Virus record (IMG/VR): IMGVR_UViG_3300029846_000231
Strand: one strand, 5' to 3'
Length of the DNA: 31,774 nt
DNA from: a virus
Taxonomy: Duplodnaviria > Heunggongvirae > Uroviricota > Caudoviricetes
Within the stretch, counting starts at the first letter, position 1; the number at the start of each line of letters is the position of its first letter. Made by a program: the position numbers and the translations under genes. Positions 1 to 31,774 of this stretch are shown one piece after another. The notes below the pieces were generated by a model, which did not search any database, had not been told where the DNA came from, and was given only the letters and a program-made list of their open reading frames with translations.

Positions 1-642
1 TTAATCGGACGCTTTTAAATTTTTATTTTTCCCTGCAGAAAAATTAGCTTTCCCGCTGTTTTGCAACTCAACAAGAGGAGATAACCGTCGGTAAACAGCC
101 AAAAGTATCTTTAACTGAACCAGTTCATCTGCCCCCGATAGTTGAACCAAGTTTTTACGTTGTTCTTCACTAAGTGCCATCACAGATTCAAGTGATTTAA
201 CTGCGTCAGAAACAAGTTCAATCTCTTTAATTTGATTCTGTATACGCAGCTTCTCTGATTTCAACTTTGCCCATTCTCTTTGTCGATATGTACGCATCAC
301 CTGATCGTAAACTTTGTTGGCAGCCAGAATACTTCCACCAACAGCAGTAACTAACTCAGCAATCTGCCAAGAGATATCAATAAGAGCAGACAATTCAATA
401 AAGCCAGGAGAGGCATACTGAATTTTTTTCACTACAGGACGTAAATCTGGTGGAGTCGCACTGTAAGCCCCTCTAAAAAAGTTCACTACACTGTGCCCAC
501 CCTCCCAAGGCATTGTTGAATATCCTCTTGATCCTCCTTTTAGGCCATAAAAAAAACCATATAGCTGCAAATACTCTTTCGTTAAGACCGCGAAATCAGC
601 TAACTCCCAACGATTATCAAGCTCAATTATAACTTTTTCCAT
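1..642 (-). CDS. hypothetical protein, 213 aa, AT-rich cargo gene with a coiled-coil-like C-terminal half
   Basis: Complete ORF: ATG at 642, TAA stop at 1-3 (window starts 'tta'). Clearly AT-richer than the adjacent GC-rich phage genes. C-terminal half is heptad-like and charged (EWAKLKSEKLRIQNQIKEIELVSD...). No family recognised. Confidence 0.5.
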   Translation of the reverse strand: MEKVIIELDNRWELADFAVLTKEYLQLYGFFYGLKGGSRGYSTMPWEGGHSVVNFFRGAYSATPPDLRPVVKKIQYASPGFIELSALIDISWQIAELVTAVGGSILAANKVYDQVMRTYRQREWAKLKSEKLRIQNQIKEIELVSDAVKSLESVMALSEEQRKNLVQLSGADELVQLKILLAVYRRLSPLVELQNSGKANFSAGKNKNLKASD

Positions 643-744
643 TTTCCACCAACCTGTCCAACTTTAAAAAGTTACTTTTAAGTATATGATAAACATAGTT
701 TATTAAACGTGATCCACTACTTTTAATGAAGAATATTCCCCAAA

Positions 745-776
745 ACAGAAAGCCCCTCGACTGAGGGGCTTTCTGT
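745..776 (-). terminator. Rho-independent terminator downstream of ogr (symmetric hairpin, possibly bidirectional)
   Basis: Perfect 14-bp stem acagaaagcccctc / gaggggctttctgt with 4-nt loop gact. On the minus strand it is followed by TTTTGGGG, immediately 3' of the ogr stop at 783. Confidence 0.6.
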
Positions 777-782
777 TTGTAA

Positions 783-1001
783 TTACATCCACATAATTTG
801 CTGCCCTGACGGCAACGGGTGCGGCCTCACGGCGTGGACTTCTCCCGGCTTCACGATGTATCGCTGTACCGACTCATAAGTGATGAACGTGGCGCTGCAA
901 TTCACGTTCTGGCACTGGTGATAACGCTCTTTTGTCGTGTCAGTGATATAGCGACTTGTACGCGCATGTGCGGCATGCTGGCATAAAGGACAATGAAACA
1001 T
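783..1001 (-). CDS. ogr: Ogr, zinc-finger activator of late transcription (72 aa)
   Basis: Translation from the internal ATG at 1001 reads MFHCPLCQHAAHARTSRYITDTTKERYHQCQNVNCSATFITYESVQRYIVKPGEVHAVRPHPLPSGQQIMWM, matching P2 Ogr as I remember it, including the C-x2-C...C-x4-C zinc motif. The six-frame ORF begins further upstream (1115), but 72 aa is the P2 length. Confidence 0.9.
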   Translation of the reverse strand: MFHCPLCQHAAHARTSRYITDTTKERYHQCQNVNCSATFITYESVQRYIVKPGEVHAVRPHPLPSGQQIMWM

Positions 1002-1083
1002 CGCGAGCACCTCTTCCGGTTTTGTTGATGTTGCCATTTTAGTTAATTTATCCTTATAAAACAAACAGATAAAATAAAACACA

Positions 1084-2247
1084 TCACTCATCATCTTCGG
1101 TTTCGTACTCCACATCAGAAAGCCTTACCTCAAGCTCTAAGGACGTCGTGAAGCCGCTATTATTCAGAAAATGTGTCACCTTAGTGATTGTCCAGTCCTG
1201 CTCGTCTATGACACGCTTAAAGCCTGACACTTTGACCGGTGTTTCCGTGTAAATATCTGCCCGACCGGTAGCCAGGCTGATGGAGAACTCCGCTACACCC
1301 CGTTGCAGTTTATCCCACTTCGCCTGAGCGGCGCGCATGGCCTGCGCTTTCGTGGCATATACCGTGGTCAGGGCAAAAACGTTGTCAGCCTCACCGGCCA
1401 TGTATTCACCTTCGCGCGCTTCCGGTACTTTTGGCGCTTTCTTCTGCGTGACCGGTTTCGCTTTCGGGTGCTCCAGTGCGCGCAGGTGTTTTTCTTTCTT
1501 TTTGCGTTTCAGTTTTACCTTCTGCTTTTGCGGCTTCGGGTCTTTGGTATGTAACCACTTTGCCGTTACGCCGGTGTAAGCTCCACGGTCAGCAATCGCA
1601 AAATGATGACGGTCGCCGTCGCTGCGGGTGATGGTAATCTGCGGGATTTTTTTACCGCTGGCCGTCACCCCCTGCCCCGCTTTGAGAAACAACAATTTTC
1701 CCATTTTTACCGACACCTCACCGCCGTTGCGTTCAGCAAGGCGGGTCAGGAATTTTGCATCAGACTCCTGCGACTGGTCGATGTGTGGAATTTTTATTCC
1801 GGCCAGTGACGGAGCGACACTGGCTTCCAGCCTGTTACGGGTGGCTATCGCCTTAACAATCGCACCGAGCGTGGTGTCATGCCAGGAGCCTTCCCGGCGG
1901 GAATTGAGCGTCCCGCGAAAATCTGCACTCCGGGCGCGGATGGTGACTACATCCGGTGCGCCCCGGTGTTCAACCTCATCAACGGTAAATTTCCCTTTGC
2001 ATACCAGGGCAAAACCTTTCCAGCCGATATACACCGTCAGGACAGCGCCACGAACCGGCAGCCCGACCTGCCCGTCGGCATCGTTCAGTTCAATATCAAG
2101 CTGGTCAGCCTCAAAGCCCCGGTTATCCGTCAGGGTCATGCTCATCAGACGGTCGCTGATATTGCCGGTAATATCCCTGCTGTCGAGCATCAGCATGTAA
2201 TCCGGCGTCAGCGTACTGCCTGCATCAAATGTCAGCGCATCCAGCAT
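1084..2247 (-). CDS. D: tail protein D (387 aa)
   Basis: 387-aa ORF, the P2 gpD length, in the P2 position between U and ogr, with a lysine-rich central linker. Confidence 0.85.
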   Translation of the reverse strand: MLDALTFDAGSTLTPDYMLMLDSRDITGNISDRLMSMTLTDNRGFEADQLDIELNDADGQVGLPVRGAVLTVYIGWKGFALVCKGKFTVDEVEHRGAPDVVTIRARSADFRGTLNSRREGSWHDTTLGAIVKAIATRNRLEASVAPSLAGIKIPHIDQSQESDAKFLTRLAERNGGEVSVKMGKLLFLKAGQGVTASGKKIPQITITRSDGDRHHFAIADRGAYTGVTAKWLHTKDPKPQKQKVKLKRKKKEKHLRALEHPKAKPVTQKKAPKVPEAREGEYMAGEADNVFALTTVYATKAQAMRAAQAKWDKLQRGVAEFSISLATGRADIYTETPVKVSGFKRVIDEQDWTITKVTHFLNNSGFTTSLELEVRLSDVEYETEDDE

Positions 2248-2726
2248 TATCCCGCCCCCGTCATACCTGTGAATCTGGTCGCCATACTGCCGGCCTTACC
2301 GATGAGCGATTCCGCCTGTTTACCGATATCGCCATAAAGCGCGGCCAGTGATTCATCAACGCGGGTGAGTGACAGCGTAAAATCAATTTTCCTGGGTGTG
2401 CCGTCTGCAAAGAAAATACTCCCTGTTTCACTCACCCTGCTGATGACATACATGCCGTAAATCATGCCGGTGCCATCCAGCAACGGCCACGCCCGCCCCT
2501 CCTCTGCCATCAGCCTGAGCGTGGTCATCGTCAGCTTGCCGCCGGTCAGTTCGGGATAAAGCACACCGGCCAGCGTGATGTTTTCCTCACCCACACCGAG
2601 AAACTGAAAAGCGTCCCGTTTACCGATACGGGAATTTGACGGCCAGCGATAATCTGATTCACGCTGCATGGTCTGGTGTGGCAGCGTCTGGCGCATAAAA
2701 ACAAACATACCTAACGCGAGCATCAT
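2247..2726 (-). CDS. U: tail protein U (159 aa)
   Basis: 159 aa, the P2 gpU length; its start overlaps the D stop (coupled); position between T and D. Confidence 0.85.
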   Translation of the reverse strand: MMLALGMFVFMRQTLPHQTMQRESDYRWPSNSRIGKRDAFQFLGVGEENITLAGVLYPELTGGKLTMTTLRLMAEEGRAWPLLDGTGMIYGMYVISRVSETGSIFFADGTPRKIDFTLSLTRVDESLAALYGDIGKQAESLIGKAGSMATRFTGMTGAG

Positions 2727-2740
2727 TTTTCGTCACCTCC

Positions 2741-5188
2741 TTAACCGTCATGCATCATGCTGGCACGAGCGCGCGCACGTTTATCCCGCTCGTATTTTTC
2801 GAGCGCATCCTGTAACTGGCGGTCAAGCTGTGTCCCCGGCGCAGTGCCACCCGTCAGGCTGATGTGATATTCGTTTTTACTCTGGTCCACATAAGAGCGG
2901 CCAGCCGGTGCCGTGACCGGCTGATAAGCCTGATAGCCTGCATAAGAGCTGGTCGCCGGAATATAACCACCGCTGCCATACGTGGCGGCTTGAGTTCTGG
3001 TGGCGGTCTGGTCAAGTGTGTCTGACTCTTTGTTGATAACACCGAGTTTTTCCAGTACCCAGTCAATACCACTGCGCAGTTTGTTGAACGCATTAAGCGG
3101 CAGCATCAGCGCGTCAGCCAGTGCCTGCCCGAACATGACCCCCGTGTCACGGCAACGGTTCAGGGTGTCCTGAGTGGCTTTGACCGGGGCAATCAGGTTT
3201 TTAAACCACTGCCACGCGGCCTGTAACTTTTCACCCAGCCAGTCAAACACCGGCTTAAGTGGCGTGAACAGTTCCCCCACCGGCGCAAATGCCACTTTCA
3301 GCCCTTCAACCACACCGCCAAAGAATGCGCTGACAGGCTCCCAGTATTTACGGATAAGCAACGCCCCGGCGACAATGGCAGCCACCACAGCCACAACCGG
3401 CCAGCTAATAGCCCCGATGGCGGTCATAACAGCACTGCCAACCGTCGTGAAGATTGCCCCCATTGCGCCTGCTGCCGCGATGATGGCATTGATGCCGGTG
3501 ATAACCGGCCAGGCTACAAGACCAATTGTACCGATGATGCCAATCAGCGCCAGCGCGCCACCGGCAATGAGGCCAATGGTTGACGCCAGTGATTTGTTTT
3601 TCTGGATCCAGCCGTCGAGTTTTAACACATACTTTGTGGCCGTCTGCGTGAGCTTACGTAGTGCGCCTTCCTGCTGGTCAAACAGGTCAGTCCCCACCGC
3701 CTCATAAGCGGACTGAAACTCCTTAAAGTCACCGCCGAGGTTGTCCTGCATGATATTTACCAGCTCTGCGGTCTTCCCGTCTGAGGCTTTAAACGCAGCG
3801 GTCAGTTTGTCCAGCTTTCCGGTTGAGGCGGCAGTCATCAGCACGGCGGCTGCTGAACTGGCCTCCTCACCGAAAATGGTTTTCATGTATTCAGCCTGCT
3901 GGGCAGTACCGAGCCGGTTTTTCTCAAAACTGGCCTGCATTTCTTTCAGAATGGTAAATATTGGTCGGGTATTCCCCTTGCTGTCTGAGGTTTTCACTCC
4001 AAGCTCTTTGAGTGCATCCCATGCTTTTCCCGTCGGTGCCTGCAGGCGACTTAACACGGCACGGCTTCCCGTCCCCGCCATTGAGCCTGTGATTTTTGCA
4101 TCATGCAGCGCCCCGACCATTGCGGCGGTTTCTTCAATGCTGACACCGGCATTTTTTGCCACAGGTGCGGCATAGGTCAGCGCATCGCTCATGCCGTCAA
4201 AATCGGCGGCGGTTTTGTTCATCGTCATGGAGAGAACATCCCCGATATGAGCGACCTTATCGTTTGAAAGCTGAAAGGCGGATTTCATCCCCATCAACAG
4301 GGCGGCGTTTTCTTCCATCGTGCGACGGTTCGCCAGCGCCATATTCAGCGTGACCGGCGTTGCCGCCTGAATGGCATCAACATCCCCACCGGCTTTTGCA
4401 ATGATAATCTGCGCACCGGCTGCATCATCCGCCGAGGCGGCGGTGTTGTCGCCGAGCTGGCGCGCCTGTTTGCGGAGCGCGGCCATTTCGGCGGAGTCTT
4501 TTGCCACTCCGAGCACAGCCTGTAATTCTGAGTTTTTCTGCGCAAACTCATAACCGGGCATCAGCAGCTTAACTCCGGCCATCGTTCCCGCCGCCGCAAT
4601 CCCCACACCGGCAGCGCCCACTGAGGCCATATTTCCGGCCAGTTCCTTGCCGGCCTGATAACGCTGTTTGACTGCGTTAAGTTTTGCCTGTTGCGCACTG
4701 ACACGCGCCAGCGCGTCACGCTGCCGGTTAAGCTGGGCAGTGGTTTCACTGATACGGTTTTTCAGTCCCTGCTCATCATGTGCAAGATTGCGGGTATTAA
4801 TTCCCACAGCGGCCAGTTCCCGCTGCTGGCGTTTAACGGAATCCGTCAGGCGGTTATATTTCGCCTGTAAGTCCTCCGCCGCACGCTTTGCGGATTCCAG
4901 CACTTTCGCCTGAGCACGGGTCGGACGTTCGGTGTTTTTAAACTGTGTGGCAAGGGCTTCGGCTTCCTGTCGAGCCTTTTCAAGTGCATGACCAGTCACG
5001 GCGAGCTGTGCACTGGTCTTGCGAAATCCCTCAATACGGGATGCCTGACCGTTCAGCTCGCGCAGTGATTTTTGTGTTTCCCGGATATCCCCCGACAGCG
5101 ATTTGCTCGCTGTGCGGATGGATTTAAACGGGCGGGATGCCTGGTCAACAGCCCTGAGCAATACCTGTAATTTTACATTGTTACTCAT
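2741..5188 (-). CDS. T: tail tape-measure protein T (815 aa)
   Basis: 815 aa, the P2 gpT length; coiled-coil N-terminal part and Gly/Ala-rich hydrophobic central segments typical of tape-measure proteins; follows E/E'. Confidence 0.9.
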   Translation of the reverse strand: MSNNVKLQVLLRAVDQASRPFKSIRTASKSLSGDIRETQKSLRELNGQASRIEGFRKTSAQLAVTGHALEKARQEAEALATQFKNTERPTRAQAKVLESAKRAAEDLQAKYNRLTDSVKRQQRELAAVGINTRNLAHDEQGLKNRISETTAQLNRQRDALARVSAQQAKLNAVKQRYQAGKELAGNMASVGAAGVGIAAAGTMAGVKLLMPGYEFAQKNSELQAVLGVAKDSAEMAALRKQARQLGDNTAASADDAAGAQIIIAKAGGDVDAIQAATPVTLNMALANRRTMEENAALLMGMKSAFQLSNDKVAHIGDVLSMTMNKTAADFDGMSDALTYAAPVAKNAGVSIEETAAMVGALHDAKITGSMAGTGSRAVLSRLQAPTGKAWDALKELGVKTSDSKGNTRPIFTILKEMQASFEKNRLGTAQQAEYMKTIFGEEASSAAAVLMTAASTGKLDKLTAAFKASDGKTAELVNIMQDNLGGDFKEFQSAYEAVGTDLFDQQEGALRKLTQTATKYVLKLDGWIQKNKSLASTIGLIAGGALALIGIIGTIGLVAWPVITGINAIIAAAGAMGAIFTTVGSAVMTAIGAISWPVVAVVAAIVAGALLIRKYWEPVSAFFGGVVEGLKVAFAPVGELFTPLKPVFDWLGEKLQAAWQWFKNLIAPVKATQDTLNRCRDTGVMFGQALADALMLPLNAFNKLRSGIDWVLEKLGVINKESDTLDQTATRTQAATYGSGGYIPATSSYAGYQAYQPVTAPAGRSYVDQSKNEYHISLTGGTAPGTQLDRQLQDALEKYERDKRARARASMMHDG

Positions 5189-5608
5189 TCGTGTTTCCGC
5201 TTCGCCGGAGCGCCTTTTCGCGCCATGTGATGAGTTCGGTCAGGCTCATGGGATACAGTTCTGATGGCGGCCAGTGAAATATCACTGCCACATCCGCCAT
5301 CAGGTCATCGACCGAGAGATTTTTCGGAAACGTCACTGCACCGAGTTCGGCGACAAAAAACCGACCACCTTACCGGCCAGCGCCACAAGGTCAGGCAGTT
5401 CCAGCGCGGCGACTTCCTGCTCGGTCAGCATCGGTGCCGTCATGCGCGGCAGCACTTTAATCAGTGCATCGACTTCGGAGTTCGCGACTGCAGCCAGACT
5501 GACACCGCGCAGCGTCCCGGCATTGGGTTTCATCAGCGTGATCTGTTCGATAACCTGCTCACCACGTTTGACCGGATTGTCCAGGGTAATGACGTTTTCT
5601 TTGTTCAT
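5181..5608 (-). CDS. E: tail assembly chaperone E+E' made by programmed -1 frameshift
   Basis: After a -1 slip at T_TTT_TTG the -1 frame stays open for 56 codons (VAELGAVTFPKNLSVDDLMADVAVIFHWPPSELYPMSLTELITWREKALRRSGNTNE) to TAA at 5181-5183, overlapping the T start. Total length about 142 aa, the P2 E+E' size. Confidence 0.8.
5333..5608 (-). CDS. E: tail assembly chaperone E (91 aa, zero-frame product)
   Basis: 91-aa ORF between FII and T, matching P2 gpE length and position. Confidence 0.85.
   Translation of the reverse strand: MNKENVITLDNPVKRGEQVIEQITLMKPNAGTLRGVSLAAVANSEVDALIKVLPRMTAPMLTEQEVAALELPDLVALAGKVVGFLSPNSVQ
5354..5360 (-). other. -1 ribosomal frameshift slippery heptamer T_TTT_TTG
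   Basis: Minus-strand sequence GGT TTT TTG TCG lies in the E zero frame six codons before the E stop; this is the canonical tail-chaperone G/GT-type frameshift arrangement. Confidence 0.8.
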
Positions 5609-5664
5609 GGTTTTCTCACTTCTGAATCGGGGTTAACCGGTCAGCCAGGCTAACCGGATGAAAA

Positions 5665-6183
5665 TCACAGGCCGATATTGCGGCGGTGTTGCTCCAGCCG
5701 GTCGACGCCGTTCACCTTCTCAATCATGTTGATGGTGTCGATTTCGACCAGCTCCTTACCGTCCATCGTCAGCCGGAAATAGGTGCAGACCACGGAGATT
5801 TTCGACTCGGTGTCTTCTCCCTGTTTGCCCTCGCCGGTGTCGATTTCTTTCTGACGTCCACGCATGACCACCTCGACGGCCACCGTTTCGCCGGTATCGT
5901 CGCGCTGGTAAGAGCCTGCAAAACGAATCGGTACGGCATCCACACCGGTTGCGGCGTAAAGCTCCCAGATAACCGAATCCGGGAAGCCACCGAGCGACCA
6001 CTCCATTGACAGCGCATCGTCATCAAGGCCGAGGTCTACCGGTGCGCTGCCGTTCATCCCCGCACCGCGATAGTTTTCGAGCTTACGGGTCAGTTTTGGC
6101 AGCGTGACGGACTTCGCGACGCCCTGATAGCTGTAGCCGTTCAGAAAGACGTTCATTAACTTGAGTTTGCGCGGCATTGCCAT
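5665..6183 (-). CDS. FII: tail tube protein FII (172 aa)
   Basis: 172 aa, the P2 gpFII length; immediately downstream of FI. Confidence 0.9.
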   Translation of the reverse strand: MAMPRKLKLMNVFLNGYSYQGVAKSVTLPKLTRKLENYRGAGMNGSAPVDLGLDDDALSMEWSLGGFPDSVIWELYAATGVDAVPIRFAGSYQRDDTGETVAVEVVMRGRQKEIDTGEGKQGEDTESKISVVCTYFRLTMDGKELVEIDTINMIEKVNGVDRLEQHRRNIGL

Positions 6184-6195
6184 CGGTCAGGCTCC

Positions 6196-7386
6196 TTAAT
6201 TGCTGTTAACCGAGGTGACCAGATTTGCCAGGTATTTATCGGTAATACGCTGGCGCAGGGTCAGGTTTTCAAGAGGAGGCACCGGTGTATAGTCGTAGTC
6301 GATATACAGTTTTCCGGCCTTGAGGGTTTCCGCATCGTTGGATTCTTCGCTGAACCAGCAGGTCGCATCCACAATATAGCCGTTTGTTTTCAGCTCACGG
6401 AATTTGGCATTGATGCCGTCAACGATGTCGCGAATCAGCGTTGCAGTGATGGGCTTGTCCACAGCCCACATGTGCGCCTCAGCCATCGTGTCGGCCAGCA
6501 CCTGCGCGGTGCGGGTGTAGTTTTCAAAGAGGAACAGCGGGTCATCAGAGCAGGTACGGTTACCCCAGAAGCGGAAACCGTCACGGCGAATCAGCGTTGT
6601 GACACCTGACTCGTTCAACAGGTCAGCATCAGTGCCGGACTCCTGCAAATCCCAGAATACAGAGGCACTGATGCCGGTAACACCGTTTACCCCGACATTG
6701 GACAGCGTTTTATGCCAGCCCTGCTCCTGGTCGATTTTAGCGCGCAGACCCAGCGCACGGGCGGTGGCATACGCGGTGGCGGTGGTGCTGCTGACCGTAT
6801 CCCATGCGAGGAAATCCGGCCAGATGACCATCAGCTCACGCTGGCTGAAATTCTGGCGGTAGGCTTTCACCTCGGAAATGGTTTTACAGCCCCATGCGCT
6901 GATATACCCGAAAGCGCGCAGCTTCTGACAGACTGATGCCAGTGCAACAGCCACCTCTTTGGTGTCCAGTCCCGGCACGCCGAGAATACGCGGTTTAACA
7001 CCGGTTACCGACTCTGCCGCCAGCAGGGCTTTCAGTCCGGTATACTGACCGTTTTCGTCAGTGGTGCCGATGATATTGGAAACGGTCTGCGCGAGTTTCG
7101 TTTCTTCGTCGTCGCCGGTGCCGTCTTCAACACGCACGACAACGGTAACCGGTTTTGACTGGTCAGCGATGGCCTGCAACGATGCCGCCAGCGTGCCTTT
7201 TTTACCGGCCTTTGCAATTGCGCTCTGCACATTGGTAATCAGCACCGGTTTATTGAGGGGGAAGGTTTCCGCATCCGCATCGCTGGCCGTACAGACCATG
7301 CCGACAATGGCAGTGGATACGGTGGAAATGACGCGGGTGCCGTCGTTAATCTCCAGCACCTGCACGCCGTGATGATAGTCACTCAT
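6196..7386 (-). CDS. FI: contractile tail sheath protein FI (396 aa)
   Basis: 396 aa, the P2 gpFI length; first gene of the FI-FII-E-T-U-D late operon. Confidence 0.9.
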   Translation of the reverse strand: MSDYHHGVQVLEINDGTRVISTVSTAIVGMVCTASDADAETFPLNKPVLITNVQSAIAKAGKKGTLAASLQAIADQSKPVTVVVRVEDGTGDDEETKLAQTVSNIIGTTDENGQYTGLKALLAAESVTGVKPRILGVPGLDTKEVAVALASVCQKLRAFGYISAWGCKTISEVKAYRQNFSQRELMVIWPDFLAWDTVSSTTATAYATARALGLRAKIDQEQGWHKTLSNVGVNGVTGISASVFWDLQESGTDADLLNESGVTTLIRRDGFRFWGNRTCSDDPLFLFENYTRTAQVLADTMAEAHMWAVDKPITATLIRDIVDGINAKFRELKTNGYIVDATCWFSEESNDAETLKAGKLYIDYDYTPVPPLENLTLRQRITDKYLANLVTSVNSN

Positions 7387-7445
7387 CCGTTTAACTCCGT
7401 GGTTAATGGGTGAGTGGTATTTTCAGTTGTGCCGGAGATGTCAGG

Positions 7446-8039
7446 CTATTTGTCCCGGTTGGCTAAGGGATGACACAATTTATTCTTTGTCGCTGATGAG
7501 GGGAATTTTTTATAGAGCGTGGACAGGCCAATATCAAAAATCAGCGCCACGCGTTGACGTGATTCACCCGCAGCCAGCAACCGTCCTGCCTGTTCCCACT
7601 CACTCGCGGTGAGCTTCGGACGTCTGCCACCAATACGACCTTTGGCTCTGGCCGCTTCCAGTCCGGCGCGAGTCCGCTCGACAATGAGTTCTCGTTCCAT
7701 TTCAGCCAGGGCACCCATCACATGAAAGAAAAAACGTCCCATCGGCGTGCTGGTATCAATGGCATCCGTCAGGCTGCGAAAATTAATGCCGCGTTCGCGC
7801 AGCTCCTCAACCAGAATAACCAGATGCCGCATACTACGCCCCAGCCGGTCCAGCTTCCAGACTACCAGTGTATCCCCCTCCGATAATGTCCTGAGCAGTT
7901 TTTTCAGTCCCGGCCTGTCGGACTTCGTGCCGCTGATTTTATCCTCAAAAATCAGCTCACATCCTGCACACTCCAGCGCGTTACGCTGCAATTCCGTATT
8001 CTGGTCATTTGTTGACACGCGGACATAGCCAATAAGCAT
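7446..8039 (-). CDS. serine-recombinase DNA invertase, Gin/Cin/Hin/Pin family (197 aa)
   Basis: N-terminus MLIGYVRVSTNDQNTELQRNAL with the catalytic Ser in RVSTNDQ, plus VVWKLDRLGRSM and MGRFFFHVMGALAEMERELI, which I recognise as near-identical to Mu Gin. Sits directly beside an invertible tail-fibre segment. Confidence 0.9.
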   Translation of the reverse strand: MLIGYVRVSTNDQNTELQRNALECAGCELIFEDKISGTKSDRPGLKKLLRTLSEGDTLVVWKLDRLGRSMRHLVILVEELRERGINFRSLTDAIDTSTPMGRFFFHVMGALAEMERELIVERTRAGLEAARAKGRIGGRRPKLTASEWEQAGRLLAAGESRQRVALIFDIGLSTLYKKFPSSATKNKLCHPLANRDK

Positions 8040-8094
8040 GATGGATCCCCTGAATAAAAACCGGGGATGATGCCAGTTAGCCGTAATCTCTGCA

Positions 8095-8120
8095 TTTTCT
8101 TAAACGTTGGTTTGGGAGAA
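8095..8120. repeat. candidate gix/hix-like invertase crossover site (left end of invertible segment)
   Basis: 26-bp 12-2-12 site ttttcttaaacg-tt-ggtttgggagaa. The reverse complement of its right half, TTCTCCCAAACC, resembles the Gin/Hin half-site consensus TTATCAAAAACC. It lies at the start of the silent fibre cassette, at the shared GLG codons. Confidence 0.55.
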
Positions 8121-8480
8121 GCGGCAAAACGGGGGGTGGGAACAGGGGAAAATCAGATACCGGACATGGCTTCATTTAGTGGGGTGAGGGATTATTACGG
8201 AAAACAACTTTTGCCAGGAGGGTTGATACTTCAGTGGCTGACGATTCCATCAAGTGCAGCAGCCAAAGCTGTAACACTGAATAATGGTAATTATCAGCTG
8301 TCAGGCTATAAATGGCCCCAGTCATTTGGTGTCCTGTTTGCTGTGTTTGCTACAAAAGTTTCTGGCTCGACTAACGAAGCATATGCAATCTCAGTTAATC
8401 GTCACTCTACCGATGTAATTGTCACCTGGAATGCCCGTAAGGCTGATGATGTCCACATTTTAGGAATTGGGAAATTATGA
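8109..8480 (+). CDS. silent alternative tail-fibre C-terminal cassette (expressed only after inversion)
   Basis: Frame begins with [23 protein letters not shown], paralogous to residues 277-299 of H (GLGTAAKKDVGTGTGQVPDMSSF), then diverges. No independent promoter or RBS is expected. Confidence 0.65.
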
Positions 8481-8896
8481 AAATGAAATGGTCCCCATCT
8501 GTTCAGGGATTTTTCTCTGAAAATAACAGCGATATTCCCGATGATGCTTTCGATATTGAAGATGCTCTTTATTATGAACTTATGAATGGTCAGAGTACGG
8601 GGAAAATTATTATCAATAACCCGGATAACTACCCTGTACTTACTGAATATCCAGCGAAGACACAGGAACAGGAAATAGCTGAAGCGGAGGGAATGAAAAG
8701 TATACTTATTGAACAGGCCAACGAATACATGAACAGTAAGCAATGGCCTGGTAAAGCCGCTATTGGTCGTCTGAAAGGTGAGGAACTGGCGCAATATAAT
8801 TTGTGGCTGGATTATCTGGACGCACTGGAACTGGTTGATACCTCCAGTGCTCCAGATATTGAATGGCCTACGCCTCCGGCAGTTCAGGCCAGATGA
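8477..8896 (+). CDS. alternative tail-fibre assembly chaperone (Tfa-like), cognate to the silent cassette
   Basis: 139 aa, start overlaps the cassette stop (ATGA). C-terminus [16 protein letters not shown] is paralogous to the C-terminus of the active Tfa ([15 protein letters not shown]). Confidence 0.65.
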
Positions 8897-9299
8897 CATC
8901 CGGCGCAGGGGAAGTATCTACCGCTTCCAATTTCTTGGCATAACTCCGCCAGGCTATGAGCCTGGCTTTATCTGCATCGCTGATAATTCCGAGCAGTAAA
9001 TCAGTCTGCCATTCACGAACAGCTTCCGCAGATTCGGCCATTAGCTGCGCTTTTTGGTTTTCTGCCTCCTGCACTGCGATAGCGTGAAGCTCATCATCTG
9101 TTGGAGGCGGAATATCTTCCCACGCAGGCAAACCATCAGCACCCGGCACACGTCGCTTCCCGTCGTTTTCTCCGATAAAAAATTCTGCAAAAATCTCGTT
9201 CGAAACAGGGACGGCATCAGTAAATGCGTCTGTTTTCAGTAAAGTACTTCCTGCAGCAATGAACACATTCTTTTTTGCGCTGTAATAGTAACTGGTCAT
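8868..9299 (-). CDS. G: tail-fibre assembly protein (Tfa, P2 gpG-like), active orientation
   Basis: 143 aa immediately downstream of H, with the conserved Tfa C-terminal motif; converges on the alternative tfa with a 29-nt overlap. Confidence 0.75.
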   Translation of the reverse strand: MTSYYYSAKKNVFIAAGSTLLKTDAFTDAVPVSNEIFAEFFIGENDGKRRVPGADGLPAWEDIPPPTDDELHAIAVQEAENQKAQLMAESAEAVREWQTDLLLGIISDADKARLIAWRSYAKKLEAVDTSPAPDVIWPELPEA

Positions 9300-10520
9300 T
9301 TACACTCTCCCTACGGCAATCCAGTGCGCCGTTGCTGAGCCGCCCTTGAACGTTTTATCTGCTCCCTGCCACCAGATCGAGCGGAACCCGAAAGAGGTTG
9401 TTCCCAGCGATTGAGCACCATAGATCACTAACCCTGAGTACACGTTCCCGGACGAAACCCAGTTCGACACCGCAGATTCCCCCGTCAGAACGCTATAGAA
9501 ACTCATCGCAAGGCCAAGGTTCACGGTCGCAAATCCATTTGCATCTGTAGACACCTTACCGCCCTGAATAACAATGCCTCCCGGCAGTTGCATCACAAAG
9601 GCATTAACGTTGCCTGTAACTGTGAATGATGACATATCCGGCACTTGGCCCGTTCCGGTTCCAACATCTTTTTTGGCTGCTGTTCCTAAACCAAGGTATG
9701 CGAGAAGACCAGCTACATCCTTTCCACTCAAATTAGTCAGCGTATTGTCCCGTGGCTGCTTACCTGACAGCGCATTGTTAATGGTGGTACTGAATTTCGG
9801 GTCATTGTTAATGGCTGCGGCAATTTCTTTCAGTGTGTCCAGCGTGGCTGGCGCACCGTTAATCAGAGCGGTAATAGCGGCCTGAACAAACTCAGTGGTC
9901 GCAATCCGCGTGGTGTTATTTCCTGCGGCAGGCGTCGGCGCTTTTGGTTCTCCGGTAAATGTCGGATTATGTTTCTGTGCATACTGGGTATGAGGGTCCT
10001 GTGCGGCAATGTGGTTTCTCATTTGGTCATCCACATACAGCCTTAATTCCAGGACTTCATCATCCACGTATTTACGGGTCGCCAGTACCACCGACGGGTC
10101 GATTTTCAGCGTGATAGCTTCGGTATTCGTGACAACCAGAATCATGCGGATAGTCTGGGTACGACCACTGCCTTCCTGCAACTGCGGTTTGTACGTTTCC
10201 GGGCAGTTCGCCACCGCAATGAGTACGCCTTCATCATCATAAAGCCCAATCTCACGGATCCAGAATCCGCCCTCGTTCTCAGGGATGATTTGCTCCGCAA
10301 TAATCTGGCTCTGGTTGTTCGGGTCAACACTCAGAAGATTCAGCGGCGCGATGCGTTTCTGGTTAATAAGTTTTGTCTGTGCCGGGTCTGGTGTCGGCAA
10401 GACACCATTTGCATCACCAACGGCCATTTGCGTCAGATTCAGCTTACTGCCGAGCATCGTCGCGTTAGCCAGCCGTGCCGCGCCCTGATTAGTCAGAATG
10501 GCGTAGTATTTCACTGTCAT
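9300..10520 (-). CDS. H: tail fibre protein H (406 aa), active orientation; C-terminal about 130 aa lie inside the invertible segment
   Basis: N-terminal region (MAVGD...GGFWIREIGLYDDEGVLIAVAN...YKPQLQEGSGR) resembles the conserved P2 gpH N-terminal domain as I remember it; C-terminal part is variable. Confidence 0.85.
   Translation of the reverse strand: MTVKYYAILTNQGAARLANATMLGSKLNLTQMAVGDANGVLPTPDPAQTKLINQKRIAPLNLLSVDPNNQSQIIAEQIIPENEGGFWIREIGLYDDEGVLIAVANCPETYKPQLQEGSGRTQTIRMILVVTNTEAITLKIDPSVVLATRKYVDDEVLELRLYVDDQMRNHIAAQDPHTQYAQKHNPTFTGEPKAPTPAAGNNTTRIATTEFVQAAITALINGAPATLDTLKEIAAAINNDPKFSTTINNALSGKQPRDNTLTNLSGKDVAGLLAYLGLGTAAKKDVGTGTGQVPDMSSFTVTGNVNAFVMQLPGGIVIQGGKVSTDANGFATVNLGLAMSFYSVLTGESAVSNWVSSGNVYSGLVIYGAQSLGTTSFGFRSIWWQGADKTFKGGSATAHWIAVGRV
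9681..9706. repeat. candidate gix/hix-like invertase crossover site (right end of invertible segment, inside H)
   Basis: 26-bp site tgttcctaaacc-aa-ggtatgcgagaa; left half resembles the Gin gix half-site TTCCTGTAAACC. The central dinucleotide is the reverse complement of that at 8107-8108, so the two sites are in inverted orientation. It overlies the H codons LGLGT. Confidence 0.55.
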
Positions 10521-11128
10521 GCGTTTACTCTCAGGTTATCAATTAAATGAATGGCCGAGGCCGGGAAATAATCCCCTCCGACAATAATGGCCTCCGGGGT
10601 GTAGGGATAAACCGTCAGGGCGTCGCCGTGATAGCATCCCGCACCGGCAAAAATGTTGCCGGTTGTACTTAAACTGATAGCCAGTCCCGTCAGATGGCGG
10701 CTTGCAGGTTTTGCATCAGCAACGAGACGCTCCAGCTCCTGATACATTTCCTCGGTAATACCCTGCTCAAGCACGCCAACAACGATGCGGAACGTCCCCG
10801 GCTCCTCGTTGAGCTGCCACCACTCCCTCACCTCAATCAGATAGCCGAGCGGCTCCACCACACGGCGAATCGCACCAATAGTGCCCTTATGGCAGTGAAT
10901 GAAATACGCATCGCGGATAACAGCGCGTTTTGTCGCTTCCGGCCACTTATCATCCCAGCGGTCAACCGAAAATGACCACGCCAGCCACGGCAGCAGATTT
11001 GCCGGACAGGTATCCGGGTTCCACAGCTCACGAATACTGACCGGCGTTTTTTCAATTTCCGCACAGGCTTTTGCGGCGGCAACTTCAAGCGGTGATGAGC
11101 CGGTCGGCAGCAGGCGCGAATCACTCAT
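10517..11128 (-). CDS. I: baseplate assembly protein I
   Basis: P2 position between J and H; N-terminus MSDSRLLPTGSSPLEVAAAKACAEIEKTPV matches my memory of P2 gpI. ORF is 203 aa, longer than the about 176 aa I recall for P2, so the C-terminus may differ. Confidence 0.8.
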   Translation of the reverse strand: MSDSRLLPTGSSPLEVAAAKACAEIEKTPVSIRELWNPDTCPANLLPWLAWSFSVDRWDDKWPEATKRAVIRDAYFIHCHKGTIGAIRRVVEPLGYLIEVREWWQLNEEPGTFRIVVGVLEQGITEEMYQELERLVADAKPASRHLTGLAISLSTTGNIFAGAGCYHGDALTVYPYTPEAIIVGGDYFPASAIHLIDNLRVNA

Positions 11129-12029
11129 CCGAGCCTCCGGTCACGACGCTGTATTCGGTGCAGAAAGACGCCTGCGTACTGTTGAGCACAATGTCAGCCA
11201 GAGGTGCGGCCAGCTCGACACGCTGCACGCCTTCCACATGCAACGCGGCATAAATGGCAGACAGACGGATGTCGCGCCCCAGCCGGTGCTGTGCCGTGAT
11301 GTACGCTTCCAGCTTTTTCACGGCAGCAGCGCGGATGGGTTCGCTTTCGGGACCAGGGTAAAGGTAAAGCGTGGCGTTTATCTGGTATTCAACGATGGCG
11401 GCAGACTGCACGGTCACGCGGTCGGCCACCGGCCTGACGTCCTCGCCATTAAGGGCGTTACGCACCACGGCCAGCAGGTCTTCGGATGCGACGCCGTTAT
11501 TTTCACGTGACAGCACAGAGATAGTGACGCAGGCCGGAGACGGACTGGTGACAGAGATATCCGCGACACGCCCGTCGGCACTGCGGCCATGATACTGATA
11601 GGCTCCCACCGACCCGGCGACGCTTAAGCCCTCAAATGCCTGCTGAATACGCAGACGATAATCGGTGTCAGATTCCATCACTGCCGGTGTCGGCGGAATG
11701 GTCGAATCATCTGCAGGGGTGATAATCAGGCGCGTGGTGTTGTAATTGGCACCAATTACATCAAGGTCATTACCGGCAGCACAGGCCAGCATCACCGCCC
11801 GTGCGGCCTCATTCACACGCTGACGCCAGATAAGCTCACGATAAGCATTTTCCTCCAGCAGTTTGACGAGAGGCTCAGATTCCAGCGTCAGGGTACGGGC
11901 GACCGCCTCCTGCTGGTCTTCCGGGTAAAGGGAAATCAGTGTCGCCTTGCGTTCGGCAAGAATGGTTTCAAAGTCCAGCTCCTCGACCACATCCGGTGCG
12001 GGTAGCTGGTTCAGGTCGATAATCGGCAT
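11121..12029 (-). CDS. J: baseplate protein J (302 aa)
   Basis: 302 aa, the P2 gpJ length; position between W and I. Confidence 0.9.
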   Translation of the reverse strand: MPIIDLNQLPAPDVVEELDFETILAERKATLISLYPEDQQEAVARTLTLESEPLVKLLEENAYRELIWRQRVNEAARAVMLACAAGNDLDVIGANYNTTRLIITPADDSTIPPTPAVMESDTDYRLRIQQAFEGLSVAGSVGAYQYHGRSADGRVADISVTSPSPACVTISVLSRENNGVASEDLLAVVRNALNGEDVRPVADRVTVQSAAIVEYQINATLYLYPGPESEPIRAAAVKKLEAYITAQHRLGRDIRLSAIYAALHVEGVQRVELAAPLADIVLNSTQASFCTEYSVVTGGSDE

Positions 12030-12033
12030 GGTT

Positions 12034-12381
12034 TCAACTCACAGGGATGGTTAACGAAAGTGGCTGGCCGGTGTCGTTGTGCTGGCCGGTTAACGTGACC
12101 GTCATTCGCCCGTCAAAACTGCGCGCCGTGGTGACGGATGACAGGGTGACGCGGGGTTCCCATTTCAGCACTGCCATGTAACAGGCGACTTTAATCTGCA
12201 ACTCAAGCGCCGGGGTCTGCGGCTGGTCAATCATTGACGCCAGCAACGAGCCGTAATCACGACGCATCACCCGTGAGCCGACCGGTGTGCGCAGGATATC
12301 GCCGATACTCTGGCTGATATGCTCAAGGTCAGTGACAGTCAGGCCATCACTGCGATTCATTCCGAGATAACGCGCTGTCAT
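12034..12381 (-). CDS. W: baseplate wedge protein W (115 aa, gp25-like)
   Basis: 115 aa, the P2 gpW length; position between V and J. Confidence 0.9.
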   Translation of the reverse strand: MTARYLGMNRSDGLTVTDLEHISQSIGDILRTPVGSRVMRRDYGSLLASMIDQPQTPALELQIKVACYMAVLKWEPRVTLSSVTTARSFDGRMTVTLTGQHNDTGQPLSLTIPVS

Positions 12382-13013
12382 AAAGGACTCCCGGTTGTGC
12401 CGCCGCTGTCGCCGTGGTGTTTGTGGGTATGCAGTACCTTACCGTTTGATGAGAGTTCACCGCCGGTATGTTCAATGTTGCCGCGCATCGTCCCGCCCTT
12501 CTGCACTTCCAGCGTGCCGGTAGTCAGTTTGTTAGTGCAGACCACTTCCGGTGTGTCCAGGGTGACACGGGTTGACGCTTTCACCGTGACCACCGGTACC
12601 GTGGCAGTAACAGAATCAGAAGCCGTCACGCTGGCCGTTTTAATTCCGCTTACCGTGAGTGCACTGGTTTCGGGTTCATATTCAATCACCGCCCCGTCAG
12701 GGAAACGGATATGCAGGGCATCCGCCGACGCAGACGGCGCGGGGTTATCGCCGGAATAAATCCCCGGCAGAACGAACGCCGTGTCGAGTTCACCGCCCAC
12801 GGCCAGAATCAGCACCTGCTCCCCCACGGAAGGTGCCCACCATGTGCGCGAACGACCGGCACGATGGGTCAGCCACTGAAGCCAGTCAGTGCACATGCCG
12901 CCGGTCTGCACACGGCAGCGACCGGCGTTAAGGTCGGTTTCGACGACAAGGCCGGTGCGGATCATGTTGCGCAGTGCGCGCGCGATTTCCTGAATATTTG
13001 CGAGAGTGTTCAT
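12378..13013 (-). CDS. V: baseplate central spike protein V (211 aa)
   Basis: 211 aa; N-terminus MNTLANIQE and Gly-rich C-terminus (HTHKHHGDSGGTTGSPL) as in P2 gpV. Confidence 0.9.
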   Translation of the reverse strand: MNTLANIQEIARALRNMIRTGLVVETDLNAGRCRVQTGGMCTDWLQWLTHRAGRSRTWWAPSVGEQVLILAVGGELDTAFVLPGIYSGDNPAPSASADALHIRFPDGAVIEYEPETSALTVSGIKTASVTASDSVTATVPVVTVKASTRVTLDTPEVVCTNKLTTGTLEVQKGGTMRGNIEHTGGELSSNGKVLHTHKHHGDSGGTTGSPL

Positions 13014-13079
13014 AACGGGAAGGATGCCGCCGGGTCATACCGGCGGCAATGTGACGATGAGGTGTCGGGAATGGCACAA

Positions 13080-13532
13080 CTAACGGTCGAGGTGAGCCAG
13101 GATAATCTCTTCAATCATCTGTACATCCTCACCGGTGAAGCCGAGCAGAGGGCGCGCCGGATAATCAATTTTCTTACCGTCTTTCCGGTTTTCTTCCGAC
13201 AGACCGAACTGATGCACACTGGCGATTTTCGGTGACTTCCCGCCGTAAAACTCCATTGATGCCTGTTCCGGGCTGGCGCGGATATGCAAAAAACGACTGG
13301 TGATAAGTTTCGCAAACATTTTTCGCTTAACACGACCAGTCTTTTTTCTGGCGCTCTGCTGCTGGCGTGGCGCGTAGGGTGTGCCGTCCGGGGCTTTCTG
13401 AGCCATCACCCGACGCTGCTGACTCTGCCGCAGACGTTTCGCCAGTTCGGCGCTCAGTCGCCGACGCCCTGACGGTGACAGCGAATCAATCAGTCCGGTC
13501 AGCCGGTCTTCAAAACGCTTAAACTCATTCAT
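13080..13532 (-). CDS. S: tail completion protein S (150 aa)
   Basis: 150 aa, P2 gpS length and position. Confidence 0.85.
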   Translation of the reverse strand: MNEFKRFEDRLTGLIDSLSPSGRRRLSAELAKRLRQSQQRRVMAQKAPDGTPYAPRQQQSARKKTGRVKRKMFAKLITSRFLHIRASPEQASMEFYGGKSPKIASVHQFGLSEENRKDGKKIDYPARPLLGFTGEDVQMIEEIILAHLDR

Positions 13533-13992
13533 CCCACTGGCTCACCAGTTCGCCATTGATATAAAGCTCCACCGGGCGGGTGACCGGCTCCGGCGGCGTG
13601 GGTTCCGGGATATTCTTCACATGCAGTGCGCCGTCCACCTCACTGACCAGCGTGCGCTCGGTCAGCATCAGGCTGATGCTGATATCAAAGCTGCTGTCAT
13701 TGTTGATGTCTGCATAAAACGTGAAGCCCTTTTTCTGGCCTGCGTCGGTGGTCATGATGTCGGGCTGATTTTCCCGCAGCCACGCCAGCACCGGCACGAT
13801 GAGCAGGTCAAAATCACCGGTAAAGTCGGTCACAATCACATTGAGCGTGTAACGCTTTTCGAATGACAGCGACGTCGCCAGTGTGGAGGCAATACTCCCG
13901 TTATCCACGAATATCCGCAGCATATCGGGGTTAGTTTTCAGCACCGTGACGGCATCAGTCAGCGCCCTGCGCAGGCTGTCGGGTTTGAGCAT
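13525..13992 (-). CDS. R: tail completion protein R (155 aa)
   Basis: 155 aa, P2 gpR length and position. Confidence 0.85.
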   Translation of the reverse strand: MLKPDSLRRALTDAVTVLKTNPDMLRIFVDNGSIASTLATSLSFEKRYTLNVIVTDFTGDFDLLIVPVLAWLRENQPDIMTTDAGQKKGFTFYADINNDSSFDISISLMLTERTLVSEVDGALHVKNIPEPTPPEPVTRPVELYINGELVSQWDE

Positions 13993-14245
13993 CGTTTTCG
14001 TCCTGACAGTGTTTAATCATTTTTACCTGGCTGGCACAGCGCGCCAGCGCGTTCTCAAGCTGCCGGATATCGGCACTTAAATCACCGTTCGTCTCCGGGT
14101 CACTGCCCGGCATCGGGCAAAGGCTCACTTTCGGGCAGGCGTTGTGGACAATCACTGGCGTCAGTGCAGGCGGGGCGCTGGTGCAACCGGCGCACAGCAT
14201 CAGGCAGGTCAGCACCATACCAGCGGCGAAAATCTTCGTTTTCAT
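13955..14245 (-). CDS. lysC: LysC, Rz1-like outer-membrane lipoprotein spanin (96 aa), embedded in lysB in another frame
   Basis: Internal start gives MKTKIFAAGMVLTCLMLCAGC with lipobox L-C-A-G-C, followed by a Pro-rich segment; 96 aa matches P2 LysC. It overlaps the 3' half of lysB out of frame. Confidence 0.75.
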   Translation of the reverse strand: MKTKIFAAGMVLTCLMLCAGCTSAPPALTPVIVHNACPKVSLCPMPGSDPETNGDLSADIRQLENALARCASQVKMIKHCQDENDAQTRQPAQGAD

Positions 14246-14525
14246 TAAGTAACCTCGTGATGGTTTTCTCGCGCTGTGCTTCACGCTTCGCGGCGTTCTC
14301 CAGTTCCTGACGCAGTGCCACCTGCGCCAGCTCGTTTTTGTCTGCCCTGGTGAGCGCAACATGAAGCTGATTTTTCAGCATGGTGATGGTCGCCTGCTGC
14401 TCGCTGGCTACGTTGTTTACCCTGTCCAGTGAGGTGCGCAGGCTGGCGTTTTTATGCTTCGCCAGAAACAGACCCGCCACCGCCAGCGATAACAACACAA
14501 CCAGCACAATCATCAGCCTTGACAT
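14100..14525 (-). CDS. lysB: LysB, Rz-like inner-membrane spanin (141 aa)
   Basis: 141 aa with an N-terminal transmembrane helix (MIVLVVLLSLAVAGLFLA) and coiled-coil periplasmic domain; P2 LysB length. Confidence 0.85.
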   Translation of the reverse strand: MSRLMIVLVVLLSLAVAGLFLAKHKNASLRTSLDRVNNVASEQQATITMLKNQLHVALTRADKNELAQVALRQELENAAKREAQREKTITRLLNENEDFRRWYGADLPDAVRRLHQRPACTDASDCPQRLPESEPLPDAGQ

Positions 14526-14938
14526 GGTTCCCGCCCCTCAAAACGCTGACGGCAGGCCGTACGTATCAGCCGGAAGAACACCGATACCACGAGATAAATC
14601 AGCGCGGTAAAAATCCACCCGGCAGCGACCAGCGAGATAAACGTCGCCACCATCACTACCAGAGCCACCGCCCGTCTGCGCCACGGCACCGGCTGCAAAA
14701 ACAGCGACGTGACAATCTTCACGGCCAGCGATTCCGGCGGCAGCTCCCGCCCGTAGCGTTCCAGTACATACTCTGTGGCATACACGCCGACACCGCCGGC
14801 AACCACACAGATAACCGTCGCCAGAATCGCCCAGGCAGCGACAAAACTGACGGCCACGCTCTGCGGGTAAATCAGGGACAGTGCCAGCATCAGCGCCAGC
14901 AACACGTTCAGCATCAGTGAAAGGGATAATTTCTTCAT
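14513..14938 (-). CDS. lysA: LysA, multi-pass membrane lysis-timing protein (141 aa)
   Basis: 141 aa, strongly hydrophobic with several predicted transmembrane helices; P2 LysA length and position after K. Confidence 0.8.
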   Translation of the reverse strand: MKKLSLSLMLNVLLALMLALSLIYPQSVAVSFVAAWAILATVICVVAGGVGVYATEYVLERYGRELPPESLAVKIVTSLFLQPVPWRRRAVALVVMVATFISLVAAGWIFTALIYLVVSVFFRLIRTACRQRFEGREPCQG

Positions 14939-14952
14939 GGTGTTTACTCCGT

Positions 14953-15450
14953 TTAAGCCGGTACGCCGCCAGCGGTACGCCAGACGGTGACCAGTTTTTC
15001 CAGTGAATGCTCACGCTGACCGTAACCGGCACCCGGCAGGGACGCCCAGATATTGCGACAGCGTGAAATGGCGCGCTCAATGCGTCCCGCCCGGATGTCA
15101 TCCAGTGCACCGCGTTCGCGGATCAACTGAATGGCAAGTCTGTCCTGTGACAACGGACTGAAATCCGGCAGGGCAAGCTGTTTGCGGTAATGCGGCCAGA
15201 ACAGGTAAAGCTGCTGATAGCGACCTGAGGCCGTGGATTTTTCACCGCGACGGTTAAACACCTTCGCCGGTCGGCCATGTGCGAACGGGTGGTCACTGTA
15301 GTCGGTGAAAATTTCCGGCTTCCCGTCCAGTCCGGTGACTATCACGTCATAGCCCCGGTTTTTCGTCAGCGGGTGATTCGCCGTCCCTTCGGACACGGCC
15401 AGCATGTCGAGAAAGGCAGCGATATTCTGATGCGTGTTAATTACCGGCAT
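14953..15450 (-). CDS. K: endolysin K (165 aa)
   Basis: 165 aa; N-terminus MPVINTHQNIAAFLDMLAVSEGT as in P2 gpK; follows holin Y. Confidence 0.9.
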   Translation of the reverse strand: MPVINTHQNIAAFLDMLAVSEGTANHPLTKNRGYDVIVTGLDGKPEIFTDYSDHPFAHGRPAKVFNRRGEKSTASGRYQQLYLFWPHYRKQLALPDFSPLSQDRLAIQLIRERGALDDIRAGRIERAISRCRNIWASLPGAGYGQREHSLEKLVTVWRTAGGVPA

Positions 15451-15731
15451 TACTGTTTCCCCCTGCCCTTAAAGCGGCGCTGAATGGCAATCTCAATCAC
15501 CTGATAACCGGCGATACCCAGCATGGAGCCGATGCCGCACACCGCAGGCAGTGACAGGTCAGGAAACTGCACCAGAACAACACCGGCAACCATCGAGACA
15601 AAACCACCAAGCAACATGCGCCCGATAAACAGACGCGGGGTGATGGGTTCACCACCGGCAAGCACCTTGCCGACAACAATCAGCACCCCAATCATGAAAA
15701 GCGACAGGACGCTTTTTTCTTCTGCTGTCAT
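15450..15731 (-). CDS. Y: holin Y (93 aa)
   Basis: 93 aa with predicted transmembrane helices and a charged C-terminus (RRFKGRGKQ); P2 gpY length and position. Confidence 0.85.
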   Translation of the reverse strand: MTAEEKSVLSLFMIGVLIVVGKVLAGGEPITPRLFIGRMLLGGFVSMVAGVVLVQFPDLSLPAVCGIGSMLGIAGYQVIEIAIQRRFKGRGKQ

Positions 15732-15734
15732 GCG

Positions 15735-15938
15735 TTACTCCCACAGATTGACAGTTTCAGCCACGGGCGCGGTCTGAACGTCGGGCAGTTCGACGGCGGT
15801 GCCGTGCGGCAGCACCGCACCCAGTTCAGCCAGTCCCGGATTTGCGGCGAGCACGGCCTCGACCACGCCCTCAGTGCGCCCGTAATACCGGACACAGATG
15901 GCGTCGAGCGTGTCGCCCTGTAGCGCAAAGGTCTTCAT
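15735..15938 (-). CDS. X: tail protein X (67 aa)
   Basis: Internal start gives MKTFALQGDTLDAICVRYYGRTEGVVEAVLAANPGLAELGAVLPHGTAVELPDVQTAPVAETVNLWE, 67 aa, matching P2 gpX; its ATG overlaps the L stop (TGATG). Confidence 0.85.
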   Translation of the reverse strand: MKTFALQGDTLDAICVRYYGRTEGVVEAVLAANPGLAELGAVLPHGTAVELPDVQTAPVAETVNLWE

Positions 15939-16447
15939 CAGATTTGACTCACAATGCAGCGCGGCTTGTCCTGGATTCGCGCCACTGCCCAGCGCATATC
16001 CCGCCACAGCTCATCAATGGTGCTGTCAATGCTGTCGGCCTTCTTGTCGCCTTTGGCACTGGCATCCACGCCGCGATAACGCTCATAAAGCGATGCGGTC
16101 GCCATCGCACACACGGCGCGCTCGTAGTAAAAAACTTTGATGCTTTCACCGTCGATGTCGTCCGCCGGGACTTCCGCCAGACGCGTAAAACCGGCGGCAA
16201 TTTTCTGTTCGCGGTACTCGTACAGCTCCGCATTCGTCTCCGCCATGCCTGACTTGATGGCCTCACGCAGACGGGCGGGGGCGACGGTCTGCTCAAGGCG
16301 CATACGTTCCCGGACGCGCTTCGGGTCGATATCGGGAAAAAAGAACGTGTTTTTAATCACCGGCTCGTCGCCTGCCGGTTGCGGGATGACCACCGTACCC
16401 TCACCGGACACGGGAGCCTCCTTTCGCGGAATAATCAGCGTCATCAT
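15938..16447 (-). CDS. L: capsid completion protein L (169 aa)
   Basis: Start at MMTLIIPRKEAPVSGEG gives 169 aa, the P2 gpL length; the six-frame ORF extends 20 codons further upstream. Confidence 0.8.
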   Translation of the reverse strand: MMTLIIPRKEAPVSGEGTVVIPQPAGDEPVIKNTFFFPDIDPKRVRERMRLEQTVAPARLREAIKSGMAETNAELYEYREQKIAAGFTRLAEVPADDIDGESIKVFYYERAVCAMATASLYERYRGVDASAKGDKKADSIDSTIDELWRDMRWAVARIQDKPRCIVSQI

Positions 16448-16546
16448 GACTACCTCTGAAAAGTCGGGCGGTGGACTCCGGTGCAGTGTCAGGTGATTCA
16501 CCCTCACTGACCGGCGTGCCGCCCTGGCGCGGGGCGCATTCGGTTG

Positions 16547-17290
16547 TTAACTGGCTTTCTTTTTCGGGCGTCCACGTTTTGCCGGTGTCACGCTCCGGGT
16601 CTTACGCGGGGCGCGGGTGGCCGCTTTGGGCTGCGGCTCCGGCTTCGGTTTCAGCTCCCGCTCCAGTCGTTCAATCTCTTTTTTGACGCCTGCCTGACAG
16701 TCGAGCTGTGTCGCACGTTGCAGGTGAGCCAGCGCACCGGCGGCATCACCACCGTCACGCAGAAACAGACCGGTAATTTTGTGCAGCTTTGCGCGCACTT
16801 CATCAGGCATGTCAGCCGTGGCGGTCAGTTCAAGGGTCTCCGTCAGCAGGCGGGTATCCACAGACTCACCGGCAGCGTGAGCGCGCATGGCCGCAAGCGC
16901 CACCTCCTCGGTGAACATGTACGGCGGAGTGCGGCGGTGTTTCCCCGGCATGGTCAGACCATACTTCAGGGCATAACGGGCAATCTCCAGCGCACCGGCA
17001 ATATCGCCGGTATCCAGACGCCACAGCATGACCGTCATCAGAATGTCATCCTGTGCACCTTTGCCCTGCTCCAGCACGCCGTTCACCCACGGCAACCAGA
17101 ACGGCAGCAACTCGCGCTTTTTCGCGGCCTTCAGCTCTTTTGAATAAATCGCTTTCAGTGTGCGCTGGTCTGCGGCCAGCTTGACCAGCATCTGCTCATA
17201 GACAGTTGCATGTCGCAGCGGGGCGGCTTCCCGCTGCGCGGTCATCGCTGCCGAGACCCGCATCATGTGGCGCTGTGCGGGACTCGTCAT
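16547..17290 (-). CDS. M: terminase small (endonuclease) subunit M (247 aa)
   Basis: 247 aa, P2 gpM length and position after N. Confidence 0.9.
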   Translation of the reverse strand: MTSPAQRHMMRVSAAMTAQREAAPLRHATVYEQMLVKLAADQRTLKAIYSKELKAAKKRELLPFWLPWVNGVLEQGKGAQDDILMTVMLWRLDTGDIAGALEIARYALKYGLTMPGKHRRTPPYMFTEEVALAAMRAHAAGESVDTRLLTETLELTATADMPDEVRAKLHKITGLFLRDGGDAAGALAHLQRATQLDCQAGVKKEIERLERELKPKPEPQPKAATRAPRKTRSVTPAKRGRPKKKAS

Positions 17291-17293
17291 CGG

Positions 17294-18367
17294 TTACGCT
17301 CCCGGCTCTGCGGTCGCTTTAGCCAGCGTGGAGAAATCACCGACCTTAATTTTTTCCACCAGACAACCGGCGGCGTAGTCTTCCACCACGTAATCAATGT
17401 TCATTGACTCGTAGTTCTCCACGCGGTCGAGTTTCGGGTTTTCCTCAATCACGCGGCGATGGCTGTCATCCATGTAGTAGATGGACAGGTTTTCCAGCTT
17501 TGTGATGAGCATCGCATCCGCCGGGAAGTACGGGACGCGTACCGCCGGCAGGTTACCGATGCGTTTCTGGCTGATGATGACGTCAGCGGCCAGCATTTCG
17601 CTGTTGTCCTGCTCCTTGTTGACGATGGGAAAATACTTGTCCGCCAGTAGCTGACGTCCCACAATCACCACAAGGTCAGGGTCTTCCTGATACCACGGCT
17701 CAATCAGGTTGTTGGTCGCATCCATCACCAGTGCGTCAAGGCTGGCATAATCACCGCCCTTACCCACGCGGATAACCTCAGAGGTGGTGTGCCCTTCCTC
17801 GTCAGTGACCTTGCTCATCACGCGCGCCGGTGCTTCATTGCGGTATTTCTGCAGCCAGCCGACCGCCACATCCTGCAGCATCGGGTTACTGCTGCGGTCA
17901 GAGGTTTCGGCACGCCTCACGCCGTTAAAACCGGCCATGATTAAATCAAGGGACTGGCGTTTGATAATGGCGTTACGGACACGGAGCTGGAAATCCTGAT
18001 AACGCGCCCACAGGTCCAGCGTTTTGTAGCGGATATAAAAATCGAAGTTAATCTGGTCGCATTCGTACTTGTTTGACGCCAGCTTCGAGAAGTCCTTCGG
18101 CTGACGCTCGGTGCCACCGGCGGTGTCGGTGGTGCTGGCGATGGAGCCGGTGACACCGATGCCAATTTTTTCCCCTTTCATTTCGCTGACCGGCACAATG
18201 TTGATGCGGGTCAGAAAGTCAGAGGACTCCTGCATGGTGTTCATCAGGGTCTGGGTGACCGACGGTTCAACGGTGAATTTTTTCGACACATCACCGGCGT
18301 CGATGCCGTTCAGTTCGGCAACACGGGACAGGTAAGCATTAAATTTAAAGCGGGTTTCCTGGCGCAT
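17294..18367 (-). CDS. N: major capsid protein N (357 aa)
   Basis: 357 aa, P2 gpN length and position. Confidence 0.9.
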   Translation of the reverse strand: MRQETRFKFNAYLSRVAELNGIDAGDVSKKFTVEPSVTQTLMNTMQESSDFLTRINIVPVSEMKGEKIGIGVTGSIASTTDTAGGTERQPKDFSKLASNKYECDQINFDFYIRYKTLDLWARYQDFQLRVRNAIIKRQSLDLIMAGFNGVRRAETSDRSSNPMLQDVAVGWLQKYRNEAPARVMSKVTDEEGHTTSEVIRVGKGGDYASLDALVMDATNNLIEPWYQEDPDLVVIVGRQLLADKYFPIVNKEQDNSEMLAADVIISQKRIGNLPAVRVPYFPADAMLITKLENLSIYYMDDSHRRVIEENPKLDRVENYESMNIDYVVEDYAAGCLVEKIKVGDFSTLAKATAEPGA

Positions 18368-18425
18368 AGTTTTTCCTGAAATTAAGGGTTAATCGTGAAG
18401 GTTTTCCCGGACTGGCTGACGCCGG

Positions 18426-19280
18426 TCAGCAGTTCGTCATCAGGGCGTCACCGCCACCGCCGGTGGCCTTGCTGCGGCGCTGCTGGGTCAGACTTTCGGT
18501 GTGGTCGAGACTGTTTTTCAGGCGGGTGAATGCCTGGCTGGTTTCATCCGCCCTGTCAGTCACCTCCTGCTTAAGTGCAGAAAAGGCGGTTTCCATCTCA
18601 GAGAGGCGCTGCTCAGTGGCGCTCAGTTTTTCCTGCACATGTTCAGCAACAGCGGTCACCGCTTCATGCACGTCATTCAGACGGGCGTCATCGCTGGCCT
18701 GTTTGCGGCCAAAAATGGATTTCACCTTTTCGGTCAGGGCGGTGAACACGGTTTCAGGCAGGTCTTCAAATTCCAGCTCAACAGGCGTTGCCACTGAAAT
18801 CAGGTTTTCAGGGCTTAATTTGAAGCGGTTCAGGGGGTTGTGTTTTGCCGTGCGGCAGAATTCCAGGTATTCCGTGCCGAGGCTTGCCGGGTCATCGGTG
18901 ACGGCCAGACCCACCAGATAACATTTGCCGGTGTTGGCAAAGTTCGGCTGAATTTCCATTGAGGTGTAGACCTTCTGCGCGGCCTTGTTCATCGCGATAA
19001 GGTCATCGGTCGGGGTGATTTTCGCAAACAGCGCCCATTTGCCTTTCAGCGCCGAATCATCGTCAATCTTTTCGGCCTTCAGTTCGGCCACATCGCCATA
19101 ACGCTTAAAAATACCGTCAGGCAGGATGCCGCGCAGATGTTCCAGGTTAATGCGGCAACCATAGACTCGCGGGTCAAAGGTTTCGGCCATTTCCTGAATA
19201 TCCTGCGCACTGATGACACGCCCGTCACAGGTGTCACCCTCAACGCCGATACGAAAGAATTTTGAGACTTTTTTTGCCAT
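18426..19280 (-). CDS. O: capsid scaffolding protein O (284 aa)
   Basis: Start at MAKKVSKFFRIGVEGDTCDGR gives 284 aa, the P2 gpO length; divergent from P. Confidence 0.85.
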   Translation of the reverse strand: MAKKVSKFFRIGVEGDTCDGRVISAQDIQEMAETFDPRVYGCRINLEHLRGILPDGIFKRYGDVAELKAEKIDDDSALKGKWALFAKITPTDDLIAMNKAAQKVYTSMEIQPNFANTGKCYLVGLAVTDDPASLGTEYLEFCRTAKHNPLNRFKLSPENLISVATPVELEFEDLPETVFTALTEKVKSIFGRKQASDDARLNDVHEAVTAVAEHVQEKLSATEQRLSEMETAFSALKQEVTDRADETSQAFTRLKNSLDHTESLTQQRRSKATGGGGDALMTNC

Positions 19281-19453
19281 TGTCAGGAGTCCTGAATAGT
19301 GATTAGAGGAGTCACATGTCGGCATCAGTTTCCCGACGATGCGCATCCTCCGCCATCAGTCCCGGATGGCTTATCACTGACACAACAGCACCTTAGCGAA
19401 TCGCGGGGCGCGACTCAGTAGCCTTGCCGTGTATTCATCACGGCGAGGTATTC

Positions 19454-21226
19454 ATGACCATCACCACAGACACCACTCTTTTACACGACCCGCGTCGTCA
19501 GGCGGCGCTGCTGTACTGGCAGGGGTTTTCCGTGCCGCAGATTGCCGCCATGTTGCAGATGAAACGTCCGACGGTGCAGAGCTGGAAACAGCGCGACGGC
19601 TGGGACAGCGTTGCCCCCATCAGCCGTGTCGAAATGAGTCTGGAAGCGCGACTGACCCAGCTCATCATCAAACCGCAGAAAACCGGCGGTGACTTCAAGG
19701 AAATTGACCTGCTGGGACGCCAGATTGAACGACTGGCACGGGTAAACCGCTACAGTCAGACCGGCAACGAGGCAGACCTTAATCCGAACGTCGCTAACCG
19801 CAACAAAGGCGGGCGACGCAAACCGAAAAAGAATTTTTTCAGCGACGAGGCCATCGAAAAGCTGGAGCAGATTTTCTTTGAGCAGTCTTTCGAATATCAG
19901 TTGCACTGGTATCGCGCCGGGCTTGAGCACCGCATCCGCGATATCCTGAAATCCCGCCAGATTGGCGCGACGTTTTATTTTTCCCGCGAGGCGCTGCTGC
20001 GCGCCCTGAAAACCGGTCATAACCAGATTTTTCTGTCGGCCAGTAAAACGCAGGCGTATGTGTTCCGCGAATACATCATCGCCTTTGCCCGTCTGGTTGA
20101 CGTTGACCTGACCGGTGACCCGATTGTCCTGGGCAATAACGGCGCAAAACTGATTTTTCTCGGCACCAACTCCAACACCGCACAGAGCCATAACGGCGAC
20201 CTGTACGTCGACGAGATTTTCTGGATCCCGAATTTTCAGGTACTGCGTAAGGTGGCATCAGGTATGGCCTCACAGAGTCACCTGCGCTCGACCTATTTCT
20301 CCACCCCGTCCACGCTGGCGCACGACGCCTACCCGTTCTGGTCGGGTGAACTGTTCAACCGGGGACGCGCCAGCGCCGCCGAACGCGTGGAAATCGACGT
20401 CAGTCATAACGCCCTTGCCGGTGGGTTTCTCTGTGCGGACGGCCAGTGGCGGCAGATTGTCACCATTGAGGACGCCCTGAAAGGTGGCTGCACGCTGTTC
20501 GACATTGAGCAGCTTAAACGCGAAAACAGCGCCGACGATTTTAAAAACCTGTTCATGTGTGAATTTGTTGACGACAAGGCGTCGGTATTCCCGTTCGAGG
20601 AGCTGCAACGCTGCATGGTCGACACGCTGGAAGAATGGGAAGACTATGCGCCGTTTGCCGCCAATCCGTTCGGCTCCCGCCCGGTCTGGATTGGTTACGA
20701 CCCGTCACACCGTGGCGACAGTGCCGGATGCGTGGTGCTGGCACCGCCGGTGGTGGCCGGTGGCAAATTCAGAATACTTGAGCGTCACCAGTGGAAAGGC
20801 ATGGACTTTGCCACCCAGGCTGAATCCATCCGCAAACTCACCGAAAAATACAACGTCGAATACATCGGAATTGATGCCACCGGCCTCGGTGTCGGCGTGT
20901 TCCAGCTCGTTCGCTCGTTCTATCCCGCCGCGCGCGATATCCGCTACACGCCGGAAATGAAAACCGCAATGGTGCTCAAGGCAAAAGACGTTATTCGCCG
21001 TGGCTGTCTGGAATATGACGTCAGCGCCACCGACATCACCAGCTCGTTTATGGCTATCCGCAAGACCATGACCAGCAGCGGACGCAGCGCCACCTATGAG
21101 GCCAGCCGCAGCGAGGAAGCCAGCCACGCCGACCTCGCCTGGGCGACCATGCACGCCCTGTTAAATGAGCCACTCACCGCGGGTATCAGCACTCCGCTGA
21201 CATCCACCATTCTGGAGTTTTACTGA
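19454..21226 (+). CDS. P: terminase large (ATPase) subunit P (590 aa)
   Basis: Start at MTITTDTTLLHDPRRQAALLYWQGFSVPQIAAM gives 590 aa, the P2 gpP length; preceded by GAGGT 5 nt upstream. Confidence 0.9.
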   Translation: MTITTDTTLLHDPRRQAALLYWQGFSVPQIAAMLQMKRPTVQSWKQRDGWDSVAPISRVEMSLEARLTQLIIKPQKTGGDFKEIDLLGRQIERLARVNRYSQTGNEADLNPNVANRNKGGRRKPKKNFFSDEAIEKLEQIFFEQSFEYQLHWYRAGLEHRIRDILKSRQIGATFYFSREALLRALKTGHNQIFLSASKTQAYVFREYIIAFARLVDVDLTGDPIVLGNNGAKLIFLGTNSNTAQSHNGDLYVDEIFWIPNFQVLRKVASGMASQSHLRSTYFSTPSTLAHDAYPFWSGELFNRGRASAAERVEIDVSHNALAGGFLCADGQWRQIVTIEDALKGGCTLFDIEQLKRENSADDFKNLFMCEFVDDKASVFPFEELQRCMVDTLEEWEDYAPFAANPFGSRPVWIGYDPSHRGDSAGCVVLAPPVVAGGKFRILERHQWKGMDFATQAESIRKLTEKYNVEYIGIDATGLGVGVFQLVRSFYPAARDIRYTPEMKTAMVLKAKDVIRRGCLEYDVSATDITSSFMAIRKTMTSSGRSATYEASRSEEASHADLAWATMHALLNEPLTAGISTPLTSTILEFY

Positions 21227-22260
21227 TGAGCAAGAAAAAAGGGAAAACACCGCAACCTGCGGCAAAAAAAATGACCGCCAGCACCCCGAAAATGGAGGCA
21301 TTCACCTTTGGCGAGCCGGTACCGGTACTCGACCGCCGTGACATTCTGGATTACGTCGAGTGCATCAGTAACGGCAGATGGTATGAACCACCGGTCAGCT
21401 TTACCGGTCTGGCAAAAAGCCTGCGTGCTGCCGTGCATCACAGCTCACCGATTTACGTCAAACGTAATATTCTGGCCTCAACATTTATCCCGCATCCGTG
21501 GCTTTCCCAGCAGGATTTCAGCCGCTTTGTGCTGGATTTTCTGGTGTTCGGTAATGCGTTTCTGGAAAAGCGTTACAGCACCACCGGTAAGGTCATCAGA
21601 CTGGAAACCTCACCGGCAAAATATACCCGCCGTGGTGTGGAAGAGGATGTTTACTGGTGGGCGCCGTCCTTCAACGAGCCGACAGCCTTCGCGCCCGGCT
21701 CCGTGTTTCACCTGCTGGAGCCGGATATTAATCAGGAGCTGTACGGCCTGCCGGAATATCTCAGCGCCCTTAACTCTGCCTGGCTGAATGAGTCGGCCAC
21801 GCTGTTCCGCCGCAAGTATTACGAAAATGGCGCACATGCCGGATACATCATGTACGTCACTGATGCCGTGCAGGATCGCAACGATATCGAAATGCTTCGC
21901 GAAAACATGGTCAAGTCGAAAGGCCGCAACAACTTTAAAAATCTGTTTCTCTATGCCCCGCAGGGGAAAGCCGACGGTATTAAAATTATCCCGCTCAGTG
22001 AAGTGGCAACGAAGGACGATTTTTTTAATATCAAAAAAGCCAGCGCCGCTGACCTGCTGGACGCGCACCGCATCCCCTTTCAGTTGATGGGCGGCAAGCC
22101 GGAGAACGTCGGGTCGCTGGGTGATATTGAGAAAGTGGCAAAGGTCTTTGTCCGCAATGAACTTATCCCGTTACAGGACAGGATTCGGGAAATAAACGGC
22201 TGGCTCGGCCAGGAGGTCATCCGCTTTAAAAACTACTCACTGGACACTGACAACGGCTGA
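21226..22260 (+). CDS. Q: portal protein Q (344 aa)
   Basis: 344 aa; N-terminus MSKKKGKTPQPAAKKMTASTPKMEAFTFGEP as in P2 gpQ; start overlaps the P stop. Confidence 0.9.
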   Translation: MSKKKGKTPQPAAKKMTASTPKMEAFTFGEPVPVLDRRDILDYVECISNGRWYEPPVSFTGLAKSLRAAVHHSSPIYVKRNILASTFIPHPWLSQQDFSRFVLDFLVFGNAFLEKRYSTTGKVIRLETSPAKYTRRGVEEDVYWWAPSFNEPTAFAPGSVFHLLEPDINQELYGLPEYLSALNSAWLNESATLFRRKYYENGAHAGYIMYVTDAVQDRNDIEMLRENMVKSKGRNNFKNLFLYAPQGKADGIKIIPLSEVATKDDFFNIKKASAADLLDAHRIPFQLMGGKPENVGSLGDIEKVAKVFVRNELIPLQDRIREINGWLGQEVIRFKNYSLDTDNG

Positions 22261-22265
22261 ACATC

Positions 22266-22287
22266 GCCGCCTGCGGGCGGCTTTTTT
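22266..22287 (+). terminator. Rho-independent terminator after Q
   Basis: Stem gccgcc / ggcggc with loop tgcg followed by TTTTTT, 6 nt after the Q stop. Confidence 0.65.
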
Positions 22288-22429
22288 ACACCCCGTCATC
22301 ACGCCCTCACACGCTCACCACCGCACAAAATACCCCGCAGACACACCAACGCCCCGGCGCACAATCTAAACGCCATCAAGACGCGCTCAGACGCTGAAAA
22401 AATAAAATCAGCACCACCGCCAGCGCGCA

Positions 22430-22448
22430 GTGCTTTCCCCGCCTCGCC
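22430..22448. other. cos site (19-nt cohesive-end sequence)
   Basis: gtgctttccccgcctcgcc is the reverse complement of GGCGAGGCGGGGAAAGCAC, which I recall as the P2 cohesive end; located about 170 bp beyond Q, as in P2. Confidence 0.8.
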
Positions 22449-22686
22449 CGCCCGCTTCATGGGGCAGTTTTAATGCAGTTGCATAGATACTATGGATCCG
22501 CACCAGTCCTGACCGCACGCAGCCTGAACGGACATCCCCGACGCATGCAAAAACATTCACTTGTTGCATGCAACGGCTTATTTAATGACAAATCAACTTA
22601 AATTTACAAAATCCACAGGTATGGATACTTTGCGAACATGATAGGCTTACGAGAATTATCGAGCCTATTTTTGACCGGAGCAATGT

Positions 22687-23628
22687 ATGCAAGGTAAAGT
22701 TGACGAACAGCAATCCAATGATATTGAAGCTGAGTTTGGATACTATCCAGTAGAAGTTAACGTTGAAACTGATGATTTTTCTTTACTTACTTTACCCGGT
22801 CTAGCGGAAAAAACAAATCTTATAAACAATCACAGAAATGTTATTAACGGTTGGATATACCCAGGAAACCAAGAAGTATATAACCTCAATGGAGGCATAT
22901 CCACAATGCCTTTTAGCCAACGAGTATTTGGCTTACCCAAAACACACTCACTAAAATTAAAAAATACATCTTCACTAGAAACTCTCAATTTTGCTGTGTG
23001 GTGTCTGTCTTTTTTCAAAGGGATAAGATTAACAACTACTGATGCCGGTTTTTTAGACGCAACCCCAATAAAACCTAGCAAATTAACTGACTTTATTCTG
23101 GTCAAGTGCTCTGAAAAAGAGGTTATAGAATTAGCACTCAAATACATGTCTAGCGAGACAAAAACCAAACACGCACCAATAAATATAGCAGCAATAGTGC
23201 ATGCACTATTTTTATCCCAAAACCCACAATACCTTAGCTTCGAAAAATTCCAGTATCTTTATATGGCACTGGATAGTTGCTTTGCTTTAACATGGGCAGA
23301 AAAGAACAAGTGTACAGAAAAGACTCTAAATCACTCCAGGCGCTTGAAGTGGATCTGCAAAACTTATGGAATACCACGACCATCATGGGTTACAGGCAAA
23401 AAAAACATTACAAACATCCGCAATGAAAACTTTCATGAAGCTATGTTTCATGGTCAACCACTTGGCTTTACCACTATTAACAATTATCAATATGGAGATG
23501 ACATATTACAACAAATGCAGGCTTTAATTTGCCGATTACTCGTTGCGATTCTTGGTGTTAACGCCCCCGATTACATCACATCGAACGTGAACTCTCGTGA
23601 ATATCATTCACTAACATTAAAAATATAA
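22687..23628 (+). CDS. hypothetical protein, 313 aa, AT-rich cargo; candidate HEPN-like defence effector
   Basis: GGAG 6 nt before the ATG. Strong compositional contrast with flanking phage genes. C-terminal region has KNITNIRNENFHEAMFHG, i.e. an R-N-x3-H motif of the HEPN type (Rx4-6H). Family not recognised. Confidence 0.6.
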   Translation: MQGKVDEQQSNDIEAEFGYYPVEVNVETDDFSLLTLPGLAEKTNLINNHRNVINGWIYPGNQEVYNLNGGISTMPFSQRVFGLPKTHSLKLKNTSSLETLNFAVWCLSFFKGIRLTTTDAGFLDATPIKPSKLTDFILVKCSEKEVIELALKYMSSETKTKHAPINIAAIVHALFLSQNPQYLSFEKFQYLYMALDSCFALTWAEKNKCTEKTLNHSRRLKWICKTYGIPRPSWVTGKKNITNIRNENFHEAMFHGQPLGFTTINNYQYGDDILQQMQALICRLLVAILGVNAPDYITSNVNSREYHSLTLKI

Positions 23629-23644
23629 AACGACTAAAAATACT

Positions 23645-23668
23645 CTCCAGTAACAATAAGTACTGGAG
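23645..23668 (-). terminator. Rho-independent terminator between the convergent cargo genes
   Basis: 8-bp stem ctccagta / tactggag with 8-nt loop; on the minus strand followed by AGTATTTTTAG, 40 nt after the stop of the 199-aa gene. Confidence 0.55.
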
Positions 23669-23710
23669 ATGTATTATCACTAAAACCAATAAAAAATCAC
23701 AACTAATGCT

Positions 23711-24310
23711 TTACTTAGATAGTTTGTCTTTAATTATATTCAGAACACCAATTATTAATTCACTGATTGGCGTGGCCAACTCAATAGTATTAGATGTCGA
23801 CTTTGTTCTAAAGTCTTTATCTGTCGGGTGTTGAAATGCTGATTTAAGAAGAGTCAAAAGCAAAGTTAAACCCACACCAAGGATGAATGCAACAATAGCT
23901 ATTAGAGAACTGGCCGATAACCAATCGGTGGATAAACCAGAAATAGATTTTCTAACTTTATTAGTGTCTGAAGATGGTGTTATCCTCTCATCAGCCATCT
24001 TCGGATCCGAAGATAAAGCAGAACATTTTTCTGCTGAAACACAAGTTTGTGTATCTACTTTTTGTGTTATCGCTGCGGCAATACTGCTTTTCGCTTCCAG
24101 CAAGCCATTTCCAACAGCCAAAGCAAAGTTAAGCCCCTGCCATAGAAATGTACAAGCAAAACAAAGCACAACGGCAGAGAGCACTAATCGCATGCTTCTA
24201 CGCTCTATACCATCCCGTCTATCTCGCCTTATAAGGATATCAGGATCTAAATCGCCCTTAGGAGTGGTTCCTTGCTCTGGGGACTGTCCAGATAAATCAA
24301 TATCAGCCAT
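23711..24310 (-). CDS. hypothetical membrane protein, 199 aa, two predicted transmembrane helices
   Basis: Hydrophobic stretches LVLSAVVLCFACTFLWQGLNFALAVGNGLL and LIAIVAFILGVGLTLLLTLL; charged N-terminus (RRDRRDGIERR). Same strand and 66 nt downstream of the peptidase gene; AT-rich. Confidence 0.6.
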   Translation of the reverse strand: MADIDLSGQSPEQGTTPKGDLDPDILIRRDRRDGIERRSMRLVLSAVVLCFACTFLWQGLNFALAVGNGLLEAKSSIAAAITQKVDTQTCVSAEKCSALSSDPKMADERITPSSDTNKVRKSISGLSTDWLSASSLIAIVAFILGVGLTLLLTLLKSAFQHPTDKDFRTKSTSNTIELATPISELIIGVLNIIKDKLSK

Positions 24311-24376
24311 AAAAAAATCACCCTTACATGTACAAACGTAAAGGTGATTTTAAACAGGTTAAAAGTTAAAGGCTAA

Positions 24377-24862
24377 TTAATAAGCCATTCCTAAGCTCTT
24401 TAAGCGCCAATGCATAGCGGCTTCTGATACATTAAAGATGCTTGCTAATCTCAAAGTGCTATCAATACCTTCTCTGGATACCAATTGACGTATAGCAGAC
24501 TCAGGCATTAACAACTCAGCAGCAAACTTGTTTGCTTCAACCTCACGGTAATCACGAGCACCTGTTGAATAATTCCCGACATTATCCCGATGGTACTCTC
24601 CGTCCTGGGTATGCCCCAGCACATGATGACCTAACTCGTGTGCAACAGTAAAACGTTGACGATTAGAATGTTCACTAGAATCAAAATAAATCCTATGGAC
24701 ACCCTTTTTGATGACAGCCAGACCGCTTAACCCATCGTTGTTATAAGCCGATTCCTCAAGTGCTTCAACACGAGCACCCCACGCTTTAGCAAGCTTAAAC
24801 GGATCGACAGGTAGTCGGCGATCCCAATAGCGGTCAAGCAGTTTTTTAGCTGCATAGCTCAT
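24377..24862 (-). CDS. ImmA/IrrE-family (M78-type, COG2856-like) Zn-metallopeptidase domain protein, 161 aa
   Basis: HEXXH motif in FTVAHELGHHVLGH plus downstream EANKFAAELLMPE, the characteristic ImmA/IrrE signature. AT-rich; no adjacent XRE/HTH partner on either strand. Confidence 0.7.
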   Translation of the reverse strand: MSYAAKKLLDRYWDRRLPVDPFKLAKAWGARVEALEESAYNNDGLSGLAVIKKGVHRIYFDSSEHSNRQRFTVAHELGHHVLGHTQDGEYHRDNVGNYSTGARDYREVEANKFAAELLMPESAIRQLVSREGIDSTLRLASIFNVSEAAMHWRLKSLGMAY

Positions 24863-25583
24863 GGTTGCCTCCTACGTTAAAAAAGTTAAGTATGCACAGC
24901 CATATCACAGTTGTTATTTTATGTCAAGGCTGTTTTTCAGCCATTACTATAACACTAATCCACGTTTTCCCATAACATTTTCGACATCATATATGCATTC
25001 CGTTCTGCATATAGAGCTTATCTTTGCTGATAACACGAGATGAATACGCGCAACCAGCCCACGATTTATAAAAAACCTTATAAATCAGAATATTGAGTTA
25101 AAAAAACACTAACTACTTGCGCAGCGCGTTGTTAAACCTCAGCGACACTAAAAGAAAATTTCAGAGTCACCGAAGTTTCCACAGAAAACGCAACTTAATG
25201 ATTTTATTGGAATTTATGTCGCTATTTTTAATTACTTGTTTAAATCCGCCATATTGAAACTGTGCATTTCTAGCCACTCACAACTTTAAAAAATTTACAT
25301 TGCTTTCAAGACCTTATCATCCGTAGTCTCTGCTTTTTACTTTGAGCTATATCAAAAAAAGCTCAAACATCCTTGATGCAAAACCAGTATTACACAACAT
25401 AAAATGCAACCAGAAACAACGACATACTATATGTTGTGTTGTTCAGGTCCTCTGTTCGGTGATATGCCAGATCACTTTGCGTTTAAACAGAGCATTATTT
25501 CAGGGCAAGACTTCGCTCAATAGTCACTCCGCCTTAGAAGCGCATATATCGGCGGAAATTGCCCTCTGCTTACAGGAGGCGAT

Positions 25584-25697
25584 ATGAAGAAGTGCTATTA
25601 CTGCATTCTCGTTCTGGCCCTCTTTGGCTATCCATATGGTAGTCCGAGTGGTTTGTCAGTAAACGTCAGTAATATCCATGTAAGTATTTTTCTTTAG
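25584..25697 (+). CDS. small hydrophobic peptide, 37 aa (MKKCYYCILVLALFGYPYGSPSGLSVNVSNIHVSIFL); type I toxin-like or small membrane protein
   Basis: Consensus SD AGGAGG 4 nt before the ATG; TAG stop 13 nt before a strong terminator hairpin. Short, with a hydrophobic core after a KK N-terminus. Confidence 0.4.
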   Translation: MKKCYYCILVLALFGYPYGSPSGLSVNVSNIHVSIFL

Positions 25698-25710
25698 TAT
25701 GCTTCAAACA

Positions 25711-25739
25711 AAAAAACCACCTGCCAGGGTGGTTTTTTT
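25711..25739. terminator. bidirectional Rho-independent terminator
   Basis: A6-ccacctg-cc-agggtgg-T7: GC-rich hairpin flanked by an A-run and a T-run, so it can terminate the small plus-strand gene and minus-strand transcription from A. Confidence 0.65.
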
Positions 25740-25999
25740 GCGCCCGTCATCAATCCGATGAAAGACTAGCAAGACTTCGCTCGAGATGAATTATGCTTCG
25801 ACATAAAGTCACTCGCAATGGTTTTATTAACCGAAATAGATGCTCTTTTATGACTCGAATCAAATAGCTGCCTTCAATTACATGCTAACGATTCAATACA
25901 ATTTAGCCTTCTGATTCAACACGCTATTGCTCCTCATCTACCTTAGAGGTGCTTCGCATAATCCATTCAAAGACATATAAAATCACGCTGTATTTTTAC

Positions 26000-28276
26000 T
26001 CAAATGGGTAACAAAAACCCCGGCCAATCATCAGCGACCTGATAAGTGAAAGGTTTCCCGTCATAATTTACGGTCGCGCCACGCGCCAGCGCCTCAAGCT
26101 CCCATCGTTGCGGCCTGATACCGTTCTGAGCGAGATCAACGCGGATACGGGTAATTTGCAATCGTTCCGACCGGGTCAGTCTGGCCGATGGTGCAATTTC
26201 ATGCGGTTTTAACGGGCTTCCGTTTCTTTGCTGACGGTTTGGCGTTCTCCGGTCGTGTTTTAATGCGCCCCTGAGCGCCCTCACGACCTCCGGGTCATTC
26301 CATTCGATAACATCGTCATCAACCAGATTAAGCACTGCTGCGGCGTGCTCAGAAGGTGTGGGAGCCGGTAACGAAGTATCACCACCGGTGAGCTTTCCAC
26401 AGTTATTGACAGGACTCCGAGGCGCGGCGATGCCGCTTTTTAAAGTCAAAGGCTCAACGACCGGAACTTTCGGCACAATGCGCCAGTCCGTCGTTCTGGT
26501 GATATGAATATGACGCGCGCCGAGATGCGGCGCGTAAATGCCGACCACTCTCTCGACTTCTTCCTCGTACTCGTTAACGTCATCCGACAGACTACGGGCG
26601 ACCCTGACAGTCTGACAATCGCGCGGGACATTTGCCCCGCCCTGCGCGCTGATATACAGCGCAAAATCACCACTGTCTGCGGCGGCGCGTGCAGCCTCGA
26701 CGCGCTCGTCAAACTCATCAGCAATGCTGACGCCGCGAGGCAATTTGCGTAGTTCACGGTAAGCCCCCATTGTCGGCAGGCCAACCGTTTTAAATTGCGG
26801 AATGCGCCACGTTGACGCCCATGCGGTAACAGCCGCTGCAGTGTCTTTCAGCGGCCTGCCGGTGTCGTTATCGAGCTGACCATCCAGTGCATAGCCGTCG
26901 ATGTTTTTTGAAATGTATTTCGCGATATATCCCGCAGCACCGCCCCGGTTAAGGTGTTTTGCCTGAAAACGGTTTCGCGCGGCTCCTCTTTCGTCGCCAT
27001 CCTCTTTGAGCGCATAGCGACGCATGATTTCGATAATCTGGTTACGCTGGCGTGGATGACAAAAAAGCATCATATGCCAGTGCGGCGTTCCGTCGTGGTG
27101 TGGCTCGACGACTCGCAAACCGTAGACCTGTAAATCATTATCCTTGAATGCCGTGCGCATCAGGCTCCAGATACGGCAGAGATAACGCTGCGCATCCTTT
27201 GGATTAAATGCCTCATCGTTCCAGCCGTGATTAAGCTGAACGGTTTTACTTTCGCCTTTTCCGACCTGACGTGTCGGGTGATACTTTGACGGCGCGGTCA
27301 GCGTGATAAACATCCCCACATCACCCTCTGCGGCGGCGTAACGCTCAATACCGGCAATGGTGTTCATCAGCTCCATCCGGCGAATTTCAGGATTAGAAAT
27401 ACTGCCCATCACCTTACTGATAAGGTCGATGCGCTCGCCGGTTTCCCTGTTTTCAAGGTCACACGATTTAAGAAATTCCAGATTTGCCTGGCGGCGCGCA
27501 CGCACATCACGAATGGCGTGTTTACTGGCATAAGGAGAACGGTCTTTATTGACCTCCCCGACAGCTATCAGTAACGCCTCATGCCAGCGCATACGCTGGC
27601 CTTTAAGCTGATGAGTCCACCACTCATCGTTAAACAGGCGGGCAATGGCAGAATATGCCTGCCTCGTGGTCATCTGTCCTTTACGGTATTTTTTCCAGTA
27701 GAGCGGGGAAATATTGAAAGCACGTGCAGCGCCAGCAACATGACCATACAGGTGAGCCTGCGCCTCATCCGTAAACAGCGATTCTTTTTCACCATGCGCA
27801 TCAACCCATGCATCGCAGAGTTCCTCATACATCATGAAAAGCTGCGATGAGATACGGGCGGCAAACTTTTTCAGCTCCTTGTCATTCATTCCCGGCAGGC
27901 GCGCATAGTGGTCACGCTCTGCCAGAAACAGCAACGACGCGTCGGTGTTCATTTCATGGCGCTGATTCACACGCTCAATGCGCGGCCATAAACGACGCTG
28001 AAAAGTAGATGTGAGGAAATAAAACCCGTGCACCGGGCTTTTATTGCGCCGGATGTAGTCATAGCGTGAAGTAAACAGCGAGCGCAAAAAGTAAGGCAGG
28101 CGGTTAATCGTGGATAAAACACCTTGCACCTGACGCATCTCGTCACGTGTAAGAGGTCTTTCGCGCCCGACAGCCTCGCGTGGCGCGTTCCATGCATAAG
28201 CACCGGTAAACGCCTTACCGGTGCCTGCGGTAAATGCTGACGGAGGGACAAAACGCCCGGAGGCTTTAACGGCCAT
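26000..28276 (-). CDS. A: replication initiation protein A (rolling-circle nicking endonuclease), about 758 aa
   Basis: Start at MAVKASGRFVPPSAFTAGTGK as I recall for P2 gpA (about 761 aa); the six-frame ORF extends 14 codons upstream. Large protein in the P2 A position after orf83. Confidence 0.85.
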   Translation of the reverse strand: MAVKASGRFVPPSAFTAGTGKAFTGAYAWNAPREAVGRERPLTRDEMRQVQGVLSTINRLPYFLRSLFTSRYDYIRRNKSPVHGFYFLTSTFQRRLWPRIERVNQRHEMNTDASLLFLAERDHYARLPGMNDKELKKFAARISSQLFMMYEELCDAWVDAHGEKESLFTDEAQAHLYGHVAGAARAFNISPLYWKKYRKGQMTTRQAYSAIARLFNDEWWTHQLKGQRMRWHEALLIAVGEVNKDRSPYASKHAIRDVRARRQANLEFLKSCDLENRETGERIDLISKVMGSISNPEIRRMELMNTIAGIERYAAAEGDVGMFITLTAPSKYHPTRQVGKGESKTVQLNHGWNDEAFNPKDAQRYLCRIWSLMRTAFKDNDLQVYGLRVVEPHHDGTPHWHMMLFCHPRQRNQIIEIMRRYALKEDGDERGAARNRFQAKHLNRGGAAGYIAKYISKNIDGYALDGQLDNDTGRPLKDTAAAVTAWASTWRIPQFKTVGLPTMGAYRELRKLPRGVSIADEFDERVEAARAAADSGDFALYISAQGGANVPRDCQTVRVARSLSDDVNEYEEEVERVVGIYAPHLGARHIHITRTTDWRIVPKVPVVEPLTLKSGIAAPRSPVNNCGKLTGGDTSLPAPTPSEHAAAVLNLVDDDVIEWNDPEVVRALRGALKHDRRTPNRQQRNGSPLKPHEIAPSARLTRSERLQITRIRVDLAQNGIRPQRWELEALARGATVNYDGKPFTYQVADDWPGFLLPI

Positions 28277-28541
28277 ATGAGCCAAAAGCCTCTGAACAAC
28301 GCTTGCTGAGTTGCTCAACCTGCGCGTTTAAATCAGCAAAAGATTTTGCGCTTCCGGTCAGAATATCGTGATGCATCAGGCCGGAAACGAGCTGGCCTAA
28401 TTTCGGGTAATAACCAACCACCGCCAGCCATTCCTGACCGGCGTTTTTACCGCTTTCCGCTCTCTTTTTCTCGTGGAGAATAAACTGAAAGCTGTCACTG
28501 GTAACGACATAACGTTCGCCAATTTCAACACGAATACTCAT
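28266..28541 (-). CDS. P2 orf83-like protein (91 aa)
   Basis: Small ORF in the P2 early operon between orf82 and A; start overlaps the orf82 stop. Confidence 0.7.
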   Translation of the reverse strand: MSIRVEIGERYVVTSDSFQFILHEKKRAESGKNAGQEWLAVVGYYPKLGQLVSGLMHHDILTGSAKSFADLNAQVEQLSKRCSEAFGSYGR

Positions 28542-28762
28542 GCCGTTCTCCGGTAATGTTTGTTTTTTGCTTCAAAGACTGACTGACAGGAAACACAACG
28601 CGTGGCTGACGGATAAGCCGCACGACGGGCAGCAGGTATTGGCGCGTCACACTCTTCGCAAACCAGCGCAGAAACACCGCAATGTTTTACCCTTGCCGCG
28701 TTAATCTGGCGCTCCAGTAATTCAGCCTGTTGTTCCTGAATAAAATCCACGTTGTCCGGCAT
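28538..28762 (-). CDS. P2 orf82-like TraR/DksA-type C4 zinc-finger protein (74 aa)
   Basis: CEEC...CVSC four-cysteine motif in a 74-aa protein (ALVCEECDAPIPAARRAAYPSATRCVSCQ), typical of TraR/DksA-family zinc fingers. Confidence 0.75.
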   Translation of the reverse strand: MPDNVDFIQEQQAELLERQINAARVKHCGVSALVCEECDAPIPAARRAAYPSATRCVSCQSVFEAKNKHYRRTA

Positions 28763-29067
28763 TACCAGCTCCTTTTGTCGTTCAGCTTCTTAAATTCATC
28801 AGCGCAATAACTGGCGAGTTCTGTCGTTAATTTTGTCAGTTCATCCACTGAGGAAATTTGCTTGTGGAATACAGCGCGTTTAACAAGTAAATTGACCACA
28901 TCAGACAGGAGGTTTAATTCACTCTGATAAATCGCGATAACAGATTCAGTTATTTCGCGCTTCTCTTTATCAATACCAAGTTGAATAAGAGACAAATCAC
29001 CATTTTCCATAACGGCGATTTTTAAGGCGTTATTCAGTAATACAACCGAACGAGAACAGGACATCAA
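28762..29067 (-). CDS. P2 orf81-like protein (101 aa)
   Basis: Tightly coupled small ORF in the early operon (start overlaps the preceding stop). Confidence 0.65.
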
Positions 29068-29288
29068 AGCACCTCCCCGCGAGACAATCCGATATTGTGA
29101 AATTTTTCCGACTCCTGACTGAGCAGCTCAACTATCTCCACGCGGGATAACTCCGCCTTTGTGATGTGGCGAATCATGGCGTCAAGATGAGAAGAAAAGC
29201 GCGTCGCAGCGTCGGCCTGTGCTTCGGTTCTGGCCTGTTGCAGCAGTAATGCGTATTTACCGCACTGATTTTCAGAAACTGTATGCAT
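29064..29288 (-). CDS. P2 orf80-like protein (74 aa)
   Basis: Small ORF immediately downstream of B in the early operon. Confidence 0.65.
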
Positions 29289-29351
29289 GACTTTCTCCAG
29301 GCAAAAAGAAGCCCCGCACGATTAAGTGCGTTAAAAACTCTGGTTAATTAT

Positions 29352-29852
29352 TTAATGCAGATATTGCTCTGGTTTTACCGACGTCAGAATTGTCGGTGCA
29401 TACTCAAACAGACTGAATAATTCACGTAATGCACGGAATAAAGCATCACGCCAGTAACATGATTCTTCATTAATTCGCCAGTACGGCTGATTGAATTCTT
29501 TTTCTGTCAATCCCGCATGCATAAATAAAGTACGACGCTGACTGACTGTTAAAAAACTAATATATGCATACTCACTTGCGCCGACCTGACGGCGTTTTGA
29601 GAATGCGCCACGCAATTCATCAATTGCACAAACCAGTCGTTCACGTTCGACGTCGTTCATTTCTTCAAAACGCATCGTTGCGTGACGCTGTTTTAACTGC
29701 GCATGGAAGCAAACCGTTAGCCGTTCGCGTTCCATCATCTGATTATAATAATCGCATGTCTCCTGCCAGCGAGGGACGGCCAGATGCTTACCAATTATCC
29801 GGCGCATAGCTGCTGGCTGTTTTTCAACGAGATTGAGCGTCATCACTGTCAT
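29352..29852 (-). CDS. B: replication protein B (helicase-loader-like), about 166 aa
   Basis: MTVMTLNLVEKQPAAMRRIIGKHLAVPRWQ matches my memory of the P2 gpB N-terminus; the ORF could also start 2 codons upstream at 29858. Confidence 0.8.
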   Translation of the reverse strand: MTVMTLNLVEKQPAAMRRIIGKHLAVPRWQETCDYYNQMMERERLTVCFHAQLKQRHATMRFEEMNDVERERLVCAIDELRGAFSKRRQVGASEYAYISFLTVSQRRTLFMHAGLTEKEFNQPYWRINEESCYWRDALFRALRELFSLFEYAPTILTSVKPEQYLH

Positions 29853-30046
29853 TTCCATACCCTCCGGCTTTTCAGAAAGGTCAGAGCCTTTTTTAACGGA
29901 CTCTGTTTTTTGGTGCGGATAATGATTCCCTTACGCCCCTTACCGTGGGTGATGGTGAAGTCAATCGCCCTGGGGCTTTCGTTACGCAATAACTGAGCAA
30001 TACAACGCGGCTCATTCATAATCACAACCCCATCCACAAAAGCCAT
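29849..30046 (-). CDS. P2 orf78-like small basic protein (65 aa)
   Basis: Small ORF between cox and B, where P2 has orf78; overlaps the cox 3' end by 25 nt in another frame; Lys/Arg-rich. Confidence 0.5.
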   Translation of the reverse strand: MAFVDGVVIMNEPRCIAQLLRNESPRAIDFTITHGKGRKGIIIRTKKQSPLKKALTFLKSRRVWK

Positions 30047-30309
30047 GCATCACGCTGTTCAACCGGTCGGTTATAAAACGCCTCACGTACAGCGCGATTA
30101 AACTCAGGAATGAAAACCCATTTTTCACCGGCACGAGCCTTCGGTTTGCAAGGATCACGCAATTCAATAATTGGTAATTTATTTGCCTTCACCATTTCAC
30201 TGACGGCTGTCTTTGGCTTCCCTAATAAATCAGCAAATTTATCCACATGAACCGCATCAAGCGGATACTGAATCACATAATTTTCAGCGTCCATATATGG
30301 TACCCTCAT
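30022..30309 (-). CDS. cox: Cox-like excisionase / early-promoter repressor (90-95 aa)
   Basis: Divergent from C; pattern FADLLGKPKTAVSEMVKANKLPII...ARAGEKWVFIPEFN...RPVEQRDAWLLWMGL parallels P2 Cox. Start ambiguous between 30309 and the ATG at 30294. Confidence 0.75.
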   Translation of the reverse strand: MRVPYMDAENYVIQYPLDAVHVDKFADLLGKPKTAVSEMVKANKLPIIELRDPCKPKARAGEKWVFIPEFNRAVREAFYNRPVEQRDAWLLWMGL

Positions 30310-30430
30310 AGGATCCAGCCCTTTCTAAACCACTCAAAACCGTTTAGATGCTGGTTTATTCTCAAAGCAATGGAACCTATATAGGTTCCAGTTTTGAGGG
30401 AATTTAGTCCCTATATAGGCACCATGTCAA
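30310..30430. promoter_or_regulatory. cox-C divergent early control region with repeated palindromic candidate operators
   Basis: CCTATATAGG occurs at 30376-30385 (inside the 20-bp perfect palindrome TGGAACCTATATAGGTTCCA, 30371-30390) and again at 30410-30419; ctaaac/gtttag inverted repeat at 30324-30346. This is the position of the P2 Pe/Pc promoters and operators. Confidence 0.5.
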
Positions 30431-30724
30431 ATGAAATTAAGCGAAAAGATTAAGGCCTTGCGTGAGGCTGAAGGGCTAAGCCAATCAAAATTCTGTGAAA
30501 TCATAGAGTTACCGCTAAGCACACTTAAAAAATATGAAGGAGGAAACTTTGAACCCGGTGGCACAGCTTTGCTAAAAATCACTATGCATCCCACATTCCA
30601 AAAATATGCTCTATGGCTTATGACAGATAAAACCGCGCCGGACGCAGGACAAATCGCACCGGCTCTCGCGCACATTGGGCCAGAGTCAACAGAGTCCAAC
30701 CACTCCGCGAAAAGGATTGGCTAA
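30431..30724 (+). CDS. C: immunity repressor C (97 aa)
   Basis: 97 aa; C-terminal region contains GQIAPALAH and ...KYALWLMTDKTAPDAGQ..., resembling P2 C repressor (99 aa) as I recall it; directly upstream of int. Confidence 0.8.
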   Translation: MKLSEKIKALREAEGLSQSKFCEIIELPLSTLKKYEGGNFEPGGTALLKITMHPTFQKYALWLMTDKTAPDAGQIAPALAHIGPESTESNHSAKRIG

Positions 30725-30793
30725 CTCTATATAAAGATTACATTTTCACCATTTGCTACCAAGATGGTGAATACAGCGCCGGAGGGCTTTCTT

Positions 30794-31774
30794 ATGGCAA
30801 TTAAGAAGCTCGATGATGGTCGCTATGAAGTGGACATTAGACCTCGCGGTCGCGACGGAAAACGCATCCGCAGGAAATTCGAAAGAAAAGCTGAAGCACT
30901 AGCATTTGAGCGATACACAATCGCCAATGCCAGTCAGAACGAATGGGGAGGCCAGCGAGCAGACCGCCGGACTTTGAGTGAGTTGCTGGACATCTGGTGG
31001 AAATATCACGGGCAAAACCACGAGCATGGAACAAAAGAGTTTAATCATCTACTCAAAACCATCAGCGGCATAGGTGATATACCAGTGAGCAGGATGAGCA
31101 AAAGGGCTTTGATGGATTATCGTTCCATGCGACTACGTGATGGTATCAGTGCCGCAACGATAAACCGTGACATGTACCGATTATCCGGCATGTTCACAAA
31201 ATTAATTCAATTGGATGAATTTTCCGGGCAACACCCAATTCACGGACTGCCGCCACTGGCGGAGGCCAACCCTGAAATGACGTTCCTGGAAACAGCAGAA
31301 ATCGAAAAACTGTTAAATGTTTTGGCTGGTGATGACTTACTTGTCGCGCTTTTATGTCTGAGCACCGGAGGAAGATGGACGGAAGTTGCCACGCTAAAAC
31401 CAGCACAGATTACAAATTGCAGGGTTACCTTCCTGAAAACCAAAAACGGTAAAAAGCGAACCGTGCCGATTTCTGAGGAACTGGAGAAAAAAGTTAAAGA
31501 GGAGGCCAGCGCCAAATTATTCAAAGTTGATTATGAGAAATTTTGCGGGATTTTACGCAGAGTGAAACCTGATATACCACCCAATCAGGCAACCCACATC
31601 CTGCGGCATACATTCGCAAGCCATTTCATGATGAATGGGGGCAATATAATCGCACTGCAACAGATTCTGGGACATGCGAGCATTCAGCAGACGATGGCCT
31701 ATGCGCACCTTGCGCCTGACTATCTGCAAAATGCCGTCGCTCTGAATCCACTAAAAGGCGGAGTGACGTTATAA
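30794..31774 (+). CDS. int: tyrosine integrase, P2 Int-like (326 aa)
   Basis: Start at MAIKKLDDGRYEVDIRPRGRDGKRIRRKF (GGAGGG 7 nt upstream) matches the P2 Int N-terminus; C-terminal catalytic region has HILRHTFASHF and LGHASIQQTMAYAHL (R-H-R-Y type motifs). TAA stop at the last base of the window. Confidence 0.9.
   Translation: MAIKKLDDGRYEVDIRPRGRDGKRIRRKFERKAEALAFERYTIANASQNEWGGQRADRRTLSELLDIWWKYHGQNHEHGTKEFNHLLKTISGIGDIPVSRMSKRALMDYRSMRLRDGISAATINRDMYRLSGMFTKLIQLDEFSGQHPIHGLPPLAEANPEMTFLETAEIEKLLNVLAGDDLLVALLCLSTGGRWTEVATLKPAQITNCRVTFLKTKNGKKRTVPISEELEKKVKEEASAKLFKVDYEKFCGILRRVKPDIPPNQATHILRHTFASHFMMNGGNIIALQQILGHASIQQTMAYAHLAPDYLQNAVALNPLKGGVTL

Follow-up and report, generated by a model that had tools for sequence, protein, structure and literature searches.

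The window analysed here, a stretch of 31,774 nucleotides from a virus of the Caudoviricetes (IMG/VR record IMGVR_UViG_3300029846_000231), consists for the most part of a collinear P2-like prophage with D, U, T, E, tail and head genes, P, Q, A, cox, and C, and its far end is the stop codon of int. At the opposite end, past ogr, lies an open reading frame of 213 codons, referred to below as the cargo gene. The locus raises two questions: whether this gene belongs to the prophage or is the first gene of the flanking host DNA, and what its product might do.

Organization of the ogr-proximal end

The features of this end of the window are as follows.

1–642, minus strand: coding sequence of the 213-aa cargo protein (ORF, PADLOC PD-T4-10_B match, hhalign, homologues, pN/pS, and AlphaFold2 model)
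643–737, minus strand: AT-rich cassette leader (sequence and composition; missing from empty-slot sibling prophages)
738–779, minus strand: intrinsic terminator of ogr (16-bp perfect stem 743–758/763–778, 4-nt loop, T-rich tail)
783–1001, minus strand: ogr, P2 late-gene activator, 72 aa (NCBIfam NF007241, E 1.7e-52; RefSeq 'OgrK' in matching genomes)

The initial annotation had described a complete, AT-rich ORF of 213 aa beyond the ogr terminator, and both parts of this description are borne out. The ORF runs from an ATG at 642–640 to a TAA at 3–1 on the minus strand, position 1 of the window being the final base of the stop codon, and its GC content is 39.7% (31% at third codon positions) against 52.3% in the remainder of the window. 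The inverted repeat of the terminator separates it from ogr. An identical protein is found at the same position in matching genomes, where it is labelled 'hypothetical protein' (NCBI WP_000416606.1). The ORF is not a chance one, because 118 close homologues were recovered (best E 3e-132), an exhaustive profile search with clustering at 50% identity yielded a family of 791 representatives that reaches Vibrio integrons and Pseudomonas prophages, and pN is low (0.125–0.26) against a saturated pS (0.76–0.85) in comparisons with the Kosakonia, Enterobacter, and L011 orthologues. By these comparisons, the cargo gene is a real gene under purifying selection.

On the phage side, ogr is the final core phage gene ahead of the cargo gene. 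Its terminator has a fold energy of −28.3 kcal/mol, with a T-run after the stem. The leader has a GC content of 29% (measured over 643–748) and contains a Shine-Dalgarno-like GGTGG at 646–650, 3 nt ahead of the ATG. Standard promoter and terminator scans gave nothing above chance, and the best sigma-70-like hexamer pair in a permissive promoter scan was a weak one with 8 of 12 matches; a promoter may nevertheless lie within the leader. A hairpin located 3′ of the cargo gene (−14.5 kcal/mol) is not followed by a T-run. In an Rfam scan of window positions 1–1200, no score came near the gathering thresholds. As a separate observation, the record of Salmonella phage STYP1 has the leader (643–748) in common with this prophage, but is uninformative because it stops exactly there.

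Attachment sites and the boundary of the prophage

Since the window contains no att site, sibling genomes were used for att mapping, namely complete E. coli genomes that share the ogr–cargo gene junction at 99.2–99.7% identity (85 genomes span this junction). In E. coli strain M10, the prophage sits between cpxP and fieF. A 47-bp direct repeat, GACACCATCCCTGTCTTCCCCCACATGATGTGGGGGTTTTTTTTATC, brackets the segment that comprises int to ogr and the cargo gene, and represents attL and attR. In the locus used for the coordinates (L003), the attL copy lies just after cpxP at 5397–5443, 116 bp from the int stop, and the attR copy is found at 37270–37316, ahead of fieF and 82 bp past the stop codon of the cargo gene, which itself occupies 36546–37187 between the two copies. 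In terms of the window, attR falls just outside, 82 bp beyond position 1. In genomes that carry no prophage at this site, the match begins exactly at the first base of the 47-bp core.

Two direct TGTGGAC repeats (CGATGTGGACGCTATGTGGACA) are present between the cargo-gene stop and the core, and the int side carries a matching pair of arm repeats. The repeats fit the consensus of P2-type integrase arm sites, tgTGGaCa (PMC3448106). Arm and core together correspond to the attP region of phages WPhi, L-413C, and R18C at 97–99% identity (97.4% for WPhi, AY135739, and 98.3% for L-413C), and the att sites are, as judged by this similarity, of the WPhi type and not of the P2 type. The 47-bp attL/attR pair encloses the gene, the alignment with empty sites starts at the core, and the arm repeats separate the gene from that core, so that the mapping puts the gene within the att-delimited prophage, with ogr on one side of it and the P arm of a WPhi-type attP on the other. 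On this evidence, it is accessory ('moron') cargo in a P2-like prophage of the WPhi type located between cpxP and fieF.

The converse arrangement, in which the prophage boundary falls between ogr and the gene, the latter being the first host or island gene, had been left standing by the initial annotation, which named a comparison of both flanks and of an uninfected strain as the way to decide. Such an arrangement would accord with the location of the gene past the ogr terminator, with a composition foreign to the phage backbone, and with P2 itself, in which attP is all that follows ogr. However, both the attR core and the integrase arm repeats are located past the gene, which contradicts it, and uninfected genomes have a cpxP–fieF gap of ~150 bp in which the gene is not present. 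It was found in neither of the two prophage-free genomes with flanks read to cpxP or fieF, whereas in all four gene-bearing E. coli genomes with flanks read it sits beside ogr, or beside an ogr split by IS150, and next to fieF. The interval 643–782 lacks any att-like sequence, attR included, just as the initial annotation had noted; the P2 core given there is likewise absent, and the same is true of the WPhi-type core and of paired arm repeats throughout the window. The att mapping thereby refutes a host origin of the gene at this position, to which we assign practically no chance, and the either/or is settled in favour of cargo.

A polymorphic cargo slot

In a sibling prophage with an empty slot at the same site, the arm repeats begin 4 nt after the ogr terminator. 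The gene-bearing prophage has ~753 bp inserted at that point, made up of the leader, the ORF, and 13 nt. The phage-side edge of this insertion is the ogr terminator, the alignment with the empty slot diverging just past the stem. The contents of the slot in 5,426 complete E. coli genomes were as follows.

Slot with the 213-aa gene: 160 genomes, all at 99.2% nucleotide identity or above
Slot with an unrelated 135-aa gene: 44 genomes, opposite orientation, occupying precisely this slot in ETEC6333, the single locus read
Slot empty (WPhi-type junction): roughly 450–560 genomes (an estimate)

The cargo gene is intact in 159 of the 160 carriers, the exception matching bases 1–545 only, and some carriers have IS150 between ogr and the gene. 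The alternative 135-aa cargo occurs as two alleles; its N-terminus was judged by eye to be signal-peptide-like, and no PADLOC match to the protein was obtained. As this second cargo looks signal-peptide-bearing and is without a PADLOC match, the slot does not appear to be specific to defence. Taken together, these alignments delimit a cargo slot of small size and variable content, bounded by the ogr terminator on one side and by the P arm of attP on the other.

With regard to other sources, 47 IMG/VR loci combine an identical Ogr with sequence downstream of it, and in 46 of them there is nothing between the terminator and the arm repeats, the remaining one holding this gene. A general role of the ogr–att junction as a hotspot was rejected on this ground, and the slot is seldom filled outside WPhi-type phages, given that 46 of the 47 loci are empty. 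The same prophage with the cargo gene was also found at fieF in one Salmonella enterica assembly. A prophage of Kosakonia arachidis carries an orthologue of 77% identity that follows ogr directly and is itself followed by arm repeats and the same core. In that locus, the sole terminator hairpin comes after the cargo gene, which suggests that the two genes may be co-transcribed in Kosakonia.

By virtue of its place between the ogr terminator and the arm repeats, the cassette would be expected to be excised, packaged, and transferred with the phage. Since no homologue of the cargo protein is encoded by the phage isolates in INPHARED (tblastn), it is the att geometry from which we infer virion transfer.

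Relationship to PD-T4-10B

PD-T4-10 is a defence system of two overlapping ORFs that emerged from a functional selection in E. coli ECOR65 (Vassallo et al. 2022, Nat Microbiol; PMC9519451). B is toxic and is neutralised by A in a toxin–antitoxin-like manner; deletion of B abolishes the abortive-infection protection against T4, and the protection conferred by the ECOR65 system concerns T-even phages. PD-T4-10 itself comes from a P2-like phage hotspot, according to a preprint (10.1101/2024.10.15.618418).

Searches of Pfam, PHROGs, and NCBIfam with the 213-aa protein gave nothing significant, and no match to DUF6575 was detected in it even at E values up to 10. The profile search proposed along with the initial label of 'unknown function' gave a match to the PADLOC profile PD-T4-10_B (PDLC04024) at E 1.3e-34, restricted to profile positions 139–346 of 353. 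The alignment of a short-form profile with a long-form profile by hhalign had a probability of 100% and an E value of 8e-60 over the C-terminal ~245 columns of the long form. The 213-aa protein is ~29% identical to the long forms, and the motifs PW-GG-S-VNF, IQYASPG-IEL, and LKILL-YRR are common to short and long forms. Invariant residues shared by the two are W12, Y24, Y28, G48-G49-x-S51, Y76-A-S-P-G80, K178, and R185; every invariant residue of the short forms falls in a motif that is also conserved in the long-form alignment, and there are no HEPN-like or nuclease motifs among them. These alignments establish homology of the whole 213-aa protein to the C-terminal ~200 residues of PD-T4-10B. 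The family is thus already known through PD-T4-10B, and the initial label, to which the general databases still add nothing, can be sharpened to a stand-alone homologue of the C-terminal domain of that protein.

Two architectures account for most of the family. Short forms of ~207–243 aa contain nothing but the domain and account for 97 of 147 representatives (about two thirds); a further 37 are long forms of ~320–400 aa, in which the domain is C-terminal. The short forms begin at the same position, each with its own start codon, and the ORF start coincides with the boundary of the C-terminal domain. The long forms are full-length PD-T4-10_B proteins whose beta-rich N-terminal domain matches DUF6575 in part; the ORF of 114–147 aa that abuts them upstream corresponds to the A gene.

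An AlphaFold2 model of the 213-aa protein, built from a 44-sequence alignment, has a pLDDT of 87.7. It predicts a head formed by a strand (residues 2–8), two helices (14–36 and 49–61), and a hairpin (70–86) bearing IQYASPGFIEL, followed by helices at 88–103, 105–154 (50 residues), 159–168, and 173–195. A sequence-profile search of the PDB with this protein returned no match, and the fold is one without a solved relative. A transmembrane helix was considered and rejected, because the maximal Kyte-Doolittle mean over 19 residues is 1.35 and hence below the usual threshold of 1.6.

Stand-alone occurrence and genomic contexts

The search for the missing parts of a PD-T4-10 system in the window gave uniform results. 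With five A proteins as queries, tblastn produced chance matches only; no DUF6575-like sequence was found in the window, and the leader has no similarity to DUF6575 coding sequence. The cargo gene is preceded by 95 bp of AT-rich leader and then by the ogr terminator, and the cassette contains no second or partner ORF. The gene accordingly lacks, within the cassette and the window, both the DUF6575 N-terminal domain and an antitoxin partner.

In a genome-wide scan, short forms were found at 39 of 44 species-level loci. Clustering of the ORFs that flank the short forms at 32 loci revealed no family in common, apart from pairs contributed by sister genomes, and when the 120 nearest neighbours were scanned with Pfam and PADLOC, no family had more than two members. 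One candidate partner, a downstream DUF4917/PDC-S21 gene, was discarded as it is confined to two related Pseudomonas loci.

The contexts of the relatives are varied. One Vibrio homologue is a single-gene cassette between VCR-type attC repeats in a superintegron, and two more Vibrio loci (L014 and L015) have a cassette-like layout as judged from the gene arrangement alone. Further short forms were located at the end of HP1/P2-like prophages that is nearer to host DNA, and one adjoins a prophage S24 repressor. The nearest neighbours of relatives include PifA, ThsB, AbiU, GajA/B, and PD-Lambda-4_A as well as phage genes. In one relative, P0232, EAD1 and a TRADD-like N domain precede the shared domain, and its gene has as neighbours an EAD1-trypsin gene and one for type IIG restriction-modification.

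Comparison with known systems

Compared with PD-T4-10, the cargo protein shows the homology to PD-T4-10B in the C-terminal part only; it is without the DUF6575-type, beta-rich N-terminal domain of B, and the gene is without the overlapping or abutting upstream antitoxin gene A (~115–150 aa). In addition, it occupies a different phage slot. As two of the three testable defining features are absent, it should not be filed as PD-T4-10. An adjacent, co-transcribed antitoxin gene is also what distinguishes a type II toxin–antitoxin module from the arrangement found here.

The cargo gene resembles the P2 morons old, tin, and Z/fun and the genes of P2 defence hotspots in that it is likewise AT-rich, polymorphic for presence and absence, situated between conserved modules, and swapped among near-identical phages. 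The hotspots named in the available parts of the literature are gpA–gpQ, tail/Z-fun, int–att, and int–primase (Rousset 2022; Vassallo 2022; PMC13586616), and the slot between the ogr terminator and the P arm corresponds to none of these four positions. On the other hand, a broad third hotspot, 'tail protein to CI regulator', includes the slot as far as the preprint is available (10.1101/2024.10.15.618418, 2024). Unlike such hotspots, the slot is small and holds one gene, with few alternative contents.

Domains that are combined with EADs are reported to exist on their own as well, in counter-invader systems of simpler design (PMC8195603; Kaur, Burroughs, Iyer, Aravind 2020/2021). The family member P0232 fits this coupled-or-alone rule, as a single observation, and its architecture and neighbours place the domain in counter-invader systems, where it may act either as effector or as sensor; the 213-aa protein itself has neither an EAD nor a TRADD-N domain. 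Finally, the cargo gene is lone, partnerless, and located at the edge of an element, as are the genes for single-gene abortive-infection and exclusion proteins of prophages, but no sequence or fold relation to these proteins was found, and the likeness is one of lifestyle only.

Probable role of the cargo protein

The most likely role that we infer for the cargo gene is that of a single-gene anti-phage module. The lysogen would make the protein from a weak promoter that the leader may contain, or by read-through from ogr. It would be harmless in uninfected cells, given that 160 E. coli genomes keep the gene with no antitoxin and that it persists in this state in single-gene integron cassettes. 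Infection by an unrelated phage might then activate the protein, or the protein might bind a phage component directly, and infection would be stopped, probably by sacrifice of the infected cell as PD-T4-10 does, so that the lysogen population and the prophage are protected. In the two-gene relatives, the N-terminal domain and protein A may add an inhibitory control layer that the short form is without. For the combined claim, namely that the gene is prophage cargo, made in the lysogen, harmless until infection, and a one-protein anti-phage module, we consider the chances to be about even.

An antitoxin-free, stand-alone homologue of a toxin would be unexpected if the domain were the toxic part of PD-T4-10B. 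It may be that the short-form domain senses or regulates and that killing falls to the other half; sensor or repeat regions frequently occupy the C-terminal position of TRADD-N proteins in bacteria (PMC8195603).

Several other roles must be weighed against that of a defence module. A 5′-truncated, non-functional toxin gene left over from a two-gene PD-T4-10 system would account for the limitation of the match to positions 139–346 of PD-T4-10_B and for the absence of the A gene. Yet proteins of the short form represent the majority architecture, with a common start position and their own start codons, they are under purifying selection and move as single-gene integron cassettes, the gene is intact in nearly all of its E. 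coli carriers, and no trace of DUF6575 coding sequence was left in the leader, which together make a remnant very improbable. Another proposal is that the phage carries a copy of a PD-T4-10B-like interaction or sensor domain as a decoy, which would titrate the trigger or poison the assembly of host toxins and would allow a P2-like phage to infect, or to reside in, hosts that possess PD-T4-10-like systems. This would suit a phage-borne gene that is missing what turns the two-gene system into a controlled toxin and that is apparently tolerated without antitoxin, and it is compatible with either half of PD-T4-10B being the killing half. However, most short forms occur outside phages, in integron arrays, defence islands, and chromosomal sites, and no homologue is present in the INPHARED isolates. 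The invariant residues of the short forms all fall in motifs conserved in the long forms, which suggests the same activity and not a degenerate mimic. We regard a decoy as unlikely.

A larger share of doubt comes from functions outside defence, such as lysogenic conversion or a fitness effect exerted through host physiology or stress tolerance, or help with integration or excision of the phage. The signal-peptide-like alternative cargo of 135 aa, to which PADLOC found no match, and the proximity of the slot to the Int arm sites both speak for functions of this kind. Against them, the sole experimentally characterised relative is a defence toxin, and the neighbours of relatives include several known defence proteins together with genes of mobile elements; the existence of integron and non-P2 homologues argues against a role specific to P2 recombination, and sibling phages that do not have the gene still integrate at this site. 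A role outside defence is rather improbable, though more probable than the other rivals.

A more far-reaching reading joins these elements. The ~200-residue domain would be an unrecognised, self-sufficient anti-phage module with a new fold, composed of a small alpha/beta head and a long helical stalk, which senses and stops infection without a partner. PD-T4-10 would be a derivative under tighter control, with the DUF6575 domain and the inhibitor A added, and the interval from ogr to the P arm would be an extra slot, missed by standard defence annotation where the 'system' is scored as incomplete. We put this forward tentatively, as a possibility that falls short of an even chance.

Implications

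If the lone short form does defend, the minimal functional unit of the PD-T4-10 family would be one small protein, and about two thirds of a widespread family would then represent unannotated single-gene defence. Rules of the PADLOC or DefenseFinder type demand both A and B. Lone short forms can therefore be expected to go uncalled at the system level by such rules, while PADLOC would flag the cargo protein at the level of the single protein. In other respects the gene is ordinary, a further accessory gene of a prophage with kinship to a defence protein already known.

The family also provides a clean contrast between the toxin core alone and the core accompanied by DUF6575 and an antitoxin, which would tell the killing part from the restraining one. 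With respect to the hotspots named in the accessible parts of the reports above, the junction of the ogr terminator and the integrase arm sites represents an extra cargo position in WPhi-type P2-like phages. For this position, naturally isogenic prophages exist in which the slot is empty, holds the 213-aa gene, or holds the other gene.

Conservation of the Slot across Genera

In Kosakonia arachidis, a degraded P2-like prophage (L101, 5685-6760) retains ogr together with an orthologue of the cargo gene (77% identity), while its T and D genes look as if they were fused through deletion. After the orthologue come a terminator, the arm repeats and the WPhi-type core seen in E. coli, and because this layout is shared, both the core and the ogr-to-arm slot are conserved across genera, although K. 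arachidis and E. coli differ in where the cargo is inserted with respect to the terminator. In Salmonella enterica SR33 (L097), the same prophage lies on a linear 80-kb record (NZ_CP092913) labelled 'plasmid unnamed1', which looks like a mislabelled chromosomal contig since fieF, pfkA, sbp and cdh adjoin the prophage. In two Pseudomonas spp. prophages (L102 and L107, 6636-7656), the short form, i.e., the stand-alone domain, has a DUF4917 protein, the PADLOC candidate PDC-S21, encoded no more than 28 bp downstream; this may represent a lineage-specific pairing in Pseudomonas.

Alternative Cargo in the Same Slot

A different gene occupies the slot in E. coli ETEC6333 (NZ_CP122600):

L152 1608-2015, strand opposite to the cargo gene: 135-aa gene, ogr-to-arm slot

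It is unrelated to the 213-aa cargo gene and has a terminator-like hairpin of its own, and its N-terminus, judged by eye, resembles a signal peptide. The gene was found in 44 E. coli genomes as two alleles (~79% identical), its slot position being taken from the ETEC6333 locus alone, and it has homologues in Salmonella, Klebsiella, Citrobacter and Serratia. The gene had no PADLOC matches and no recorded Pfam domains.

Cassette Ends and Rearrangements

Among E. coli genomes, 160 carry the cargo gene and 85-86 have its junction with ogr intact; the difference suggests that a sizeable subset of carriers is rearranged on the ogr side; in the one such locus read, that of E. coli ESY003, IS150 lies between ogr and the cargo gene (L009, 4605-5974). 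The opposite cassette end was read in E. coli M10 (L003):

L003 37174-37195, just beyond window position 1: hairpin GCGTCCG-ATTAAA-CGGACGC, 8-bp, GC-rich, -14.5 kcal/mol

This hairpin spans the cargo-gene stop codon and is without a T-run. Seven nucleotides, GGACGCT, found where the cassette ends, recur in the first arm repeat and could be microhomology left by the cassette insertion event.

Other Regions of the Prophage

The gpQ-gpA interval, a classical P2 hotspot, is AT-rich in the window (22500-26000, 35-43% GC) and contains three ORFs, listed here with the two flanking genes:

21226-22260: portal gpQ
22687-23628, +: 313-aa ORF
23711-24310, -: 199-aa ORF
24377-24862, -: 161-aa ORF, Peptidase_M78/ImmA-IrrE protein
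26000-28318: replication gene gpA

The 161-aa product matches Peptidase_M78/ImmA-IrrE in Pfam (E = 3.8e-21) and capP in PADLOC (E = 1e-30), and is also RmrA-like; the 313-aa and 199-aa ORFs had no matches in either. The trio may constitute an uncharacterised defence locus.

The tail-fibre region carries an invertase:

7446-8039: Hin/Cin-type serine invertase, Resolvase + HTH_7

It adjoins tail-fibre and tail-fibre-assembly ORFs of opposing orientation, at the place occupied by Z/fun in P2, and the whole (7446-8899) looks like an invertible host-range segment.

Follow-up and report, generated by a model that had tools for sequence, protein, structure and literature searches.

The 31,774-nt (31.8 kb) stretch of viral DNA analysed here, which we refer to as the window, very probably carries a functional site-specific inversion switch of the Gin/Cin/Pin/Hin (Din) family, which occupies the Z/fun hotspot of a P2-like (Peduovirus) prophage as cargo. 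A DNA invertase gene and a flippable module lie between the tail sheath gene FI and the tail fibre gene H (Table 1), and the layout is that of an invertible tail-fibre segment: the constant N-terminus of H is outside, two opposed cassettes each with a fibre C-terminus and its chaperone are inside, and the alternative C-terminus would be fused in frame on inversion.

Table 1. Features of the invertible tail-fibre locus, with positions numbered from the first letter of the window
Feature	Coordinates	Strand	Evidence or remark
Gin/Cin/Pin-family serine DNA invertase, 197 aa	7446..8039	-	Pfam Resolvase (E 3e-52) and HTH_7 (E 1e-12)
Homologue of the P2 pF late-promoter activator-binding site, upstream of FI	7455..7485	-	Alignment with P2 17555-17583
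Candidate Fis-dependent recombinational enhancer, 5′ end of invertase gene (gene nt 19-90)	7950..8021	-	Fis-consensus matches
Silent alternative tail-fibre C-terminus ORF	8067..8480	+	ORF map; Pfam (weak Gp53-like_C match)
Left 26-bp crossover site, TTTTCTTAAACG-TT-GGTTTGGGAGAA, core 8107-8108	8095..8120	.	1 mismatch to family pattern
Tfa chaperone of silent cassette	8477..8896	+	Pfam Caudo_TAP, E 6e-24
Tfa of expressed cassette (gpG equivalent)	8868..9299	-	Pfam Caudo_TAP, E 4e-28
Expressed variable C-terminus of H (GLGTAAKKDVG... to stop, 130 aa)	9300..9692	-	ORF map, alignment
Right 26-bp crossover site, TGTTCCTAAACC-AA-GGTATGCGAGAA, core 9693-9694	9681..9706	.	2 mismatches to family pattern
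Constant N-terminal part of tail fibre H, 276 aa, outside invertible segment	9693..10520	-	Pfam Phage_tail_fib, E 1e-62

Judged by its sequence, the backbone looks like a complete P2-like (Peduovirus) prophage, and Peduovirus genomes match the window at 95–97% identity across 77–92% of its first 25 kb. The map order in P2 is H, G, terminator, fun(Z), the pF activator site and FI, and fun(Z) is located between G and FI. The first-pass annotation of this DNA had placed the module in the position of P2 Z/fun, and the P2 map bears this out, with the module in the FI–H interval and fun(Z) at the corresponding place in P2; more precisely, it lies in a late gene cluster of the P2 type and is flanked by gene G (tail-fibre assembly) on one side and the pF promoter/FI on the other. 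Its left edge is where homology to P2 restarts, within the pF activator site, and identity to P2 is near-perfect from TTAGCCAACCGG to the start of FI (a single mismatch in the last ~90 aligned bases). The final ~13 codons of the invertase gene overlap the homologue of this activator site. Invertases have been noted to be frequent in the P2 Z/fun hotspot (bioRxiv 10.1101/2024.10.15.618418).

The protein adjoining the ~1.6-kb segment had been assigned to the Gin/Cin family, and it is indeed a close relative of Gin. It has the expected layout of an N-terminal catalytic domain and a C-terminal helix-turn-helix, with both the Resolvase and HTH_7 scores exceeding the Pfam cut-offs. The alignment with Mu Gin is ungapped over residues 1–182 with 82% identity (149 identical residues in a global alignment), and a phmmer search matches the invertase to the Gin structures PDB 3UJ3 and 4M6F (E 1e-94; 1.2e-94 for 3UJ3). 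A catalytically dead invertase, which the first-pass annotation had named as an observation that would count against a switch, is ruled out, as the catalytic Ser9 and the other catalytic residues are all conserved (Y5, R7, S9, D33, S36, R42, D64, R65 and R68) and wild-type H106 and M114 are retained. The residues contacting Fis and the enhancer are also kept (K46, K47, R50, Q150, R153 and L154 in Gin numbering). In Hin these contacts comprise K47, basic residues at 48 and 51, Q151, R154 and L155, and such residues are reported to be uniquely conserved among Fis/enhancer-dependent invertases (PMC3798978).

We infer that the switch is Fis- and enhancer-dependent, and there is a candidate enhancer within the 5′ end of the invertase gene. 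This region has two matches to KNNYRNNWNNYRNNM, a degenerate Fis-consensus motif expected about once per 128 nt, which are 48 bp apart at gene nt 23–37 (8003–8017) and 71–85 (7955–7969); ~98 bp separate the proximal one from the middle of the left crossover site. Matches to the motif are present at identical gene positions in gin, cin, pinE and the Cartapus invertase gene, and the candidate Fis sites fall within the interval annotated as the enhancer in P1 (cin nt 19–90). The matches are consistent with an enhancer but are not decisive, as the same region encodes the conserved catalytic N-terminus and is under coding constraint.

Crossover sites were sought on both strands with the pattern TTNTCNNAAACCNNGGTTTNNGANAA, built from the Mu gix sites together with general features of the family, and up to three mismatches were accepted. 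Only two matches are present in the 31,774-bp window, those listed in Table 1, with a chance expectation of 0.00 (100 shuffles). The two sites face in opposite directions with matching TT/AA cores, and they delimit a segment of 1,584 bp from core to core (1,612 bp including both sites). The left site is identical at 25 of 26 positions to the e14 pix site beside pinE, and is unchanged in three of the homologous loci (L006, L007 and L008). The outer half of the right site, GGTATGCGAGAA, is identical in loci L005, L007 and L008 and is similar to that of P1 cixR (GGTATTGGATAA), and the inner half (TGTTCCTAAACC) deviates from the consensus at two positions. Alignment of the two 26-bp sites to the gix/cix/hix consensus had been suggested as a check, and from a comparison with gix, cix and pix we assign both to the cix/pix type. 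Because they have just 7 bp of perfect sequence in common, the inverted sites in the window were missed by a generic repeat finder. A third crossover site, as in an EPEC-like multi-inversion shufflon, was not found in the window at up to three mismatches. We note one correction of detail: the sites had been described as falling exactly on the GLG codons shared by the two fibre genes, and although these codons are within the inner half-sites, the crossover dinucleotide itself is the last two bases of the preceding codon.

The arrangement of the cassettes is as first described, with ORFs and Pfam matches for the H C-terminus and its Tfa on the minus strand and for a second C-terminus and Tfa on the plus strand. 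The full H open reading frame extends over 9300–10520 (minus strand; 406 aa). In the silent fibre ORF the exchangeable part is 8109–8480, and the 14 codons before it lie outside or straddle the left site. The start of the silent-cassette tfa gene overlaps the stop of this ORF, and the two convergent tfa genes overlap at their 3′ ends by 29 nt. The two C-termini had been described as paralogous: both match the C-terminal end of phrog_2557 (H through its residues 186–405, and the silent C-terminus at positions 399–534 of 534, i.e. as a C-terminal fibre end only), but they share only 34% identity (40/116), mainly in the first ~23 residues. The two Tfa proteins are 27% identical. The silent cassette has 96% amino acid identity to the expressed tail-fibre end of the isolated phage Cartapus, and for the expressed H tip no relative above 35% identity was found in 50,697 phage records. 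The silent cassette had also been called promoterless; a simple scan found no sigma-70-like match upstream of 8067 on the plus strand, and from this absence the cassette may lack a promoter. Terminator-like matches at the locus are weak. Inversion between the cores in silico replaces the 406-aa H with an in-frame product of 399 aa, and the alternative C-terminus is fused to the constant N-terminus of H as had been predicted.

We propose that the switch would operate as follows. Invertase dimers would bind both 26-bp sites and, together with host Fis bound to the candidate enhancer near the start of the invertase gene, would form an invertasome. Cuts with a 2-bp stagger at the TT/AA cores and 180-degree rotation of subunits would then invert the 1,584-bp stretch that the cores enclose. 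The late operon would read the constant 276-aa N-terminus of H across the right site, continuing in the present orientation into the 130-aa C-terminus and its Tfa chaperone, and in the inverted orientation passing in frame to the alternative C-terminus, of 123 aa, with the second Tfa after it. Two kinds of virions with different receptor-binding tips would therefore come from one lysogen population, and release of two adsorption types is predicted for this prophage. We infer that inversion has consequences for host range.

Flipping itself is seen in homologous loci, and the copy in the window would be expected to behave similarly. One example is Escherichia coli ATCC 8739, in which two assemblies differ by an exact inversion with its breakpoint inside TTGGTTTGGGAGA, bases that also occur in the left site of the window; the two versions of the fibre gene are 1,542 and 1,422 nt long. 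A second example is the pair of strains WP8-S18-CRE-02 and E6474, both with an invertase differing from that of the window at no more than one position and with an identical left site, where the segments are in opposed orientations (with one of them inverted, 14 mismatches across 1,871 bp, compared with 1,388 as they stand). Inversions have also been detected experimentally, by sequencing, in the P2-like prophages of EPEC, and inversions of the same architecture in e14 have been confirmed by PCR (PMC4272514).

The exact cassette pair of the window is present in only two of 5,426 complete E. coli genomes (NZ_CM128593 and NZ_CP182139), both oriented as in the window, and none of the 5,426 has this segment in its predicted inverted form. 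It is conceivable that the parts of the switch are recognisable but that inversion of this copy has effectively ceased, for example through the degenerate right inner half-site or an unexpressed invertase, and that the silent cassette is a relic; we consider this improbable. The three known copies of the exact pair (those in the window, NZ_CM128593 and NZ_CP182139) all point the same way, although three observations are too few to give an orientation frequency, and the two consensus mismatches in the right site are matched by P1 cixL and Mu gix, functional sites that likewise score two mismatches against the same pattern. A simple sigma-70 scan does not predict a promoter for the invertase, but the invertase ORF, all of its catalytic residues and both cassettes are intact; moreover, the silent cassette is within a ~1.6-kb sequence that is one base different from a copy in an unrelated backbone, and therefore is not decaying. 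That the orientation differences between strains arise from RecA-dependent recombination between short inverted repeats, or are assembly artefacts, rather than reflecting the serine invertase, is extremely unlikely and we reject it, because although the flipping evidence here derives from comparing assemblies, and assemblies can misorient repeat-flanked segments, the inverted sequence shared perfectly amounts to just 7 bp in the window and to 13 bp in the ATCC 8739 locus, which is far too short for RecA and too short to confuse an assembler, the breakpoints fall on a site of the invertase consensus next to an invertase that is intact, and the e14 and P2-like prophage inversions noted above were seen by PCR and sequencing, respectively. 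A functional invertase-driven switch is the reading we prefer.

The segment together with both sites (8090–9734) recurs, with one base changed, in E. coli 100416, within a P2-family prophage in which the identity of the sheath and baseplate genes to those in the window is only ~66–68%. Single cassettes appear to have been swapped between the crossover site and the conserved 29-nt overlap of the convergent tfa genes. It is a tentative and rather doubtful suggestion that the invertible module may act as a mobile unit, with the exchange joints set by the inversion machinery. If the invertase were to catalyse exchange between elements (e.g. co-resident e14-like and P2-like prophages), fibre tips would be shuffled across phage families, in addition to flipping.

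Invertible tail-fibre segments have been textbook matter since Mu, P1 and e14, and because their occurrence in P2-like prophages is also published, the switch described here does not open a new biological question. Its practical value is for annotation. In RefSeq records of the same module the silent cassette is a ‘hypothetical protein’ and the invertase a ‘recombinase family protein’, and recognising the switch explains why tail-fibre genes differ in length among assemblies of one strain.

The gene order I, H, tfa, tfa′, fibre C-terminus′, invertase and FI is shared, in the same hotspot, by P2-like phages and prophages (Peduoviridae) including Cartapus (NC_070909), the ‘Escherichia phage P2’ of O157:H43 T22 (KC618326), pro483, Salmonella phage MET_P1_103_31 and prophages of EPEC E2348/69. 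In MET_P1_103_31 the invertase is 98% identical to that of the window, and the backbone matches at 97% identity across 92% of the first 25 kb. The RefSeq record of Cartapus labels the invertase a ‘Mu phage Gin invertase homolog’, and the invertible tail-fibre switch of P2-like prophages is an already known, ordinary host-range switch, both annotated and published; the combination of cassettes is the sole difference between the window and other P2-like invertible modules.

The more distant relatives share the architecture to different degrees. The Pin/P segment of e14 in E. coli K-12 (pinE, stfE-tfaE and stfP-tfaP) is like the window in having the invertase transcribed away from the segment, two convergent cassettes of fibre tip and tfa with the tfa 3′ ends overlapping by 29 nt, and an AA/TT core, but e14 is a defective lambdoid element in which stfE is pseudogenised, whereas the window contains a complete-looking P2-like prophage. 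The Gin/G segment of Mu (S-U / S′-U′) also has an invertase beside the segment that is transcribed away from it, with a constant fibre N-terminus outside and two alternative C-termini with their chaperones inside. It differs in that the host phage is a transposable myovirus, the G segment is ~3 kb with much longer variable parts, and the gix core is GA/TC rather than AA/TT. The Cin/C segment of P1 shares with the window the AA/TT core, and the GGTAT motif in the outer half-site of cixR, and its annotated enhancer corresponds in position to the candidate in the window, but cin is transcribed towards the segment, cixL overlaps the 3′ end of cin, and the C segment is 4.2 kb.

The window is a Peduovirus-type prophage, with 95–97% identity to several P2-like phages over 77–92% of its first 25 kb. 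The same interval that holds an invertase gene, a 137-aa ORF and a second assembly gene between the tail-fibre assembly gene and FI here contains, on the P2 map, the V-operon terminator, fun(Z) and the pF activator site, in agreement with the first-pass annotation, which had placed the module where P2 has Z/fun.

Features of the tail-fibre inversion module, the surrounding late genes and the low-GC island in the window
Feature	Coordinates	Strand	Remarks
Sheath FI	6196–7386	minus	followed by tube FII, tape measure T
197-aa ORF	7446–8039	minus	Resolvase + HTH_7 (Pfam); between assembly gene and FI
137-aa ORF	8067–8480	plus	between assembly gene and FI
Left site	8095–8120		TTTTCTTAAACG-TT-GGTTTGGGAGAA; pattern match
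Second Caudo_TAP gene	8477–8896	plus	between assembly gene and FI
Caudo_TAP tail-fibre assembly gene	8868–9299	minus	Pfam
H tail fibre, 406 aa	9300–10520	minus	P2 late-gene order
Right site	9681–9706		TGTTCCTAAACC-AA-GGTATGCGAGAA; pattern match
I	10517–11128	minus	P2 late-gene order
J	11121–12029	minus	P2 late-gene order
313-aa ORF	22687–23628	plus	matches phrog_5937, function unknown; no Pfam or PADLOC match
199-aa ORF	23711–24310	minus	matches phrog_8096, function unknown; long hydrophobic stretches
161-aa Peptidase_M78 / CapP-like protein	24377–24862	minus	within low-GC island

The invertase aligns without gaps to residues 1–182 of Mu Gin (PDB 3UJ3/4M6F; E about 1e-94), with 149 identical residues in a global alignment, and these matches, together with its Resolvase and HTH_7 domains, bear out its earlier assignment to the Gin/Cin family. 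The wild-type Gin residues H106 and M114 are retained, at positions where Fis-independent Gin mutants arise. A catalytically dead enzyme had been raised as a possibility, but Ser9 and the other catalytic residues (Y5, R7, D33, S36, R42, D64, R65 and R68) are all present. So too, in Gin numbering, are K46, K47, R50, Q150, R153 and L154, the residues described as uniquely conserved in Fis/enhancer-dependent invertases (McLean et al., PMC3798978). The protein is longer than usual (197 aa vs 188–193 aa) because the reading frame continues beyond the point where the module meets the P2 backbone and into a homologue of the pF activator-binding site; near-perfect P2 identity (one mismatch in the last ~90 aligned bases) restarts at TTAGCCAACCGG. 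The last ~13 codons (within 7446–7487) cross this homologue (7455–7485), which lies upstream of FI, and the resulting C-terminal tail is absent from Gin and from the 188-aa ATCC 8739 invertase; the stop codon is 59 bp from the FI start.

A 26-bp site pattern built from the Mu gix sites and the family consensus matches the window in two places only, with none expected (100 shuffles). Because their cores are reverse complements, the two sites face opposite ways, the arrangement needed for inversion. For a comparison with known sites, as the first-pass annotation had proposed, we used the crossover sites of Mu Gin (gix), P1 Cin (cix) and e14 Pin (pix), annotated or pattern-found in the Mu, P1 and E. 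coli K-12 e14 records. Like cix and pix, the window's sites have an AA/TT core, in contrast to the GA/TC of gix. The left site matches the e14 site next to pinE at 25 of 26 positions, and P1 cixR shares GGTAT with the right site's outer half. In both reading frames the core dinucleotide occupies positions 2 and 3 of the codon preceding Gly-Leu-Gly, and a swap would therefore yield an intact H: in silico inversion of the 1,584 bp that separate the cores converts the 406-aa protein to one of 399 aa. The predicted in-frame fusion of an alternative C-terminus to the constant part of H is thus recovered, and its junction does lie at GLG, although the crossover core falls in the preceding codon and not exactly on the GLG codons.

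Identity between the variable C-termini, of 130 and 123 aa, is 34% and lies mainly in the first ~23 residues, and the two Tfa chaperones are 27% identical with a common C-terminal VDTSxAPDxxWP motif. Both fibre tips match the C-terminal end of one PHROG fibre family, and because the match of the plus-strand ORF is limited to positions 399–534 of 534, it is a fibre end without its own N-terminus; with the Caudo_TAP gene beside it, this corresponds to the second C-terminus and Tfa originally described on that strand. This silent tip resembles the expressed tail-fibre end of the RefSeq Peduoviridae member Cartapus (96% identity). The currently expressed tip (9300–9692, minus strand) is rare: just two out of 5,426 complete E. 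coli genomes have it, and among 50,697 phage records no relative exceeds 35% identity; the best in those records is from Erwinia phage ENT90 (35%). The convergent tfa genes overlap at their 3′ ends by 29 nt (8868–8896), and the same overlap is annotated in e14 (tfaP/tfaE), ATCC 8739, Cartapus and MET_P1_103_31.

The window's cassette pair occurs in 2 of the 5,426 E. coli genomes, both times in the window's orientation. Comparisons among relatives indicate that homologous loci do flip. One example is E. coli ATCC 8739, whose invertase is 84% identical to that of the window: the independent assemblies NZ_CP033020 and NC_010468 have identical flanks of 2,720 and 2,595 bp around 1,831 bp that are exact reverse complements, and the breakpoint ambiguity is confined to TTGGTTTGGGAGA, bases that the window's left site also has. 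A second example is the pair WP8-S18-CRE-02 and E6474, which have the window's backbone, an invertase differing at no more than one position, an identical left site and a right site identical in its outer half. One strain's segment is flipped relative to the other's: over 1,871 bp, inverting leaves 14 mismatches vs 1,388 uninverted. We consider it very probable that the window element is an active host-range switch, and by analogy its inversion would follow the Gin/Cin/Pin paradigm; a frozen copy of the switch takes the main share of the small probability that is left.

A degenerate Fis consensus, KNNYRNNWNNYRNNM, has two matches in the 5′ part of the invertase gene (nt 23–37 and 71–85), 48 bp apart, and matches are at the same gene positions in gin, cin, pinE and the Cartapus invertase gene. 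In P1, cin nt 19–90 are annotated as the Cin enhancer, an interval within which the candidate sites fall. The proximal one is about 98 bp from the left-site centre, close to the distance of roughly 100 bp given for Hin (PMC3798978). The candidate sites are consistent with a recombinational enhancer but do not prove one, because the motif is loosely defined and the same stretch codes for the conserved catalytic N-terminus.

On a more speculative reading, the module or its halves would be exchanged between phage backbones, with joints at the crossover site and at the overlap of the two tfa genes. This reading arises because the segment with both sites (8090–9734) differs at one base (8135) from its copy in E. 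coli 100416 (NZ_CM128593), and because the window and WP8-S18-CRE-02 have all in common save 8907–9683, an interval with the tfa overlap at one end and the right site at the other. The sheath, I and J of the P2-family prophage in E. coli 100416 are only about 66–68% identical to those of the window, with identity falling sharply from 9735 rightward, and the comparison points to recent lateral movement of the module. On the left, the identity shared with E. coli 100416 fades gradually through the invertase gene, a pattern suggestive of ordinary homologous recombination rather than of exchange catalysed by the invertase. The tfa overlap may be a joint for exchange of single cassettes. Similarity to WP8-S18-CRE-02 ends at 8906, just past this overlap.

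We also note two other regions of the window. A low-GC island (22300–25900; 35–42% vs about 56% GC) with three ORFs lies between portal Q and replication A, at the position of the P2 old/tin hotspot, and may be uncharacterised defence or regulatory cargo. A 213-aa ORF (1–642, minus strand; 40% GC) adjoins ogr (783–1115) and matches positions 139–346 of 353 in the PADLOC profile PD-T4-10_B (E 1e-34); any partner gene would fall beyond the window.

The first observation is therefore confirmed, and its interpretation as a Gin-like switch is supported by the sites, the fusion and the homologous loci. By sequencing, Goldberg et al. 2014 (PMC4272514) detected inversions in a pair of P2-like prophages in EPEC E2348/69, of which one was a two-state switch while the second was a shufflon with three sites. 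Egorov et al. 2024 (bioRxiv 10.1101/2024.10.15.618418) state that the P2 Z/fun hotspot often encodes a DNA invertase, together with inversion of the neighbouring genes. Cartapus has the same gene order, with a gene annotated as 'Mu phage Gin invertase homolog', and the system is therefore of a kind already described.

Follow-up and report, generated by a model that had tools for sequence, protein, structure and literature searches.

A two-module cargo island between the Q/cos region and gene A of a P2-like prophage: a predicted HEPN protein and an M78 peptidase–membrane protein pair

Results

The window, i.e., the whole stretch of 31,774 nucleotides analyzed here, is a complete P2-like prophage, in which the Ogr, Cox, C and Int genes are found alongside the portal gene Q and the replication gene A. 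Between the latter two, our analyses identified the following features:

21,226-22,260, plus strand: portal gene Q, left flank (Pfam Phage_portal)
22,261-22,601: cos-proximal backbone outside the cargo, GC 0.55, 93-97% identity across P2-like phages, unbroken match to the empty-site prophage L018 as far as 22,601
22,266-22,281: portal-gene terminator (terminator scan)
22,602-25,156: cargo insertion of 2,555 bp with ORF313, the 2TM gene, the M78 gene and the M78 promoter (empty-site comparison, GC)
22,687-23,628, plus strand: ORF313, 313 aa, single-gene module, candidate abortive-infection RNase
23,419-23,436, plus strand: Rx4H motif of the HEPN domain, codons R245-N-E-N-F-H250 (alignment)
23,644-23,669: hairpin common to both convergent units (terminator scan, both strands)
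23,711-24,310, minus strand: 199-aa inner-membrane protein (2TM), candidate membrane effector or toxin (hydropathy, Cys positions, alignment)
24,377-24,862, minus strand: single-domain M78 (ImmA/IrrE-type) zinc metallopeptidase, 161 aa (Pfam PF06114, Peptidase_M78, E 3.8e-21)
24,626-24,640, minus strand: intact HEXXH, M78 residues 75-79
24,899-24,927, minus strand: likely promoter of the M78-2TM operon, -35 TTGACA, 17-nt spacer, extended -10 TGaTATGGC (read from the sequence)
25,157-25,999: AT-rich (GC 0.383), semi-conserved backbone downstream of gene A, outside the cargo (comparison of prophages)
25,584-25,697, plus strand: 37-codon ORF (MKKCYYCILVLALFGY...) in the backbone segment, hydrophobic N-terminus, GGAGG ribosome-binding site
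25,709-25,740: strong bidirectional intrinsic terminator (-19 kcal/mol, U7 tract, both strands)
26,000-28,318, minus strand: replication gene A, right flank (Pfam Phage_GPA, E 2.8e-124)

As the original prediction had stated, the region is AT-rich against a GC-rich backbone: all 500-bp windows from 22,501 to 26,000 have a GC content of 0.348-0.432, versus 0.52-0.63 in the flanking phage genes, and the prophage outside the AT-rich stretch averages about 0.54. Its position at the P2 tin/old locus was borne out as well, with the Phage_portal match on the left, the Phage_GPA match on the right and a conserved P2 cos region (22,261-22,500). The island had been drawn from 22,261 to 25,999, however, and of this only 22,602-25,156 stands, since 22,261-22,601 is GC-rich cos backbone and 25,157-25,999 is backbone too. 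The cargo borders are exact because the empty-site prophage of E. coli 504838 (NZ_CP025856, L018) matches 21,202-22,601 and next 25,157-26,065, skipping the stretch between. The cargo has a GC content of 0.385, i.e., z = -4.2 relative to 230 other 2.55-kb windows of the same prophage (mean 0.543, minimum 0.450).

The backbone segment beside gene A shows 86-94% identity in prophages with other cargo (S21, L017) or none (504838, L018), and about 150 E. coli genomes match it next to gene A. The small peptide gene that had been assigned to the island is present as the 37-codon ORF, but together with some 0.85 kb of the claimed island it belongs to the backbone. This ORF is intact in 5 of 5 variants and has no match in PHROG or NCBIfam. 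Its L017 copy has 9 nucleotide differences, amounting to 4 synonymous and 3 non-synonymous codon changes; an overlapping 81-codon ORF is broken in L017. The terminator at 25,709-25,740 is the end of the early (gene A) operon on the minus strand and of the small-ORF transcript on the plus strand.

The island contains just three ORFs of 100 aa or more. They form the two convergent units that had been described, ORF313 on the plus strand and M78 followed by 2TM on the minus strand, which meet at the hairpin 23,644-23,669 (-17.0 and -16.5 kcal/mol, with a U-tract that is good on the minus and weak on the plus strand). None of the three matched Old or any other ATPase/TOPRIM model in Pfam or PADLOC, and as the island contains no other large ORF, both old and tin are absent, in line with the original prediction.

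ORF313 is composed of an N-terminal alpha/beta domain (residues ~10-140) and a C-terminal HEPN domain (~143-300); its AF2 model has a pLDDT of 83. The C-terminal domain has the all-alpha fold of HEPN proteins and their conserved Rx4-6H motif. In 27 close sequences, R245, N246, H250 and E251 do not vary, and among 23 sequences reaching down to 25% identity R245 and H250 remain invariant with N246 at least 90% conserved. ORF313 is hence predicted to be an RNA-cutting HEPN protein. HEPN RNase activity is metal-independent and usually exerted as a dimer, and some HEPN domains are non-catalytic or housekeeping in role. At the sequence level, ORF313 matched no HEPN defence family in Pfam, PADLOC, NCBIfam or the PDB, and its N-terminal domain gave no informative fold match. 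Neither ORF313 nor 36 relatives matched the ApeA/Apea-like HEPN (Gao_Ape) profile in PADLOC or Pfam; the name 'Apea-like HEPN' of one relative (P0063) comes from UniRef only. DefensePredictor assigned ORF313 a log-odds of 9.68 at a cutoff of 4. There is no partner gene beside ORF313 able to serve as an antitoxin; its homologue in Aeromonas is solitary, and that in P. aeruginosa is located some 3 kb away from a Gabija-like pair, within an island resembling a mobile element.

All three genes had been called unrecognised, which does not apply to the M78 gene, recognisable by its Pfam match. In PADLOC, the peptidase matched capP (1.1e-30, profile positions 8-153 of 242) and, in its peptidase part only (e.g., positions 146-267 of 363), the RmrA profiles (6e-17 to 5e-7); PDB sequence matches were CapP 7t5t (7.6e-7, the best) and IrrE. 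Because M78 ends at residue 161, compared with 291 in 7t5t, and the capP match is limited to positions 8-153 of 242, it has no C-terminal GAF domain. The peptidase contains no cysteine and has no Pfam match to an HTH domain. No HTH ORF was found on either strand of 22,602-25,156, and no HTH gene is conserved beside homologous M78+2TM pairs. The promoter is followed by the ribosome-binding site TAGGAGG, has no LexA box, and is conserved as a block in L002 and L020, two diverged P2 versions of the module.

The 2TM gene lies 66 nt downstream of the M78 gene on the same strand. Its product, which matches PHROG 8096 (199 aa), has a predicted N-in/C-in topology with a cytoplasmic N-tail, TM1 (~41-66), a periplasmic loop of about 65 aa, TM2 and a cytoplasmic C-terminal helix. 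The full 199-aa form is conserved in an alignment of 20 homologues, above all TM2 (AFILGVGLTLxLTLLK, highly conserved) and the C-terminal helix. The loop contains a conserved C-x5-C, consistent with a disulfide, followed by a hypervariable stretch that differs in both length and sequence. No known toxin family, including the RmrT models in PADLOC, matched the 2TM protein. Its pairing with M78 is strict across genera and kept outside P2: in each of the four non-E. coli lineages examined, a 161-164-aa M78 gene directly precedes the TM homologue. These are Serratia, about 1.8 kb from a gene pair of the RosmerTA type, Enterobacter plasmids, near a zeta toxin, Acinetobacter, and Vibrio, in an islet between serine recombinases. 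Short M78 genes in other phyla (35-47% identity) are followed by overlapping small 2TM ORFs, and these distant M78-linked 2TM proteins have short loops only. In several phyla, a small TM gene is adjacent to short M78 genes.

The cargo is variable between P2-like prophages and not part of their core: among 5,426 complete E. coli genomes, 46 contain the full island and 2,161 share at least a portion of the query, and besides the empty site there is alternative cargo in S21, P2-EC67 and FDAARGOS_1280. Near-identical alleles of M78+TM and of ORF313 (≥99%) were each found in 47 of these genomes. P2-EC67 has ORF313 with different neighbours, OU784750 has M78+TM without ORF313, and an ORF313 allele at 78% identity lies beside DinI without M78. 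The cargo thus consists of two separable modules, ORF313 alone and the M78+2TM pair, and not of one three-gene system.

Discussion

The original prediction had regarded the system at this site as uncharacterised. The locus is of a known kind, however, and both modules were already catalogued. The Q/cos-A hotspot of P2 was shown to serve as a reservoir for anti-phage systems (Rousset et al. 2022, Cell Host Microbe, PMC9122126), with which our cargo shares the position between gpQ and gpA ('tin/old') and the variable, AT-rich content. In Table S5B of that study, ORF313 is system #11 (218 occurrences) and M78+2TM is #21 (148); Table S5A lists the exact arrangement 'Peptidase_M78 + hypothetical + hypothetical' (WP_000119270 + WP_001161722 + WP_001389947), and the same M78 allele occurs there with and without ORF313 (PMC9122126). 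The ORF313 entry had no domain assigned and was not in their tests, whereas an M78+TM homologue (pFR104) was tested under its native promoter with an 8-phage panel and appears under 'additional tested systems', not among the validated ones (PMC9122126). The cloned homologue is 87.6% identical to the window in the peptidase and 55% in the membrane protein, the same values that we found for TA280. The 8-phage panel is weak evidence, because the defence conferred by the membrane-depolarising Kita RosmerTA extended to only 2 of the BASEL phages, which shows how narrow such protection can be (Ernits et al. 2023, PMC10440598). To the catalogue, our analysis adds the HEPN assignment, the cargo borders and the cross-genus M78-2TM pairing.

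We consider it rather probable that the cargo was horizontally acquired at the cos-proximal hotspot of this P2-like prophage and that its two independent modules shield the lysogen from other phages, most likely by abortive infection. In the first module, the HEPN domain with its invariant R245 and H250 (RNxxxH) suggests that ORF313 is a latent ribonuclease, and the N-terminal domain, which is conserved, might keep HEPN inactive or sense infection. Upon a trigger, the HEPN site would cut tRNA, mRNA or rRNA and translation would stop. The second module is a two-gene operon with a likely sigma-70 promoter of its own, in which the two-pass inner-membrane protein could be a membrane-depolarising toxin and the M78 zinc peptidase its antitoxin or regulator, in analogy to RosmerTA-type systems; the cytoplasmic tails of 2TM are a possible site of action for the peptidase. 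RNase activity, toxicity, triggers and defence phenotype are what we infer. The cargo had been proposed as the likeliest defence or exclusion site of the window. This is reasonable in view of the hotspot, the variable cargo, the empty site, the HEPN domain, the DefensePredictor score and the likeness to RosmerTA, but the tested M78+TM homologue is not among the validated systems.

Comparison with known systems showed likeness in parts. ORF313 shares the helical HEPN fold and the Rx4H motif with single-protein HEPN nucleases (AbiV, the HEPN domain of AbiA, HepS, ApeA, HEPN/MNT toxins). Like these, it is carried on prophages and mobile islands as a lone gene, and its extra N-terminal domain could be a sensor; in contrast to them, it gave no sequence-level match to these families and its N-terminal fold is unrecognisable. 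The M78+2TM pair resembles RosmerTA, in which the RmrT toxin is combined with the HTH-M78 antitoxin RmrA: both are operons of two adjacent genes, one for an M78/ImmA peptidase domain and one for an unrelated small partner, and both, like the ImmA hub, are carried by phages and plasmids. RmrA features an N-terminal HTH (Xre) that the 161-aa window peptidase, matching RmrA in the peptidase part only, does not have, and RmrT models did not match the 2TM protein. An HTH is, however, 'often', not always, present in RmrA (Ernits et al. 2023, PMC10440598), and ImmA-protease antitoxins, a hub of the NetFlax TA network, pair with diverse toxins, one of them membrane-depolarising (PMC10440598). The M78 catalytic domain with its intact HEXXH is also shared with CapP/CapH, IrrE/DdrO and ImmA/ImmR. 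Yet the GAF domain, the cysteine-switch loop and the adjacent CapH-type HTH gene of CapP/CapH are all missing, so that CapP-type ssDNA sensing and repressor cleavage are not simply transferable to the window peptidase.

Alternatively, the modules might be addiction or stability elements, i.e., plain toxin-antitoxin systems, or other lysogenic-conversion cargo that serves the prophage or other mobile elements and has no anti-phage role. The zeta toxin near the Enterobacter plasmid copies and the serine recombinases around the Vibrio copy are settings typical of addiction modules, and the outcome of the 8-phage panel would agree with this. Moreover, not all P2 hotspot cargo is defence, as about a quarter of the hotspots have partition systems and ~2% a cytolethal toxin (PMC9122126). 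However, toxin-antitoxin and defence functions are not exclusive, RosmerTA being both, and 6 of 8 P4 hotspot loci of unknown function were phage-protective (2026 NAR study). With its high DefensePredictor score and no antitoxin-like partner gene, ORF313 also speaks against an addiction role. We regard this reading as unlikely.

The 2TM protein might also act in superinfection exclusion or envelope sensing, its loop meeting incoming phage or colicin components and the peptidase processing 2TM or relaying a signal, like a split BlaR1-type sensor-protease. A periplasmic loop with a conserved C-x5-C and a hypervariable stretch, alongside a nearly invariant TM2 and C-tail, would fit such a role, as would the membrane protein diverging so much further than the peptidase in TA280. 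We nevertheless hold this to be very unlikely: the M78+TM homologue was not validated on the panel of Rousset et al., no substrate or signal partner is encoded, and the loop is not essential to the pairing, given the short loops of the distant M78-linked 2TM proteins.

Even less probable is that all three genes form one system, in which M78 is a switch akin to CapP/ImmA and, on DNA damage, controls or activates ORF313, the membrane protein or both. Near-identical M78+TM and ORF313 alleles almost always occur together, as seen from the 46 full islands, and capP is the best PADLOC match of the peptidase. Nonetheless, the modules are found separately in other P2-like phages as well as other genera, and the Table S5A entries with one M78 allele point the same way. 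The two units are convergent and not co-transcribed, the cargo encodes no CapH/ImmR-like HTH ORF, and the peptidase has neither the GAF domain for an ssDNA groove nor a cysteine for the switch loop. Finally, that M78 is an anti-repressor altering induction by cleaving XRE-type repressors, be it the C protein of its own prophage (a 97-aa HTH_3 protein, 30,431-30,724) or those of rival prophages, is scarcely credible: small XRE-type HTH repressors are substrates of ImmA, IrrE and CapP alike, but M78+2TM is found on chromosomes and plasmids outside phages, where neither an HTH neighbour nor the upstream DNA is conserved, and the constant partner of M78 is a membrane protein, not a repressor.

Beyond defence by the two modules as outlined above, we may speculate, as a quite improbable extension, that M78+2TM is a protease-gated membrane effector of undescribed kind and that ORF313, equipped with a novel sensor domain, is the founder of a new family of single-protein HEPN defence systems. 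The 2TM protein would then either detect an envelope event through its rapidly evolving loop in the periplasm or be kept as a pro-toxin, and a pore would open once the ImmA-type peptidase, which lacks an HTH, had cleaved one of the cytoplasmic tails of 2TM. If true, the pair would represent a bacterial counterpart to protease-activated pore formers, widespread as a minimal two-gene cassette.

Boundaries of the hotspot cargo

The locus between the portal gene and cos on one side and gene A on the other belongs to a complete P2-like prophage, which fills the rest of the window with Ogr, tail-fiber assembly genes, DUF5405, Cox, an XRE-type C repressor and an integrase. This position was borne out by Phage_portal and Phage_GPA matches. 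Its AT-richness against the backbone was likewise seen in a 500-bp composition profile, with a GC content of 0.35–0.43 in all windows across 22,501–26,000 and of 0.52–0.63 in the flanking phage genes. As originally predicted, three ORFs in two convergent units and an additional small ORF were present at the locus, and no Old- or Tin-like gene was found in the island. An Rfam search of 22,200–26,100 at E ≤ 1 supported no known ncRNA and gave sub-threshold chance matches only (RNAI with 27.8 bits against a gathering score of 47, mir-644 and a Phe leader).

Features of the hotspot and of the tail-fiber region
8,067–8,480, + strand: gp53-like fiber tip fragment
8,477–8,896, + strand: Caudo_TAP tail-fiber-assembly gene
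8,868–9,299, − strand: second Caudo_TAP tail-fiber-assembly gene, on the strand opposite to the first
21,226–22,260, + strand: portal gene (Pfam Phage_portal), left boundary of the AT-rich stretch
22,687–23,628, + strand: ORF313, 313 aa
23,644–23,669: hairpin at the meeting point of both main units, about −17 kcal/mol
23,711–24,310, − strand: 2TM ORF, 199 aa
24,377–24,862, − strand: M78 ORF, 161 aa (Pfam E 3.8e-21)
24,927–24,899, − strand: candidate promoter of the M78–2TM operon (TTGACA, 17 nt, TGaTATGGC)
25,584–25,697, + strand: 37-codon ORF with a GGAGG ribosome-binding site and a hydrophobic N-terminus
25,709–25,740, both strands: strong bidirectional terminator, −19 kcal/mol, U7 on each strand, ending the early operon
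26,000–28,318, − strand: replication endonuclease gene A (Phage_GPA, E 2.8e-124), right boundary

The original prediction took all of 22,261–25,999 as cargo, of which only the central part stood. The prophage of E. coli 504838 (NZ_CP025856) provides an empty site that is collinear with window positions 21,202–22,601 and resumes at 25,157–26,065. Since exactly the interval in between is skipped, we place the cargo at 22,602–25,156. It comprises 2,555 bp with a GC content of 0.385 (z = −4.2 against other windows of the same prophage). Both ends of the predicted island are backbone. Its first 240 bases (22,261–22,500) are GC-rich and form the cos region, with 93–97% identity to P2-like phages. 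The ~0.85 kb at 25,157–25,999 (GC 0.38) carry no annotated gene. About 150 complete E. coli genomes have this segment beside gene A, at 86–94% identity and irrespective of which cargo, if any, is present; in 504838 it is the sole filling of the hotspot. Judged from these alignments, this segment is not cargo, and the small ORF goes with it to the backbone. This 37-codon ORF is intact in all five variants compared, the evidence that it is coding being weak; it is possibly a small membrane peptide or type I toxin-like gene. An 81-codon ORF at 25,342–25,587 was rejected as coding because a stop and a frameshift interrupt it in the E. coli S21 variant.

Cargo at this locus is variable, as comparison with other P2-like prophages showed. 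Megablast found the whole island in 46 of 5,426 complete E. coli genomes, with 2,161 sharing some part of the query, and Salmonella phage MET_P1_103_31 also carries it. In a P2-like prophage of E. coli S21 (locus positions 1605–3603 and 3850–3998), an AAA ATPase and a hypothetical gene make up the cargo, which is placed after the portal gene but before the cos-proximal block, on the opposite side of cos to the cargo of the window. Two insertion points, one on each side of cos, therefore exist at the hotspot. Elsewhere in the window, the tail-fiber region at 8,067–9,299 also has a low GC content (0.45) and resembles an alternative or inverted host-range cassette. On the − strand, an ORF of 213 aa at 1–642 (GC 0.40, no Pfam match) lies beyond ogr (783–1,115) and is probably outside the prophage end or further cargo.

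ORF313 as a HEPN protein

Of the HMM searches proposed in the original prediction, those with ORF313 gave no match in Pfam, PADLOC or NCBIfam, and its sole family is PHROG 5937, where no function is assigned. The family is widespread: we found 603 homologues, mostly of about 315 aa, in Enterobacterales, Aeromonas, Acinetobacter, Pseudomonas and Stenotrophomonas, and a profile search yielded 650 clusters at 50% identity. In an alignment of 27 sequences, R245, N246, H250 and E251 are invariant; when 22 relatives with as little as 25% identity were added, R245 and H250 remained so and N246 was kept in at least 90%. Rx4–6H is the signature of HEPN nucleases. Because R245 and H250 fit this motif, we assign a HEPN domain to ORF313, tested here by fold and motif, with sacsin HEPN and Csm6 to be named beside it. 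From this we infer nuclease activity.

The N-terminal domain has invariant residues of its own (G18, T86-H87, G112 and D135); modelled alone, it gave no informative fold match. Pfam searches with 36 further relatives found no HEPN family, and BFVD viral structures gave nothing at E ≤ 0.001. A profile match against PDB sequences to the ribonucleotide reductase R2 N-terminus (E 0.006, 40 residues) was marginal and taken as chance.

No conserved partner gene of ORF313 was seen in its neighborhoods. The Aeromonas homologue is solitary among housekeeping genes, and that of P. aeruginosa sits ~3 kb from a Gabija-like pair, within an island that resembles a mobile element. DefensePredictor lists WP_001161722.1, identical to ORF313, as a 'predicted novel defense gene' with a mean log-odds of 9.68 (strict cutoff 4); it is absent from the validated systems of that work. 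DS-40 from the same source (311 aa, weak HEPN hint) looked unrelated when both sequences were read side by side.

The M78 peptidase and its membrane partner

For the 161-aa protein, HMM searches matched M78 in Pfam and CapP and RmrA in PADLOC. It is a single-domain protein with HEXXH at residues 75–79 and an EANxFAxELLMP block further downstream. It matches best to CapP (PADLOC 1.1e-30, profile positions 8–153 of 242; PDB 7t5t) and to RmrA, the RosmerTA antitoxin, in both cases over the peptidase part. In contrast to CapP and IrrE, however, it has no GAF domain; it lacks any cysteine, whereas CapP has a cysteine-switch loop, and it lacks the HTH domain of RmrA. A CapH/ImmR-like HTH partner was found neither in the cargo nor next to homologous pairs, and small upstream ORFs in a Serratia locus (L005) and a diverged P2 variant (L020) look unrelated to such a partner on reading their translations. 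A scan of genome contigs with the M78 protein gave distant relatives only.

The 2TM protein occurs in a conserved long form, and PHROG 8096 likewise has 199 aa. A cytoplasmic, partly Pro-rich N-terminal tail ends in an Arg cluster and is followed by TM1. The periplasmic loop of ~65 aa has a conserved C-x5-C and then a stretch hypervariable in length and sequence. TM2 is nearly invariant (AFILGVGLTLxLTLLK), and a conserved amphipathic helix forms the C-terminus. Pfam searches with nine M78-linked small membrane proteins gave nothing above threshold, whether SLATT, holin or another family.

An M78 gene (161–164 aa) directly precedes a homologue of the membrane protein in Acinetobacter, in Vibrio (between serine recombinases), on a Serratia chromosome and on Enterobacter plasmids, where zeta-toxin, DprA and HNH genes are nearby. 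Judging by this gene order, the pair is a unit. More distant short M78 genes (35–47% identity) in Comamonas, Desulfovibrionaceae, Parasutterella and Hymenobacter likewise have an overlapping small 2TM ORF behind them; in several Alphaproteobacteria, a small ORF predicted to encode one or more TM segments comes before the M78 gene instead. The Serratia pair (L005/L006, 4445–9246) lies ~1.8 kb from a second one, in which a gene of 371 aa (HTH-M78) comes after one of 223 aa. As this second pair has RosmerTA (RmrT/RmrA) architecture, two M78-based modules stand side by side there between the phn and nrdD operons.

Upstream DNA of the homologues is unconserved beyond the ribosome-binding site. The M78 start codon is preceded by 16 nt, AACGTAGGAGGCAACC (window 24,863–24,878; 4429–4444 in L005 and the Enterobacter locus L007), that are almost identical in the E. 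coli, Serratia and Enterobacter copies, in which the coding regions are ~70% identical and the remaining upstream DNA is unrelated. The candidate promoter is kept in two to three diverged P2 variants. No LexA box was found upstream of the M78 gene of the window; six homologous modules gave one loose CTG-N10-CAG match, in L007, where it precedes the start codon by 276 nt. A perfect palindrome, ATATGCA-N8-TGCATAT (24,991–25,012), lies ~65–85 nt upstream of the −35 element; since two diverged module variants retain it only in part, it may not be functional.

Possible roles of the two modules

The original prediction of an uncharacterized system concerns a locus of a known type. Its gene arrangement is in an existing catalogue, and a machine-learning method had singled out ORF313 before. 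Rousset et al. 2022 (PMC9122126) analyzed 18,150 instances of the P2 hotspot. ORF313 is their system #11 (218 occurrences, no domain) and Peptidase_M78 + 2TM their system #21 (148 occurrences; both Table S5B), and the exact three-gene arrangement is in Table S5A. A #21 homologue from E. coli TA280, with a peptidase 87.6% and a membrane protein 55% identical to those of the window, was cloned with its native promoter (pFR104, 'Peptidase + TM'). It appears only in Table S2B under 'additional tested systems' and is absent from the validated ones (PMC9122126). No paper discussing the protein accessions emerged from a full-text literature search.

Our best account is that both modules are probably of the abortive-infection type. 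The HEPN RNase of ORF313 would stay latent, with the N-terminal domain as its gate, and the 2TM protein would be a membrane toxin under control of the peptidase via one of its two cytoplasmic tails. At least one module probably has a bona fide anti-phage function. For ORF313 we narrowly favor such a role; for M78–2TM we consider it possible, at somewhat less than an even chance. According to Ernits et al. 2023 (PMC10440598), the ImmA-protease domain is a hub antitoxin with many toxin partners, among them a membrane-depolarising toxin of Gordonia phage Kita; HTH domains are 'often' present with these antitoxins, and gene order varies. A negative result on eight phages, the size of the panel of Rousset et al., is weak evidence against defense, since the Kita system defended against two BASEL phages only (PMC10440598).

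That the modules are plain addiction or other conversion functions is unlikely, although it is the strongest of the alternatives. Superinfection exclusion or envelope sensing by the variable loop of the 2TM protein is more doubtful still. A single CapP-like system of all three genes is very improbable: the modules are found apart, and the ORF313 and M78–2TM units are convergent, each with its own signals. In P2-EC67 an ORF313 allele lies beside the unrelated ORF226 and ORF73, another allele (78% identity) occurs with DinI-like genes and no peptidase, and M78–TM is present without ORF313 in P2-like phage OU784750 and in E. coli 602687. That the M78 peptidase is an anti-repressor is hardly credible.

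What is new here is the HEPN assignment of ORF313 with testable catalytic residues, the exact cargo boundaries with the small ORF moved to the backbone, and evidence that an HTH-less short M78 peptidase and a small membrane protein form a conserved, mobile two-gene cassette. The locus is thus a reasonable experimental lead and not a surprise. The ORF313 family, about 650 clusters with no Pfam or defense-database model, offers a single-gene candidate testable via R245A and H250A. The P2 hotspot has demonstrably yielded new immune systems, and the cargo holds two of its commoner, still unexplained entries, #11 (218 loci) and #21 (148 loci). If both modules were without phenotype, abundant hotspot cargo would be marked as non-defense, which is also useful. 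The association of short M78 peptidases with small membrane proteins across genera suggests that the ImmA-protease hub of RosmerTA reaches an HTH-less form, and raises the question of what an ImmA-type protease targets when no repressor is encoded.

Follow-up and report, generated by a model that had tools for sequence, protein, structure and literature searches.

An HTH-less M78 peptidase and a two-helix membrane protein at the Q–A hotspot of a P2-like prophage: a probable RosmerTA-type toxin–antitoxin module

A pair of genes carried by the viral DNA analysed here (the window, 31,774 nucleotides) is best read as a Kita-type (HTH-less) RosmerTA toxin–antitoxin module, forming defence cargo of the Q–A hotspot of a P2-like prophage, a reading to which we assign a probability of about 0.6. 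The first gene (24377..24862) encodes a 161-aa M78 zinc peptidase, a putative RmrA-like antitoxin. The second (23711..24310), separated from it by 66 nt (24311-24376), encodes a 199-aa protein with two transmembrane (TM) helices, a putative membrane-depolarising toxin of the RmrT type. All coordinates refer to the window, and both genes, together with the features located within and directly upstream of them, lie on its minus strand. The pair is real but does not constitute a new class of system, since a system already validated, RosmerTA of Gordonia phage Kita, is related to it and likewise combines an HTH-less M78 peptidase with a TM toxin, and the E. coli pair itself already appears in a published catalogue (Rousset et al., 2022). 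What is added to that catalogue is the link to Kita RosmerTA, a longer open reading frame for the membrane protein, a motif in its N-terminal tail, and an intergenic hairpin.

The host element is a P2-like prophage of E. coli, and the module occupies its cos-proximal cargo hotspot as low-GC cargo between the portal gene Q (gpQ, 21226-22260) and the replication gene A (gpA, 26000-28318). The cargo of this interval differs between P2-like relatives, the exact proteins being listed in Tables S5A/B of Rousset et al. (2022), and the interval has been described as a P2 defence hotspot rich in defence systems (Rousset et al., 2022; PMC9122126). In that work the pair is system #21, "Peptidase_M78", with 148 occurrences (Table S5B) and no function given; the window peptidase matches its protein 1 exactly, and its protein 2 is a 159-aa model of the membrane protein (PMC9122126). 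A cloned variant with its native upstream region, pFR104 ("Peptidase + TM"), was challenged in MG1655 with a panel of eight phages (PMC9122126, Table S2B) and appears under the heading "additional tested systems" and not with those that were validated (Rousset et al., 2022; PMC9122126). The module is found in 50 of 5426 complete genomes, ST131 strains included.

A terminator scan places a bidirectional terminator hairpin (23644..23669, assigned to neither strand) at the end of the module, parting it from the convergent gene orf313 (22687-23628, plus strand). The latter was considered as a third component and rejected, being missing in P2DC1 and in non-P2 contexts and present beside other cargo as well, e.g., in P2-EC67. 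Upstream of the module lies a 1.1-kb stretch free of open reading frames that is 97% conserved with P2DC1. It is not part of the module, because a P2-like prophage whose cargo differs shares its A-proximal ~750 nt. An Rfam search of 22261-26100 returned sub-threshold chance matches only. Both genes are genuine rather than chance reading frames, as indicated by a peptidase dN/dS of ~0.04 (against two diverged copies) and by the recurrence of the pair in at least ten genera.

The assignment of the first product to the M78 peptidases was confirmed. It matches Pfam PF06114 (Peptidase_M78) with an E-value of 3.8e-21 and carries the HELGH zinc-binding and catalytic motif (H75, E76 and H79 of residues 75-79; codons 24626..24640), which is invariant among 38 homologues. 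The third zinc ligand needs correction: it had been implied to be E109 by the string EANKF, and the alignment of the same 38 homologues gives instead an invariant E107 (codon 24542..24544) within E-x-x-A-N-x-F-A-A-E-L-L-M-P, which lines up with its counterpart Glu in CapP 7t5t. The active site is fully conserved across the alignment. The AlphaFold2 (AF2) model (pLDDT 85) has CapP 7t5t and IrrE/PprI (3dti/8sln) as its top Foldseek matches in the PDB, with a TM-score normalised to the target of only 0.37-0.42, and consists of an M78 domain and an HTH-like helical subdomain, with neither a GAF domain nor an N-terminal XRE domain. PADLOC recovers capP (1e-30, covering profile positions 8-153 of 242) and a partial RmrA (6e-17), the latter aligned only over positions ~146-267 of 363, i.e., over its peptidase part. 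As first proposed, no HTH partner adjoins the gene: a Pfam search for HTH domains in the open reading frames of the module, the 1.1 kb upstream and the flanks gave no match, and the closest gene of this kind, that of the prophage C repressor (HTH_3; 30431-30724), lies at a distance of 5.6 kb.

These features set the peptidase apart from the characterised systems ImmA/ImmR of ICEBs1, IrrE/DdrO and CapP/CapH. With them it shares the M78 fold and the catalytic residues; unlike them, it has no adjoining XRE substrate gene and lacks the cysteine of the cysteine switch. In CapP and IrrE, moreover, the GAF domain contributes half of the ssDNA-binding groove, and this domain is absent here.

The reading frames, the 66-nt gap and the two helices of the partner were all confirmed. 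Hydropathy and AF2 place the two hydrophobic helices of the 199-aa protein at residues ~42-66 (24113..24187), following the basic juxtamembrane stretch RRDRRDGIERRSMR, and ~131-155 (23846..23920), with the sequence DWLSASSLIAIVAFILGVGLTLLLTLLK, within modelled helices spanning residues 23-87, 117-159 and 175-198. Conservation within the family is highest in the second TM helix; its AFILGVGLTL-LTLLK is invariant from E. coli through Vibrio and Acinetobacter, and its opening "WLSA" is common to RmrT_D5 of Kita. A conserved amphipathic helix (ELATPISELI...KDKLSK; 23717..23788), supported by alignment and AF2, forms the cytoplasmic C-terminus. The predicted topology is N-in/C-in, with a variable periplasmic loop of ~65 residues in which two cysteines are conserved in Enterobacterales. 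Neither Pfam nor PADLOC gave a match for this protein, which belongs to PHROG 8096 (listed as unknown function) and has 53 homologue clusters.

Across Enterobacterales homologues the N-terminus M-x-[DE]-I-D-L-S-G is kept, and this conservation backs the 199-aa start, so that the 159-aa RefSeq/Rousset model is N-truncated. The D5-L6-S7-G8 motif (codons 24287..24298) stands out in an otherwise variable, disordered cytoplasmic tail. A pattern of the form D[LIVFMD][SAT]x0-1G occurs in about one third of the distinct two-helix partners (16/48) vs 1.6 expected from shuffled tails, and its carriers include proteins of Burkholderia, Pseudoalteromonas and Pseudomonas as well as Kita gp33 (DDSG). It may serve the peptidase as a docking or cleavage site. 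Evolution is fast in the N-tail and the periplasmic loop, in contrast to a peptidase under strong constraint: for the same pair of loci, dN is 0.40 for the membrane protein vs 0.08 for the peptidase.

The pairing of the two genes is ancient, and it is obligate and co-diverging across many mobile elements. In contexts taken from exact-protein look-ups, a peptidase gene followed on the same strand by a two-helix gene is found in Pectobacterium, Serratia, Vibrio, Acinetobacter, Aeromonas, Pseudomonas, Klebsiella, Burkholderia phage Carl1 and Pseudoalteromonas phage ACA1. The pair thus co-occurs widely, in unrelated prophages and islands and in at least ten genera, and in the contexts compared the two-helix gene always lies 3' of the peptidase gene. 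Identities of the two proteins fall together (peptidase/membrane protein 86/56, 63/51, 52/38, 51/30, 47/31, 47/38 and 43/29%), and a two-helix reading frame lies downstream in ~40 of 80 IMG/VR loci with related peptidases. A conserved HTH neighbour was sought in nine other contexts and none was found. The settings vary. The Serratia pair lies in a chromosomal island and adjoins another RosmerTA-like pair, the Vibrio pair lies in a recombinase island, and some pairs sit at prophage ends by host genes, the typical place of lysogenic-conversion (moron) genes. In a Pseudomonas prophage the pair directly follows, on the same strand, an S24-type cI-like repressor gene, which we take to be a rexAB-like position. 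A search of genome contigs with the alignment of the membrane protein yielded 80 pattern matches, none confirmed by tblastn.

The link to a characterised system comes through the peptidase: aligned along its full length with Kita gp32 (RmrA_D25, YP_009301393.1), it shows 38% identity (E 2e-29). In Gordonia phage Kita, RmrA_D25 is the antitoxin, an M78 protein without an HTH, of a RosmerTA system that has been validated (Ernits et al., 2023, PNAS; PMC10440598). The Kita toxin depolarises and permeabilises E. coli membranes, the peptidase neutralises it partly, and the pair gives narrow but strong defence, directed against two BASEL phages, Bas54 and Bas59, which that study assigns to the Myoviridae (Ernits et al., 2023; PMC10440598). 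Both modules are phage-borne and place the peptidase gene first; both peptidases are M78-only, of about 160-180 aa, with an N-terminal YW-x-R-x-x-PVDP, and show the same PADLOC pattern, and both toxins are without a PADLOC match. In Kita gp33 (RmrT_D5, YP_009301394.1), too, the N-tail is acidic and there are two TM helices, the second of which begins with WLSA; its version of the motif is DDSG. The differences concern the partner, which has 199 aa here vs 119 aa in Kita, with the ~65-residue periplasmic loop bearing two cysteines and the conserved C-terminal amphipathic helix, and the junction, at which the Kita genes overlap by 4 nt whereas a terminator-like hairpin lies between the genes here. 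Kita gp33 scores 26.6 bits against a broad-family HMM vs a maximum of 11.2 in 1000 segment-preserving shuffles, while a narrow profile–profile comparison was not significant; homology between the enteric two-helix proteins and the Kita toxin is suggested by intermediate sequences and common architecture.

Canonical RosmerTA (Millman et al., 2022) and the Xre–COG2856 toxin–antitoxin systems (e.g., PD-λ-2B, spr1629 family) are further relatives. In these, too, an M78 "antitoxin" stands by a variable toxin, whose fold is not known, but the canonical RmrA has 360-400 aa with an N-terminal XRE HTH, compared with 161 aa and no HTH Pfam match here, and the toxin is often encoded first, compared with peptidase first here. 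A Tn-seq study of Pectobacteriaceae with essential rmrA genes was set aside as evidence, as it concerns canonical RosmerTA and not the M78 plus two-helix pair.

The two genes had been described as an operon. They do not form a simple co-expressed one: between them lies a hairpin that resembles a terminator and sequesters the ribosome-binding site. By folding, a 16-bp hairpin (24314-24351) and a U7 run (24311-24317) together make up a feature at 24311..24351, the hairpin having a ΔG of −18.4 kcal/mol and a z-score of −5.2. The U7 run abuts the AUG of the membrane protein, and an SD-like GGGUGA lies inside the 3' arm of the hairpin. The arrangement of hairpin, U-run and AUG recurs with other stem sequences in P2DC1, Pectobacterium, Serratia, Vibrio, Aeromonas, Klebsiella and Pseudoalteromonas phage ACA1, and the stem covaries through compensatory changes. 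It would act as an intrinsic terminator and a translation attenuator, holding the membrane protein far below the peptidase. Upstream of the peptidase gene, a candidate promoter read from the sequence (24899..24927), and kept in P2DC1, consists of a perfect −35 TTGACA (24922-24927), a 17-nt spacer and a weak −10 TATGGC (24899-24904), and is followed by a ribosome-binding site GGAGG at ~24868-24872. A consensus promoter/terminator scanner called neither the candidate promoter nor the hairpin; the hairpin was missed because its A/U-extended stem consumes the T-run that the scanner requires, and folding was used to verify it instead.

Toxicity of the membrane protein, its neutralisation by the peptidase and an anti-phage function would all be expected by homology with the Kita pair. 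In the proposed mechanism, the two-helix protein would be a membrane-depolarising, pore-forming toxin, kept harmless in the lysogen by an excess of the M78 peptidase encoded first, with the hairpin setting the high peptidase:toxin ratio. Upon infection by a sensitive phage, neutralisation would fail, the membrane would be depolarised and the infection would abort. As for how the peptidase might neutralise its partner, we tentatively raise the possibility of a proteolytic antitoxin, in which the protease, in an excess enforced by the hairpin, would cleave the toxin N-tail site-specifically at or near D-L-S-G, perhaps handing it over to ClpXP or FtsH, and in which the infecting phage would block the protease. 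For the Kita pair, Ernits et al. (2023) obtained no complex that was reliable. A search for natural peptidase knockouts returned one Salmonella Infantis genome with a 1-nt peptidase frameshift and an intact two-helix gene; if real, the frameshift may count against a lethal unneutralised toxin, although it falls in a G-run and could be a sequencing error. The place of pFR104 outside the validated systems of Rousset et al. (2022) and the restriction of the D-L-S-G motif to about one third of the partners also weigh against the RosmerTA-type reading. By analogy only, the scheme resembles λ RexAB and Sbash gp30/31, in which a prophage-expressed cytoplasmic partner and a small membrane protein are likewise proposed to depolarise the cell on infection; these are unrelated in sequence and fold, the RexA-type partners are not peptidases, and the RexB-type proteins have four TM helices.

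The first-pass annotation had favoured a sensor–effector abortive-infection module. The abortive-infection part of that proposal is supported, in that the nearest characterised relative is a defence of toxin–antitoxin/Abi type with a membrane-depolarising effector and the locus is a defence hotspot; the assignment of roles is not, as the homologous peptidase has been validated as an antitoxin and not as a sensor. The converse division of labour, in which the two-helix protein is the sensor or anchor and infection (e.g., membrane perturbation at DNA injection) frees the peptidase to cut a host or phage protein in a Lit-like manner, is unlikely. The contrast in evolutionary rates described above would be expected if the two-helix protein faced the phage, and the intact active site also speaks for this reading, but conservation in the two-helix family peaks in the second TM helix and not in a soluble sensing domain, and in the Kita system the TM protein alone is toxic and pore-forming, with the peptidase neutralising it (Ernits et al., 2023; PMC10440598).

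Somewhat less likely still is an anti-repressor switch, in which an ImmA-type peptidase would cleave the XRE-family C or another repressor and induce the prophage, the two-helix protein regulating or tethering the peptidase. All biochemically characterised M78 relatives (ImmA, IrrE and CapP) cleave XRE-type HTH repressors, and the C repressor here has an HTH_3 domain. Phage 186 carries at this position an SOS operon of tum, a partial terminator and orf97, i.e., an anti-repressor followed by an exclusion gene, and the authors of ACA1 labelled the peptidase homologue "antirepressor". However, regulation through C is disfavoured by co-variation, C alleles and module being uncoupled: an identical C occurs in at least seven phages with other hotspot cargo, and P2DC1 carries the module, its peptidase 88% identical, together with a C that is only 56% identical. 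Elements with unrelated repressors carry the pair as well, beside a self-cleaving S24 protein in Pseudomonas and in the Serratia chromosomal island and the Vibrio recombinase island, and the sole universally conserved partner of the peptidase is the two-helix protein. The peptidase is no homologue of Tum; BLASTP of the module proteins against 186 Tum/DinI and orf97 was not significant, the description of the ACA1 homologue as "homologous to 186 Tum" finds no sequence support, and a LexA-box search near the candidate peptidase promoter found none.

To a purely selfish role, in which the pair would be an addiction module that maintains the prophage or island by toxin–antitoxin action without taking part in anti-phage defence, we give the same low credence as to the anti-repressor switch. 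The negative result of pFR104 on eight phages and the many kinds of mobile element that carry the pair agree with it. Against it stand the enrichment of the hotspot for defence systems, the second RosmerTA-like pair beside that of Serratia, and the narrow but strong defence of Kita, an activity that a small panel easily misses. Superinfection exclusion, with the two-helix protein blocking phage DNA entry and being matured or turned over by the peptidase without cell death, is very unlikely: an inner-membrane protein that is small, varies in its periplasmic loop, keeps two cysteines there in Enterobacterales and is encoded at moron positions in prophages would suit it, as would the block of 186 infection by plasmid-expressed orf97 of the equivalent 186 locus (record note), but the module is homologous to a depolarising toxin–antitoxin pair, hardly any part of the protein is exposed to the periplasm in short-loop members of the family (Pseudomonas and Kita types), and a terminator that sequesters the ribosome-binding site implies a requirement for very low expression, unusual for an exclusion protein.

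With the RosmerTA-type reading, an orphan entry of the P2 hotspot is now tied to a validated defence family, and annotation tools miss this entry because the toxin has no model. Combinations of an HTH-less M78 peptidase with a two-helix membrane protein are widespread among Proteobacteria and the phages that infect them, where they form a vertically coupled module; the validated homologue comes from an actinobacteriophage. For work on the neutralisation of a membrane toxin by an M78 peptidase, concrete handles are offered by the corrected reading frame, the N-tail motif and the attenuator between the genes. If the proteolytic-antitoxin reading is true, it would account for the job of the M78 domain in RosmerTA-type systems, and it would mean enzymatic toxin neutralisation in a large prophage-borne family that spans Proteobacteria and an actinobacteriophage, Gordonia phage Kita.

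The window carries a P2-like (Peduovirus) prophage, in which the terminase gene gpP (19424-21226, +) and the portal gene gpQ (21226-22260, +) are separated from the replication endonuclease gene gpA (26000-28318, −) by a stretch of low GC content (36-47%), while the integrase gene lies beyond gpA in the same region as Cox (30022-30309, −) and the XRE-type C repressor (30431-30724, +). This stretch is the Q–A cargo locus next to cos, which was shown to be a hotspot for anti-phage systems in P2-like prophages (Rousset et al., 2022, PMC9122126). It harbours the two genes described in the first-pass annotation, which encode an M78 peptidase of 161 aa (24377-24862, −) and, after a gap of 66 nt, a membrane protein of 199 aa (23711-24310, −). 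The absence of an adjacent HTH partner was borne out as well, as no HTH match was found among the ORFs of the 1.1 kb upstream or in the rest of the cargo.

The neighbouring orf313 (22687-23628, +; 313 aa), a member of PHROG 5937 of unknown function with neither a Pfam nor a PADLOC match, is convergent with the pair, and a bidirectional terminator lies in between. It was rejected as part of the module and is regarded as a separate hotspot cargo gene, because it is missing from the P2-like phage P2DC1, which carries a diverged module, and has related copies next to other cargo, for instance in the retron-Ec67 phage P2-EC67 and in P2-like phages of Yersinia. In one genome, E. coli CUWW10 (locus positions 719-1927), the portal gene/cos region and orf313 are parted by an inserted IS4-like ISVsa5 element, and the pair is intact. 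On the other side, the ~750 nt of the ORF-free stretch nearest to gpA recur in a P2-like prophage whose cargo differs, and therefore the module proper begins near 25240-25280. A promoter-like TTGACA-17-TATGGC, read from the sequence ~35-65 nt 5' of the peptidase ATG, is kept in P2DC1 and was not called by the promoter scanner.

The ORF-poor stretch 25240-25999 contains a ~97-nt fragment (25286-25382, +) that shares about 85% identity with the intergenic region between treC and nrdD, which is present in 5426/5426 E. coli genomes. The common part includes an FNR-box-like TTGAGCTAcATCAA as well as a second TTGATG, and the fragment appears to have been captured as a copy of the anaerobic nrdDG promoter. 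It faces rightwards, away from the peptidase operon and toward small ORFs of 81 aa (25342-25587) and 37 aa (hydrophobic; 25584-25697) and a terminator, also bidirectional, at about 25700-25740. The fragment is embedded in ~730 nt that show 97% conservation in P2DC1 and 86% in the prophage with differing cargo.

The peptidase assignment was confirmed by Pfam (PF06114, E 3.8e-21) and by an AF2 model (pLDDT 85) whose closest PDB neighbours are CapP and IrrE/PprI. Residues H75, E76, H79, H84 and E107 are invariant among 38 homologues, and a dN/dS of about 0.04 indicates strong purifying selection. The protein consists only of the peptidase part and a small HTH-like helical subdomain; in contrast to CapP and IrrE, it is devoid of the GAF domain that makes half of their ssDNA-sensing groove. 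The membrane protein, which has no family annotation, possesses the two strong hydrophobic helices reported earlier, and accumulates non-synonymous changes about five times faster than the peptidase. In an alignment of 23 homologues, a conserved extreme N-terminal M-x-[DE]-I-D-L-S-G precedes a variable linker rich in P, S, T and Q, after which come a basic juxtamembrane segment and TM1; next are a variable two-cysteine loop, a near-invariant TM2 (AFILGVGLTL-LTLLK) and a C-terminal amphipathic helix that is also conserved. Judged by this alignment, the 199-aa start is the real one; the 159-aa model of RefSeq and Rousset et al. begins at an internal Met. Of 48 distinct two-helix (2TM) partners, 16 carry the motif D-[LIVFMD]-[SAT]-x0-1-G in their N-tail, versus 1.6 expected by chance; it is a candidate site for docking or cleavage, though far from universal.

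Between the two genes, folding predicts a 16-bp hairpin (ΔG −18.4 kcal/mol, z −5.2) with an SD-like GGGUGA inside its 3' arm and a 3' U7 run that abuts the membrane-protein AUG. The same layout, with unrelated stem sequences, is found in P2DC1, Pectobacterium, Serratia, Vibrio, Aeromonas, Klebsiella and phage ACA1, whereas in the branch that comprises Pseudomonas, Burkholderia and Kita the two genes are no more than about 13 nt apart or overlap by 1-17 nt. We infer that the hairpin serves as an intrinsic terminator or translation attenuator holding the amount of membrane protein well under that of the peptidase, and a peptidase well in excess is the stoichiometry expected for an antitoxin over its toxin.

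The co-occurrence of the two genes extends across genera and phages. The pair is found in 50/5426 complete E. coli genomes, chromosomal every time, and at 99.8% identity in one isolated phage, MET_P1_103_31. Diverged membrane-protein homologues each have a 161-166-aa M78 peptidase directly 5' on the same strand, at the end of an HK97-like prophage (Pectobacterium), in a recombinase island (Vibrio), in a DUF927-primase element (Acinetobacter) and, in Serratia, in a chromosomal island that adjoins nrdG/nrdD as well as a classical RosmerTA-like pair. Directly 3' of each more distant peptidase (44-52% identity) lies a member of the same 2TM family, in a Mu-like prophage of Aeromonas, at a prophage end in Klebsiella and directly 3' of an S24 repressor gene in a Pseudomonas prophage; the Peduoviridae phages Carl1 (Burkholderia) and ACA1 (Pseudoalteromonas) carry the pair, again adjoining cos. 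No conserved HTH neighbour was found in any of these contexts. Among 80 IMG/VR loci with related peptidases, the ORF directly 3' encodes two helices in about 40 and one in 15. Peptidase and partner identities drop in parallel, and therefore the partners are inherited as a unit; on these comparisons the pairing is both old and obligate. In Serratia nevei (5445-10246), the RosmerTA-like pair, a 223-aa protein and a 371-aa HTH_3–Peptidase_M78 fusion, lies ~1.8 kb from the peptidase–2TM pair, whose position near nrdD echoes the nrdD-promoter fragment of the window. In Salmonella Infantis CP148870 (3001-4151), a 1-nt frameshift within a G-run at codon ~84 of the peptidase, with the 2TM gene intact, is either a sequencing error or a tolerated natural peptidase knockout.

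A link to a characterized system came from tblastn against phage genomes, in which the peptidase matches gene 32 of Gordonia phage Kita over 98% of its length (BLASTP, 38% identity, E 2e-29). Kita gp32/gp33, annotated 'Peptidase_M78' and 'Transmembrane', are RmrA_D25/RmrT_D5, a validated RosmerTA system whose toxin rapidly depolarises and permeabilises E. coli membranes, is partly neutralised by the peptidase, and confers with it protection against BASEL phages Bas54 and Bas59 only (Ernits et al., 2023, PMC10440598). Evidence for homology of the Kita toxin and the window membrane protein is mixed. The N-tail of Kita gp33 (119 aa) is acidic and includes DDSG, and the protein has two TM helices with, at the TM2 start, the 'WLSA' also seen in the window protein (DWLSASS). 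A narrow enteric 2TM profile gave no significant match to gp33, a broad partner-family HMM scored 26.6 bits versus at most 11.2 in 1000 segment-preserving shuffles, and an HMM built without Kita-like members scored 10.7 versus at most 9.4, with real gp33 above all shuffles. PADLOC returns capP and partial RmrA matches for the peptidase and none for the toxin, for both pairs alike, which is why the pair goes unrecognised.

Alternatively, the peptidase could be an anti-repressor acting on the prophage's own C protein. Such action is the sole known biochemical role for ImmA-type peptidases, C is an XRE protein, and the anti-repressor operon of phage 186 (tum–partial terminator–orf97) occupies the same position. 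Nevertheless, this is unlikely: at least 7 phages with different cargo share an identical C, P2DC1 has the module yet a C only 56% identical, the module is also carried outside prophages and on elements whose repressors are unrelated or self-cleaving, Tum has no homology to the peptidase, and no LexA box was found. L-413C, FSLSP004, R18C, P24B2 and P2_AC1 encode the same C as the window (100% identity) but differ in hotspot cargo, and therefore immunity type and cargo assort independently. The phage 186 locus (2521-3964), p95(LexA)–tum–t95a partial terminator–orf97, parallels the module in having two genes and an internal partial terminator, although it is not homologous; its record notes that the second gene, orf97, blocks 186 infection from a plasmid.

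The proposal of a defence module is reasonable given the hotspot and the Kita homologue, but neither the kind nor the pair is new. Rousset et al. (PMC9122126) list it as system #21, 'Peptidase_M78' (148 occurrences in 18,150 P2 hotspot loci; Table S5B), with protein 1 identical to the window peptidase. The diverged variant shared with P2DC1 is their pFR104, 'Peptidase + TM' of E. coli TA280, cloned with its native upstream region and placed among the 'additional tested systems' (Table S2B) as opposed to the validated ones (Table S2A). The best reading is that the pair is a proteobacterial member of the HTH-less, Kita-type RosmerTA systems.
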